Shown here: in pieces, positions 1-64,000 of the stretch
Layout: each line of letters opens with the position of its first letter
How positions within the stretch are numbered: the stretch's first letter is position 1
Source of the DNA: Takakia lepidozioides
Lineage: Eukaryota > Plantae > Bryophyta
Assembly (NCBI GenBank): GCA_030704615.1
Contig: CM060732.1
Location: 49,104,001-49,168,000, forward strand
DNA length: 64,000 nucleotides
Direction of reading: 5' to 3'
Position numbers and translations under genes: made by a program
The notes under the pieces: generated by a model
Told to the model about the DNA's origin: nothing
Seen by the model: only the letters and a program-made list of their open reading frames with translations
The model's database searches: none

Positions 1-269
1 CTAACACTATGCTCAATTCTACCAAAGACATGCTTTCACTTGAGGAAACAAAGTCCAAACCTTTCAGCTACAGAGGGGAATGTTGTTTTCATGAAAATGC
101 TTAGATGCCCTTTCAATGAGGGAAAGTTCAGCACTTGAGTCTAGCAGTCTTTTAGTTGATAGCCTCAGAGTATACTGTAAGGGCTGGAGCTGCACCCTAA
201 GTGTGCACAAGGAATGCATAGCAGCAACGTAGTCGTGAGGTCTTAGAACAAGGCTGATGTCTGAAGATG

Positions 270-3200
270 TCAATCCTTGACATCTGCAATACCTCCTGGA
301 GTGATCTGAAAGACGTGAACTGAATGTTAAGGCCACCTCAATTCTTTTTCTCCCCCACCCCCCGGTTTCCCCATCCTTTCTCTCCTTGTTTGTAACGAGG
401 GAAGGGGAAACAGGACTTGCAGATCAAGCCAAGCTATAAAAACGGACCTCTCTCGTGTCTGTATCTCTTGGGCTGCTAGTCTCTTTCTTGTTTCATGCTT
501 TCTCTTGTCCCAGGAGCTCTTCGAGCTTTCCTCGGACGTTATAAAGTTTCGTTTCATTTCATTTCATTTCTCATCTCATTTCTGATTCTTTTTTGGGTAG
601 TCTGCTCAGCGAGAGGCTTTCTTCGATAGCATCAAACAGACCAGTGAGTACGCAGCTGATTCAAGAGCACCCTCAGGCTGCACACAAACAGGTATGAATT
701 AAGAAGGATATAGCTTCAGATTCCGGCAGATTTGGGGCATCATAGATTTTGCAGATACGCTGCTCCCCTTTGCCCTTTCTTAGCATGAGCCTCACGGTGG
801 ATGCATGGGCCAGGACATGACCGCCAGCAGGCTTCTTCGGATCAGCAACAAACGTTCCTCCACCAGGATCAGCAATCACTGCATCACCCTTCACTCTAAT
901 TAAAATTACATTATCATTACTTCTTTTTTAACGTCATGAATATGTTCCATCAAGCAGTGATGGCAGATGGTGGAGCGTGATGTTGAAGAAGGTACGAGTC
1001 TACTTACCTTGGTTGGTCATAAACACAGCTACATTGAACTCGTCAGCAATTTTTGTCAGTCTTGAAAGCATTTGAGCCAGTTTTTGCTGCAGCGGACAGT
1101 CGAACAAGTGACACATGTTGAACAACTGAGATAATTCGAAAATGGCAAGAGGGAAGACCATGCCTGTGCAAAACCTAGTCCGAGCATAGTAAACAAGTAT
1201 CAACGAGAAGCTTCCAAAGTGGCAGATGTAGTACCTGTCGCTCGGCAAGCTCTCCTCGTCCTGTGAAGTCCACTCTGAACAGAGCTGTAATAGAGTCGAC
1301 AATCTACAAGTAATATCACACACCAGAAGCAGCTTGAAGCTTTGAGAAATAATATAATGAAGCCCCCTTAAGTGTACCTTCACGTTCGAACGAATGTAGG
1401 ACATTTTTTGCACATTTGCTTGGTCCAGAAACTACACTACTCTCACTTCGGCACGGAATCTAGTTGTTGGCTCTCAAGCGTATTTGCATTGCAAAATTCA
1501 AAGGGGTTTGCCAGGTGAAGTAGAGTGATAAATACTGAACATACCAGCAGTCGGAAAGGTTCCTCAGCCATCTTAGCAGCCAAGCCAACCAGCAAGTTAA
1601 ACTGGTGTTCATGAGTGTAAGCTCGGGCATACACAATCTGGCCCAGACATCAAAGCATTTTGCCTAATGAGAATATCACATTTATGGAAATTAGCTCAAA
1701 TCATGGTTCCTGCTCAACAGTGTAACATTGACTTGTTCAAAGATTCGATAAAGACATCAAGAACTACACAGATGGAATCGTTTACTGATCATCTTGCAGC
1801 TAATAATGAGAACCAGCTCAGTTAGGGGAATACAAAATTACATTATCGAGAACAGCGTTGACATCCAGCCCAAATCGCTCAGCAATGGGAACGATGCGAT
1901 CAGGTCGACTGAGGTTTCACTGTTAAGAATTAAACCGTACATTCTCTCTGTCAACCAAAATATAGCTAATTCACATCAGTTACAGATATGTGGGATGGAT
2001 ACAATGTCCCCTCTGTGTCAATGTAAGCTACTTTCCCATTCCCTCCATGCATGCCTAGCGGAAGCTGCATTTGACACGCAATGGTCAATCATCAGCAAAA
2101 TCATGTATTGATAAGAGTTCGTTGAAATTGATCGCAGCCATTGAGCAGATACTATATTATCTTTGTGAACAGCATGTAGCACCTCAGAGTTCTGAGGAGG
2201 GCCGAGTTAGTCTATGATCAACTACATGAGCACTATATTGGCAACATGTTATCTTGATGTAACGTGCCACAGGTAAGTAGTGATCACTGGTGGTCTGTTT
2301 CTATTTCGTCAGAACAAGAGATGGTAAGCTACACAATATTAGGAACCTGAGTTGAAACGCAGAGTGTATGAGCGATCTGCGTCTTTCCGGTCCTGCAACA
2401 ACCAGGAGCTCAGTGGTAGGTTATCGCTTGGTGCTTGCAAATCAATTTGATGCCTAACATCAGCATCCGAAACATAACTTTCCAATGCTTGAAAGTTGGA
2501 AAGCGAACTTGAGGCAGTGTACCTGAATTCACCGAAGGCTTCTGTTATCGACATTGTCTCCACGCCACCTTTATTCAAACATGTGCACACACGATATAAG
2601 GGCCACGGTACCTAACCTTACTGGTTATTTATGGACAAAAGTTACATTGGTCAAAGGGACTGGGCATTCAGCCAAACCTAACCACTCATTTTCATGGTCT
2701 TCAAAGGGCTGCAAAAGATGGAGTGCTGAACCAGGAAATTGGCAGCTACCAGCTAGAGAAGGGTACTAGTGGCTTGCCTCCCAGAAGCTCATCAAGAGCA
2801 CGGCTTCCAGTTGTGATACGCACAACAGACTTGCGCTGCCAGCCACCAAAAAAGTGAGACACAGACACAATTGAACCAATTGAGAATTAGAGACAGAGCT
2901 GGGATAGATGAATCTCCACATACTACTGCACAGACAAATTGAATACCACACCTCGACTAGAATTGATCAAACCAGTTGAAGTTTAAGAAAATCTTTTCCA
3001 GTGTACATCGAGATGAGGCTAGCTGCAGGGACTTGAGGGTGTTCGATGTGCCATTCAAATGTGATATATAATTGCATTGAAAGGTGATGAGTTCTAGATC
3101 ATGCATGACGGGTGCATACTGGTTACACGAACAGAAATGAGATGAGAGAAAGAAACGAAACGAAATGAAATGAAATGGTACTTTATAGCGTCCGCGGAAA

Positions 3201-4980
3201 GCTCAAAGAGCTTACGGGACAAAATGGAAAAAGCAAGAGAGAGGAAACAAACCAGAGCCAAAAAACAGCCAGAAAGAAAGAAAGAAAGAAACTTGAAAGA
3301 ATCTTGAGACCTCATATCTTGACTTAGGGGACTAATTGAAGAAAAACAGATACAAGAAAGAAAGCGGGGCCCTTAGCAAGCCCAAGAACAATAATTAAGA
3401 TGGAGCCTCATAGGTTCCTGTGCCTGCAGATATGCTGCCATTCATTTAAACAGATCGTCATCATGAAAGACCTCAGGACTCACGAGCGTCTCTTACTTTG
3501 TGAAGCACCTCATTTCCTGTAACATAGCCAAGATTCTGCGGACAGGTCATGTACAGAAATGAGGTGAAACACTAGAATCGTTTGTTTGCTAACTGAACTG
3601 ATTGCATGTATGAAATCCTGACAATATAAGAACCAGGAACGGGCATTTGAAGATCTGAAGCACACAAGCTCGAAGTCCTTCGCTAGCCTGATACATAGGA
3701 ATCTAGAATTTCCTTCTTAAATTTAAACTTAGCATTGGTTGGAGAGCAACAAGATTTGCAGGTCACTTACCACGATCTTTTCAGCTGCTTCACAGATTTT
3801 ATCAACTTTTGCCTCAGATAGGCCCTTGATATTGCAGAGGGTCTGCACAAATTGGACTCACAAGCATCTCGTGTTATGCTACATGACGTTTACGACCTGT
3901 AGCAGCTACAGGGATAGTGTAGGTCTACAGCATGTAATGTCCACTATATTCTTAATTTCAGGAGTTGAAGGATTCGAAGTCTTAGGTTCCCTAACAAAAT
4001 CTCTGTCCGGATTAAAATGTACAATATGTTTTCAAGGAACTCGAATGGCGTCACAGAAACACTGGTCCGCAATCATTTGAAACGACTCCACGGAATAGAA
4101 GTAGGAGGTGTGTGTGAGCCTTAAAGTAATTGATTTACGCAGTGCATACACGTTCTTTAGGTAAGAAGCTGCAGCGAACAAAAGTTGCGTCGGACTTCAG
4201 ACAGGTATAAGGAAGAACAGGATGGGAACGGCAGCAGAAATGCACAAAGTGTTGGAAGGCAAGTACGACCTTCTTGGTGTACATCATCAATCCGTTGCAA
4301 GTGAAGATACCAGCATCCTGTAGTTTTTTGAGATCTCCCGCATTTATGCCTTGCGCAATTACTGATATGCAACACACGAATCAGCACATGATGTGATAGA
4401 ATGCATATAAGGTGTTCTCACTCATTAGCACTTGATGCTTGCGCATTTACATGGAGCCCTTGTTCAAGAATGTGGACAGGGAACTTGACAGCTCTAGAAG
4501 TATGAAGTTAAAACATAATGTCGCTCCGTAAGAGTGATCCACAATGCAAAAAATAGTTTGTACAGACTGCGGTGAAGCAAGAAACAGGACGAAAAAGATG
4601 TCCAATGCTGGATTACACACGTTTATCGATCGTTTCAAAGAAATCTTCTTCTTCCGCGTCCAATTCTTCAGCGTGATCTTCCTCCCTGCACCAGTTTATC
4701 TATATATATTAATTAATTGCACACAAAAACCTGAAGCCCGAAGCATCAGCTGGAGAGCTAATGAATGCAGGTTGTACATAACTGAGCTCAGGTCTGGACA
4801 TTCTGAGCCTCAATGTGCGTGGCTGCTCTTTAGTGGGAGTTCATGTCCACCAGATACAATTAGTTTTAGTTTAAATGAATCCTTATCTGTTACATGCTTA
4901 AGATCGTAATTAATCTAGGAAGTAAACGAAGTATCAAGAGTGCATGAGTTGAAAAGCAGTTCAGGAACTGGGACGTACAT
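270..4980 (-). CDS. DMC1: Meiotic recombinase DMC1, about 15 exons
   Basis: Spliced exons translate to [21 protein letters not shown] (4622-4685), [113 protein letters not shown] (Walker A), [50 protein letters not shown] (Walker B), [26 protein letters not shown], and a last exon [14 protein letters not shown] (314-270). The exact start is inferred. Confidence 0.96.
315..711 (-). other. U12-type (minor spliceosome) AT-AC intron, last intron of DMC1
   Basis: 5' site ATATCCTT at 711, branch point CCTTAAC about 12 nt before the 3' end, 3' end TTCAC at 315. Splicing joins ...PESEA to VFQITPGG in frame. Confidence 0.92.
485..586 (+). repeat. SINE/LINE 3'-end-like repeat with (ATTTC)n tail, copy 1 (inside the DMC1 U12 intron)
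   Basis: GAGCTCTTCGAGCTTTCCTCGGACGTTATAAAGT+(ATTTC)n+TCATCTCATTTCTG matches the reverse complement of 3132-3240. Confidence 0.55.
3132..3240 (-). repeat. SINE/LINE 3'-end-like repeat, copy 2 (DMC1 intron)
   Basis: Reverse complement reads AAGCTCTTTGAGCTTTCCGCGGACGCTATAAAGTACC(ATTTC)n...TCATCTCATTTCTG, homologous to 485-586. Confidence 0.55.
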
Positions 4981-5727
4981 GATCTCCGACGGTCCCAAAG
5001 CGTTCAGAAGAAACAAAAGACACCGTAACCTGAGACAATTCCACCCCGTACGCGTTCAAGACTTAGTTGGAGATAACCAGACGATGCCCAAGAACTCAGA
5101 TACCCCGCGCTCCTTGCGAAGATTTGGAATCAAAAGGCGAATAGCTGATACTTATACAGGTGAGACACATGGAAGTAAGACATCCACATTCGATGAACAT
5201 AATCTGTGGACAGTCTAAGAAAGGAGAGGTGAGCAGCACGTCGTCACTTTGATCACAGACCATATCGCAGACGTTTTGTGTTGCAGGGTAGAAGGATCCC
5301 TAGACCTACTTAATAGTCGTATGGCTGTTTTTTCCCCTGAATCAGGTCTGATATTATCATCGATAATTGTCTCCATATGCAAGTGCTGGTGAATCGTCAG
5401 ATGAAAACCCATTTTGGATGAAAAGTTGAATGACAAATAGCCATAGCGATATATTAAGTAAGATAATGTCCATCCGTCGAAGCCATCTCAAATAATCCTC
5501 GCAGCAGACTCACTGCTCCCGCAGCTCGCCTGTAGCTCAGATTATTCTCGATAATGCTCCTCCACATTATCTAATACGTAAAGGATAGATTATGCGTTTT
5601 ATGAGGCAAATTAAATTGCAGAAGATCGTCGCTCCACGCCATCTGCTGGCGCATTCTGCATTCATAACCGGCAGTTTGACTGCCGTAATTCGGCTGTTTG
5701 ACTTTGTGGCAGCTCATTATGGCCTGC

Positions 5728-6350
5728 AGCCAATCAGGGGCCTCGCATAATCTGCCCCAAAAATCCTTTACGCCAGTTAAGGGGCAGGGGTTGGCATATT
5801 ATGCCTCCCCTGGAGCCTCGCCCCACGGCTCACATGGAGGCATAATATGCCAACCCCTGCCCGTTATCTAGTAATGTGTAGGGGAAGCCTCCGAGTGGAG
5901 GGGATTGCCGGAATGAGCCCCACCACGAGGCGGTAGCCAATCAGGGGCCTCGCATAATCTGCCCCTAAAATCCTTTACGCCAGTTAACAGCCAGGGGTTG
6001 GCATATTATTCTTCCCGGGAGCCTCGCCCCACGGCTCACAGGGAGGCATAATATGCCAACCCCTGCCCGTTATCTAGTAATGTGTAGGGGAAGCCTCCGA
6101 GTGGAGGGGATTGCCGGAATGAGCCCCACCACGAGGCGGTAGCCAATCAGGGGCCTCGCATAATCTGCCCCTAAAATCCTTTACGCCAGTTAACAGCCAG
6201 GGGTTGGCATATTATTCTTCCCGGGAGCCTCGCCCCACGGCTCACAGGGAGGCATAATATGCCAACCCCTGCCCGTTATCTAGTAATGTGTAGGGGAAGC
6301 CTCCGAGTGGAGGGGATTGCCGGAATGAGCCCCACCACGAGGCGGTAGCC
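5728..6350. repeat. Tandem array of 3 x 206-207 bp units, each with a long hairpin
   Basis: AGCCAATCAGGGG starts at 5728, 5935 and 6141. Unit 1 has a ~27-bp stem GGGCAGGGGTTGGCATATTATGCCTCC...GGAGGCATAATATGCCAACCCCTGCCC (imperfect in units 2-3), followed by GTTATCTAG. Confidence 0.9.
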
Positions 6351-6384
6351 GAGTGGTGGGGCAAGTGTAGGTAATCCCCGACAC

Positions 6385-6620
6385 AAGGTTCCCTAGGAAA
6401 ATATCCACCTCAACTCCACTCTTGACGATGTGCTTATGGACGTGCTCCCCATCTCCCAGGGCTCTCGTCTTCGCACACTCCAACAAGAGACAAGCATAGG
6501 TATCCAAGTCTGCCCGAATTCCCTGTGTGTCCATAAGGTCCAAAATTTACATTGCCTCCTTCAATCGCCCCTCTTTACGCAAAGTGCTCACATCATTACT
6601 TCCCAAGGTGGCTCTTACCT
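6385..6620 (-). pseudogene. N-terminal fragment of a PLS-class PPR gene
   Basis: GRLKEAM*ILDLMDTQGIRADLDTYACLLLECAKTRALGDGEHVHKHIVKSGVEVDIFLGNL, with an in-frame stop and truncation by the repeat at about 6385. Confidence 0.8.
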
Positions 6621-6727
6621 CCCCCCCTTTCGCTTGCCTTTAGTCGTTGAGCTTTCATTTTTTCAGCGTCATAATATTCCTACTGAGGATTGTTTGTCTC
6701 ATTTGTTGTGGTGGAAAGGAAATGCAC

Positions 6728-6986
6728 AAAGATGGGCTTGGAGTGGTACTCACACAGGTGGATGATGAGGGAAGAGAGTTCGTAGTGGCTTATGCTAGCC
6801 GCTCGAACAACGTTGCAGAGTCTAAGTATAGCTCATATGAAGGAGAATGCTTAGCTACAGTGTGGGTCGTGGCACACTTCAGGTGCTATCTATACGGCAA
6901 TCTCTTCACCCTTGTCACGGATCACCAACCACTCAAGTGGTTGATGGAGTCAGACAAGCTTACGGGGAAGCTTGCACGGTGGGCAC
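6728..6986 (+). mobile_element. Ty3/Gypsy RNase H fragment
   Basis: GLGVVLTQ...VVAYASRSNNVAESKYSSYEGECLATVWVVAHFRCYLYG..FTLVTDHQPLKWL..KLTGKLARWA is a canonical Gypsy RNase H. Confidence 0.9.
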
Positions 6987-7990
6987 AGGTTTGGGCCTCA
7001 TGGAGGCGGATATGGAGCCTTGTCCTTTCCAGATACAGACATCTCTGGGAGGATCAGAGCAGGCTCGGGGCATGACACGGTGTGAGTTGGCCATTGGACT
7101 ACAACCAGATCATCTTATAGATGGCTCAGTGATGCGAGCCAAGGCTATTGTGACAGACGCGGTCTCTTACGATGTCCTTGTTGGTGGGGCAGTGTTATAT
7201 CCCATGGGCTTCACCCTGGACTTTTGGGAGGAGTCAGCATCCTACAGGCCTGGATGGCAGTCAGGGGATGGTCGTCGTGCACAGCTCCCTGTGACATTCA
7301 TTGGGGGTATTGCGGCTGCCCAGCGGGGCAAGATGCCAACACTAGCAGCCTTTACAGCTGCAGTTAGTTGGCCTGGAGAGTTGATGGAAGGCAATGCCCA
7401 TGCAGAGGATGTGCCACCTCCAGCAGAGCAGGATGACATGCATGGTACGGCAGAGTTGCCTGCCATGGTTGCTCACACTCCATTATGGGGTACGAGCAAG
7501 GATTTACAGCAGGCTGCTGATGGACGGGTACAACAAGCCTGGGTAGAGGCCTTCGTACCGTCAGGAGAAGAGGAGATTGCGGTAATTGCACCAGGACCAC
7601 CTCAGTTGTTGCCATTGGACACCACACCTCTTGTGTGGCAGTGCCCGGATGAAGGCATATGCCTTCTGGACTTGTTTGGCGAGATCAGCACTGGATTGGC
7701 TGCAGTACTGCAGGCAGGTGTACGAGTTCGACGTTACCTGTATGTGGAGAGGGATGAGACTGCACGACGCGTCTCACTGCGCCATGTTGCTCAGTTGGTA
7801 CAGCAGTACCCTGATTAGTTGCCAGTGTCTGCAGTTCGTGGATACCAACAAGCCTTGCCAGCAGACATTTCGTTGCTGGGGGCGCAGGATTTGGAGTGGG
7901 TTGGCTCCATTGATCTGGTAGTGGCAGGTTGGCCCTGCCAAGGGCATTCATCAGCCGGGCATGGCAATGGATTGCAAGACGGGAACGTGT
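6987..7990 (+). mobile_element. Retrotransposon protease C-terminus fused to a C5 cytosine DNA methyltransferase (truncated, one stop)
   Basis: Protease-like YDVLVGGAVL..GFTLDF, then MTase motif I LLDLFGEISTG (~7663), motif II YVERD, and motif IV DLVVAGWPCQGHS (PCQ at 7933-7941), which stays in frame after a TAG at 7816. Confidence 0.8.
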
Positions 7991-8358
7991 AGGGAATGCC
8001 GCAATGCACGCGCCAGGCTGGCCAATGAGTTACGTGATCCTATAAATACCCACCAAGCTGTCGAGTGAGTTACACGATCCTGTAATCTACCCGCCGGGCT
8101 GAGGCGTAGATTCACAGGTTTAAGTCACTGGTTTCCTTTGAGGGAAAAAGTTGAAAGTTCTTTACGGTCGGGACGTCAGGACTCAGGAGGTGGTATTTTT
8201 GCCATTTTTGCCCCTCGGTTAAATGGCAGAATATTCGAGTAGGTAGCAAAATGCTCGAGTGGGTCGCAAAATGGCCCAACAGGTCGCAGAATGCACAAGT
8301 TGGCATAATGCTGGGGTCCTCCATGTTTCGGGCAGTTTCTCCCCCTGACCATAACGCG

Positions 8359-8514
8359 ATGGAACGGTCAGGGCCGGGCCATTCTGCCCCTGAGCTGCCC
8401 GGCCGTGAATTTTGGCAAGGCCGGATTCTGCCCCATTTTTTGCCCGACATGAAATTTTGTCTCGACCTCCAAAATTCACGGCCAGGCAGAATGGCCCGGC
8501 CCCGACCGTTCCAT
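8359..8514. mobile_element. MITE / foldback element
   Basis: ATGGAACGGTCAGGGCCGGGCCATTCTGCC is an inverted match (29/30) of GGCAGAATGGCCCGGCCCCGACCGTTCCAT. Inner pair GGCCGTGAATTTTGG/CCAAAATTCACGGCC. Confidence 0.7.
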
Positions 8515-10193
8515 AGTACCTAACTATGTACTAGGATTTTCTTTTATTGGTTTGTAGCGCTTCTCATTGCCGGCACGTGTGGTTGCGGCGGAGACCGCGT
8601 GTGGCAGAGAGGTCACCGAGGGTGGGAGCACCCCTACCCAAACCGGCGCTACCCGGACCCCACCAGTCTGCTGTTGGGTCTACCCGGCAAGCTGGTCTGT
8701 TGGGCCCACAAAACACATGACCCATAGGTTTTTGGCCCGAAGGCAGAGCAAGTGGAAGGAGGGTGGAGCGCCGCCCTTTTTTAGTACACCTCTGCCACAT
8801 ACCCAACTACATACTACTTTTTAGGTCACCACCTTTTATTGCCCCCCTTTCAGTGTATTTTCAGTTCTTATTTAGCATCTCGGCTATTCTAACCACAATT
8901 CCACTACTACAACAAGCTATGGTGCTTCGAGTTGGACTCCTCTTCCCGAGCGTATGTTTGACTAAGCTGCATACTCGTTTCTACTGTTGCATCACATACA
9001 AGCAGAGCAGACATGGGAGGAACCCCTGCTCTCACGGTTTTCTTTAAATCTAGAAAGTATACCAGAACAGTTCACGACAAGGTTTTGACCGCGGACTTTT
9101 GCTACGATATGACCGCTTCAGTCTCTGTGCAGACAAAGGAGCGATCATTCCGAACAATCATCTGTGCATCTGCAGAGCTCGACAATGTTGTTTTTCTCAC
9201 TGAGAAAGAGAACGCTTTGTTGACTTCCTGTGTAGCACCTTCTCTGACTTCGGACTCTAGGTGGGGCTCTATCTCCCCCAGCAAACAACCGACAATCATC
9301 CTCAACTTCTTCTCGGCCTTCTAGACTACCGAATAGCTTCCTCCTTCCTACTCGGACAACGTCTGCTGCTACCTGACAAGCTGCACATCAATTCGAAGGA
9401 TCCCCCCTACAAGAAAAATTATATGAAGGCCCACTATGGTCGACAGGGGCAAAGGACTTTGATGCAGCATACACTCCTTGTCCTCTTCTACTATGCAATT
9501 ATGTTATGCTCTCTCCCCATAACAGCTAGGCTAAATGTACAAAATTTTGCAGCTCGCCCTATCAGCTTGCAGAGCGATCTACCCACAACGTTGTGGAAAC
9601 ATTTTTCAGATGGTACATGGAAGCGGGCCCAGCCTGAGGAGGCTCGTGAATGTCACCGCCGGTGTGGTGGATGCCCGACTGAAGTGGAGCAGCCCCCCCT
9701 TACGTACATGGGATAGTGATCCCCACACCCCTGAGGCTGAACACACCGAACACATTGGACCAGTCAGGTACTCATCCAAGCTACGCACTTGCGCGAATGG
9801 TACTCTCCTAACTATCCAGCTGAACACCAACATATTTGGTCCCTATCGGCTGAGCTACCCAACCTGCTACTACGCCTCGCGGACCAGTCTTCCCTGTGTG
9901 GGAATCTTCCAAGCCGACAAGGTGGACCAGGGTGTCTGGATGGTCTGCCAACCTCTCCAAAGAGCTGGGACACCTCCTAGCGTCACAATTCTGCAACATT
10001 CTGCCCAGCCCCCCTTGGTATGCTCCCCACCCAACATCCAATGCTGCATCTCTTCAACTTACTCCCTTTTGCTAAGCTACAACCAAGATCTCCTCAACTT
10101 ACTGCTGCCCTCTCACTGTTGCATTTTTAATCTTTCTATGAGCCCGCTTCAAAATTTGGTTTCTGTTTTTTTGCCTGCAATTCTTGTATGGAG

Positions 10194-10495
10194 TACTAAC
10201 CCCAATCGATATCAGCACTCATTACAATATCATATATTACTCCCCCTTGCAGCATCCAAAAAAATCCCCTCAATCTCATGAAAGCATCCACCAAGGCTAC
10301 CACTCCAGATCTATAGTGCAATGCCTCTTGTTTACCTTTGTCTTGAATTTGTACTATGTTTCCGTTGGAAACATACTAACCCCAATCGATATCAGCACTC
10401 ATTACAATAGCACATATTATTCCCCCTTGCAAAATCAAAAAAATCTCCTCAATCTCATGAAAGCATCCACCAAGGCTATTACTCCAGATCTATAG
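10194..10495 (+). repeat. Direct repeat, ~120 bp x2, period 180 bp, inside the LINE 5' region
   Basis: TACTAACCCCAATCGATATCAGCACTCATTACAATA...CCTCAATCTCATGAAAGCATCCACCAAGGCTA..ACTCCAGATCTATAG at 10194 and 10374. Confidence 0.85.
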
Positions 10496-12660
10496 CTACC
10501 AATCGCCAGCTATCTACGCCTGGACTACCATCCAGAACACAGAGGCAACCCATAAAATGCAAGTTTAGAATATGCAGCATTACCCATATTAATGATCTTA
10601 CTCCTAGTAGACACCAACTCTTCGACCAACTCTTCGACCAACTCTACCAGTTACAAGCACTATGTAACCCCCTATATTACAGAGACATTGATGCCAGTAG
10701 CAATCTTACATCCTTGCAATCTACAATCTTCCAAGCAAGTAGTACCTCTTCAGAATCATCACGACCCCCACACCTTTGCGCACAGCTCAGTATTTATCAG
10801 GAAAAAACCACTGACATTGGCCCACAGCCCAACTGCCTTGGCATAATAAGGCCTCATTCACAAAACCCCCCTCTGAAAAGCAAAAATACTTCTAAACAAC
10901 ACAAACCTCTTTATATTAAAGAATGCAGGAGCCTCCATACAAAAAGTCATTACAGAATGACTTCTAAATTCGTATCTCAGTGCCTGCAGCCCTATACCCA
11001 CATCCATGTTGTCCTCATCCCAACAACTCATCACGCTAATGGATCAAGTTATACTAGCTGCTGCTCCAGAAGCCAATCTATGCACTCGGGCTCACTATCT
11101 TTGACTACACTCCCTTATTGCTTATTACCCACTTACAAAAATCAAAAAGTGGCCACCAACGCCATGCCTAGGCTGCAACTCAAACATGCCCCTACGCACA
11201 GTCTTAACATGCAGCAGAAATGTATCTCCATCACACCTTATTATATCATCACAACGCTACTGACCCATCTGATTGGGCAATCACGGAACATTACCCCAAA
11301 ACATCTGGTGCACTCGTTAACCTACATGCTAAATACAAACTTTTCGACCCTCCACCTCCAGTGCACTTGCTAGTATTACCACACAACTATAATGCCCCCA
11401 TTCACTGGGCGGTCTCAAACAGCCAGCTCTGGTCCTCATTATCTTGTCTCGTGTCACACCATCAGCCCACACCCTAGTCAAGGTAGCTTCTGCTTCACAA
11501 ATCAAACAACACCCCAAAACCACCCAGCCTACAACCAAACTACATTGTCAATGCACATGACTGCCTTAAATCCCCACACACTACACACACCTAGTGTAGT
11601 GTATATATGTTGCCAAACACAAATATTATATACCACACTTTCCTACATTACATCTAGCATTATCCCACAGGAAAATAACAAACCCGAACATAGACATTTT
11701 TGCTCACCAAAACTCGGTCCAAAAATTACCTTAGCTGCTACTCCTCCAAATTCATGTAAGCAAATGGTAAGTGCCAATCAACCCTTGCTTAATACATATG
11801 GCCTGTTGTGCCTGAACATTGTAACATCCCTACTACCTTGGCCCACCATAGAAGATACAATACTTGCTGGAAGAAAAAACTGCATTTACACAAAACCCCC
11901 CACATTAATCAGATCATATGACTATGCTACACATCCCCTAGGGTTCAGACATATATACCTGCTGGTGATCTCTCATACCATAACAACACCCCCGACCTGT
12001 CTGGTTGGCCACATGGACAACATTACTCGGCTGCTGGAGCCTCTCTGTCTGATAATGCATCACGCTGTACTAACCCCGCTTGCCCCCCCATTCCCCTATC
12101 CATACAAAAAATGGACACTCCAATTCCAAAATACAAATTGGATACAATCACATGCCCCTTCAAAAATCATATGTGCAGCTTGCTACATCCACTGACCATA
12201 ATATAAAACCCCAATGTTGGATACCTTGTTACTGGCCCACCTCTTCTACTCTAGACTTGTCATCCTATCCCCACAATGCTCTGCAAAATCGCAATAACTG
12301 CAAATCCATGAACAACTATATGCCACCCATTACCATTACCTGGCACAATCAATCTACTTCCTGGAACCCCATTTACTAGCCCCCGTACACAACCCTCAGA
12401 ACAGCACATACCTCAACAAAGACTACTCCATCCTCTATGCCAATAACTACTACAAAAACAGCCGCATACCTATATACTACACAATTAAGACTGACTGAAT
12501 GCCAAATACAAAATACCACTGCTCATACCCCTGGGGTCCCCAAGCAGACTACAAATACTGTCAAGCGGTTATTACCACACGAAGGTAGCTCTCTGTCTAT
12601 AACTGAGACAACACCCCCTCCCAAGCAACTGCCTTGCTATGACACAAGATACACCACTTG

Positions 12661-15098
12661 GGGGGATGCTAGATTGTGAGCCTAGCCACGCGAGCCCAGG
12701 AGCCTGTGAGCCCAAGAGCCTGACGTGAGCCCAGTCTACGTGGCACGAGAATGGGGGAAGATGCAGGGTGTATTTCCGCGGATGAGCACCCATTAACGCG
12801 GAAACACGACAAACATGGCAAATCGGCAAACACGGCAAACCCTAACCCCTAACCCTTAGCGAACTGCCATGTTCGTGAAGGGAAATTGGCTGGGAATTAA
12901 GGTGACATCATTACCACGGAAACACGGCAAACGCGGCAAACCGGGGAAACGCTGCAAATCGTAACTCCAAATCCTAACCCTAAACCTTAGCGAACTGCCA
13001 TGTTTGTGGAGGGAAACAGGGTTGGGAATTAAGGGGGCGTCAGGCACATGAGAACTCAAAAATAAATTGAAAAATATATATATATATATATATATTCCTT
13101 GCATTTGGATAGATGTCGTCGATGATCGTGAAATCATGATCATGAAGCAATTGAGTGCGTTGACGCACTTAGTCCTCCATGGGGGGTGGGGGGTGGGGAG
13201 GGGGATATATATATATATTTGTTTTTGGTTTTGTTTTTTACGTCCCCCCCCCCCCGGCGGACAACTGAGTGCGTCAACGCACTCAATTTCTTCATGATCG
13301 ACGGTGTTGTGCGGGTCCGGGTTTTCACCTTGGGTACCGGCGGGTAAGAAGGGGGAGGGTAAAAAAAATCTTGTTTATTTTCTTTTTTTTCTTCCCCCCC
13401 CTCTCCCCCGCGCAGAACTGAGTGCGTCAACGCACTCAATTTCATCATGATCATGATTTCATGATGATCATCGACGACATCGACAACAGTGTTGTGCGGG
13501 TCCGGATTTTCACCCCGGGTACCCGGCGGGTTGGGGAAGGGGGGAAGGGAAAATATATATATATATCTTGTTTTTTTTCGGTTCCCACCCCCCGCGGAGA
13601 ACCGAGTGCGTCAACACACTCAATTTCTTCATGATCATGTTTTCAGGATGATCCTCGACGACAGTGTTATGCAGGTCCGGATTTTCACCTTGGGTACCCG
13701 GCGGGTTAGGGTCAGCGTTTTTTTTATTGGCGATTTTTCGCCATTTGGCCGCCTGAAAATCCCCTTGGCGAATGAAACAAAAGGAAAATAATGTCCAAAT
13801 AAGGCAATTTTCGCCAAAAACTGGGGGTCTCAAAAAGGTCCTCGCATGTGGATCCACGGGGGGCAGCACAAATGTAGCCATGGCGGGCCCCATACAAGAT
13901 GATCTGACGGGCCAGATGAGGAGTGGGTTGAGGATTGTGGGGCCTCCTCCGTTTCCCATCCCAAGGAGATGCTTGTCGCCGGTCTTGCGAGAACTATACA
14001 CCTCATTTGCACCAATTAGCCTATGGTTTTCACATAGAATAGAAAGAGTTCCATTCGTCCTATGGTTTTTAACTATTTCTGTACTTCACCTTCTATTGCT
14101 CATCAACATCCATTTGATTCGCAAATTATATGGCAAGGGTGGAAATACATGTAGCCTACCAATTCAAGGAAAATTACCTAGAGTGGGCCACTTGCACTAG
14201 CTTACACCCAATATATATAGTCACTCCTACTCCTTTTCAAAATCCCTAAAAAGAACCCCGGTTAGGGTCCGGGTTACCTATCCGGATCCGGACCCATGCC
14301 ATCACCAAAAACTCGGACCCTGACCTGGGTTCATTTTTAAAATGAACCCGGACCCGGACCCGGACCCGCCATCTAGGTCCAGAACCCATTAAAGCCGCTA
14401 CTCGCGGGCCAGAATATGACATACATGTTTGGTGGGCAAGACCTTCAAGTAAAAAATAAGGCGTTTGATCATGTCTATAGGTTGCACATGGATCCTATGA
14501 TGTGGGAATTGGCGACTGTCAATTGAGCAGTCAAACGATCCTAAAAATTCCCAACAATCTTCCCTAGTTCACTAGTTGACTTTCTAGAATGTTCTACTTT
14601 CTAGATAGTTCTACTATTGTCGGTGGGTTGAAAAGCAACTCACTAGTGGGTGTGGCTGCTGCAGGAGTATACTTATAAGAACAGTGACTAGAGAAGGTTG
14701 GGGCTTGGTGAGAGTGGGACCAGGTGGGATCGCGGCTTGGGGCTCGTCTTCAAGGTGGAGCGCTTGGGGTTGGTGAAGGGTGGGACCAGTTGCGTGAAGT
14801 GCTTGGGGGTGGGAGTGTTCGGGGTTGACGAAGTAGGGCTGGGGGAATTGGGTCGATCGTTGTGCTTCTAAAGGGGACTTAATATTGTCGTGTTTGCCGT
14901 ATATTACCTTGTTTGCCGTGTTTGGAAGTTTTGCCGTGTTCACCTCTTCTTCCAAAATATACGTTTCCACGGTAATAGGACCCCCTCTAAACCTTGTCCT
15001 CGGTTATAGGACTTGCTTCTCCCTCCTCTAAACCCTGGGCTCACGCTTAGAGGGCAAAGCGTGAGCCGAGCTCCTGGGCTCACGCCGTAGCTACGCTC
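12661..15098. mobile_element. Non-autonomous Mutator-like (MULE) element
   Basis: 9-bp TSD CACCACTTG at 12652-12660 and 15099-15107. Degenerate G-starting TIRs share GCTA....GTGAGCC. The rejoined flanks (AGATACACCACTTGCTGTTAAAAGCT) match an uninterrupted paralogous segment near 15820 (AGATACATCATTTGTTATTAAAAGCT). Confidence 0.8.
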
Positions 15099-17384
15099 CA
15101 CCACTTGCTGTTAAAAGCTGCGCCCACATCACCCCCACCACAGCAGTAAACCCATATACATATGCTACAAAAAAAATTGCATGCCTATATAGTTGGCAGA
15201 CATTGTCCATAGATACAGCAATGGCGCACCTGAGGCGTGACTCCATGTCTAGCAATACCTCTAAAATTAACAACACACAAACAAAAAAGATTTACCCGTC
15301 ACAACGCACCATTCAAAAGATCCTCGCTTCAATCACAAGAAGGTCTCATGCCGCAATAAAATTATATTCCCAACACATTGCACAACGCGACCTCCAGCTG
15401 TGTATCATTAAATCGCTTACTCCATCCCACTATCCCCCTCTATACCATGTTCAGAGTCAAGACCCCAAGCAAAGCCCCCTCTGCCTAATCACATTTGACA
15501 AAGCCTCTGCCAACATAGAACCAAAAAACAGAACAGGAACCAATCAATTATGCTTACCAAACCCATGTCCACAAAACACCTATGTTGATATCCCTCGAAA
15601 CCCCATGCAGCCTACAAATACTGTCACACATCTTTTGCCGGACGCGGATAAAATTAATTAATTTCATGGCTTTTGGACCCTCCGAGCAAACCTGTCTGGC
15701 GCCTTAAAAGGTCAATTGTTCAGCAGTACGCCTTATGTACTTAGCGCCTTGCTCATATCTCTGTGTGTAACTGATGCAACACCCCCCCCTCTCTCTCAAC
15801 TGCCTTGCTACACCATGCAAGATACATCATTTGTTATTAAAAGCTACATCCACATCGATTGGCAGCTACTGTATGCAGATACAGCATTGATGCACCTCCG
15901 GCCCGATACCACATGCAACAATATATTTAGAACTCATAACACACGAACAAATCATACTGATTCCTTCCTAGTAACCATACACATGCAAACTATTTACAGC
16001 CTGATGTATGAATACTTTCAGAAATCCACGATGCTCTACAACCACATATCAATTACAACGAACTGTACCTCAGCCCCCATTAAACAGCCCATGTTAGTTA
16101 CAAGGTTGAGGCAGACTGAATGCCAATTACAAACGCCTGGCAACACCATGATACCAAAAATTCAGATACAACGTATGCTGCTTCATGATTACAGCCCTGG
16201 CCCCCCTTACCGCCATCAAAACTCAGCCATATGCACCCTACCGCCACAGTGCCCCATTCAAAAGACTCGAACCTCAATTTCAATATTATGGTCTCACATC
16301 ACCAACAAATACTACCAAGTTACAAACTGCTCCAACCAACTATACATCAACAACGGTCCGCACAACTCACAGATCATGCAATATCCCTCACCTCTCGCTA
16401 CCACATATGACAAATCTCAAATCCCTAATTCACTAATGCCTCCAAATTGGGCTGTTGGCAGCCCCTATAACCTCATGCATCTCTCACAATTGCCCCACTG
16501 CAACAGGAAACAATTACCCTCACAACCTGGCAAAAGAGCTCCATCTACACTACCAAACCAGACGCTCTCTTACCCCCGCATTCCACCCCTGCTCCTACCT
16601 GCAACCGACTCACAAATACTTGGACAGAGTCTAAATCAACCAGATACACATAGACAGGCCCCTTACTTCTGCACCGCACACCGGATCCTACGAAAACCCA
16701 TTAAAAAAACCCCTGCTAATTCCACACATAATGCAGGCAGAAAGCTCATCACATAAAAAGGAGCTGCCATCTGTAGGACCTCCAAAAGTCAACCTTGGCC
16801 CCCCCTGCCACACTCAAAACTCACTCGTAACCACCCTGACAATCGCTCTGACAACGTTGTATATCATTAAAATACAAATACATATCGCTCAACCTGTCAA
16901 AATACATACCATAGTTATTGTTTGGCACTCAACCTCGACTGAAGCATACCTCCCTGAGAGCTCTTGTTGCCCGGAACCAATACAACGCTTTTTAGTAATC
17001 TCCCTCCACACGTATACGAACATCCACCTTCACAATAGTCTAAAAACACTAGATCCTCACCCCAATATTCCTCCACAACCTCTCTTGCTATCTGAGCCAA
17101 TCCCACATCTCTCCCACTCCTCATTGCTATGCCAATCCTTTAACTACACCATCGATGCAACATCCTACGATAATTTCCATCATAGACATGGCATTTGGGG
17201 AAGACCGAGGAAAACATACAATCACCATCAAAGAAAAACACCCCACCAACATATTTATTTTTTATTCAACAAGCCACAACAAATCCCACAAATACCCTCA
17301 GGCAGACTATATTATGTCCCAAAAATCTCCAAACAAGCTAGACGCAAACTGCAAAAATGGATGCACATCCACAAACACGCGCAC

Positions 17385-17438
17385 CTTCATCTAATGCTCA
17401 TGCGATGTGGGGACATCCACCAGAACCCAGGCCCCTGA
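17385..17438 (+). other. 2A-like (ribosome-skipping) peptide LHLMLMRCGDIHQNPGP
   Basis: Matches the GD(V/I)ExNPGP pattern with E replaced by H. It is followed by TGA, after which the same frame stays open into the APE ORF. Confidence 0.65.
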
Positions 17439-20400
17439 AACAACCGCCGTCATACCCAACAGAACACACATAATCCAGTACAAACTGTTGTAAATCATCT
17501 CCCTAAGGCGGCAAAAGCTAGGTACACTTTATACTTTTATCCCGACACAATCTCTCTAAAATTGGAGTACATTCATCTACACAACCTCTTCAGTCCATAT
17601 CTACCCAAAGCCACTTATGTTTTGGATCCGGATGCCCCAGAAGCGCCGCCATATGGTATAACCACCTATGAGTACCCAATCCTTGCCCATAATAGCTACA
17701 AACTGCGATCCCACTCTATAGATCATGTACTATTTGTATACATTATTTGTACATCTCCAAAGCCTAAATCTTGTAATATCATGTTATTCGAAAGCTTGGA
17801 GACCCGAATAATAACCACGCTAACAAAACTCCAAGGGTTACCAAATAACTCCTCCCACTACAAAGCCCAACCGCACCCCCTCAATTCTGTTCAAGATTCC
17901 CTTCACCTTCTTCAAGCCCCACCGGGCCATATACACCAGCTACTTACGACATGTATCAAATCTCTACCTCCAACAATCCACCCTATTATTCAGGATATTT
18001 CTGCAGCATTTCCTTTCATCTCGCATGACATTTTATATGCCACGCTAAATACCCTTACATATCTACCCGGTTACCAAATGACCAACCACACGCCACAATG
18101 TGACAACACACCACAGTGTGACAATGCAGTGCCCACTATACACCAACCTACACCACCGCCACTCTCTTATACCCCAGACAACTCACAAGACAACCTTATA
18201 GACCAACCCTTAATATGCCTTACGTGGAATGTGGGATCCATTGCCTCCAGCTTGCCAACCCTTTCACTTATTCTTCAAAACTCAAACCCTACCCATATTA
18301 TTCTACTCCAAGAAACCAAACTCAAATCGCACTCGCCCAACACATATATGAACAGAATACTGCTTGACCACCACATCATCTATGGGAGCCTCCCATCGCC
18401 AGGAAAATATAATAGACGACGCTCACTACCATATCAGCCGGCTCGTGGAGGCCTAGCCATTGGTATACACAAATCCATGCACTCACAAGAAACAACTACA
18501 AATGCCTGCATCCCCACGCACCTTAAAACTCACCTCCAAATTGTTGAGATTCACATCAGCCCTTATCCAAAACTACTTATCATTCATTTATATATGCCCT
18601 CACACCCGGACGATATAGCCCTTACCCTCGATATTCTACAACAAATTGTGAGCTTTGCTAACAACGCACTCCACTCCTTATCCGCAATCCTCCGTGCAGG
18701 TGACTTCAACAGAGACCTATCTATGTTGGGCAGGTTACATGACGGTGTACACTTCCCTCCCTCTCCAAAAGACATAGAATGGACAACCTTTACCGAAACG
18801 CATGGATTCCAATACATCACTACAAACCAGGCTTTCTCTAGGCAAGGAGGACTAAACTATATCTCGCATAGCCTCATTGATGGGTACTACCTCAAAATGC
18901 CTAGAAGTAATCCCACACAGCTGTACAGTACAATCCTGTATGATCCCATATATAACTCTGACCATTACCCAGTTATTCTCCGCATCCCCGCATATATAGT
19001 ACCTATAGGTCCAGTCCTAAATGGCCCCTCGCTAGACACAAGGCCACGCATTCCCACTCCTATTCCCCCCTCCTCTATTCTGGCATTCCAAGCCAAGTTT
19101 TGATCCATTTCTGGTACAGTTATATCTGATTTTGAAACAATACTAGATCGATATTCAGCAAACCCCACCCTTCAAATTTGGGAAGACGCAAGCTCCAAGC
19201 TAGAACAAATATTCACTCAAATTACAGAATCCACGCTACATACATGCACAAAGTTCCCTGATCCAATACAAACTGAATAATAAAAAATAAACGGAGGATA
19301 CTTGACAAGAACATAACAGAGAAAATGGCAAGCACAATTAAATATCCACCACAAAATCCGCAAAGCTATTACAATCCTCTCATTGACCCACGAAACCCCC
19401 AATGGAGAAATACCCCATCTATTATAGACCTAAACACAATAGTAGCTTGCAGCACAAATTTCCCGATACTCCAGAATGATGTAGACATACATACATGGCT
19501 CATATCTCTCTCCCGAATTGGTCGAGATGCAAAGAAAAAACCGTAGTCGGGTAGGCGGTTCAGTGAGCCCAACCTACATCGCAACTTACCTCGGCCCTCT
19601 AGACTATTATGCCATCACCCTCGTCAAACCCACACATGTCCAAGACAATGTAACTATTTGTCATACCTTCGCCAAAAATCACCTATACTTGCCTACTTCA
19701 AAACCAAACACATCACGACACTCGCCCAACTCACCACAGCTGCTGGCTACCGTCTACTCACCCCTGGTGAATTCACTCTCAAATACTCTAGAGCCACCGT
19801 CAAAACGTATAGGTATCTCTCCAACCTTCGCTCCATGTTCTGCCATAAGACTGCCTCCTGCACACTAGATTGTGACTTTCCCTGCACACTTTTTCCCCAT
19901 AACAAACAAGACCTTCTCCCCCAATATAGGGCCCCCCCTGCCCCCTCTATCCTCCACATACTCAAAGCTTCTACCGCCTCAACTGATACCCCAATTCTTA
20001 ACAGCCCACCCTCCCTATCCTCTTATCCCACCCCTCGTCATGGACCCGAGCCCAACCCGACCATACCCACATTTTCTGAGTCGTCTACCTCACATGCCCC
20101 TACCCAAACCCCCACCACTCAGCTAACCCCAACTAGTCCCCTGCTTCCACCCCTAACCCCGCGCTCTACCAACCCCGACAACCCGGACGCCTTCATTATC
20201 GAAGCTATCTTAGGTATCAGAACTCAAACCTCCACCGATGAATTCGGCGCTACTTGCGTAGACACTTTCTACCTATGTAAATGGGCGGGCTACCCCTCAG
20301 AAGACAACACATGGCAAATTGAGGATGACCTTTTTGGATCTCATGATGACTGTGATCCGGCACATAACCTTGATCTCCTTACCATATTTCACAAATCTAC

Positions 20401-23068
20401 TAACACCCACTACCTCGCTCACATACACCAACAACATGTCTCCCAAGTCCAGCCTATAGATGCCAGATTCGTCCACACCCCCTTAGTTGCTCCGGAAGTG
20501 CACATCTGCATTTCGGAATGCAACCTCGACAAAGACATACTATGCACATCCCCCACTATACACTCTGGCCGACGCATGTCCAGAATATATGCTCCTCATG
20601 GACGCTACATTGGACTCATCCCGAACGACAGACTTACTTGGTTATGGCATAGATTTTCTACATCTGATCCGTCACCCAGCCATCTAATGCCTCCTAGGCA
20701 AGACTTTGCTACCGAACTCTACTGGCTTGTTGACCGCTACTTAGGGGATACCCCCCCCCCCCCCAAAGAAGCCCCGCCCTCTCCCCAAACTAGCACAAGC
20801 CTACTCCCACGTTACCCTCCAGCCGGACATAATATCATTCCTTATAACCTCTTTTCAAATTACACACTCCTATTACTCTAGTCCTCTCACATGCCCAATG
20901 GAGCTCTCATCGCACTCTAGCCCACATCCCCGGGACTGCATATTTGGTGCTTCTGGCTATGCCACACAACATATATGGACTGGTTGCGGGTTTGCACACC
21001 CGCCCCCAGGGCTATACGCACACGACGCCCTTCAATGGGCACGCCTAGCGACCCAATCCTCCCCCTCAGCTACCACCATCCTCGTCTTAACTGACCAACA
21101 GTTGCGGACCTCCTCGCATCCCCTCCTCCATCTCCCCCCTAAGGTCACTACCTTAGCAGCTATTGATCCAGATCAGCTTCATTTTCACCGTACCCCTCCC
21201 TTCCCCAAATACCTAAAACACCGAGAGTCCACCCTAACCCTTATATACCATGTCCATAACCCCTGTACCCCCACCACCTTACCCACCGACTTTTCTTCCC
21301 GCCTTTCTTGCCTCCTAAGAGATACATTTGGCTTGAAGGCCACCACTTTTCCCATACCCCCTACCTTGTCCATCACTACCACCCCAGCCTGTAAGATCCC
21401 CACATGCAAATCCTGGACTAAAGCGCTACCCCGTCAATATGCCCCAATTCCCATGCAAACCCCTAATAATAAACCTCCGGTCTTCCAGCAATCACTACAT
21501 CTTAGATACCCACCTGCCAACTCGCATTACACTGATGGCTCCCTCACGGGCTCCCGTGCCGGCTACGGTATCTACCACGCCGCCACTAGTCAAGGAGTTG
21601 CCCTACGACTCCCAGGCCCCGCTACCATCCTACGCGCCGAGCTCATGGCTATACATGACGCCCTCACCCAGCTCCCTTCATTCACTCCACCCCATTACAT
21701 CTTTACGGATAGTCTCACCTCCCTCTTCCTCATCCGTAACCACCTCTCCCGACCATCCTCTCATATCCATCACCCGGATCGTAATCTCATCGCAGCCATC
21801 GCCCATCTTGCTATTTCTTTGAAACAAACAGTCCATCTTATCAAAGTTAGATCACACACTGGCATCACTGGCAATGAGGCCGCTGACCTCCTCGCCCAAC
21901 AAGGAGCTGCTCAACCACCAGTGGAACCCTCGCCGGATCCTATACATGTCGCGCATACCCACCCTTTCTGGTTCATCCACCTTGTTCCAGGCCCACTAGA
22001 CCCTTGCCCGGTTCATAACCTCTCAACCACTCTTACCCAAGAAACTAGCAAACAAGCCTCAACCTCCGCCAGCCATAATAAGTTGCACATCCAGAAATGG
22101 ACGCAGTCTTCGGTCCTCCACCATAGATTATCTAAGCACTTTTGGCACACCAAAACCACAACATATGCGCAAATAAAACAAACCCTCGAATTTCGGTATG
22201 CCCAATACATGGGCCACCAGCGTAAACACATTTTTTTGGCCCCACCTCTTCACATCCCCAAACTGCCCGTTATATGTTCACACCCACTCGGCTCGAGACA
22301 CGTGGCCACACATCCTCAGCCAATATACTCACCCCACCATCCACGGCCTTCGAGTCACCCGACAACCAGACCGTTTGGCACATACATAAACTCCTATTAC
22401 GCCGGCCTGAAACTCGGTGGTTCTCACTTATTAATGCCGGTACCTATCAAGGCAGACCCCCTGATCATACTCTACCATCCTGGCTACTCCCATGTTCCTG
22501 CCGACCACCCACAACATGTAAATGCCCTGCCAGACTGTGCCCAGACATACTATTAGTTTTGGGGTTGCCTGTCAATTCCCCGCCTCCTCACGCCCCCTCT
22601 CCAAATCTTACAATACATTTTATTGAGTTCACTTTTGTAATGACCGGTACCCCAGCTCTTCTACGCTTGAAAAACGCCAAAAATACGCTCCACTCATTCT
22701 TGCACTTCGCCGTCGGGGATGGTCAACCGGCCCTTTGACCGTTATTACAGCCAGTACAAGAGGCGGCATCCACAATGCTAGCATCTCTGCTCTCCACACA
22801 AACTTCGGCATCCCTATAACCCCCATTCACAAATGCTTTAAAGCAGTCCACCTAACTGCACTTCGTTCCCTCACTGCCATTATCACCAACAAACGACAGC
22901 TTGAATTCACTCTCTCCGCGGCCCCTAGGCACCCTGGGATACCCCCAAGATCCCATATTTCTTAGGCCTTTTGACATCTCGTATACCCCAGGGGCCCCCC
23001 TGGGGTACCTCCCCAAACCCCTATCCTATGGTTACGGGGTGCCCTCCGGGCACCCACTCGTTTTTATA

Positions 23069-23137
23069 GGGCCCACCCCCGAAAGGGGGTAGTAGCCGCA
23101 AGGCGAAGTGGCTCTTAGTTACGCCGGCCTCGGCCGG

Positions 23138-23142
<5 letters not shown>
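23069..23142 (+). ncRNA. Structured 3'-terminal RNA motif of LINE copy 1
   Basis: Three-way junction GGGCC / CCCCC-GAAA-GGGGG / GCC-GCAA-GGC / GGCTC, plus hairpin ACGCCGGC-CTCG-GCCGGAGT. It covaries with the copy at 32057. Confidence 0.7.
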
Positions 23143-23176
<34 letters not shown>

Positions 23177-25230
23177 ACTCTTTGCCCCATCACCCATGGG
23201 AGCTACTCCCTCGCTATTCATCGAGCCAACCAAATCCAATCACTATTCCATGGCTTCGCCCTAAACCCAACAAGCGTCCACCCCACACAACCAGCTCAAA
23301 CACCCCAACCACAGCCACCACAACCAAATATTATATCGTCCCCACTTGCTATTCAACCCACAGGACACCCCGTAACACCCGCCCACACATTAGAGGAAAT
23401 ACAAGGCATAACTCAAAAAATGTCCTTGGATCAATATGGAGCCACATGTGTCAGAACTCTATACAATTGTCAATGGAAGGGATCAACCCCCAAACGTAAC
23501 ACCTGGGAAAACAATGACCAACTTTCAAGCACCTATGGTAACCCAAATCTACACCATAATATTCAAATGGTTACCGAATACCACCGACGAACCAACACCC
23601 ACTACTTATCGCATATTCATACCCAACATGCGGATGAACCACAAGCCAACGATATATGTTTCATCAGCCCGCCACGAAGCATCCCAAATCTACACATCTC
23701 TATAGCTGAATGTAACCCAGATAAAGACATCATGAAGTCCCAGGCCCACATTCACACTCACAATAACTTGGCACACATATATGGACCACTAGGGTACTAC
23801 ATTGGTAACATAACACTCCAAAGATTGGAATGGTTATGGAAAAGATTTCATCCAACCCACTCCATCTCATAGACCTGCATACGCCGTCAGCATTTGCAGT
23901 ACAAGTCTCCAAACTCATCCAACGCTACACCCACGACCTACCACCCAAAACACCCACAACAACAAACAAACTTTCACTTGCACACTCCCACTCGACCCCC
24001 GCACTCCTTCTAGACTTCCTCACCACGGAGCTGCAACTCACTCACTCATACTACTCTAACCCTCTCACATGCCCATTGGGTTTATCTACTTACTCGAGCT
24101 TACACAACATTGATCAGCACTTTGGATCCCTGGGGGCTGCAAGGTCCCACCAATGGCAAGGGCGAGGGTTTGAACACCCCCCTATTGCCGCTTTTGCCAG
24201 TGAAGCGCTTCATTGGGCGCGCATTGCTGCACATATGTCACCAAAATCATTCACCATCTTATTTATTCCTAATACTAACCATAGGCCAACTCTAAACACC
24301 CAATACTAAGCGACCGCCCTGGAGTATTCACGTTAGCTACATTTGAGCCTCGCTCAATCATTTATCAACCCCCACCGCCATGGCACAATTACATGAAATA
24401 TCCATAACCGTTATTAACTAAACTGGTATGTGTATACCACTCACAAGAACCGCAAATACCTATCACTTTCTACCATCAACTGGACCGGATTCTAAAACAT
24501 TTATTTGGTCACACTGCCACGGTTCACCCGCCTACCCAAATTCCCAACAAATATCCCCGAATCAATCCGGACAAACCATGGAGACATATGACCCCTAGGC
24601 CTCTTTGGGCAGCGAGACCAAAAACCTTTGCTATACCACTCCCAGATTTCACGGAACCCACAGAAATGCATATATACTGATGGCTCCTTAAAAGATGCCC
24701 AAGCGGGTTATGGTATATATTTGATTGGCACCAATACCAAAATATATAGCCGTCTCCCTGGTTGCCAGAATATCCTACGAGCAGAGCTTATGGCTATACA
24801 TGATGCTCTCAAGTCTCTCCCCTACCAACCTACTTCAACATACTATTTATTTACAGACAGCTCGGTCTCCCTATACCTTCTCACCAACCAAATTTGCATG
24901 CCATCATCACATATTCACCATCTTGATATTACACTTGTAAAAGGAATCATCGATGTTGTATCATCTTTACCGTTGCAAATCCATATACACAAAGTTCGAT
25001 CTCACACATACATAATAGGTAATGACATAGCAGACCATCTTGCCCAACTTGGTGCTATTCAGCCAATCATCAACCCCTCGATCAGCCCTATCCACCGGTC
25101 GCACACATACCCGTTTTGGCTCATATCAACAAGGGCTAGATTCCCGACCATAACACCTATACGGAATCTGCACACACACATTCAAGGCGAGACCAAACTA
25201 CTCATACAAGAATCCCGCACCTACAGAAAT

Positions 25231-28200
25231 CACTACTACATATTAACGTTTTTATGACTACGGGTGATATAAACCTTGGTAACCATGACTATACATGTGA
25301 CTACGAGGTGATGAAACCCATTGTTGGGCGCATTTTAATATATTTTAATCTAATGCAGTCATATGTTTTACTACATGACTAGGAGCCGCGGTCAAACATT
25401 GTTGACCATGAATATAAGTTTGGGTTATATAACTAGTAGTCATTCACAATACTACACGTCAGACATGTGCCATATAAGCTTATAACTAAATGACTACACC
25501 AGTTCTACACATTGATGACATGCCATAGAAGCTTATGACTAAATGACTACAGGAGGTTTCAGAGCTCTGTTTATATGACTACATCACTACACGTGGCATC
25601 TTAAGGCATATACATAAATGGGTTCATCCATTGGATGACCTCATCCATCTATCTTTAACGACGCACTTGTGTCAATGGAATGACACAAAGTGCAAAAGGT
25701 TAAAAAATTCAAAAAGTTGCTTTAGGGTTGCCCACGTTCAGCCGTGAACACATTGTAGTGTGAATGCAGGGGAGTGACATTGAAATTTATGTTGTTACTT
25801 GGTCAGATTCTGCATTTCTACAAGGGCTCTGATACCAGTGGGAAGGAAGTTGAGCTATCCCTGTGAGTTTATTTCATTCATTGAATGGACAGATTTTCTC
25901 CCTGATCTATCATCCCAACGATGGTGGAGTACTTCCATACTTTCCAGGTTATTTCAAGAGTTGAGAAAAGGATTTTCGCCTGGATGGAAGTGGATAAGCT
26001 ATGAAACAATGGATTTTTCATCCACCGGATGAATGAAGTTCATCCATGTTCTAGGAACATCATGGGAACGTTGGAACGCTCGACCAGGATATAGCCTAAG
26101 TATCTGCGATTTTCATCCATCCATGATTAATCATCCATGAGGATGAACGTATGGCCAGGTGTGTTTTTCATCCAGAATGAACTTCATCTGTGCGCGATGG
26201 CGGGGAATGTCCTACGGGGTGCTATGAGCAGAAGTACGAGCAAGAGTGTGTGTAGCAGGGAGCGTAGGCAGGAAAACACTTAGTGGATTCTGCTGTGGGC
26301 AATGGAATGAGCAGGGAGAGTAGGCAGGGACACAAAGAGCAGATTCAACTCTGTGTTAATGGTACCGCCATCTTCTTGGTAATGATCGATTTCTGGGAGA
26401 TTACCTTACGGGGAGAACGTCGTGGCATGCGGTGCAACAGTCAATTAAGGGGCGATGCTTGGTAGGGTGTGCAGCTGCAGGCGGTGCTGCCTCTTTCTTT
26501 ATGATGATGTGTTTCAGAAAGATCAAGTTACGGGGGAGACCACGTGGTGTGTTGTGCAAGTACAGGTGAAGGGAAGTGGTGCCGCATGGCTTTATGATTC
26601 TTACTTGATAAAGATGACCTCAAAGGAGGAGCAGAATGGGTAATGAATCGGATCACCTGTAAGATAGGGTTCTTATGCATGTGAATATGCCGAGCAAGGC
26701 AATCTGTTTATGACAAGACATAACGAGTTCTCTGTGTTTTTTTTGTTTATCTTGCTGTAGGCCTCTGATTAGAGGTAGTGATGAAGGAGATGAGGGCAGA
26801 AGGCAATGGCAGCCTGGTAAATCGGGCTGCAACCAGTAGGAGATAAGGAAGGAAAGGGAAGCACGATAACCTAAGTGTGTGGTGTTGCCAAGGGCTATGG
26901 CAACGATGGAGTACTGATGGGCATGACGGCTGAGCGATATTACCAACCTGTTTATGACGATCAGTTGCGAGTAACATGTTTCTACCTGGTTTTGATTATA
27001 GTTTAGGCATGTAAATAGTAGTGGTGATGAAGGAAGGGGCGGAAAGGACTAGCGGTGTGGTGATCCGTGCTGCTGATTGTGGAAATTAAGGCCTGTCGAG
27101 TTGTTGAATTTATGACGGGCTGCTGAGGCGGTTGTGAAAGATTTTAGCACCATAGAGTAATGTATGATGTCTTTCTGGGTGCGCCAGTATGGCAGTGACA
27201 ACGGCAGATGAGATCGAGCTGGCAGCAGAAGCGGGAAGGGGGATGAACCGTCAGATAGACATCCACCGCTTAAGGGAGGATATAAGATCAGCTAAGTGCG
27301 ATGATTTGGAGGCTTCTTTTTCTTTTTACTTAGGATAGATGTTGTTGAAATTTCCGGTTGATGCTCTCAAGTTAGCATGAGGGAGATGATACATTTTTGA
27401 AAAATAGAATGGAGGGATTGTCTGAACTTCAAACCAAGGAGATGTAGAGAGAAAGGGAGGTGATGGAAGTGTAGAATGGTATGCTGACTGAGGGGATTCA
27501 ATTCTCCAATCCCTCAGTCACAGAGTGTGTTGTCTTGAGGTTGTTTTTCATATTCTGGTTCCAGCATTGTGAGTCTGGGATCAACTTTGCATTGGGGTTT
27601 TTATGGCAATCAGATCTGCAGAGAACTTGCTGTAGGATAGAGATAAGAGGGAGTTGTTGGATGGTATCATGGATTGGGAATGAGGGCTCTATCTGTCAGG
27701 AGTTAGGGTTTGGTACAGCACCAGCATGCACCAAGTAGTGGGATACATTTGGTGAATACTTTACAATCTGATGGTTGTTCCTGCTTTATATATAGTTGCA
27801 GTAGGGATTCTCTTGCTTGATGTTGGGTTATCAAACTGAGAGAGTATAGGGCCCTAGAAACTTATCAATGGGTGCCTGAGTGCAAGCTAAGGTCTTAATT
27901 TGTTTGTGGGATGCACACTTAGATAAGAAGGGGTAACTACTAACTGACAAGCTGATTGCTGCTGCAAATAGTCAAGATAAGGAGGGACTTTGTTTGGTTG
28001 AGGAGAGAGGACTAAGGAAGGATGTGGTGTGTGCTTGTGATTTCAAGGATGATTTCTGCAAAGGGCCCCACTGGATATCAAAAAGTAAACTTCTCTTAAG
28101 CCCATCACAAGTTTGTCTTCATTGGAATTGTCTCTCATCTTTCTTATTTCACACTGTAGCTCAACTTTAGGGCTGGAGACATGATACTGCCACTGTGACA

Positions 28201-31187
28201 ACATGAAAGTATCCAAAAACACATAACAGAGATGATGAGAAGTTGTGGATGAATACTTTTCTGACCCAAGTCAATGCTGGGACACCGAGGCAAAAAGGTG
28301 AATGCTTGATACAGGAGAGTAGCAGACGCAATTCAATATAGGAACTAGTGTAATAAGCTGAGTTGGGTGTTTCCTAAAACAAATCTAGTTGTCATTATCA
28401 GCTGCAAGAGACAAAAAAGTAAATGTCTGTTGGACTACAGAAAGAAACAGATGCAATATAGAATTGGAACTACTATTATAAGGGCTTGGGTGTTTGCTGG
28501 AAGAACTTCACGCCGTCAGTGTCAGCTGCTAGCAGCAAGGCTGAGGATATATTTATGATTTGTACACAGGCAGGGATATATAGCTGAAGGACCAGGGATA
28601 GAGGTCCAGATTTATCCAAGAGGGCCAGATTTCAAACACAAGATTTAAACTTTTGATTCCCTGTGGATCAATAGCTACAAGTGGATAGATGATCAACTGG
28701 AAACAGCGGCGGCAGCAACACAATTGATAGAACAAGGCACTGCTGATGAAGGTACATTCTTCAACACATTTCACCCCGTTTTTCCTGCTATTAGAGTCGT
28801 CCCTGAATTTTGATGTTGAACTCTGCAAGGTAGCTGAGGAGAAGCTTTGGAAGGAATACGTTTAAGACCCTAGTCAATGGTGGAACAATCGAGGCAAAAA
28901 GGTGAATGTCTGTTGGAAGCAGACGCAAATCAACATAGGAACTAGTGTGACAAGTAGGGTTGGGGTGTTTGCTGGAACAATTCTAGGCTGTCATAGTCAG
29001 CTGCTAACCGCAAGGCAAGCATGTATGCATGATTTGTGCAGAGGCATGGATAGCTGAAGGGGCAGGGATAGAGTGTGGGTCCAAATTCATCCAAGAGGGC
29101 TGGATTTCAAGCTCCAAATTACCTATGATTCCATGTGGAAGGATAGCTACAAGAAACCTGCATGGGTAGATGGTCATTTGGAAGCCGCAACAGCAGCGAC
29201 ACAATTGATAAAATCAGGCACTGGTAATCAAGGCACATTCTTCAACACAATTCACCCTGTTTTTCCCTCTAATCGGAATCGGCCCTCATGTTGAATTCTG
29301 CAAGTTAGCTGGTTGAGTGAACCTTTGATAGTTTGGAGTGACTTTGACATGATACTGTCAATGTGACAACATGAAACATGTAACAAAGGCGAGGAGAAGT
29401 TGTGGAATGAATTCTTTCTGACCCCAGTCAATGGTGAGACAATCGAGGCAAAAAAGTGAATGCCTGATGGATTATAGAGAGTAGCATATGCTATTAAGCA
29501 TATAAACTAGTGTGGTAAGTAGGGTTGGGGTGTTTGCTTGAACAATTCTAGGCTGTCATTGTCAGCTGCTAGCAGCAAGGCAAGGATGTATGCATGATTT
29601 GTGCAGAGGTATGGATAGCTGAAAGGGCAGGGATAGAGTGTGGGTCCAGATTCATCCAAGAGGGCTGGATTTCAAGCTCCAGATTACCTATGATTCCATA
29701 TAAAATCAGGCACTAGTAATCAAGACACCTTCTTCAACACAATTCACCTTGTTTTTCCCTCTAATCAGAAATCGGTTCTAAATTTTCATGTTCAATTTTG
29801 CAAGTTAGCTGGTTGAGTGAACCTTTGATAGTTTGGAGTGACTTTGACATGGTACCGCCAATGTGACAACAGGAAAGTGTCCAGAAATAGGTAACAGAGA
29901 CGAGGAGAAGCTGTGGAATGAATACTTTCTGACTCCAGTCAATGGTGGGACAATCGAGGCAAAAAGGTGAATGCATGCTGGATTACAGAAAGTAGCAGAT
30001 GCCATTGAGCATATGAACTAGTGTGATAAGTTGAGTTGGGTGTTTCCTAGAACAAATCTAGGCTGTCATTGCCAACTACTAGCAGCAAAGCAAGGATGTA
30101 TGCATGATTTGTGTAGAAGCATGGATAGCTGAAGGAGTAGGGATAGAGTGTGGGTCCAGATTCATCCAAGAAGGTTGGATTTCAAGCTCCAAATTACCTA
30201 TGATTCCCTGTGGAAGGATAGCTACAAGAAACCTGCGTAGATGGTCAATTTCTTGTTGCGGTAGTGCTTAGCAACATTGTGCTTGAAGAACGAAGTATAT
30301 TTTGGGAATATATATAGGCAGACTAGTTCAAACACTATGTCAGTGTCTGATGTATTAACATCCAATATCGTTCAAAGGTACAATGTCCTCTGAGGTTGTG
30401 TTGTAGTGTTTCTATGGATGACATGTTTGATTGTAGTTGTGTCTTTCATATTGTATCATGTTGTTGCTTCTGCCAGTCTATGCAACAGGGTTGGTGGTAG
30501 AATCTTTCTTTGCCACTCTTTGCAACTGCCAACAGGGTTGGGGGTCGATTCGTTGGTCATTGAAAGATTAATGCATGCTCTCTTTCCCTGCATAGGGGTT
30601 GTGTCTTGGTATAGATGGCCTTTCCTCTTTGCCAATTGTTGTGCTTATGAGAGCTCCACAAAGCTAAATTTCATATTAATTTAATATCTAAATTAGTCAT
30701 TTAAAATTAAATAACATTTAATAAATTGTAAAATCTACATGATCAACACGTGTCAGTCACACCTACTCCAACGAGACCACGTGCCATCTGTATGTTGTAG
30801 TGATATAGTCATACCCATAGTCGTGTAGTCATAAAGATAGGACTACTCCACTGCACCATCAGGTGATGATTACATATGTCAATGCCCAAGGATCCCACGT
30901 GTCACGCAGAGGCCTCTCCATGTGGCACAATGTTGTAGTGATATAGTCGTAACCTCAGTCATAACTTTCAGTCATGTAGTCATATTTGTTATGACTACAT
31001 CACCAAACCCTGCATCACTATCCCATGCCACGTCCTCAGTGACGACCATGACTTCGCACTTATCACTCCGTAGTCATGGTAGAACTGACTTCGTGTTTGT
31101 CACTGCAGAGTGAGGTAGTCATAACATCACTTATCACTGCAAATGCAGTGATAGCCATAGTCATAAAAACGTTAATCTGTGCTAGTG
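25231..31187. mobile_element. Non-autonomous CACTA (En/Spm) element with captured gene fragments
   Basis: TIRs CACTACTACATATTAACGTTTTTATGACTA and its inverse TAGTCATAAAAACGTTAATCTGTGCTAGTG. 3-bp TSD AAT at 25228-30 and 31188-90. Many subterminal ATGACTA/TAGTCAT repeats. No transposase recognised. Confidence 0.93.
28150..30250 (+). pseudogene. Four tandem captured exon pairs encoding OSB-type PDF motifs
   Basis: EEKLW.E...DPSQWWDNRGKK|GT at about 28230, 28835, 29390 and 29900, each followed by an IHPRGLDFKLQITYDSMWKDSYKKPAWV-type exon (AG acceptor in most units) at about 28610, 29085, 29650 and 30160. Frameshifts and stops are present. Confidence 0.7.
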
Positions 31188-32056
31188 AATTCGTCCATAT
31201 CTAAGTGGGTCTCGTCCCCACACCTGCTACATAGTATGTCCAATCATTTTTGGACATCCCCCAGGGTTACCGATGCACAAATCAAACAAACTTTGAAATT
31301 TCGGTATGGTCAATACATGGGCAATCAACAACGGAACTTGTTCTGGCCATTATTATACCCCAATAAACATTACCTGTTATGTTCATCCCAAAATTCCCAA
31401 ATAGATACATGGCCACACTTACTTCTCCACTGCAACCACCCATAATACATGGGTTGCGGGTAACCAGACATAACCAAGGGGTTAGACAACTCCACAAAAT
31501 TCTCACTTCATATCCGAAATCCAAATGGTTTAACCTCATCAATGCAGGCATATTCCAAGGTCGCCCACCGGACCACACCATACCCCCATGGCTGCTACCG
31601 TGTATATGCTCCCAAGGACACCCGTGCCTTTATCTAGCAAGACTACGCCAAGATATTTTGCTAGTCCAGGGACTTCCTATATAGGCATTGCCACCGACAG
31701 AACCGCTTCCATCTCTCAAACTACATTTTTTGGAATTTGCATTCTGCCATGATCGAAATCCAGATCAATCAATTATGTACAAACATGAAAAATATGACTC
31801 AATCATACATGCCCTCCATCACAGAGACTGGAACACGACACCTTTGACCGTCATCACTGCAGGTGTTAGGGGCGGTGCTCATACCCATAATATCCAAGGT
31901 TTGAAAGATAATCTTAACCTACCACCCAAAGACACTACACCTCTACTACGAGCCTTGCATTTCACAGCTATTTCATCACTCACTTCCCTAATCCTCAATA
32001 AACGTAAGATTGAAAGTGGCCAGCTAGCCACTGTGTGACAGGTTACGGTTCGAATA

Positions 32057-32130
32057 GAGCCCACCCCTGAAAGGGGGCAATACCCGCAAGGGGAAGAGGC
32101 TCTTATTTACGCCAGCTTCGGTTGGCGTCA
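32057..32130 (+). ncRNA. Structured 3'-terminal RNA motif of LINE copy 2
   Basis: GAGCC / CCCCT-GAAA-GGGGG / CCC-GCAA-GGG / GGCTC, plus ACGCCAGC-TTCG-GTTGGCGT, immediately before (TA)n. Confidence 0.7.
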
Positions 32131-34575
32131 TATATATATATGAGCTAGTCTGCTGGGCCCACAGTATACACATAAAGCATTAGTTATTGCGAATATTTGT
32201 ACAAAACGGTGGGTAGTGTGGTGGTTAAGAGCAATGAGTAGTAAACTCGAGGTTTGGTGTTCACATCTTGTCAGATTGTACTGTGGCAGTACGGTGAATG
32301 GGCGGTGGGCTTATGAGCTCACCCCAAGTCCGCGGGGCCCGCTCGTGCATTCATGACCCTATTATTAAAAAATGAGAGGCGTTTGTAGCTGGCCAGAAGG
32401 ATCACCAAGATTACCTCCAGAGCATGTGTAATATAGTTAAGAGAAATGACTCTATAACGTCTTGGGACAAGAAGTCTATGCCCCGGGGTTCCAAGATCTG
32501 AGATCCCCAGCCCCAGGGCGGAAAGAAAATTTGAACGGGCAGAATGCCATTTGCCAGGAGCATTGTGATCAAGGTGTATTTTCGCTCTGCTAGAGATTCG
32601 TTTTCCTCTGCAGTGTCAAGCTAAAGTAGGGGAATGTAGGTCGGCAAAGTGTGCATGAGAGGACAAAGCGTAGAAGACATCGGATGTTCGCCCGCCAGCC
32701 ACCGCCACTCTTGCAGTACACCGCAGACGAGAGACCAGTCCCAGCACCACCAAACACAAACAACAAGCTCTCCACCCTCCCATTCTTCATCTTCATCTCA
32801 TAAAACTCAGGTGATTTCAGTATGCAACGCCATTTCTACCAAACCATCATGGCACTTCGAAGATTTAATTTGGGCATCATATTGCATGAAAGCGCCCACG
32901 GGGCTGATATGTTTGGAGAAACACTAATAACTATTAAACTTGGGAGCTTGAGCTCTGGGGCGGTGTTTTTGTGCGTTAACCCTTACGTGTCAAACCGACC
33001 CGTTTTGGGTTAGTTAGGTTTCTTTAACCATCCAGTTCTTATTGGGGTTAACTCTGATTTGAGTCAAATTAGGCTCATTAGATAGGAAAAAAACTCTTAC
33101 GCACAATGGCATTGGCCAATCTTCAAAAAGGAAATATCACTATATGAATCGAGACGTTTGTTTTGTTTTGTTTTGTAGATTTGAGATGTCCCAAACTGCG
33201 GGGCCCCGACGCTGGTGCTTGGTACCGTTGGAAAGCCCTCGAGGAGGAGGGGTGCACTGACTTGGTCTAATGATTTTTGGACTTGCGATGTGGGAGATGT
33301 CGAATTTCAAGTACTTTGGGTCGCTGGAAATTCACAAAAAATAGCAAAAATGGCAAAGTGGGTATTCATGGGACAATGGTTGGAGCCTCGACGGGAGATA
33401 TATCAAGGGAAAGGTCTCTGGTTCAAATCTGGTCATAGGCTCAGTGGAAAAAATGATTAGATATGGCTTGCTTCATATATTGATGCACTTGGACTTAGAT
33501 GACATTGGGCACTTGGACACTTGGGCCATCGGCACACGCTACCCTTGTATACATGGAGTAAGACCCTCCAATTTGGGGCTAACTAAGCTTTTTTGACATA
33601 TTTTTGCTGAATCATCTTGCTCGAGTTGCTTATATGGCAACCATGGTCAGGCTAGGGGATGGGTTTCCACCCTAAGAACGGTGGGCCAACACACATCCCA
33701 ATGCCCCATGAATGTGCAACAACCTGCGTGGCAGCCACCCAAGGCAAAGGAGTGGTGAAACGGTCTCACAACCCGCTAGGTACAAGGGCTACAATAGGAA
33801 GTACGGTAGATATAGGTTGGGCTGGGAATTACCGAGCAGGGCCCGACAATAGCCTAAAACATTTCCCAATTAGATTGAATTTTCTTCTACACCAACATTT
33901 GCATGCAATGATGACATGGACCAGAGCGATTGAAAATTGGACGGTAGATGTGTCCTACGTATTTTCTGAAGTTCAAATTTTGGTCTGCCCGCTTCAAATT
34001 GGGTTTTGAGACCCCCCAATTTGTGAGTATAAAGCAGCCCACACGAAAACAAATCAGAAAAAAAACGAAAATTTCAGGGAAGGTGTGGCATCAAGTGAGG
34101 TACGTACACAATTCCCAAGACTCTCATATCATGCAAGGAAAACATTGCCCATATTTGGTCAGTTTTTTGGTTTTTTATGCTCTTCATTTTTAAGAAGGAT
34201 TCTTTTTGGGGCACATCTACATATTATAATCTTCTAATCTGGCAATTGGATACGGCTGCAATCTTTTGAGGTCATAGTTTGGGTAGATGGGCAGTAAATT
34301 CAACGGTCACTTTTACAGGGACTTTAAATCTGGGAGATAAAAAAGATTTAGTGGGCCAGGGTCCTTTTTCCACAGCATGTCGTGAAAATGGGCCCGGACA
34401 CTTAAGGGTTAAACTGATGTACCTACGAGTGGCCGATGGATGATGTGTGAAGGGGATACGACCGGATAGTTGATGAGTAGTCCTTTGGGGCCACCATCCG
34501 AGCTTTGTCTTATGAGCAATGCAGAGTGGTAGGGAGGTGAAGTTTGAAGGAAAGGTGGGTGAGGGAGCATGAGAG

Positions 34576-34803
34576 ATGGCCTCACCACCTGTTTCTGCAC
34601 GTCCGCCTGGGGATAAGAAAAAATTGTCCTCTCGTTCTGGATTGCGTGGTTTGGTTTGGGGATGCTGGCCTCCCCGATCACTACCCAACGAGAAACTCCC
34701 AGCAAAAGAACCACCCTTCTCTATCTCTTCCCTTCCTGACGATGTATTACTCGAATTCCTGGCCAAAATGCAGCGAGCATGTGACAGCAAGGCCGCCACA
34801 TGA
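34576..34803 (+). pseudogene. F-box gene 5' fragment
   Basis: ISSLPDDVLLEFLAKM matches the F-box start motif (LPDD.L..I...L). The ORF stops soon afterwards. Confidence 0.45.
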
Positions 34804-35227
34804 GCTGATCCATAACTAGGTAATCTAATTGTTGATGGGAGACAAAGTTTTAGCTTAATTATAGGCAGGCCAACTAACAACTGTTGTCTTCATCCTACAT
34901 ATAGTAACATGATCATTCATCAATATGGAGGAATAAAGCAGCGGGAGGAATTTGGAGCATCACATATATGAAGGCTGTCGCCGGCCTTGCTAGTGAGCTC
35001 CTGCGAGCTGAAGAAGACATGCCATCTACCAGTCCTCTTGACAAATGGGATGAAAAAACCCTAGGAAGGAAAACCTTACTATGCAAGTTCAGCGAGGGAC
35101 GAAACCTTCATGTGGAAAAACCCCAAATGTCTACAAATGAGGCACCTATATAAGAAAATGCATCCCTAGGTCAACACCAATCAAAGCAATCCAAATCCAA
35201 TCAATAGTCACCATCAAAGCCAAGGTT

Positions 35228-35953
35228 CAGTGTTGGTTTGGTATCTGGGTTTCGCCGGGCATCAACCCGGGTCTCTCCTAACCTAACCTATTGTTCTCCG
35301 TTCCCGTAAACATTTGTAGTACCCTACCAGAAGGTTCTCGAGTTCCCTGGCCGCCCCCCAAACCCTAACATGCGGCGGTTAGGGTTCTCCTTTCCCCGCC
35401 CCCTACCAGAGCTCGACTCGTCGCTGCAGGTCTGTTCGGGTATCATGCAAATATGCACTGGGGTGCTTTGTAATGTAGATTAGAGATTTAGGGCTAGGGG
35501 CATATACTAGCTATTTGATTATAACAATGACACTTTGATCTTCATTTGCGAGACACAATGGATGCAACAATTCTGATTCAGTGTATAATTGTATGGGGGT
35601 TGGTATCCTATGAGATGAGCAGGTTCCCCTTGTGGTATTCTTGAATATTCAAATGGCCATTTGAATAGTTCAGATGGCCATTTCAATATTGCATTTGAAT
35701 TTGAATACTAGTACCATTTTCTTATTATTTTCTTAATACCATATCCGAGTTCGTATTTCTAGGTTATTGACATTCAGCTACCGTTGCTCATATCCAGATT
35801 GATTTGTTTTTAAAACCACTCTATCCATACCAGATTCATACTTGAAAAAATCAGGGGCTGCATTATTGGAAAACCTACCTGCCTTAAAAAAATTCAGCAC
35901 TTCATACCTGGACCCTTCTGGTATTTCCAATTCAAGATACCAGACCAACACTG
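35228..35953 (+). mobile_element. hAT-type MITE, copy A
   Basis: TIRs CAGTGTTGGTTTGGTATC and GATACCAGACCAACACTG. Near-identical to the reverse complement of 36497-37207. No clean TSD. Confidence 0.85.
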
Positions 35954-36496
35954 GTTCAGTCTTAATGTCAAGCAAATCTACGTCTGCGAGGAGTCAAAAC
36001 CTCATGTCGATTTTCACATTGATGCATGTTAGATATGATCTTGGAAGGAACTAACTGAGAAACATGAACAGTGCCAAAGATCTTTGTTGTGGAGGAATGT
36101 TGTGGCAGAAGCTTATACCTTTATACCTGTCATCCAAAACGAATGTCAGCAATAAGGTATGGCCCGTCAATCCGAAGTAATTTGGCCTTGGAAACCTACT
36201 TGCCTAGTTGAAGCTACACACAAATAGTATGCACACACACACCCAAATACTAGACCAATATTGGAAACCGTGATCAATGATTCCCTATCAAACAGTTTGT
36301 GTAGACCAAGACTTTCAATACTAACCAAATCCATGAGAACATGGAGTCCATGGGTGCATCTGTGCATTTACACTTCAGTAAGGAGTCCATGTGTGCATAT
36401 GTACTGCCATGAGCAAGCTTAAGGTAACCACCAAAGGTGCTCATAAAGATTCTTAGTATAAGAGATCCCAAAGCCAAGTACGAAGAGAGATACTAC

Positions 36497-37207
36497 CAGT
36501 GTTGGTCTAGTATCTTGAATTGGAAATACCATGAATTGCAAAAAACATTTAAGGCAGACCTGTAGGTTTTCCAATAATGCAGCCCCTGAGTTTTTCAAGT
36601 ATGAATCTGGTATGGATAGAGTGGTTTTAAAAATAAATCAATCCGGATATGAGCAATGGTAGCTGAATGTCAATAACCTAGAAATACGAACTCGGATATG
36701 GTATTAAGAAAATAATAAGAAAATGGTACTAGTATTCAAATTCAAATGCAATATTGAAATGGCCATCTGAACTATTCAAATGGCCATTTGAATATTCAAG
36801 AATACCACAAGGGGAACGTGCTCATCTCATAGGATACCAACCCCCATACAATTATACACTGAATCAGAATTGCTGCATCCATTGTGTCTCGCAAATGAAG
36901 ATCAAAGTGTCATTGTTATAATCAAATAGCTAGTATATGCCCCTAGCCCTAAATCTCTATTCTACATTACAAAGCACCCCAGTGCATATTAGCATGATAC
37001 CCGAACAGACCTGCAGCGACGAGTTGAGCTCTGGTAGGGGGCGGGGAAAGGAGAACCCTAATCGCCGCCTGTTAGGGTTTGGGGGGCGGCTACTCGAGAA
37101 CCTTCTGGTAGGGTACTACAAATGTTTACGGGAACGGAGAACAATAGGTTAGGTTAGGAGAGACCCGGGTTGATGCCTGACGAAACCCAGATACCAGACC
37201 AACACTG
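36497..37207 (-). mobile_element. hAT-type MITE, copy B
   Basis: TIRs CAGTGTTGGTC...GACCAACACTG with a perfect 8-bp TSD GATACTAC (36489-96 and 37208-15). Confidence 0.92.
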
Positions 37208-37324
37208 GATACTACCTGCTTCTGTTGAGCTGATGTCAAGAGCGCAATTTTGAAACCCAAGAATGAGAGAGGAACTGAACCGAACTCAAACATCCTTGGG
37301 TTGTACACTTAATTGGACCCTCGG

Positions 37325-37632
37325 ATTAATTTGCCAAGCATTAGATGGGGCCCTGGAGTTGAATGCGAGGGGCCCGGTTCCGCCAGCGTGGACCCCCCCC
37401 CCCCCCCCCCCCACCCCACGCCCACCCCCCGCTCCAACGCCTGCACACCGCGCGGCACGCCCTCCCGCGCCTCATGTTCCCGCTGCCAGGACATGAGACG
37501 TGCCCTTTCCCGCATCCCCATCCCTCCTCCCATCATGCCTCATGCATGGCATCGCCCTCCATCCCCCCTGCGTGCCTTCATCCTCCCCATGCTACATGGC
37601 ATCCCAAGCATACATCACGCCCTCTTTCAAAA
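37325..37632 (+). repeat. GC-rich TE-end-like repeat, copy 1
   Basis: GCCAAGCATTAGATGGGGCCCTGGAGTTGAATGCGAGG...CCCAAGCATACATCA.GCCCTCTTTCAAAA, an inverted match of 43550-43850. Confidence 0.85.
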
Positions 37633-37859
37633 ATCGTGTCCCCAAAGACTAGCGCTGCTTAGTTGCTCCTGCTCGTTTTCAGAGTCCACTCCAAAATCTC
37701 CACACTGCAAACATAAGCTGGTTTAACATCTGTGTACATTTGGACATGTTCGTATGTCCTCGTTGTGGAGAGTCCAATGGAGCCCAAAGCGACCAGCATG
37801 AATGTTGTTGAAAGCTCACTAGCACCCCTCCGTAAAGGAACTTGGCAAAATGTTGATGT

Positions 37860-37960
37860 TGCCGGATTTCGGGCACAAAAGTCTACCTTGGAGCACGGAG
37901 CGGAGCTGGCATGAGTTCTTTAAAGATCCTTCACGATGGTGGGACAACCGTAATCGCAAG
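37860..37960 (+). pseudogene. OSB-type PDF-motif exon upstream of a PPR gene
   Basis: LPDFGHKSLPWSTERSWHEFFKDPSRWWDNRNRK, ending at a GT donor (37961). Confidence 0.65.
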
Positions 37961-38289
37961 GTGTGGTTTTCTCTTAATGTATAAGGTGAAGAAGTTTGGC
38001 TCTTCCTGTTAGTATCACGATTTGGTATTTTTCTTTGGTGTTTACAAGGTGCTTAGGAGGGTCAGCTTGGTGTTAGGAGGTCGTGTTTCAATCTATGGCT
38101 GCTCAGCTGCACCGTGGTGATTCTCGCATACCAATCAGACATTATCCCACCATGGACACAAGCAGCATATACAAGAGGTCATTTTGGTTGATGGTCGGTT
38201 TAATCTTGTATCAGTCATGACACAAAGTCAAGGACAATGTGGTGAGGGAACCTTCTTGTTCAATCTATTTCAGCCCGATTTGTCTCATT

Positions 38290-40360
38290 AGATTGATCGC
38301 AGGATATGGATATGCACAGCAGGGGCGTGGTATCGAGGCTTTGGAGACATATGAGCAAATGATGGAGGAAGAGGTGAAGCCCAACCACATCACGTTTGTT
38401 TGCATTTGCAATGCGTGTGCGAGCCTGGCAGCCTTGGAAAAGGGCAAAGAGGTCCATGGTGACATTGTCAGATCTGGAATGGTACCAGATGTCATTCTGA
38501 ACACTGCCTTGCTGGATATGTATGCCAAATGTGGGAGTATTGAAGATGCAGAGGGAGTGTTCGACAACATGGCTGAATGAAATGTGGTGTCATGGAACGC
38601 GATGATCGTAGGATATGCACAACACGGGTGTGGGATGGAGGCTTTGGAGACCTATGAGCAAATGATGCGCGGAGGGGTGAAGCCCAACCATGTCACGTTT
38701 GTTTGCATTTGCAATGTGTGTGCGAGCCTGGAAGCCTTGGAAAAGGGCAAAGAGGTCCATGGTGATATCGTCAAAGCTGGAAAAGTACCAGACGTCATTC
38801 TGAACACTGCCCTGGTGGACATGTATGCCAAATGTGGGAGCATTGAAGATGCACAGGGGTTGTTCGACAATATGAGTGAACAAAATGTGGTGACGTGGAA
38901 CATGATGATTGCAGGATATGCAAGGACGTGGGATGGAGGCTTTGGAGACCTTTGAGCAGATGATGTGGGAAGGGGTGAAGCCCGACCGCATCATGTTTGT
39001 TTGTGTTTGCAAGGCATGTGCAAGCTTGGCAACTCTCGACATGTATGCCAAATGTGGGAGCATTGAAGATTCAAAGGGAGTGTTTGACACTATGGCTGAA
39101 CGTGATGTAAAGTCGTGGAATGCAATGATTGCAGGATATGCACAGCAGGGGCGTGGGACTGAGGCTTTGCAGATATATGAGCAAATGATGCAGGAAGAGG
39201 TGAAGCCCAACCACATCACGTTTGTTTGTGTTTTCAATGCATGTGCAAGCCTGGCAGCCTTGGAAAAGGACAAAGAGGTCCATGGTGACATCGTCAAAGC
39301 TGGTATTGTACCAAATGTCACTCTGAACAATGCCCTCGTGGACATGTATGCCAAATGTGGGAGCATGGAGGATGCAAAGGGAGTGTTCAACAATATGGCC
39401 GAACGAGATGTGGCGTCCTAGAATGCTATGATTGCAGGATATGCCCAGCATAGTTGTCATAGGGAAGCCCTGTAACACTTGAAGGAATGCAAACGGATGG
39501 CTTGAAGCTGGACAATATCACCTTTATATGTGTTATCTTTGCATGCAGCCACACTGGCCTACTGGATGAAGGAAGACGCTACTTTGATTCCTTGAGTCAA
39601 GATCATGGTGTCTCTCCGATAGTAAAACACTTTGGCTGCATGGTGGACCTTCTTGGACATATGGGGCAACTGGATGAGGCAGAGGAGCTCATTAACAAAT
39701 GCCAATGAAACCAAATGCTATGGTTTGGAGGGCCTTGCTTGGTGCCTGCAGAATCCATCGCAATGTGGAGATGGTTGAACGTGCTGCAACATCTATTCTC
39801 AAGTGGGATGAACAAGATGCCGCGACTTATGTGTTGCTATCAAACATCTATGTTGCAGCTGCCAGGTGGGATGATAGTGCAAATGTGAGAAAAATGATGA
39901 AGGTCAGAGGATTTAGGAAGGAGCCAGGTCGCTGCTGCATTGCGGTGGCAACAGGGTGCACATCTTTGTTGTAGATGACAAACTACATCCCAAAATTAAG
40001 GAAATCCATGCTTAGCTGAGAAGATTGTCTGGGCAGATGAAGGAGGCGAGGATGATAGTGCAAAGGTGAGAAAAATGATGAAGGTCAGAGAGGTTAGGAA
40101 GGAGCCAGGTCGCTGCTGCATTGAGGTTGGCAACAGGGCGCACACCTTTGTTGTAGATGACAAACTGCATCCCAGAATTAAGGAAATCCATGCTTAGCTG
40201 AGAAGATTGTATGGGCAGATGAAGGAGGCGGAGTATGTGCCTGACACATGCTTTGTACTGCAGATGTGGTGGAGGAGCAAAAATAATTTTCTCTCTATCA
40301 CCAGAGTGAGAAGCTGGCCATTGGTTTTGGGCTCATCAGCACGACCCCTAGGACGCCCTA
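38290..40360 (+). pseudogene. PLS-E-E+-DYW PPR pseudogene (RNA-editing factor type), DYW truncated
   Basis: Repeated DMYAKCGSIEDA / VSWNAMI.GYAQ / TFVCICNACASL motifs, E domain (VWRALLGACRIH, ATYVLLSNIY), two PG boxes, and LYHQSEKLAIGFGLIS. Several stops and frameshifts; no CxxC or DYW end. Confidence 0.9.
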
Positions 40361-41249
40361 GAAATTTCATGAATGCAACAGAGTGCATATCCATATTTTC
40401 TTCAAAGTGGGTCCAACTTCCATCTCAAACCTTGCATGCATGCATTCCTCCCATTCGGGATGGGAATGGTATTATACTCTTATGGTTTCATGATACCATT
40501 CATGACTAATGGAATCATTCCATTGTACAAGCACTTAGTCTGTATGCACATATGCACTCATACTTTCTGTATGTGTTTTCATTCATAGCATGATAACTTT
40601 TAACCGTCATCCATGACGGTTCATTCATCCCAAAGTTGCTCCAACTTGCATGTAAAAGCAATCGTGCATGCATCCATCCCAAAGTGTACACGTGTTGTGT
40701 AGGAAGGGATGGGGCTGCACACGTGTCCTTGGCACTTGATTGGGTGGCACTTGAATTGGAACGGTTCGGGCAGCCGGCGGAAGATGGTATATGGAACTTC
40801 CAAACGCAAATTGGAACATGGTACATGACTATATTACTAGAATGTCGGTTCTGTTATCAATTCTGGGCATTTTTTCAGATGCATGCAACAAAAAGGAAAG
40901 GACGTTTTACTTTCAGCAATTAGGAATGTGTGCGTTTGCATCCTCAATGATTTTGTGATCCCATTGTTCAACCTTTTTTGGTAAAAGAACTTTCAACTCC
41001 ATAATATATTTCCTGTGAAGCTGGTAACACCTGGCTTCCACGAATTCAGGACTCCAGCTGTTGACTGATGTACGCGGATGGTGATCATCACCATGAATAA
41101 ATCAACATTTTGCCCCAATAAGACTTTCCGCGAATTTGGTGCTCCAGCTGTTTGAAGATGTACACAGATGGTAACTATCACCATGATGGACTAACACACC
41201 CTGCAATCCAATACTTCAGCTGTTTGGTGATTCATTCTCCCCTGCAATG

Positions 41250-43073
41250 AATCTTCCCGTCAGTTTGGTGACATAGACAATCTCTTCAGCTCAGCATGGA
41301 TTTCCTCAATTTGTGGATGCGAATTCTCTTCTTCATGGATGTGTGCACCCGGTTGTCCACCTCAATGTAGCTGTGCTCTGGTTCTTTTCTCACACCTCTG
41401 TCCTGCATCATTTTTCTCACTTTTGCTGAATCGTCCCACCTGCCAGTTGCAGCATAGATGTTGATAGCAGCACATAAGTCGCAGCCTCCTGCGGATTCAA
41501 CTACAGGAGGCATTTTGCCACACGTTCGGCTACCGCCACATTGCCATGAATTCTGCAGGCACCAAGCAAGGCCCCCCACACTGAAGTACCTGGTTTGATA
41601 GGCATTCTATTGGCAAACTCCTCCGCATCAACCAATATTCCCGCACGCGCAAAAAGGTCCACCATGTGGCCAGAATGCTCCACTGTAGGAGCAAGGCCAT
41701 GAACTTGATTCATGTAATCAAAGTAGTGACAACCCTCATCCACTCGGCTTACATGGCTACATGCAGAGAGAACACAAATAAAGGTGACACTATTTGGCTT
41801 CAACCCTTTCTCTTGCATTTGTTCAAATAATTGAAGGGCGTCCCTGACACAACCATGCTAACCATATCCTGCAATCACCGCATTCAATGAAACCACATTC
41901 CGTTGAGCTATATTTTCAAACAGTTGAATGGCATCCTCCATGCTCCCACATTTTGCATACATGTTAACAAGGGCAGTGTCCAGAATGACATCTGCTAGGA
42001 TTCCAGCTTTGATTATCTCAGCATGTAGTTCTTTGCCCTTTTCCAGGCTTACAAGGCTGGCACAAGCATTGAGAAGATATATGTGACTTGTTGGGTGCCA
42101 CGCCTTCCTTGATCATGTGGTCATAGATGCCAAAAGCCTCCCTTCCACAGTGATTCTGAGCATATCCTGCAATCATAGCGCTCCATGACACAACATCACA
42201 CTCAGCCATGTTGTCAAACACTTCAAGCGCATCCTTCATGTTCCCACATTTGGCGTACATGTTTGTGAGGGCAGTCTCCAGGATGATATCCGGTGGAATT
42301 CCACATTTGATAATGTTAGCATGAACCTCTTTGCCCTTCTCCAGGGTTGCCAGGGTGCCACACGCCCTGAGAACGCAATTGAAAGTTATTTTGTCCAGAG
42401 TCACCTCTTCATGTATCATTTGCCCATACATCTCAAAAGCCTCCATACAACACCCATGATGAGTATAATGATCAAACACTTGACGCGCATATTGCATGCT
42501 CCCACATTTGGCATACATGTCAACAAGGATAGTCTCCATAATCACATCTGGTGCAATCCCAACTCTGATAATGTCGGCATGGACCCCTTTGCCCTTCTCC
42601 AGGGATGCCAGACAGGCACATGCTTTGCCAATGCATATGAATGTCACCTTATTGGGTGTCGTCCCTTCCTGCATCATTTGCTCATACATCTCAATTGCCT
42701 CCCTCCCGCACCCATAATTGGCATATCTTGCTATCATTATATTCCAGGTAAATATCACTCGTTTAGGCATGTTGTCAAACACTTGCCATGCATCCAGCAC
42801 GCTCCTGCACTTGGCGTACATGTTCATAAGGGTAAGAAGACTTTTGGCTTGAACCCAGTTCGGATAATGTGGGCATGCACCTGCTTTCCTTCTTCTAGGC
42901 CTTGCATGTTGATGCACTTCTGCAAGAGACAGACGTAAATGTCGGAGTCTGCCGAAATGTCTTGGCCGGTTCAAAATATGCACCGCGTCTTTCAGTCGCC
43001 CTGCCATACATAGTGTCCTTGCATCACCACACTGTGCTAGACCTTGTATCATGGCAGCCAGCTCTGCTTTCAC
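41250..43073 (-). pseudogene. PLS-E(+) PPR pseudogene
   Basis: GRLKDAVHIL, NMYAKC, TWNIMIARYA, VWGALLGACRIHGN, NIYAATGRWDDSAKVRKMM..KEPEHSYIEV, with frameshifts and stops. Confidence 0.9.
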
Positions 43074-43549
43074 CTAAGGAGGGTTCAACCGACCTGCTAT
43101 CCATTGCGCACTTATGTCTAAAGTCTGGTGATCTTGGACTTCTCTGTGAAAACCACCAGTGGGCCCCTGGGCAGCCATAGATTCAACCACATGGTGTTGG
43201 CAGATTGTGGGCATGTCTAGCTGCAATGGAAATTCATGCATCAGACAACAAATTGGACCCTATGCAAGCACAAACTTCTTCATGTGGGCCAGACATCCAC
43301 ATGATTGCAACTTACAATGCAATGCAACATGTTCATGTGGGCAACATTATACAAACACAATTCAATATGGAAGGTGAACGCAAAGTGCCAGGGGACGCGT
43401 TTGGAAGGCATGGAGAGAACTACTCTACAAGGAAATGCACGATGAGGGTAGCAGAACCCTGGATTAGGGTTGGAGTGTATGTGACGATGTGGCATATATC
43501 CCAACGTCCATTCTTTCTTCAGATTTGCCAATTGAATAGACGTCAGAAT

Positions 43550-43850
43550 GATTTTGAAAGAGGGCATGATGTATGCTTGGGATGCCATGTAGCATGGGGA
43601 GGATGAAGGCATGCAGGGGGGATGGAGGGCGATGCCATGCATGAGGGCAGGATGGGAGGAGGGATGGGAATGCGGGAGAGGGCACGTCTCATGTCCCGGA
43701 AGCGGGAACATGAGGCGCGGGAGGGTGTGCCGCGCGGTGTGCAGGCGTTGGAGGGGGGGGGTGGGCGTGGGGTGGGGGGGGGGTCCACGCTGGCGGAACC
43801 GGGCCCCTCGCATTCAACTCCAGGGCCCCATCTAATGCTTGGCGATTAAT
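43550..43850 (-). repeat. GC-rich TE-end-like repeat, copy 2 (inverted relative to 37325-37632)
   Basis: Near-identical reverse complement. The ORF track shows the same spurious peptide MRGARFRQRGPPP. Confidence 0.85.
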
Positions 43851-44539
43851 TTCAAGCGAATTTTCAGGTCCATTGAGGACTGTTTCTCAACCAGCCCAGA
43901 TTGTTAAAATTGAGGCCACCACACATGACAAAGCTACACAAAGAAGCTCAATTCAATCCACACCCAATAGTAGCAAGATCTGAGAGTGCATAGACTCCCG
44001 GGAATGTATTAATGGAAACCTCTGGACTTACACTTTGCAAATGTCCTCAGCCACTGTGAATGCGTCAAGCTAGCCAATTGACCCAAGCTGTGACCCACCA
44101 GAGATTATGAACAGTCATCCGCAGAGCATGACAACCAAATTTTTGACACAATCACCCTCGTCACCAAAGCTGTAGTTAAAGAAAACTGAATCTGTCTCTA
44201 GTTTTGGAGTTTCCACAGACTCCAAGATGCATCTCTTCTCATATTGAGTAATTGGGTAATTTAGAGAAGGGAGGGGTGCCTTTGTCATAGTAGTAGATAT
44301 GGTTGTTGGAGCTCACCTGTTAGAATAGCCAGCACCAAGGAGTCATGCCCCAATCCTTGATGACTTTTGGGAACACAAGTGGGCCCTTGTCCTTTCCCGT
44401 ACCATTGCTTCCACGGTTTCCAAGCCTACTCAGCATCCCCGGACTCGCACATGTGACGTACTTCATGTTGACAAGGGTACTTAGAATAGACAAAGGGTTT
44501 TCCTTGAACCCATTTTGAATCAGTCACGTTTCCACTATC

Positions 44540-46290
44540 ATCCCACCTGCCAGCTGCACAGGACATACTTGATAGGATCACCTAATCTTTACAGAGATCT
44601 GAATCCCTCTTAAGAATGTGACTTGCAACACGCTCTGCTACCTCAACATTGCCATGTGTTCTGCAGGCACCTAGCAAGGCCGCCCACGCAGAAGCACTTG
44701 GTTGAATTGAAGTGTTGTTGATAAAGTCCTCTGCCTCATGCAACCGCCCTGTGCGGCCAAGAAGGGCCACCATGCACCCAAAATGCTCCAATGTAGGTGT
44801 AAGGCCATGAACTCGACTCAAGCAATCAAAATGGCGACAGCCGTCATCCACCAGGCCACCGTGGCTACATGCAGAGATAACAGAAGTGAAGGTAATACAA
44901 TCCGGCTTCAAGCCTTCCTGTTGCATTTGTTCAAATAATTGGAGGGCCTCTCTACTGCACCCATGCTGGGCATATCCTGCAATTATAGCATTCCACGAGA
45001 CCACATCTCGTTTAGCCATTCTGTCAAACACTTGACGCGCATCATTGACACTCCCGCACTTGGCATACATTCCAACAAAGCTATTCTCCAACTTAGTATG
45101 TGACGAAATACCAGCTTTGATGATATGCCCATGGAGCCACCTGCCCTTGTCCAGGGCTCCAACGTTGGCACATGCATTCAGGACGCAAATTAACGTGACC
45201 CTGTTGGGTGTCACCCCTTCCCAGAGCATTTGCTCATAGATTTCAAGAGCCTCTTTGCAGTCCCCAATCTGAGTATAACCTGTGATCATCGCAGTCCACG
45301 ACACCACATCATGTTTAGCCATATTGTCGAACACTTGGCGGGCATCATTTACACTACCACACTTCGCATACATGTCAACAAGGGCATTCTCCAAATTAAT
45401 GTATGGTCCAGTTCCAGCTTTGATGATGTCAGCATGAATCAGCTTGACCTTTTCAAGGTCTACTAGACAGGCACAAGCATTGAGAGCACAAATGAACGTG
45501 ACCCTGTTGGGCATCGTCCCCTGTCGTTGCATTAGCTCATAAATATTGAGAGCCTCTTCACCATGTCCAGACTGAGTGTATCCAGCAATCATCACACTCC
45601 ATGAGACAACATCTCGTTCGGACATTTTGTCAAACACTTGACGCGCCTCCTTTATGCTCCCACATTTGGCATATGTGTCCATGATGGCGTTCTCCAAATT
45701 AACATATGACCCAATTCCAGAATTCATGATGTCAGCATGGACCTGCTTGGTCCTCCCCAGGGCTCGAAGGCTGGCACATGCATTTAGGATGCAGATAAAT
45801 GTCACCTGTTGGGTATCACCCTTTCCTTTTGCATTTGCTCGTAAATTCTGAAAGCCTCCTCTGCACACCCATGCTTGGCATATCCTGCCATCAGCATAGT
45901 CCAAGTGAATACGTTTCGTTGAGGCATTTCGTCAAACACTTGTTGTGCATCCACGATGCTCCCGCACTTGGCATACATGTTAACAAGCGCACTGACTACA
46001 AAGATATTTGGCTTGTAATCCCTCCGAATAAGGTGGGCATGCCCTCTGCCAGGGCTTTCATGTTGATACACTCCCGCAAGAGAGAGACATAAGTATTGGA
46101 GTCTCCCCAGACGCCTTGTTGGTCCAAGATGTCCACTGCCTCTTTCAGTCTTCCCTGCTCGCACAATGTCCTCACATCCCCCAGGGTGTCAGCTGTAATA
46201 TTGTTGAGTCCCTGTCTTGACCTTATTTTTAAAATGGTAGAGATGGCGGAGGTGCTACCCAGGCAGCCAGCCTGATGTGCAACAAGCATG
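44540..46290 (-). pseudogene. PLS-E PPR gene, frameshifted, likely a pseudogene
   Basis: GRLKEAVDILDQQG N-terminus, about 12 P/L/S motifs, and E domain AWAALLGACRTHGNVEVAE. Frameshifts near 46040 and 45810 and a premature end. Confidence 0.88.
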
Positions 46291-47973
46291 TGTCCCTGAC
46301 GCCATCCTGCATAACTCAAATCTCCTGGTTACAAGCTTTGGTTCAAAGTATCTCAAAACTCCTGGTTTCTTCTAAGAAAGATCCCCACACAAGGAGAAGG
46401 ACAGGATTACAACACCAATTTCGAGAGAATGAGAGAGGGAGAGAGAATTGCGAGCGGCATAACTAGAGAGCCAATTCGCCTAATAGGCACTTCCCTTATT
46501 AGTTCATGAGAGACTTGAAAACCCTTACAGTGATACAAAAAACATGACTAAAATCATGTCAAGTGATTCAACATAAAAACATAAGTCATTTCGGACAGTT
46601 TGAGGAAATCCTATTAACTTCTTTTTTTAATCCTATTAACGTTATTCTCTACTTACCATGCCAGGGAGCTGCCACGTCTGCTGAAAGTCTAGGAGCTGAC
46701 CTTGCTTATTAGGAAGACTTATTAGGTCGGAAGCTGACCTAATAATTTCCAATACAAAATAATAACCAAGTGACCGGCTGTAGGTGGTAACCCTAAAAGA
46801 CCAGGTAGAGTCCGTAAGTGGCGTTAAAGAGGGTGACCGGTCCTACTCGTCCATCGTTCTCGCACATGAGCAGCCTGCCTGTTGTGTGTGTGTGCACAAT
46901 CTCTGGGGCGGCCATGGGGTATTGTTCCCATTCGTTATCTCACCGTATCCCTTCCTCTGTTGTGGCGTTCAGGAATTTGAGCCATTTCTTTTTTCAGGTT
47001 TTGATTGTGTTGTTGATGCGTCCACGAGCGCTTTTTTCCGCATAGCACTATGGTTGCGTAACCCGTCCTCGCAAGCCCCTTGATTTGTTTATCTTGTGCG
47101 ATTTGTGATTTCCGGGGAACTTAGGTGCTGGCCTTCACTCGTAGCACAAAGAAATTTTTGCTTTCCCTTGCACTCGGCTATCCAAAGTGCCATCGTAGTT
47201 GCTAGGCCATCCGTCTGTCGTGTGGTTTTGATGGAATTCACGGCATTCAGGTCCAATGGCGTCGAAAGTGAGCAGGAATGGCATAATTCATGACATGTTT
47301 GGTGGTGTCAATATCTAGGCTCTGATGCCTATTTCATAGCCCCTTCTCTTTTTGTCTCTACTGATGCATATGTAGATCTGCCTTCAAATGCTCACGCGGT
47401 GTAACAAAGGCTGTGTCTTCCTTCTCCTAGTCCCTCCTGCTTTTGTCTCTCCCTCGTCGCAGTGAATTGTCGTGCCATTTCTATCCTTCTTTTGTACGGT
47501 GATCCTTTTGTTGCGCTACCATCTGTCTCTTCTCCTCCCAACTTGCTGTCGTAAAGTGTGGTCTGTCTTTTGTCGCTCCCAAATTACATTGTTCTTCCGG
47601 AGTTCTGGGAGTGTTGCTGGAGTTACAAGCTTTTTGACCCAAGTTCTACCTGTTTTCCCCTTACTTGATTAAAAACAAGCTATGTCCTATGAAGTCATTG
47701 TCGTCTTAGGTATTTCTGTTCAGTATTCGTCCTTTAGCAAGAAAGATCTAAGGTCGGGTGGTGTCTTCCACCGCCAGTTCAGAATTTACTCTCCACACCC
47801 GTTGTAGCAGAGTCCATGGTGGTGGGGAGATGCCCGCACAGCAATGATGTTAGAGAAACATCTAGCTAGGTAGGAAATCAGACAAAGAGAAAGTGCCAGA
47901 CAGATGCAAGGGAATGAAAGAGCAGGCCTATTCTGGACCTAGGTACAGGCGTTGAGGTCCTCCTATGCTTGCA

Positions 47974-50900
47974 ATGGATGAACTTGCAACTCGCTGTCAG
48001 GTACTCTCTCTCTCTCTCTCTACCTACGCACGTTTGTGGCATAATTGAACAGTTTCTCCTGTTGCAGATCGGGTAAAACTTCACCTAAATTGGTATAGGG
48101 GATTTGACGTTTCTAGTTAATTAGAGAAGAGAGTTCGTTATGCCTCCAAGACGTTTTGTTTTGGTAAGAACTTCATCTGTTGTATTGAAAGTCTTGCAGT
48201 GGTTCTCTGAGACTGGATATGGATGATTTGGTTATGCAGAGCCACTTGTCCTCCTTCCGAATCAAGGAGCTGAAAGATGTACTTTCGCTGCTTGGTCTAC
48301 CCAAACAAGGCAAAAAGCAGGTGCATTACTGCATCCTTTTTGAGTAAATTTATGGCAACTGAGGACCTCTTACTAAGCTTGGAAACAAGGTGCTTAGGCT
48401 CATAGCTTCTGTTCTCCTGAAAATGTCATGTAGCTCTAAAGCTCCCTTAATCACGTTTTTTTGTGTCTTTGGGAAGGTTGTTATAGCTGGCATTGTTGCT
48501 CTTCTGTCATTGGGATGTTTGGGACCAGTCACGCATGCAAACAAGATCCACATACTTACATCCACTGATGAAGTCAGTTGGGAATCTTAGCAGCTAGTCT
48601 CTGCTATCTAAGGAATGGTTGTACTATGGTGTCCTATGATTCATTGCTGCATCTTTCTTCTTTTGTTGTTCGTTGTTTAGTGTTGTCCCATTGTTCTCTG
48701 TAGGTTTTGTTTAGTAGGACAATCCACTGTTGCCACGATAAGGTTTTGCCCCCTTCAATTGGCTACATTACCAAATGTAAGCCTGGAGTGCTTGCTGTTA
48801 CACAAACACACATATATCTACGTGAGTGCTTCTAGTCCATGTAGGTCAGAAGGTGGGTACTATTGTACTCTTCATGCGATTCAGAATTTGCAGAGATGGC
48901 TTGGTAAGGGATTTCTAGGAGCGGGGAGTGTGATATGCTGTTGGATGTGTTCCGAGGGGTTAGAGGATCTACTGGGTTGTAGTTTTCCCTTGTGTAGGAA
49001 GAGGCCTCACGTTATTTCCCATTCATGACAGACTTTTCCCTTGCTCAGCCCAGGCCAAGATGTACTTCTTTCATCTCTCCCATCTTCAGTCAATACTGAT
49101 ACAATAATGTCATAGCTCTACAAGAGGGTTATCCCCAGATCTGAGATGACTCTGAATGACTTGGCGGTGCTTTGATAGTCTTACACTGAATGGTGCATGT
49201 TGGGGTTCTGCTAACCCTAACCTCTTCCTCAGTTCCTTAGGCATTATGTTTATATCTGAACCAAGTACATAGTAGTCACAGTTGTATGGATGCAGAGGTT
49301 TGTCCACTTGATTGTTATTAGCCCAACTGGACCCTGATTTACGGGAGGAGTCCCAATCTGTGCTGCTGCTGTTCTGCAGTTTGGCTGCTGCCACTGTAGC
49401 TTATTGCAGGTGTTCTTTCCTTCCAGTGGTCTCTTTTCCTGCATTGCTTCCTCTCGTCACACATCCCTCATGTAGGAGCTGGCTCTGGCAATTGCTCCAC
49501 TGGTTTCCAATCCTCCATTCAAGCTCATAAGTCCCCCGGCTGTCGTAATGGGCAGAGGGCCTAGCAGTTGCGAGTTCAGCCATGCTGTTTGTACTTGTAA
49601 ATTCCTGGTTTCAGTTGCATGCAACAGACCTTCAGTTGTCTGTTGCTTGAGGGAACATTTAATGACTTTTTAAGTCATTCCTGATGCAACTCTTTTATGG
49701 CTGAGGCCAGTTTGAGTTAGCACTTTAGACTAGGGCTCATGGTGGAAATTCACTTGCGGCACTGCCAGGTAAGGTTGCGCAAATGATGACAATGACCCTG
49801 CCAGGGTTTTTAAGCAGTAAGCAGGAAGCTCTGAGGTTCTTGGGAGTGAGAGCATGAACAATGCATCGTATGCCCATTGCCATTGGACTCCACAGCCAGC
49901 TCCATAACAAGCTTTAGCTTTTTGTCGGGCGTCTATATTGCAGGCCCTTCTATGCACTGACTAAGTGTCTTCTTTGGATTAGGAGGACAAAGCATCTATT
50001 TTGGCTTAGTTGATGGCTCATGAGCCATTTATACAGAACTAGGAATTTCAGGACGCAGGTGTTCTCCCACCTGTCCCTTTTCCACATTGCAGAGACCACA
50101 ATTGTCTTCCCTGTATTTGGGCTGTAAAACAAATGGCAGTGGTGTCCTGTGTAGGTTGCTTGCTGTGAAGTACAAGACTGTGAGATAGTCTGCTTGTTGC
50201 CAGGGGTTCTTGCTGCAGCTGCTACTGTGTAGTAGCATGGAACCTAAGTTGGAGAGGCATGCTGAGAGAGGCTGGCTTGTACAGCATTGGTAAGAGGAGT
50301 GCTCTCCTTTCCTGGTTCAGTACCTGCCTCTTTGTACACTATTCCTCGTGATAACCAATCAGACTGGGGGTATAGGTAGGTGTCAACACGAGCCCTGTGC
50401 TGAATATCAAGCTCTTCCCATTCAAGCTGGCCCCTCTCCTGTGTTCTGGCACAGTTAGTTGGATGAGCCCTGCCAGTCATTTTATCATTTTTTTTTCATG
50501 TTCTTCACACCCGTTTCAAAGGGAGCCATTTCAACTGGCAACATGTGTAGACTACACATAATGCAAGATTGGCATTCAGCTGACTGACCAGCTGCAAAGT
50601 GATGACATCATCACTTCGGTGCATTGATTGTCTACAGCTTCTTTCTTCTAGGCGTTCACCAAAATCCCTTGGAAGCTAGAGCTCTGTTCCTCTCCTTGAC
50701 TTTGCTGTCATGTTAGTACAAACCTGTGCTCATTGAGAATGAGTGGCTTATGCCCACAGTTTGAGAAGTCTTGTACGTTAGCAAGGGAGAAAAGGAGGAT
50801 GTAGAGCTGGAGAAAATAGAGGTGTGGGTGGGGCTTCTTGACTACCTTTCAGATGTCACGATGACTTGCAAGTAAATACTTTAAATGAGGTAGTTAACTA

Positions 50901-53900
50901 GGTATTAAAGGGGGGTGGAGTAGAGGTTTGTTATTATTATTATTATTTTTTGACTGGGTTTGGGTCTGTACATGGAAGATCTAATAGCTCTTGGGTGAGT
51001 GTGTGCGTGCAGATTCTGATGGACAAGATCATGGGAGTGATTTTACCTACAGAGAGGGAGACAATGAGTCACAAAGGTGCGTCTTGTCATTAGAAGTGCC
51101 AACAGTTTGTGAAGGTCAATGGCAGCTGTTTCTAATGGTGGAGGAGTCGCTTGCCATACTAAACTATTTTATTGGTCCCATAAGAGTGGCTTATTGTGCT
51201 TTGAGGTTCTTTATAATTAAGTTGTGACAAGGGTTGCCAGACGTGTTTTGACTTAGTCAGTGATAACACCCTTAGAGGTCATGGATAGAGTGACATATGG
51301 AAGTGCAAGAGAGGTTGTTCATTTACTTGTGAATCTGGTGATATTTTTTGATGAATATAGGTTCGAAAGCATTAAATAAGAATGTCAGCAGGGAGGATGC
51401 AGCAACTGTCATCGATGATATCTTCAGGTGTGGTTTTCCGCTCTTTCTTACTCTCTCACTCTCTCCAACCAATCTCCAGGAGTTGATTGATTGCGTGAAG
51501 AGATACTTTGATCTTTGGGGGCTAGAGGCTAATGTCAGCAAATGTGCAGTGGTAGCATTCAACAACAGAGGAGAGGGAGGAAGTGATCTTAAGTGGCAGT
51601 GGGGTAGCCAAGAGATCCCGGTCCTCCCTTCCTACACTTACCTGGGCGTTGAGTTTTCCTCCAATTGTAATTGGGATGCACATATCCGGAAAGTTGTTCA
51701 AACTGGCAAGGGCAAAGCTCTGGGGCTCACTAAATTTTTCCACTGCAGAGGGGTCAACTCTGAGGTTAAGAAAACCATGCTTTGTCGCGTTATTAGACCT
51801 GCCTTGGAGTACGGATCTGCAATATGGGTTGATAACTCCAACCAGGCTAAGTTTCTAGAATCCATTCAAGTGGGGGTGCTTAAGGAGTGTATGTCAGCAT
51901 GCTCCAAAACAGCCAATGTGGCTGTTCGGGGTGAGTTTGGCATTCCGTCCTTAAGCTCCCGACGAGATGAATTCAAGGTCAGATGGTGGGGTCAGCTGCA
52001 ACATATGCCCAACACCAGATATCCTAAGTCGATCGACTCTATATCTTGGAAACAGGACCGCCCTGTCAAAAGGCTAAGTCCTGGCAGAAGAGAGTAGAAG
52101 AGATTCTCAAGGACCTGGACCTGGATCCACAAGTCTTGACCCTGCTGGATAAATCTGACTTAGAGGCTGTAGTGTCCTCAGCCATGTCTGTTGCCATGAG
52201 ATTGTCTGATGAAAATGAAGTTAGGCAGAAAACTTCCCTGAACTTGTTTCCAGTCAGTGACATGGGGGAGGACATCTTGGATGACCTCAAGGGTCTACCC
52301 ACTCTCGGCACTAGACTGAAATTTAAACTCAGGGCAGGAAGCCTACCTTTGAACAGCAAACAGAAGCAGAGAGGAAAGGGAGAGTGCAATTGCCCGCTGT
52401 GTGGGCAATCTGAAGACAGTATTCACTTTCTGATACACTGTCCGGGGTTCTCTCACCAAAGAGACGCTCTCTTCAATTCTATCAAGGGAATTGTGCCTGT
52501 ACCCCTGTTTAACAACTTTGAAAGTCTCGAAGCTGAGCCAAAAGCCCAGGCCCTCCTGAGGCCTAGTTTTTGGGCAAATCACACATAGCAGATTGATGCT
52601 TGTGTGAAGGGATTTCTAGAGGATATCTGGAAAACCCGGATTAATTCTATATATGATGGTGAGTCACACTACCAACGTCAGCCCCTGACAGAGGTAGGTT
52701 CTGTCCCTTTTGTTCCCGCTCAAACTGGGCACGGGGTCAATGGCCACAAGGCTACGGCAAACGTCTTATGAGTACAATCTCTCACTCTCTCACATATGAG
52801 TCTCTTTTGTTCCCGCTCAAACTGGGCGTGGGGTCAATGGCCACAAGGCTACGGCAAACAACGTCTTATGAGTACAATCTCTCACTCTCTCACATGTGTC
52901 TCCAAAGCCATGTCTGATACTCAAGACTGTCCGATGAAAATGAAGTTAGGCATAAAACTTCCCTGACCTTGTTTCCAGTCTGTGACATGGATGAGAACTT
53001 TAAGGATGATCTCAAGGGCCTACATACTCTCAGTACAAGACTGACATTTAAACTCGGGATGGGAAGCCTGCCTACCTTTGAACAAAAAAACAGATGCAGA
53101 GAGGAAGAGATTGTAATTGCCTCATATGCGGGCAGCCTGAAGACAATATCCATTTTCCGATACATTGTCCCGGCTATTCTCACCAGAGAGTGACCCTCTT
53201 CAGGTCAATCAAGAGCATTGTCCCTGCACCTCTTCACCAACTTTCAAAATCTTGGGGCTGAGCCTAAAGCTCTGGCCCTGTCGTGGCCTAATTGCTGGGC
53301 AGCTCACAAACTGCAAGTCATGCTTGTGTGAAGGGCTTTCTAGAGGATATCTGGAAAACCCAACTAATTGTCTCACTCAAGGTAAGTCACACTACTGGAG
53401 TGAGCCCCTCACAACGTCCGTATCTTATGAGTACATTCTCCCATATGTGCTTCCCAAATCTCAAGGATGCCCCTGAAGCCCTCACTCTGTTGGGGTCTAA
53501 TTGATGTGGAGCTCACACACAGCAGATTTATGCTTGTGTGAAGGGCTTTCTAGAGGAAACCTGGAAAGCCTGGACTAATTGTTTATATCAAGGTAGGTCC
53601 CACTACCGAAGTGAGCCCCTCACAAAGGTAGTGTTTGTTCCCTCTTGTTCCTCCCAAACTGGCGCAGGGTCTATGGCCACAAGGCTATGGCAAACATCTT
53701 ATCTCAAAGGTGTGGCTTATATCTGGCAGTGTCCTTGTGGTTCCACCTGTGTTTGTTGGCCTTTGTTCCAGGATCATGTGTCCTCAGTCAGTTAGCAGGT
53801 GAGTGAAGAACACATGATCACAGCCAGTATTTGCTGGTGATCTCAGCTGATTCTGCAGCTAGCCTGCAGCAATGTGCTTTTCCCCATTTCAGGCATACTC

Positions 53901-56900
53901 AGGCGATATTCCGTTCGCTAGAGATGAACCACACTCCAGGAGGGAATCTAATTTCACTGTATGATCTACAACAGTAGCAAGTCAATGGATCTTTGTTGCC
54001 GGATGTTTATATCTGTTCTGGCTTATGCGGCCTAGACTACAGTATTGTTGCAATGGGAAGTTCTTCCATAAGAAGCTGATGCTACCTAGTTAGAGTTTCT
54101 GAGAGGAGCAGTAGTAGCAGAAATCAATCTTTTTGTCTAACAACTGTAGCCTCAGCAATCAACCTCCCAACCACAAAACGCTCTTGCATCTTGCAAACTA
54201 GTAGTTTAGCCGGTCTTACTCCAACAACCTGCTACCTACTTCTGTAAGTTCCGTCTTGTGGATCAGGTCCAGGCCTCTTACCAATTCACCCAGAGGGTCA
54301 TTGGCCCTTGCTCCAGTAAATATACCTTGCCTTCCATAGCAATGTCTTAGAAGCTTCTCTACTGGTATTTGGAGCAACTCCTTTTCCTTGTTCTGTCTGA
54401 ATTTGTCAGTCTTGTCTTCTGGTTGCTCTCCTCTCATTGGCATCCACTAGTTGCTTCTTCTGCTAGTAGTGAACTTGGCCTCCTGCCTTAAATGTACTAG
54501 GTAATGCAGACTGTGACAATTGATGTGCCAAGTGGAATGGGGGTGCCAATTAAAGTGCTAAGATTGTATTGCCCTGGTTGGTTCAGGAAGTTGCGAGGTT
54601 CAGGTGCCCTTGAGTTAGGATCAGGGGGAAGGAAGAGCAAGGCAGCGGCTGCGTCCAGCAGCCTAGGGCGCTCTGACGATCAAGATGAGGTTGTTGGCTG
54701 GGATGAGGCGAAAACACGCTGCCCCTGTGGCAACTCTGTCGACATGGGAACCATGATCCAGGTCGCTTGTCTCACTGCCTTTCTTTCCCCTCTTCACTCT
54801 TCTGTCGGTCTGTTAGAGGGTTCTGATTGGTGGTCAAGTGTCTGCATCAATTATTTTCCTGCTATTGGTTGGCTAACCTCAAATCAGGAGATCAAATGGC
54901 ATTTTAGGAGTTTCCTACCACATGGTTGTATGCTGTTGTCTATTGTTTTGTGCTCTATTGCTGTATTTTGTAGTGAAGGTGTGATCTAGATGACCTGATT
55001 AGTGCATGTTTCTATGTCGTTGACTTTGATTGGTGATGTTGTGTAGCAGTGCGACGATAGCAAATGTGGCGTGTGGCAACATATGAATTGTGTGGTGATT
55101 CCAGACCAGCCATCTGAGAGTGTTGAACCTGATGTTCCTTTGCAGTTCTATTGCGAGCTTTGTCGCATCAGTCGCTGTGATCCGTAGGATTCTATCCCTA
55201 TTTTTTCTTCAATATTGTAGGTCCATACTGGGTCTGTGGCCTTTTCCTCTTTCTCTTGAGCTGGGGTTGTGGTGGGAAGGTGGTTTGCTTGACACTCCCC
55301 TGCCATTCCCAAAAGGAAGGTGTCACTAGAGCCAAGTACTCAAGCAAGGGGACACAGAGGTCTTTGTTTTGCAAAAGTATGCATAGAATCAGAGTAGAGC
55401 TTAATCAAGTAAGCATGACAAGAAGCACCTATCCCAAAAGGAAGACCAAGTACTCAAGCAAGGACCCGTATAGAAGGCCTTGGTTTTGCACAAGTATTCC
55501 TAGATTCAGAGTAGAGCTTAGTCAAGTTCATGTAAGTTCCTCACAGTGTCAACTCTCTTTGTGCTGCCATACTAAGCAGCCCAGACACTGTTGAAGGAGT
55601 CTGAATGGATACGTGGCTTGTAGCCATAGTGTAGTCAGTTCTTTCAGCTGTTGCCTGCTCCTCTTCCAAATGAGAAGAGTGGCCAAGCTTACCAGCCATA
55701 TAGCGCAGCAGCTTTAGGTCAAGACCTCCAAGGTGAACCCCAACCACCCTAGTGAGTCATCCCGTTATCCAATTTCCCGTTGCGTTCTACAAAAAAAGAA
55801 CTGAACAGAATAACGGGATCAGGCAATTCTTGAATGCTGTCTATAAAGATCTTAGCAACATTCAAGGAAAGAGAGAGAGAAAAAATATCCTCAAGCCTCT
55901 CATTTTCAGGTTTCCTAAGACTGATATAAGGCATTGGCTACAGTAGACCAGCCAAGAGAGCAATGTACATTGAGCGGATTATGTAGAAGGTGTACACATA
56001 TACTCTATTATGTTGCTGCTACAGGGCCTAGCACAAGCTATCATGTATGAGTTTGCCATCAAATGTCCTGTATGTTCAAGGATGGAGAAAGAGCCAGAGG
56101 GATCAGGCAGTTCTTGAGTGTTGTTACAAAGAACGTATCCACATTCAAAGAAAGAGAGAGAGAGAGAGAGCAGTTTTGTGAGTAATGTGTGCATGTATCT
56201 TTGCAACAGCTTCTGCGTAGCAGTTTCGCACCCTTTGCTTCCAATAAAGCTGACCATGTCGCTGTCGAAGGCGGAAGGGTTTGTCCTCACTCTCACCTGT
56301 GTTAATCTGCAGTTGATGGTATTTGCTTTCAGATGTGGATAGCCTTATGATCATGCAACTGAGTGTTGACTGAAGTAGTCATTTTGCTAAATCTGTCATG
56401 ACATGATTTGACGGGATAATGGTTAGGGATAATGGTTAAGTTATAAGACTTGGGATGTGAAGAGCACATATTTCGTTGCTGCATTATATTGTTTGTAAGT
56501 TTCACTTGTTTCTGCTGGAGGCCATGACAGGGGAATCTGAGTCCAGCATAGCTGCAATTTTTTTCAAAATGTTTATGGGGGAGTTTTGGGCGGGTGCAGC
56601 GCAAATCCATTGCAAAGTGTTGAGAAGACCTTTTCATTAACTCGTTCAGAGAGAGATTTGCTTCACAAAGAAAACCATGATTTGCAGGTGAAAGCTTCGA
56701 TTTCTTGCTATTGCCTGGGGACGTAGCTTGTTGGGCCTGGGGTGGTTGCTTGGTTGATGCTTCGTTGATTTCGTTGTCTACATTCTAACAGTCTTAATAT
56801 AAAAATGCATGGATGCTTCTGAGACACCATGAGCTTTTCATATCTGACACAAGTGGAGATGTTAATGGATGTATGAAATGCGAATAGTTGCTTGTATATT

Positions 56901-59900
56901 GGTTTCACTGATATCATCATTCTACTCGAGCTGCAATATGGGTTCTTGAATACTGTTGGGTATCTGCAAGTGCACAAGCTGATAAAGTTGTGATGGAGTG
57001 AAATGCAATGAGAGCTGTGTAAGCATGCCTGGTTGGTTCACTCCTGACGGAGAGCCTCTCGTGGCGAACCTGTCCTGCAGGTCTGGTGTGTGCTACTAAA
57101 TGACAAGGTTCCTTTCCGCCTGCATTGGGCAGCATATGCTGACCTCCGTGTTAATGGTATTTTTGTCCCAATGTCTCCCATATTGATTGCATGTGTGTGG
57201 GGATTTCACTTTTCAATCAATTGAACTATTTGAACTAGTTGATGCAATTGGAATTATACATCAAAGAAGATGTGTGCAGAATACCATCATTGCTGTTTGT
57301 TTATGTATGGTGACTATATTATGATTGGACTGCAACAGGTGTGTCAGTGCGAGTGACCAATCGACCAGGTCAACAGCTACTTGGGGCTAATGGGCGTGAT
57401 GAAGGGCCAGGGGTAGGTTTGTTTCGCTTTAAGTTTTGTAATGGTAGCTTCTGGTTAGCTGGTTAGCATACCAAGTGGTATCAGGATGTGTATGCTGTTT
57501 TTAGTTTATGATGTATCGCTGTCGTGGGAGAGTCCATACATAAGTGATTTCGCAAGGTGAGAGTGGTTCAGATAAGGAGGGCCCACCCTTCACATGGATT
57601 GTCTGTGGCTGTGCAGGTTTTCATGCCCAAGCCCCCCCTGTATGTTTGACTGTGTCTGTCTCTTTCTCTCAGTGATTTGGATTTGATGGGCCTTGCAGAT
57701 TACAGCATGTACCAGGGAAGGAATTAATCGCCTGTCACTGACAGCATATGATGCCCGTCCCTTTTGTGTGGGAGTGCGCATTATTCGTCGCTGCTCTCTC
57801 CAGCAGGTACTCTTTTGTCTCTTTCCCAGTTTGGGGTGTTTTCGGATATAACTGTGGGTTGATTTGAAGGTCAGCTTGTTGGGTGTGAATGGGTTGTAGC
57901 TTGTTGCCCATCTTCTAAGTAAACATCATTGGATGATTGTATGCTTCTGTGCTATGTCTGTGACATCCTTCTTGAATTGGGGTTAGTAGGTTGACAAGTT
58001 TTCAAAATGCAGCAGTGAAGATTGGTCCTATTTCATCGAGTTTTGAGGGGTGGAGGCAACCATCTAACATTTTATAGCACTGTGGTATGTAAAGACTTGG
58101 GTGTTGCGTTGATGCCAAATGGAAAGATTTCCTGCAGCAAATATGGTTCTTGTTCTAACATGTCTGTTTTCATTTTTGGGTTTGCACAACAGGTCATGGC
58201 CATGATCCCAGCAGTGACCGAAGGCGAGGCCTTAGAAGATGCCATGGCTCGTTTAAGCCGGTGCATCAATGGTGGCGGTGGTCAGGGAACAGGGGTTGAT
58301 GATGATGATGATAGCGACGTGGAAGTTGTTGCAGAGTCTATTTCTGTCAATTTACGTTGCCCTGTAAGTACTTCAAATAGTCCTGAGACTTGCCTTACAC
58401 AGATGTGTTATGGGCTTTTAAGTGGAACGTGCCTTCCATTCGCCATTCAAAGTAGGCCCTCTATTTAGGACTATTTTGCTCCCTCCATCTTGTGGCATAC
58501 CCTCCAGACTATCAACTCTTGATGGAAATAGTCTTCATGTGCTTTTTCTGTCTGTCTGTCCTGTCAGGCAAAGGAAATTAGTAAGTACATACTTCTGTGT
58601 GTGTTGTGTAAAATGATTTAGTGTTGCTAGTTGTGACCTGCATTTTCTCGCAGATAGTCAACTCTTTTGACTGTACTTTGCACAATAGACACAACAACTT
58701 ATTCATGTATTTGGTAACCACGGATCTTGTAGGCACACAACTTTGGGAATGTGTTCAAGCTTTCTATCTTTCTTTCATTAAGTTCTTTGCCTATATTATC
58801 ATTGTTCGGTTGGCAACATGCAGTGTTCTACTCTCTTCTTTCCATGAATAATGATTGACCATCACACTATTCTCACTATTCTCATGTTTCTCAGATGAGT
58901 GGGTCACGGATCAGGGTGGCTGGACGCTTCAAGCCATGCCTCCATATGGGGTGCTTTGATCTGAATACTTTTGTGGAGCTGAATCAACGAGCACGAAAGG
59001 TTAGTGCCTCGAAGTTTGTCTTTGGTTGCTGCTCTTCTCTAACATCTACTTCGAAGATGTAAAGCTAGACTGTGCTTCGTTCCTTGCCAAAGGTCAGGTG
59101 ATTTTATTGGGTGACTTCAATGCCCGGGTGGGTAAAGGTCTCCATCAGGATGATATCAATGGGCCTTTTGGTGAGGACGAGCTGGAAAGCCCAAACTGGG
59201 GAACGTTCCATTGTGGATTATATCATAGTGGACAAAAATTTGTTTCCCCAGAGTGCCAATGTGTTGATCGACAGAACTGATATTGGTAAAGGACACAGTT
59301 GGTAAAACTGTTCCTATGATTCAAAACAGCCCTGATGAACTGGAGTATATTTCAAAAGCCTACAACGCTCCCATTAGTTCTTCTGAGATTGTGGAAGCAA
59401 TTGAACATCTAAATGGATATAGAGCAGGTGGTCCTGATGGCATAGTCAACGAGCCATGATAGAGGCCCTAGTTCTCCTCTTTAACCTTATCTGGAAGACT
59501 GAAATGATCCCCTTTCGCTGGCGACAGGGGGTCATTGTCAATCTATATAAGAAGGGTGACAGAGAAGCCCCGGGGAACTATCGTGGCATCACACTCCTCA
59601 ATGCTGTTGGCAAGATACTTTGCAGAGTTATAAGTACTCGTCTCGAGGTTGATCTGGTATCTAGAGGTTGTTTTCACGAAGGCCAAGCTGGCTTTCGGCG
59701 AAACAGGGGCTGTGTGGACCATATCTTCACTCTAAGCCAGATTATCCAGGGAAGGAAAAAAGAAGGGAAACCCACTTATGTTTTTTTCTTGGATGTCAAA
59801 AAGGCTTATGACACAGTGTGGAGAGATGGTCTATGGCTCCGCCTCTGGTCTTGCGGAATCAAGGGAAAAATGTGGAGAGTTGTCCATAACTTGTATGCCC

Positions 59901-62900
59901 ACACCAAAAGCTGTGTCACTGTTAATGGACAAAGTCTAACTTCTTTGACTTAGACCAAGGTGTAGCTCAAGGATGTACCCTCTCCCCTCTGCTCTTCAAT
60001 GTTTTCATCAATCAACTCCTCGAGGATGTGGAACGTGAGGGATTTGGGTTAAGGGTGGGTGATGCCACCATTCCAGCCCTTATGTTTGCGGATGACTTCG
60101 CAGGCATTGGGGAGACTCCTTCCAACCTCCAGGAATTGATTGATTGCGCGAAGAGATACTTTGATCTTTGGGGGCTAGAGGCTAATGTCAGTAAATGTGC
60201 AGTGGTGGCATTCAACGACAGAGGAGAGGGAGGAAGTGATCTTAAGTGGCAGTGGGGTAGCGATCCCAGTCCTCCCTTCCTACACATACCTGGGCTTTGA
60301 GTTTTCCTCCAACTGTAACTGGGATGCACACACCCAGAAAGTTGTTCAAACTGGCAAGGGCAAAGCGCTGAGTCTCACTAAATTTTTTCACTGCAGAGGG
60401 ATTAACTCAGGTCAAGAAAACCTTGCTTTGCCGCGTTATTAGACCTGCCTTGGAGTACGGATCTGCTATTTGGGTTGATAACTCCAACCAGGCTAAGTCT
60501 CTAGAATCCATTCAAGTGGGGGTGCTTAAGGAGTGGCTGTTCGGGGTGAGTTTGGCATTCCGTCCTTAAGCTCCCGACGAGATGAATTCAAGGTCAGATG
60601 GTGGGGTCAGTTGCAACACATGTCCAACACCAGATACCCCAAGTTAATCGACTCTATATCTTGGAAACAGGACTGCCCTGTCAAACAGGCTAAGTCCTGG
60701 CAGAAGAGAGTAGAAGAGATTCTCAAGGATCTGGATCTGGACCCGCAAGTCTTGACCTTGCTGGATAAATCTGACTTAGAGACTGTAGTGTCCAAAGCCA
60801 TGTCTGTTACCAGCAAATTGTCTGATGCAAATGAAGTTAGGCAGAAAACTTCCCTGATCCTGTTTCCAATCTGTGACATGGGGGAGGATATCATGGATGA
60901 CCTCAAGGGTCTACCCACTCTCGGCACCAGACTGAAATTTAAACTCAGGGCAGGAAGCCTACCTTTGAACAGTAAACAGAAGCAGAGAGGAAAGGGAGAG
61001 TGCAATTGCCCGTTGTGTGGGCAACCCGAAGACTATTCATTTTCTGATGCACTGTCCAGGGTACTCTCACCAGAGAGAAGCTCTCCTCCAATCTATCAAG
61101 AGAAATTGTGCCTGTACCTCTGTTTACCAACTTTGAAAGTCTCGAGGCTTGGCCAAAAGCCCAGGCCCTTCTGAGGCCTAGTTTTTGGGCAAATCACACA
61201 CAGCAGATTGATGCTTGTGTGAAGGGATTTCTAGAGGATATCTGGAAAACCCGAATTAATTCTATTTATAAAGGTAAGTCTTACTACCAACGTCAGCCCC
61301 TGACGGAGGTAGGTTCTGTCCCTTTGGTTTCCGCTCAAACTGGGCGCGGGGTCCGGCCACAAGGCTACGGCAAACAACGTCTTATGAGTCTTTTCCTTTT
61401 CTTCTTCGTTCCTATCCCCTAACGTGTTTACCTTTTTGGTCTTCTTTGGATGTTCCCTCTCTCTTTGTTTAAGTGATAGCCAACAACATGACTGTGTTTT
61501 CCGGTTACTGCCGGAAATGGCTCAGTACATTAGTTGTGCTCTGTGCATAAACCTGTACCCACCGTCTGGAGCTGATGAAGTCGGTGGGGAAGTGAAGGTG
61601 CCTTGCCCACTACCATACTTGTTGTTGTTCTTCTTGGTCCATGGATTGGTGAGAGACAGTCACCATGTCTATACCAGTATTCTCAGTTTACGGGTTCAAT
61701 ATGAATCCATGTTTGTTGTTTTGTGTGTCTCCTTGTCTATTTTGTCCTTGCTTCTTTTTCTTTCTACTTTCTCATATCCGTTTTTCTTTTCTTTGCTTGT
61801 TTCTGGCTGTGGTCAGGTCTTCTCAGTACCTCTTTTCCGCTTACCTTTAATTGGAAGTTTGGAATATCTCTGTACTTGTAAGGATAGTACACTTAATGTT
61901 TATCTTTTTCTCCCTTGGTGTCTCTTTGAAGTTTTAGTTGTTTGTGTTATGCTTTCATTTAAGTGTTACTATAGTTTAAGGTGTTGGGGATTCTCCCTTA
62001 ATTTGTCATTTTACATCTGCAGGAATCACTGCAAAGACATCATGTGTTTAACAGTTTTACACAATGGTTAGTTTTTTCAAGTGAAGGGTGTTCTGGAGTT
62101 GTAAGTGTCTCTGGACTGATCTTATCGGAGTATGGTGTTTCTGGTGTCCTGAATGCAGTGGCAGTGTCCTATTTGCTTGAAAAACTATTCGATTGAAACT
62201 CTCATCGTGGATCCCTTGTTCAACCTCATCACTACTGCAGTAAGTACAGAAATTCCTCATGGTACGCTTTCTCCCAGTTGCTGGTTTTGCATTGATTAAA
62301 TGTATCTCATCACCACGTAGAATGGAGAGTTGACTGTGAAAACGTATGTGGTGACAGATGAAAGATATGGGGGAAGATGTCACTGAAGTTGAGATGAAAG
62401 CTGATGGTTTGTGGCGTCCGAAATTGGAAGGGGATGCAAAGTTTCGTGAGCGATGGCGAACACCCAGTGGCACTCCAGTCACTTCAGTCACTGCTGTTAA
62501 TGGGGGCAGCTATCATGGGACCATGCTGCCAAAACTGCCTATCCGACCTGTAAAAGCAGAGGAGGTTCTCTCTTCACAAGAACAGGGATCCTTGAGACTG
62601 GGGATCAAACGTGCCAGTGATGGGCTCTGGACTGCGAATGGCTCGAAGCGGTCCAAAGGCTGGGCAGATGCAGGCCCTAGCCGGCGGCAAAAGGCCAATG
62701 CAACTCTTTCCCAAAGTAGCAGTGCAACTGACAGCAATGAAGAGGAGGAGAATGTTGAGGATGGTGAGAGGAGTGTAAACCAAGAGCCTAGTGATAAGGA
62801 TACTGGTTATTCAGAGGATAATGAGGAAGTGGGTTTTCCAGTTAAATCCGTTGATGGTGCAGGAGGAGCATGGAAAAATAGCGATGCTGACCCACTGACT

Positions 62901-64000
62901 GGAGGAAATGTAATAGTGCTTAGCGACACTGATGAAGAGGATGCCGCTGAGCCAATTTTACACTCTGCGGGGGCATCAGTTTATGGAGAAATAGATATCT
63001 TGGGCCATAGTAGGGTAAGGTCCCCTGATGCAATGCTACCAAGTGACTTGCATTGTGACTCACCAGGTTTGATGCTTCCGACAGATATTGACGAAGGGGA
63101 GCTGGGGGTCAGGTCGGGGTCTCTGGGATTAAACGCGCCATCTAGTACAAGAATAGGCACGAGTATGGCTGAAAAAAGGAGTAGTGGCATTGGGTTATGC
63201 TTGCAAATGGAGAACAGAAACTTTTGGTCCCCTCAGTTGCCAAGTGTTCAAAATGTTCCATATGGCTATTTTAATACCTTAGACCCAAATACAAGCCACC
63301 ATCCTCCTCCTGTGCGGCCCACACCAGTTCAAGCCGTGGTGGGCTCAGCATATGGACTCCCATCTCCCCCATCCATGGAGGACTCCATTAGGGGTTCAGG
63401 CTGGACGCGATATAGTCGGCCCTCCCCTAAACCTCCATTTCCAACTGCCGAGGGTAGTGGCGGGAGTAATGATGGTGGCAGGGGCGCTTCACCATCGGAC
63501 TCTGCTTTGCGCCTGTTTCTGCCTCCCCAGCCTGCAAGGCTTCAGGTATATCATTTGTGTTTAACTATGCTGCTGTCTTTCAAGGCAGGTTTACAGCACA
63601 TACATTTATCCTGTGTGGTTAAAACAATTGAGATCTTGTTGATACTCACCCAAGAAACTTTGCTCCAGTGGCACGTAGTTCCACTGCTTGGAATATTGGC
63701 GAGGGATCAGGAACTGATGTCTATTTGTATGTTGGTTGCATCTGAAACTGGAAGGGGCAAAAAGCATGGAGGTTTTTTTAATTTGGTGGCCACAAAATCA
63801 CTAAGCTGTCTCCTACCTTTGAGTGATATCTGTGTTGAATGGTCACAGGTTCAATCCAACTTGCGGGAACCTTTGATATCACAGGGGGAGCAGATTGACA
63901 ATACATGGTTTTCACTGAGTCTGGGTGGAGGGGACAGTGTGATGGACTCAGCTGCCCCACCATGTATTCCCAGCTCCTCGTCGCAGGAGCCTCACCGTCC
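47974..64000 (+). CDS. SIZ1: SUMO E3 ligase SIZ1 (SAP-PHD-PINIT-SP-RING), 3' end beyond the window
   Basis: Exons: MDELATRCQ (47974-48000), [27 protein letters not shown] (48240-48320, SAP), ILMDKIMG (~51013), [14 protein letters not shown] (51361-51427), KLRGSG..RCPCG (~54587), [17 protein letters not shown] (PHD, ~55050), [63 protein letters not shown] (SP-RING), [10 protein letters not shown] (~62159), and a long exon from 62358 with SIM-like [10 protein letters not shown]. All have GT-AG borders. Confidence 0.95.
49110..50480 (-). mobile_element. Degenerate Ty3/Gypsy gag-protease fragment in a SIZ1 intron
   Basis: [28 protein letters not shown] resembles a retropepsin flap region. The upstream sequence is heavily decayed. 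Confidence 0.5.
51466..52778 (+). mobile_element. 5'-truncated RTE-X-like LINE in a SIZ1 intron
   Basis: RT thumb ([30 protein letters not shown]) and [17 protein letters not shown] knuckle. Apparent TSD TCTCTCACTCTCTC at about 51452 and 52779. Confidence 0.85.
52800..53705 (+). mobile_element. Further degraded 3'-end fragments of the same LINE family
   Basis: Repeated GCTTGTGTGAAGGG(A/C)TTTCTAGAGGA..CTGGAAA and GGCCACAAGGCTA.GGCAAAC..CTTAT terminal motifs. Confidence 0.8.
59040..61390 (+). mobile_element. RTE-X-like LINE (partial APE, RT, CCHC), frameshifted, in a SIZ1 intron
   Basis: [79 protein letters not shown]. Closely similar to 51466-52778. Confidence 0.9.

Follow-up and report, generated by a model that had tools for sequence, protein, structure and literature searches.

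The adenine methyltransferase PCIF1/CAPAM is, to our knowledge, the only writer of cap-adjacent m6Am. At its N-terminus, a WW domain contacts the CTD of RNA polymerase II, and a large helical domain forms the cap-binding groove. Its catalytic domain (PDB 6IRV-6IS0, PF12237) adopts a Rossmann fold with the motif order F-A-S-P-L, D..FG, a G-x-x-x-A-N/H-P-P loop and a hydrophobic strand followed by P. The integrity of the NPPF tetrad is essential, since mutation of N553 and F556 abolishes activity and the APPA and SPPG mutants are dead (10.1101/485862). A derivative of this fold was described within a mobile element, the tyrosine-recombinase retrotransposon DIRS1, whose MT domain belongs to the PCIF1 clade, has substituted catalytic residues and is predicted to be inactive (Iyer, Zhang and Aravind 2016, PMC4738411). 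Other retroelements also carry chromatin-related domains. Chromoviruses include a chromodomain in their polyprotein, and methyltransferases are found in the DNMT-carrying retrotransposons (de Mendoza 2018, PMC5890265). These are LTR elements or elements of other types, and the methyltransferases among them modify cytosine at C5 and have intact catalytic motifs; the domain described below has a fold of the N6-adenine type and a degenerate motif. Descriptions of the Dualen/RandI LINEs of Kojima and Fujiwara 2005 (in PMC9977147, PMC4640811 and PMC5029228) report an APE, a C-terminal CCHC/restriction-like endonuclease (RLE) and an RNase H downstream of the reverse transcriptase (RT), as well as SET and C48 peptidase accessory domains in cryptophyte members; in these descriptions neither a PCIF1-like domain nor a chromodomain is mentioned. 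A literature search for PCIF1 in LINEs and other retroelements returned only the DIRS1 statement, and we found no earlier report of a PCIF1-like domain in a LINE.

The analyzed window, a 64,000-nt stretch of the Takakia lepidozioides genome, includes two dead Dualen/RandI-type LINE copies that belong to two long-diverged families, both on the forward strand. The first segment recognized in copy 1 is an ORF1-like region (16731..17438), identified by translation and with no Pfam match, that ends in the 2A-like peptide GDIHQNPGP, named as such by its motif alone. A single TGA follows this peptide, in the same frame as the APE ORF (17562..19103), which matched Pfam Exo_endo_phos at residues 220-393 (E 3.4e-8, 33.9 bits, cut-off 24.5). 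The RT was expected in the following stretch (19104..19657), but three-frame translation showed stops in all frames and tblastn with RT-bearing relatives gave no RT match there; the RT of copy 1 is deleted. The post-RT region, the chromodomain and the N-terminal part of the PCIF1-like domain occupy 19658..20881, as determined by tblastn to the relatives P0003, P0008 and P0004. Within this region the chromodomain (PF00385, E 5.8e-8) lies at about 20192-20338 and the N-terminal PCIF1-like part at about 20400-20750. A run of 15 C (20750..20764) marks a frame shift within the PCIF1-like domain, the core of which spans 20745..21290 and is followed by RNase H (21525..21908, PF00075, E 2.3e-14). A further stretch (22017..22965), recognized by alignment with intact relatives, motif scans and tblastn to P0001, has the peptide CPDILL at 22538, and the element ends with a 3′ UTR stem-loop motif and a (CT)n tail (23040..23172).

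Copy 2 is 5′-truncated. It begins with the chromodomain and the N-terminal part of the PCIF1-like domain (23108..23872), a region 44% identical to copy 1 over 156 aa; the chromodomain itself (about 23456-23530) gave a Pfam Chromo E value of 6e-4, under the cut-off. The PCIF1-like core (23830..24309), at the end of which the ORF stops, is followed by RNase H (24628..25257, E 3.4e-14). Unrelated DNA of about 6 kb (25.3-31.2 kb) lies between RNase H and the CCHC/RLE end (31194..32017), which is 42-43% identical to residues 414-689 of P0001 by tblastn. The copy terminates with a 3′ UTR stem-loop motif and an (AT)n tail (32050..32145), so that a stem-loop followed by a microsatellite is common to both copies. 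Each copy has a frameshift within the PCIF1-like domain region as well as stops, and both are dead. The earlier note had spoken of two diverged copies. They are members of different families, with 44-49% protein identity (49% in the PCIF1-like domain and 48% in RNase H) and DNA sequences that barely align. The coding strand is very G-poor (GC skew -0.40 to -0.45). Farther upstream, at 9.2-12.2 kb and 15.2-16.7 kb, are G-poor ORFs that resembled neither one another nor any Pfam family, and a search of sequencing runs matched this stretch to DNA runs of one study only and to no RNA run.

The domain content of intact relatives was used to complete the architecture. The full order is ORF1-like, 2A-like, APE, RT, chromodomain, PCIF1-like domain, RNase H, CCHC plus restriction-like endonuclease, 3′ stem-loop and microsatellite. 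Judged by this content, the elements belong to the Dualen/RandI type of LINE. A single ORF in P0131 encodes APE (418-672), RT (1078-1349), PCIF1_WW (1882-2037) and RNase H (2189-2324), and a single ORF in P0103 has the order APE, RT, PHD, PCIF1_WW and RNase H. An RT (RVT_1) upstream of the PCIF1-like domain is thus seen in relatives, and it is absent from both copies in the window. The C-terminal CCHC, RH(N/D), (R/K)PD..L and IVEV..C.D motifs could be aligned across relatives and the remnants in the window; the region has no Pfam match, and the assignment as a PD-(D/E)xK restriction-like endonuclease therefore rests on these motifs. Pfam also found no match in the stretch of 600 residues between RT and the PCIF1-like domain, and the N-termini of P0127 and P0091 gave no APE match; in some distant members APE may be missing, or the gene models may be incomplete. 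The identification of the elements as non-LTR retrotransposons, already proposed in the earlier note, was borne out by the APE, the C-terminal CCHC/RLE, the 3′ stem-loop with its microsatellite and the 5′ truncation of copy 2.

The PCIF1-like domain was always located between RT and RNase H and, in every polyprotein examined, directly upstream of the latter at a distance of 150-300 residues. A chromatin-reader domain often precedes it, namely a chromodomain in the plant-like clade and a PHD finger in two other clades. The PCIF1-like domain is an integral and ancient part of this LINE lineage. The DIRS1 domain is likewise a PCIF1-derived fold with substituted catalytic residues inside a retrotransposon polyprotein, a likeness drawn from its published description. 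A DIRS-like identity of the present elements was considered and rejected: there is no recombinase match, APE and RLE are present, and MT stands between RT and RNase H. The DIRS1 order described by Goodwin and Poulter is reportedly RT, RNase H, MT.

Both copies include the peptides that had been quoted as PCIF1-like, in the place indicated, between the chromodomain and RNase H. In copy 1 these are THSYYSSPLTC (20862-20894), RDCIFGAS (20931-20954), WTGCGFAHPPP (20976-21008) and TTILVL (21072-21089); the counterparts in copy 2 are THSYYSNPLTC (24040-24072), IDQHFGSL (24109-24132), WQGRGFEHPPI (24154-24186) and FTILFIP (24250-24270). Compared to the PF12237 model, copy 2 scored 28.8 bits (E 1.1e-6) and copy 1 16.1 bits (E 0.0087), both below the 31.1 cut-off, while intact relatives exceeded it (40.6-57.5 bits). 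A profile built from 45 family sequences matched PCIF1 chains in the PDB (6irx, 6irv) with an E value of 1.4e-12. The match extended over about 195 residues and kept in register every PCIF1 motif listed in the earlier note. An earlier profile of only 8 sequences had given E 0.14 for PCIF1, and the result became decisive at 45 sequences. The family is large, with 917 cluster representatives at E≤1e-3, or 456 at the stricter limit of 1e-10, and all 30 of 30 neighbours in the ESM Atlas were PF12237 clusters.

Structural predictions agreed with the sequence comparisons. An AF2 model of the copy 1 piece, made from its own sequence in the window, had a pLDDT of 88.2, and in a VIA comparison its six best matches were all PCIF1/CAPAM (Z 12.5-14.0, the next at 9.8). 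For the model of the relative P0008, the top six Foldseek matches were all PCIF1 (E 2.8e-10 to 5.6e-8, the next at 3e-3) and VIA gave PCIF1 a Z of 19.4 over 227 residues, with the next at 8.2. PCIF1 was the only good match in the VIA comparisons, where the next folds had Z scores of 8-10. In the predicted models the domain adopts the Rossmann fold of methyltransferases and can be superimposed on CAPAM. We conclude that the PCIF1-like segment and the methyltransferase domain of PCIF1/CAPAM are truly homologous. The likeness is confined to part of the enzyme. By structural alignment of the models, the matching span is limited to about residues 417-665 of the human protein. About 90 residues precede the core in the LINE domain as compared to about 250 in PCIF1, and the helical domain is reduced to its final portion, so that most of the cap-groove domain is missing. 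No WW domain was matched in any of the ORFs or relatives scanned; a chromodomain or PHD finger is found upstream instead.

These findings dispose of the possibility that the resemblance is an artefact of chance or composition in G-poor sequence, or a fragment of host PCIF1 captured by these particular copies. A G-poor strand does inflate His, Pro and Thr, and the copies in the window do score under the Pfam cut-off. Nonetheless, the profile match, the Z scores (19.4 and 14.0), which stand well apart from those of other folds, the 917 relatives, which include some of normal composition and always have the domain at the same place in LINE polyproteins, and a dN/dS well below 1 (see below) all speak against such an origin. 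The profile, the structure and the number of relatives refute both chance likeness and single-copy capture, and we consider this explanation extremely improbable.

The most conspicuous difference from PCIF1 is in the catalytic tetrad. As noticed before, HPP stands in place of NPPF in the two copies, with AHPPP at this position (motif IV) of copy 1 and EHPPI in copy 2; the consensus (D/N)PP(F/Y/W) is absent from both, and the aromatic position is occupied by P and I, respectively. HPP is not fixed across the family. Motif IV was surveyed among its members, and a FastTree tree of the domain was midpoint-rooted without an outgroup. In the plant-like clade (n=47) the position of the Asn is H in 78% and N in 0% of the members, compared to about 7% His overall, and neither Asn nor Asp is found there in any member; the aromatic position is N, D or T in 84%. 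The tetrad of this clade reads HP(P/T/H)x or FP(T/M)D. About one-third of the non-plant members keep the Asn together with a Tyr as NPEY, and some have HPPF or HPPY. Other parts of the domain are far more constant. The SPL, D..FG and W.G motifs are kept in 85-100% of more than 100 representatives with less than 50% identity, and the D, F and G of D..FG are conserved in 92-96% overall and 96-100% of the non-plant group. By analogy with TaqI-like enzymes, these motifs are argued to line the cofactor side of the fold.

Selection was estimated from two intact relatives with the tetrads FPTD and FPMD. The dN/dS ratio was 0.17 in the domain core, 0.14 in its N-terminal part, 0.47 in the linker and 0.08 in RNase H, values that are approximate because dS is about 1.1, near saturation, and the base composition is extreme. 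The ratio is well below 1, and these codon comparisons indicate that the PCIF1-like domain is under purifying selection even in the FP(T/M)D lineage.

A missing catalytic motif, purifying selection and retention of the cofactor-side motifs, considered together, point to a non-catalytic module as the most likely reading. Since NPPF is replaced by HP(P/T/H)x or FP(T/M)D, the domain of the plant-like clade would no longer be a canonical N6-adenine methyltransferase. It would bind a nucleotide (SAM/SAH-like) or nucleic acid without catalysis. As an example of such a role, which we infer, it could hold the element's own RNA or an RNA:DNA hybrid beside RNase H during target-primed reverse transcription. 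Iyer et al. suggested a non-catalytic role of this kind for the MT domain of DIRS1 (PMC4738411). We assign a probability of roughly 0.6 to the reading that the window has two dead Dualen-type copies with a true PCIF1 homologue, most likely a non-catalytic binding module kept by selection. The main proposal of the earlier note, a module that could modify the element's RNA cap or new DNA insertions, did not fare well; the alternative that it offered, an altered enzyme or a reader, is a better fit to a plant-like clade without the catalytic Asn and to a dN/dS of 0.17 in domains with FP(T/M)D.

An unlikely alternative is that the domain still methylates with SAM by means of a variant catalytic loop (HPP, or NPEY elsewhere) and would act on the element's own capped RNA in an m6Am-like manner, on new cDNA or on target DNA. 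The high conservation of the cofactor-side motifs would be expected of such an enzyme. The conserved His (78%) and the existence of HPPF and HPPY members, which like NPEY retain the aromatic residue, leave room for a His-based catalytic variant, and NPEY in about one-third of the non-plant members means that some lineages may be active enzymes. Furthermore, two reports indicate that PCIF1 can act in vitro on uncapped RNA and DNA (PMC8931429, PMC9178792). However, the WW domain and most of the cap-groove helices are lacking, the plant-like clade has no Asn or Asp and has N/D/T in place of the stacking aromatic in 84% of its members, purifying selection persists where the tetrad is FP(T/M)D, the APPA and SPPG changes are sufficient to kill PCIF1, and the related domain of DIRS1 is predicted to be inactive. 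A structural spacer without a ligand of its own, setting RNase H relative to RT, is a less probable alternative still. A degenerate RNase H-derived connection domain of this kind is present in retroviral RT. The location directly upstream of RNase H in every polyprotein and the degenerate tetrad are in agreement with this idea, but a pure spacer would not be expected to keep SPL, D..FG and W.G at 85-100%.

The chromodomain and the PCIF1-like domain are two domains not listed for the Dualen/RandI architecture and would be useful in the annotation of plant transposons. A second, very large retroelement lineage (917 clusters) has kept a PCIF1-derived domain over the long term, when earlier only DIRS1 had been reported to do so, and offers a case in which the recruitment of a pseudo-enzyme to the replication machinery of LINEs can be tested. 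Lineages with NPEY or HPPF are candidates for an adenine methyltransferase encoded by a transposon. A more speculative proposal, which we put forward as doubtful, is that across the Dualen-type LINEs of algae, protists and land plants the PCIF1-derived domain is still an enzyme in the NPEY or HPPF/HPPY lineages, which would mark the element's own cap with m6Am, or its cDNA or target site with 6mA, and work jointly with a neighbouring chromatin reader (chromodomain or PHD). If this were true, it would be a LINE-encoded writer of nucleic-acid marks.

The earlier note had proposed that two LINE copies of the window carry a PCIF1/CAPAM-like methyltransferase (MT) domain between the chromodomain and RNase H, and the peptides it quoted were present in the window sequence where it had placed them. 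The segments matched PF12237 with E values of 1.1e-6 (copy 2) and 0.0087 (copy 1); this Pfam family is named PCIF1_WW, yet the modelled region is the methyltransferase domain. Seven relatives were found in a word-based search, and an exhaustive profile search recovered 917 cluster representatives at E<=1e-3 (456 at E<=1e-10). One of the seven relatives, P0004, scored 40.6 bits to PF12237, above the curated Pfam cut-off. In a profile comparison, a 45-sequence alignment (A2) matched the PDB entries of PCIF1 from human and zebrafish (E 1.4e-12, ~195 residues). The motif order described earlier was reproduced in this comparison, with F-A-S-P-L, D..FG, the catalytic loop and the next strand all in register with PCIF1. 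Structural comparisons agreed. The only strong Foldseek matches of the AlphaFold model of a close relative, P0008 (pLDDT 86.4), were six PCIF1/CAPAM entries (E 2.8e-10 to 5.6e-8; next 3e-3), and VIA-align placed its residues 33-286 on PCIF1 417-665 with a Z of 19.4 over 227 residues (next fold, 8.2). The copy 1 piece of the window, modelled on its own (pLDDT 88.2), matched the same six entries at Z 12.5-14.0, while KsgA, TaqI and Erm came next with <=9.8. The nearest 30 clusters in the ESM Atlas were all PF12237 (30/30).

The + strand is very poor in G between 16.7 and 25.3 kb (GC skew -0.40 to -0.45), where retroelement domains are encoded. The two LINE copies are dead. Among sequencing runs, the stretch was found in DNA runs of a single study and in none from RNA. 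The ORF1-like stretch of copy 1 (+ strand) ends, in translation, with the 2A-like peptide GDIHQNPGP (17412-17438), in which His takes the place of the usual Glu; a single TGA follows the peptide, and then the APE ORF in the same frame (17391-17441). PMC3708506 reports 2A-like sequences in APE-type LINEs. After the APE ORF (17562-19103; Exo_endo_phos, E 3.4e-8) comes a 0.5-kb degenerate stretch at the expected RT site; further along lie the chromodomain (about 20192-20338, E 5.8e-8), the PCIF1-like segment (about 20400-21290), RNase H (21525-21908, E 2e-14) and a C-terminal region interrupted by frameshifts (ending about 22965). The frameshift inside the PCIF1-like segment coincides exactly with a 15-C run (20750-20764) and may be an assembly error in homopolymer length. 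Copy 2, also on the + strand, is 5'-truncated (start at about 23.1-23.4 kb); its chromodomain lies between this start and the PCIF1-like segment (23830-24309, then a stop), with RNase H at 24628-25257. Its C-terminal part (31194-32017) is found past ~6 kb of unrelated sequence (25260-31190), a stretch between RNase H and the endonuclease end that has the opposite GC skew (+0.33 at 26-28 kb). The two copies share 44% protein identity in the chromodomain region, 49% in the PCIF1-like segment and 48% in RNase H, and their DNA is barely alignable. These values indicated that they represent two old lineages and that the segment was kept as well as RNase H.

Long single ORFs of relatives have the order APE, RT, PCIF1_WW, RNase H, as in P0131 (residues 418-672, 1078-1349, 1882-2037 and 2189-2324, respectively). 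Two non-plant relatives carry a PHD finger instead of the chromodomain, immediately before the PCIF1-like domain in P0103 (residues 2482-2520) and likewise just upstream of it in P0115 (residues 1-39); a chromatin reader beside the PCIF1-like domain thus recurs with different readers. The region after RNase H can be aligned across plant-like members, other members and the window remnants. It includes a CCHC finger, RH(N/D), (R/K)PD..L and IVEV..C.D, which we take to be restriction-like endonuclease (RLE) hallmarks of early-branching LINEs (R2-type LINE endonucleases). By domain content and motifs, the host element is assigned to the Dualen/RandI-type LINEs. Only Dualen/RandI combine APE and RLE in one element (PMC9977147, PMC5029228).

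Both copies have the same ~90-nt GC-rich motif at the 3' end (within 23040-23172 and 32050-32145), although their proteins are only about 45% identical. The motif has stem-loop potential (e.g., CCACCCC-GAAA-GGGGG). Behind it each copy has a microsatellite, which is (CT)n in copy 1 (23140-23172) and (AT)n in copy 2 (about 32132-32143), an arrangement that fits a LINE 3' end. Elsewhere in the window, RT fragments of other LINEs (59438-60379 and 51444-51953) are 23-37% identical to the RTs of the relatives P0127, P0073, P0091 and P0082. Two PPR ORFs on the - strand (42018-43073 and 44582-45904; PPR_2 E 9e-34 and 2.5e-59) agree with a land-plant genome. At 9261-12195 and 15203-16756 lie long, G-poor ORFs of 150-346 aa, which showed no Pfam match and no mutual similarity; they may be LINE 5' parts or a composition artefact.

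The NPPF loop of PCIF1 (N553-C557, motif IV) is catalytic, and the mutants APPA and SPPG are inactive (PMC8287941; 10.1101/485862). The alteration of this loop noticed earlier in both copies was borne out: copy 1 has AHPPP and copy 2 has EHPPI. A motif survey was done on 104 representatives covering the catalytic loop. In the G-poor plant-like clade (n=47), the first loop position is H in 78%, the remainder being Y/F/I/R and never Asn, and the aromatic position is N/D/T in 84%. Among the other members (n=53) the first position is H in 41% and N in 37% (mostly NPEY), with a few HPPF or HPPY. HPP, the fixation of which the earlier note had raised as a question, is therefore not fixed across the family. 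In an unrooted tree (midpoint root for display) the plant-like clade forms one group, and N-type and H-type loops are mixed among the others. S-P-L, D..FG, W.G and W-A are 85-100% conserved. An active variant enzyme ranks second as an explanation and is rather unlikely; what speaks for it, above all outside plants, is how well His is conserved, together with the variants NPEY and HPPF.

In the LINE domain, conservation extends to the fold and the cofactor-side motifs but not to the base-flipping/catalytic tetrad; the domain also lacks the WW domain and most of the cap-groove helical domain. A published parallel exists in the MT domain of the DIRS1 retrotransposon, which was assigned to the PCIF1 clade, judged inactive and suggested as a possible binder of the element's transcripts (Iyer et al., PMC4738411). 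From that description the LINE domain seems to be a counterpart of it in another element class, and its place in the order (RT, MT, RNase H) differs. The literature searched (incomplete in coverage, with Repbase outside it) held no report of a PCIF1-like domain or chromodomain in Dualen or another LINE. The retained fold, the lost tetrad, the missing parts and the DIRS1 parallel together favour a non-catalytic role, and we consider that the domain is probably (roughly 0.6) a non-catalytic binding module adjoining RNase H. That it is a pure spacer ranks third and is improbable.

Selection was estimated from two intact plant-like relatives of the same metagenome, P0003 (L001) and P0002 (L005), whose catalytic motifs are FPTD and FPMD. 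A dN/dS below 1 was obtained for the domain core (0.17) and the N-terminal part of the domain (0.14); the downstream linker gave 0.47 and RNase H 0.08. All these ratios are approximate, given a nearly saturated dS (about 1.1) and the extreme base composition. These low values in an FPTD/FPMD pair indicate that the domain is kept by selection without any canonical catalytic residue.
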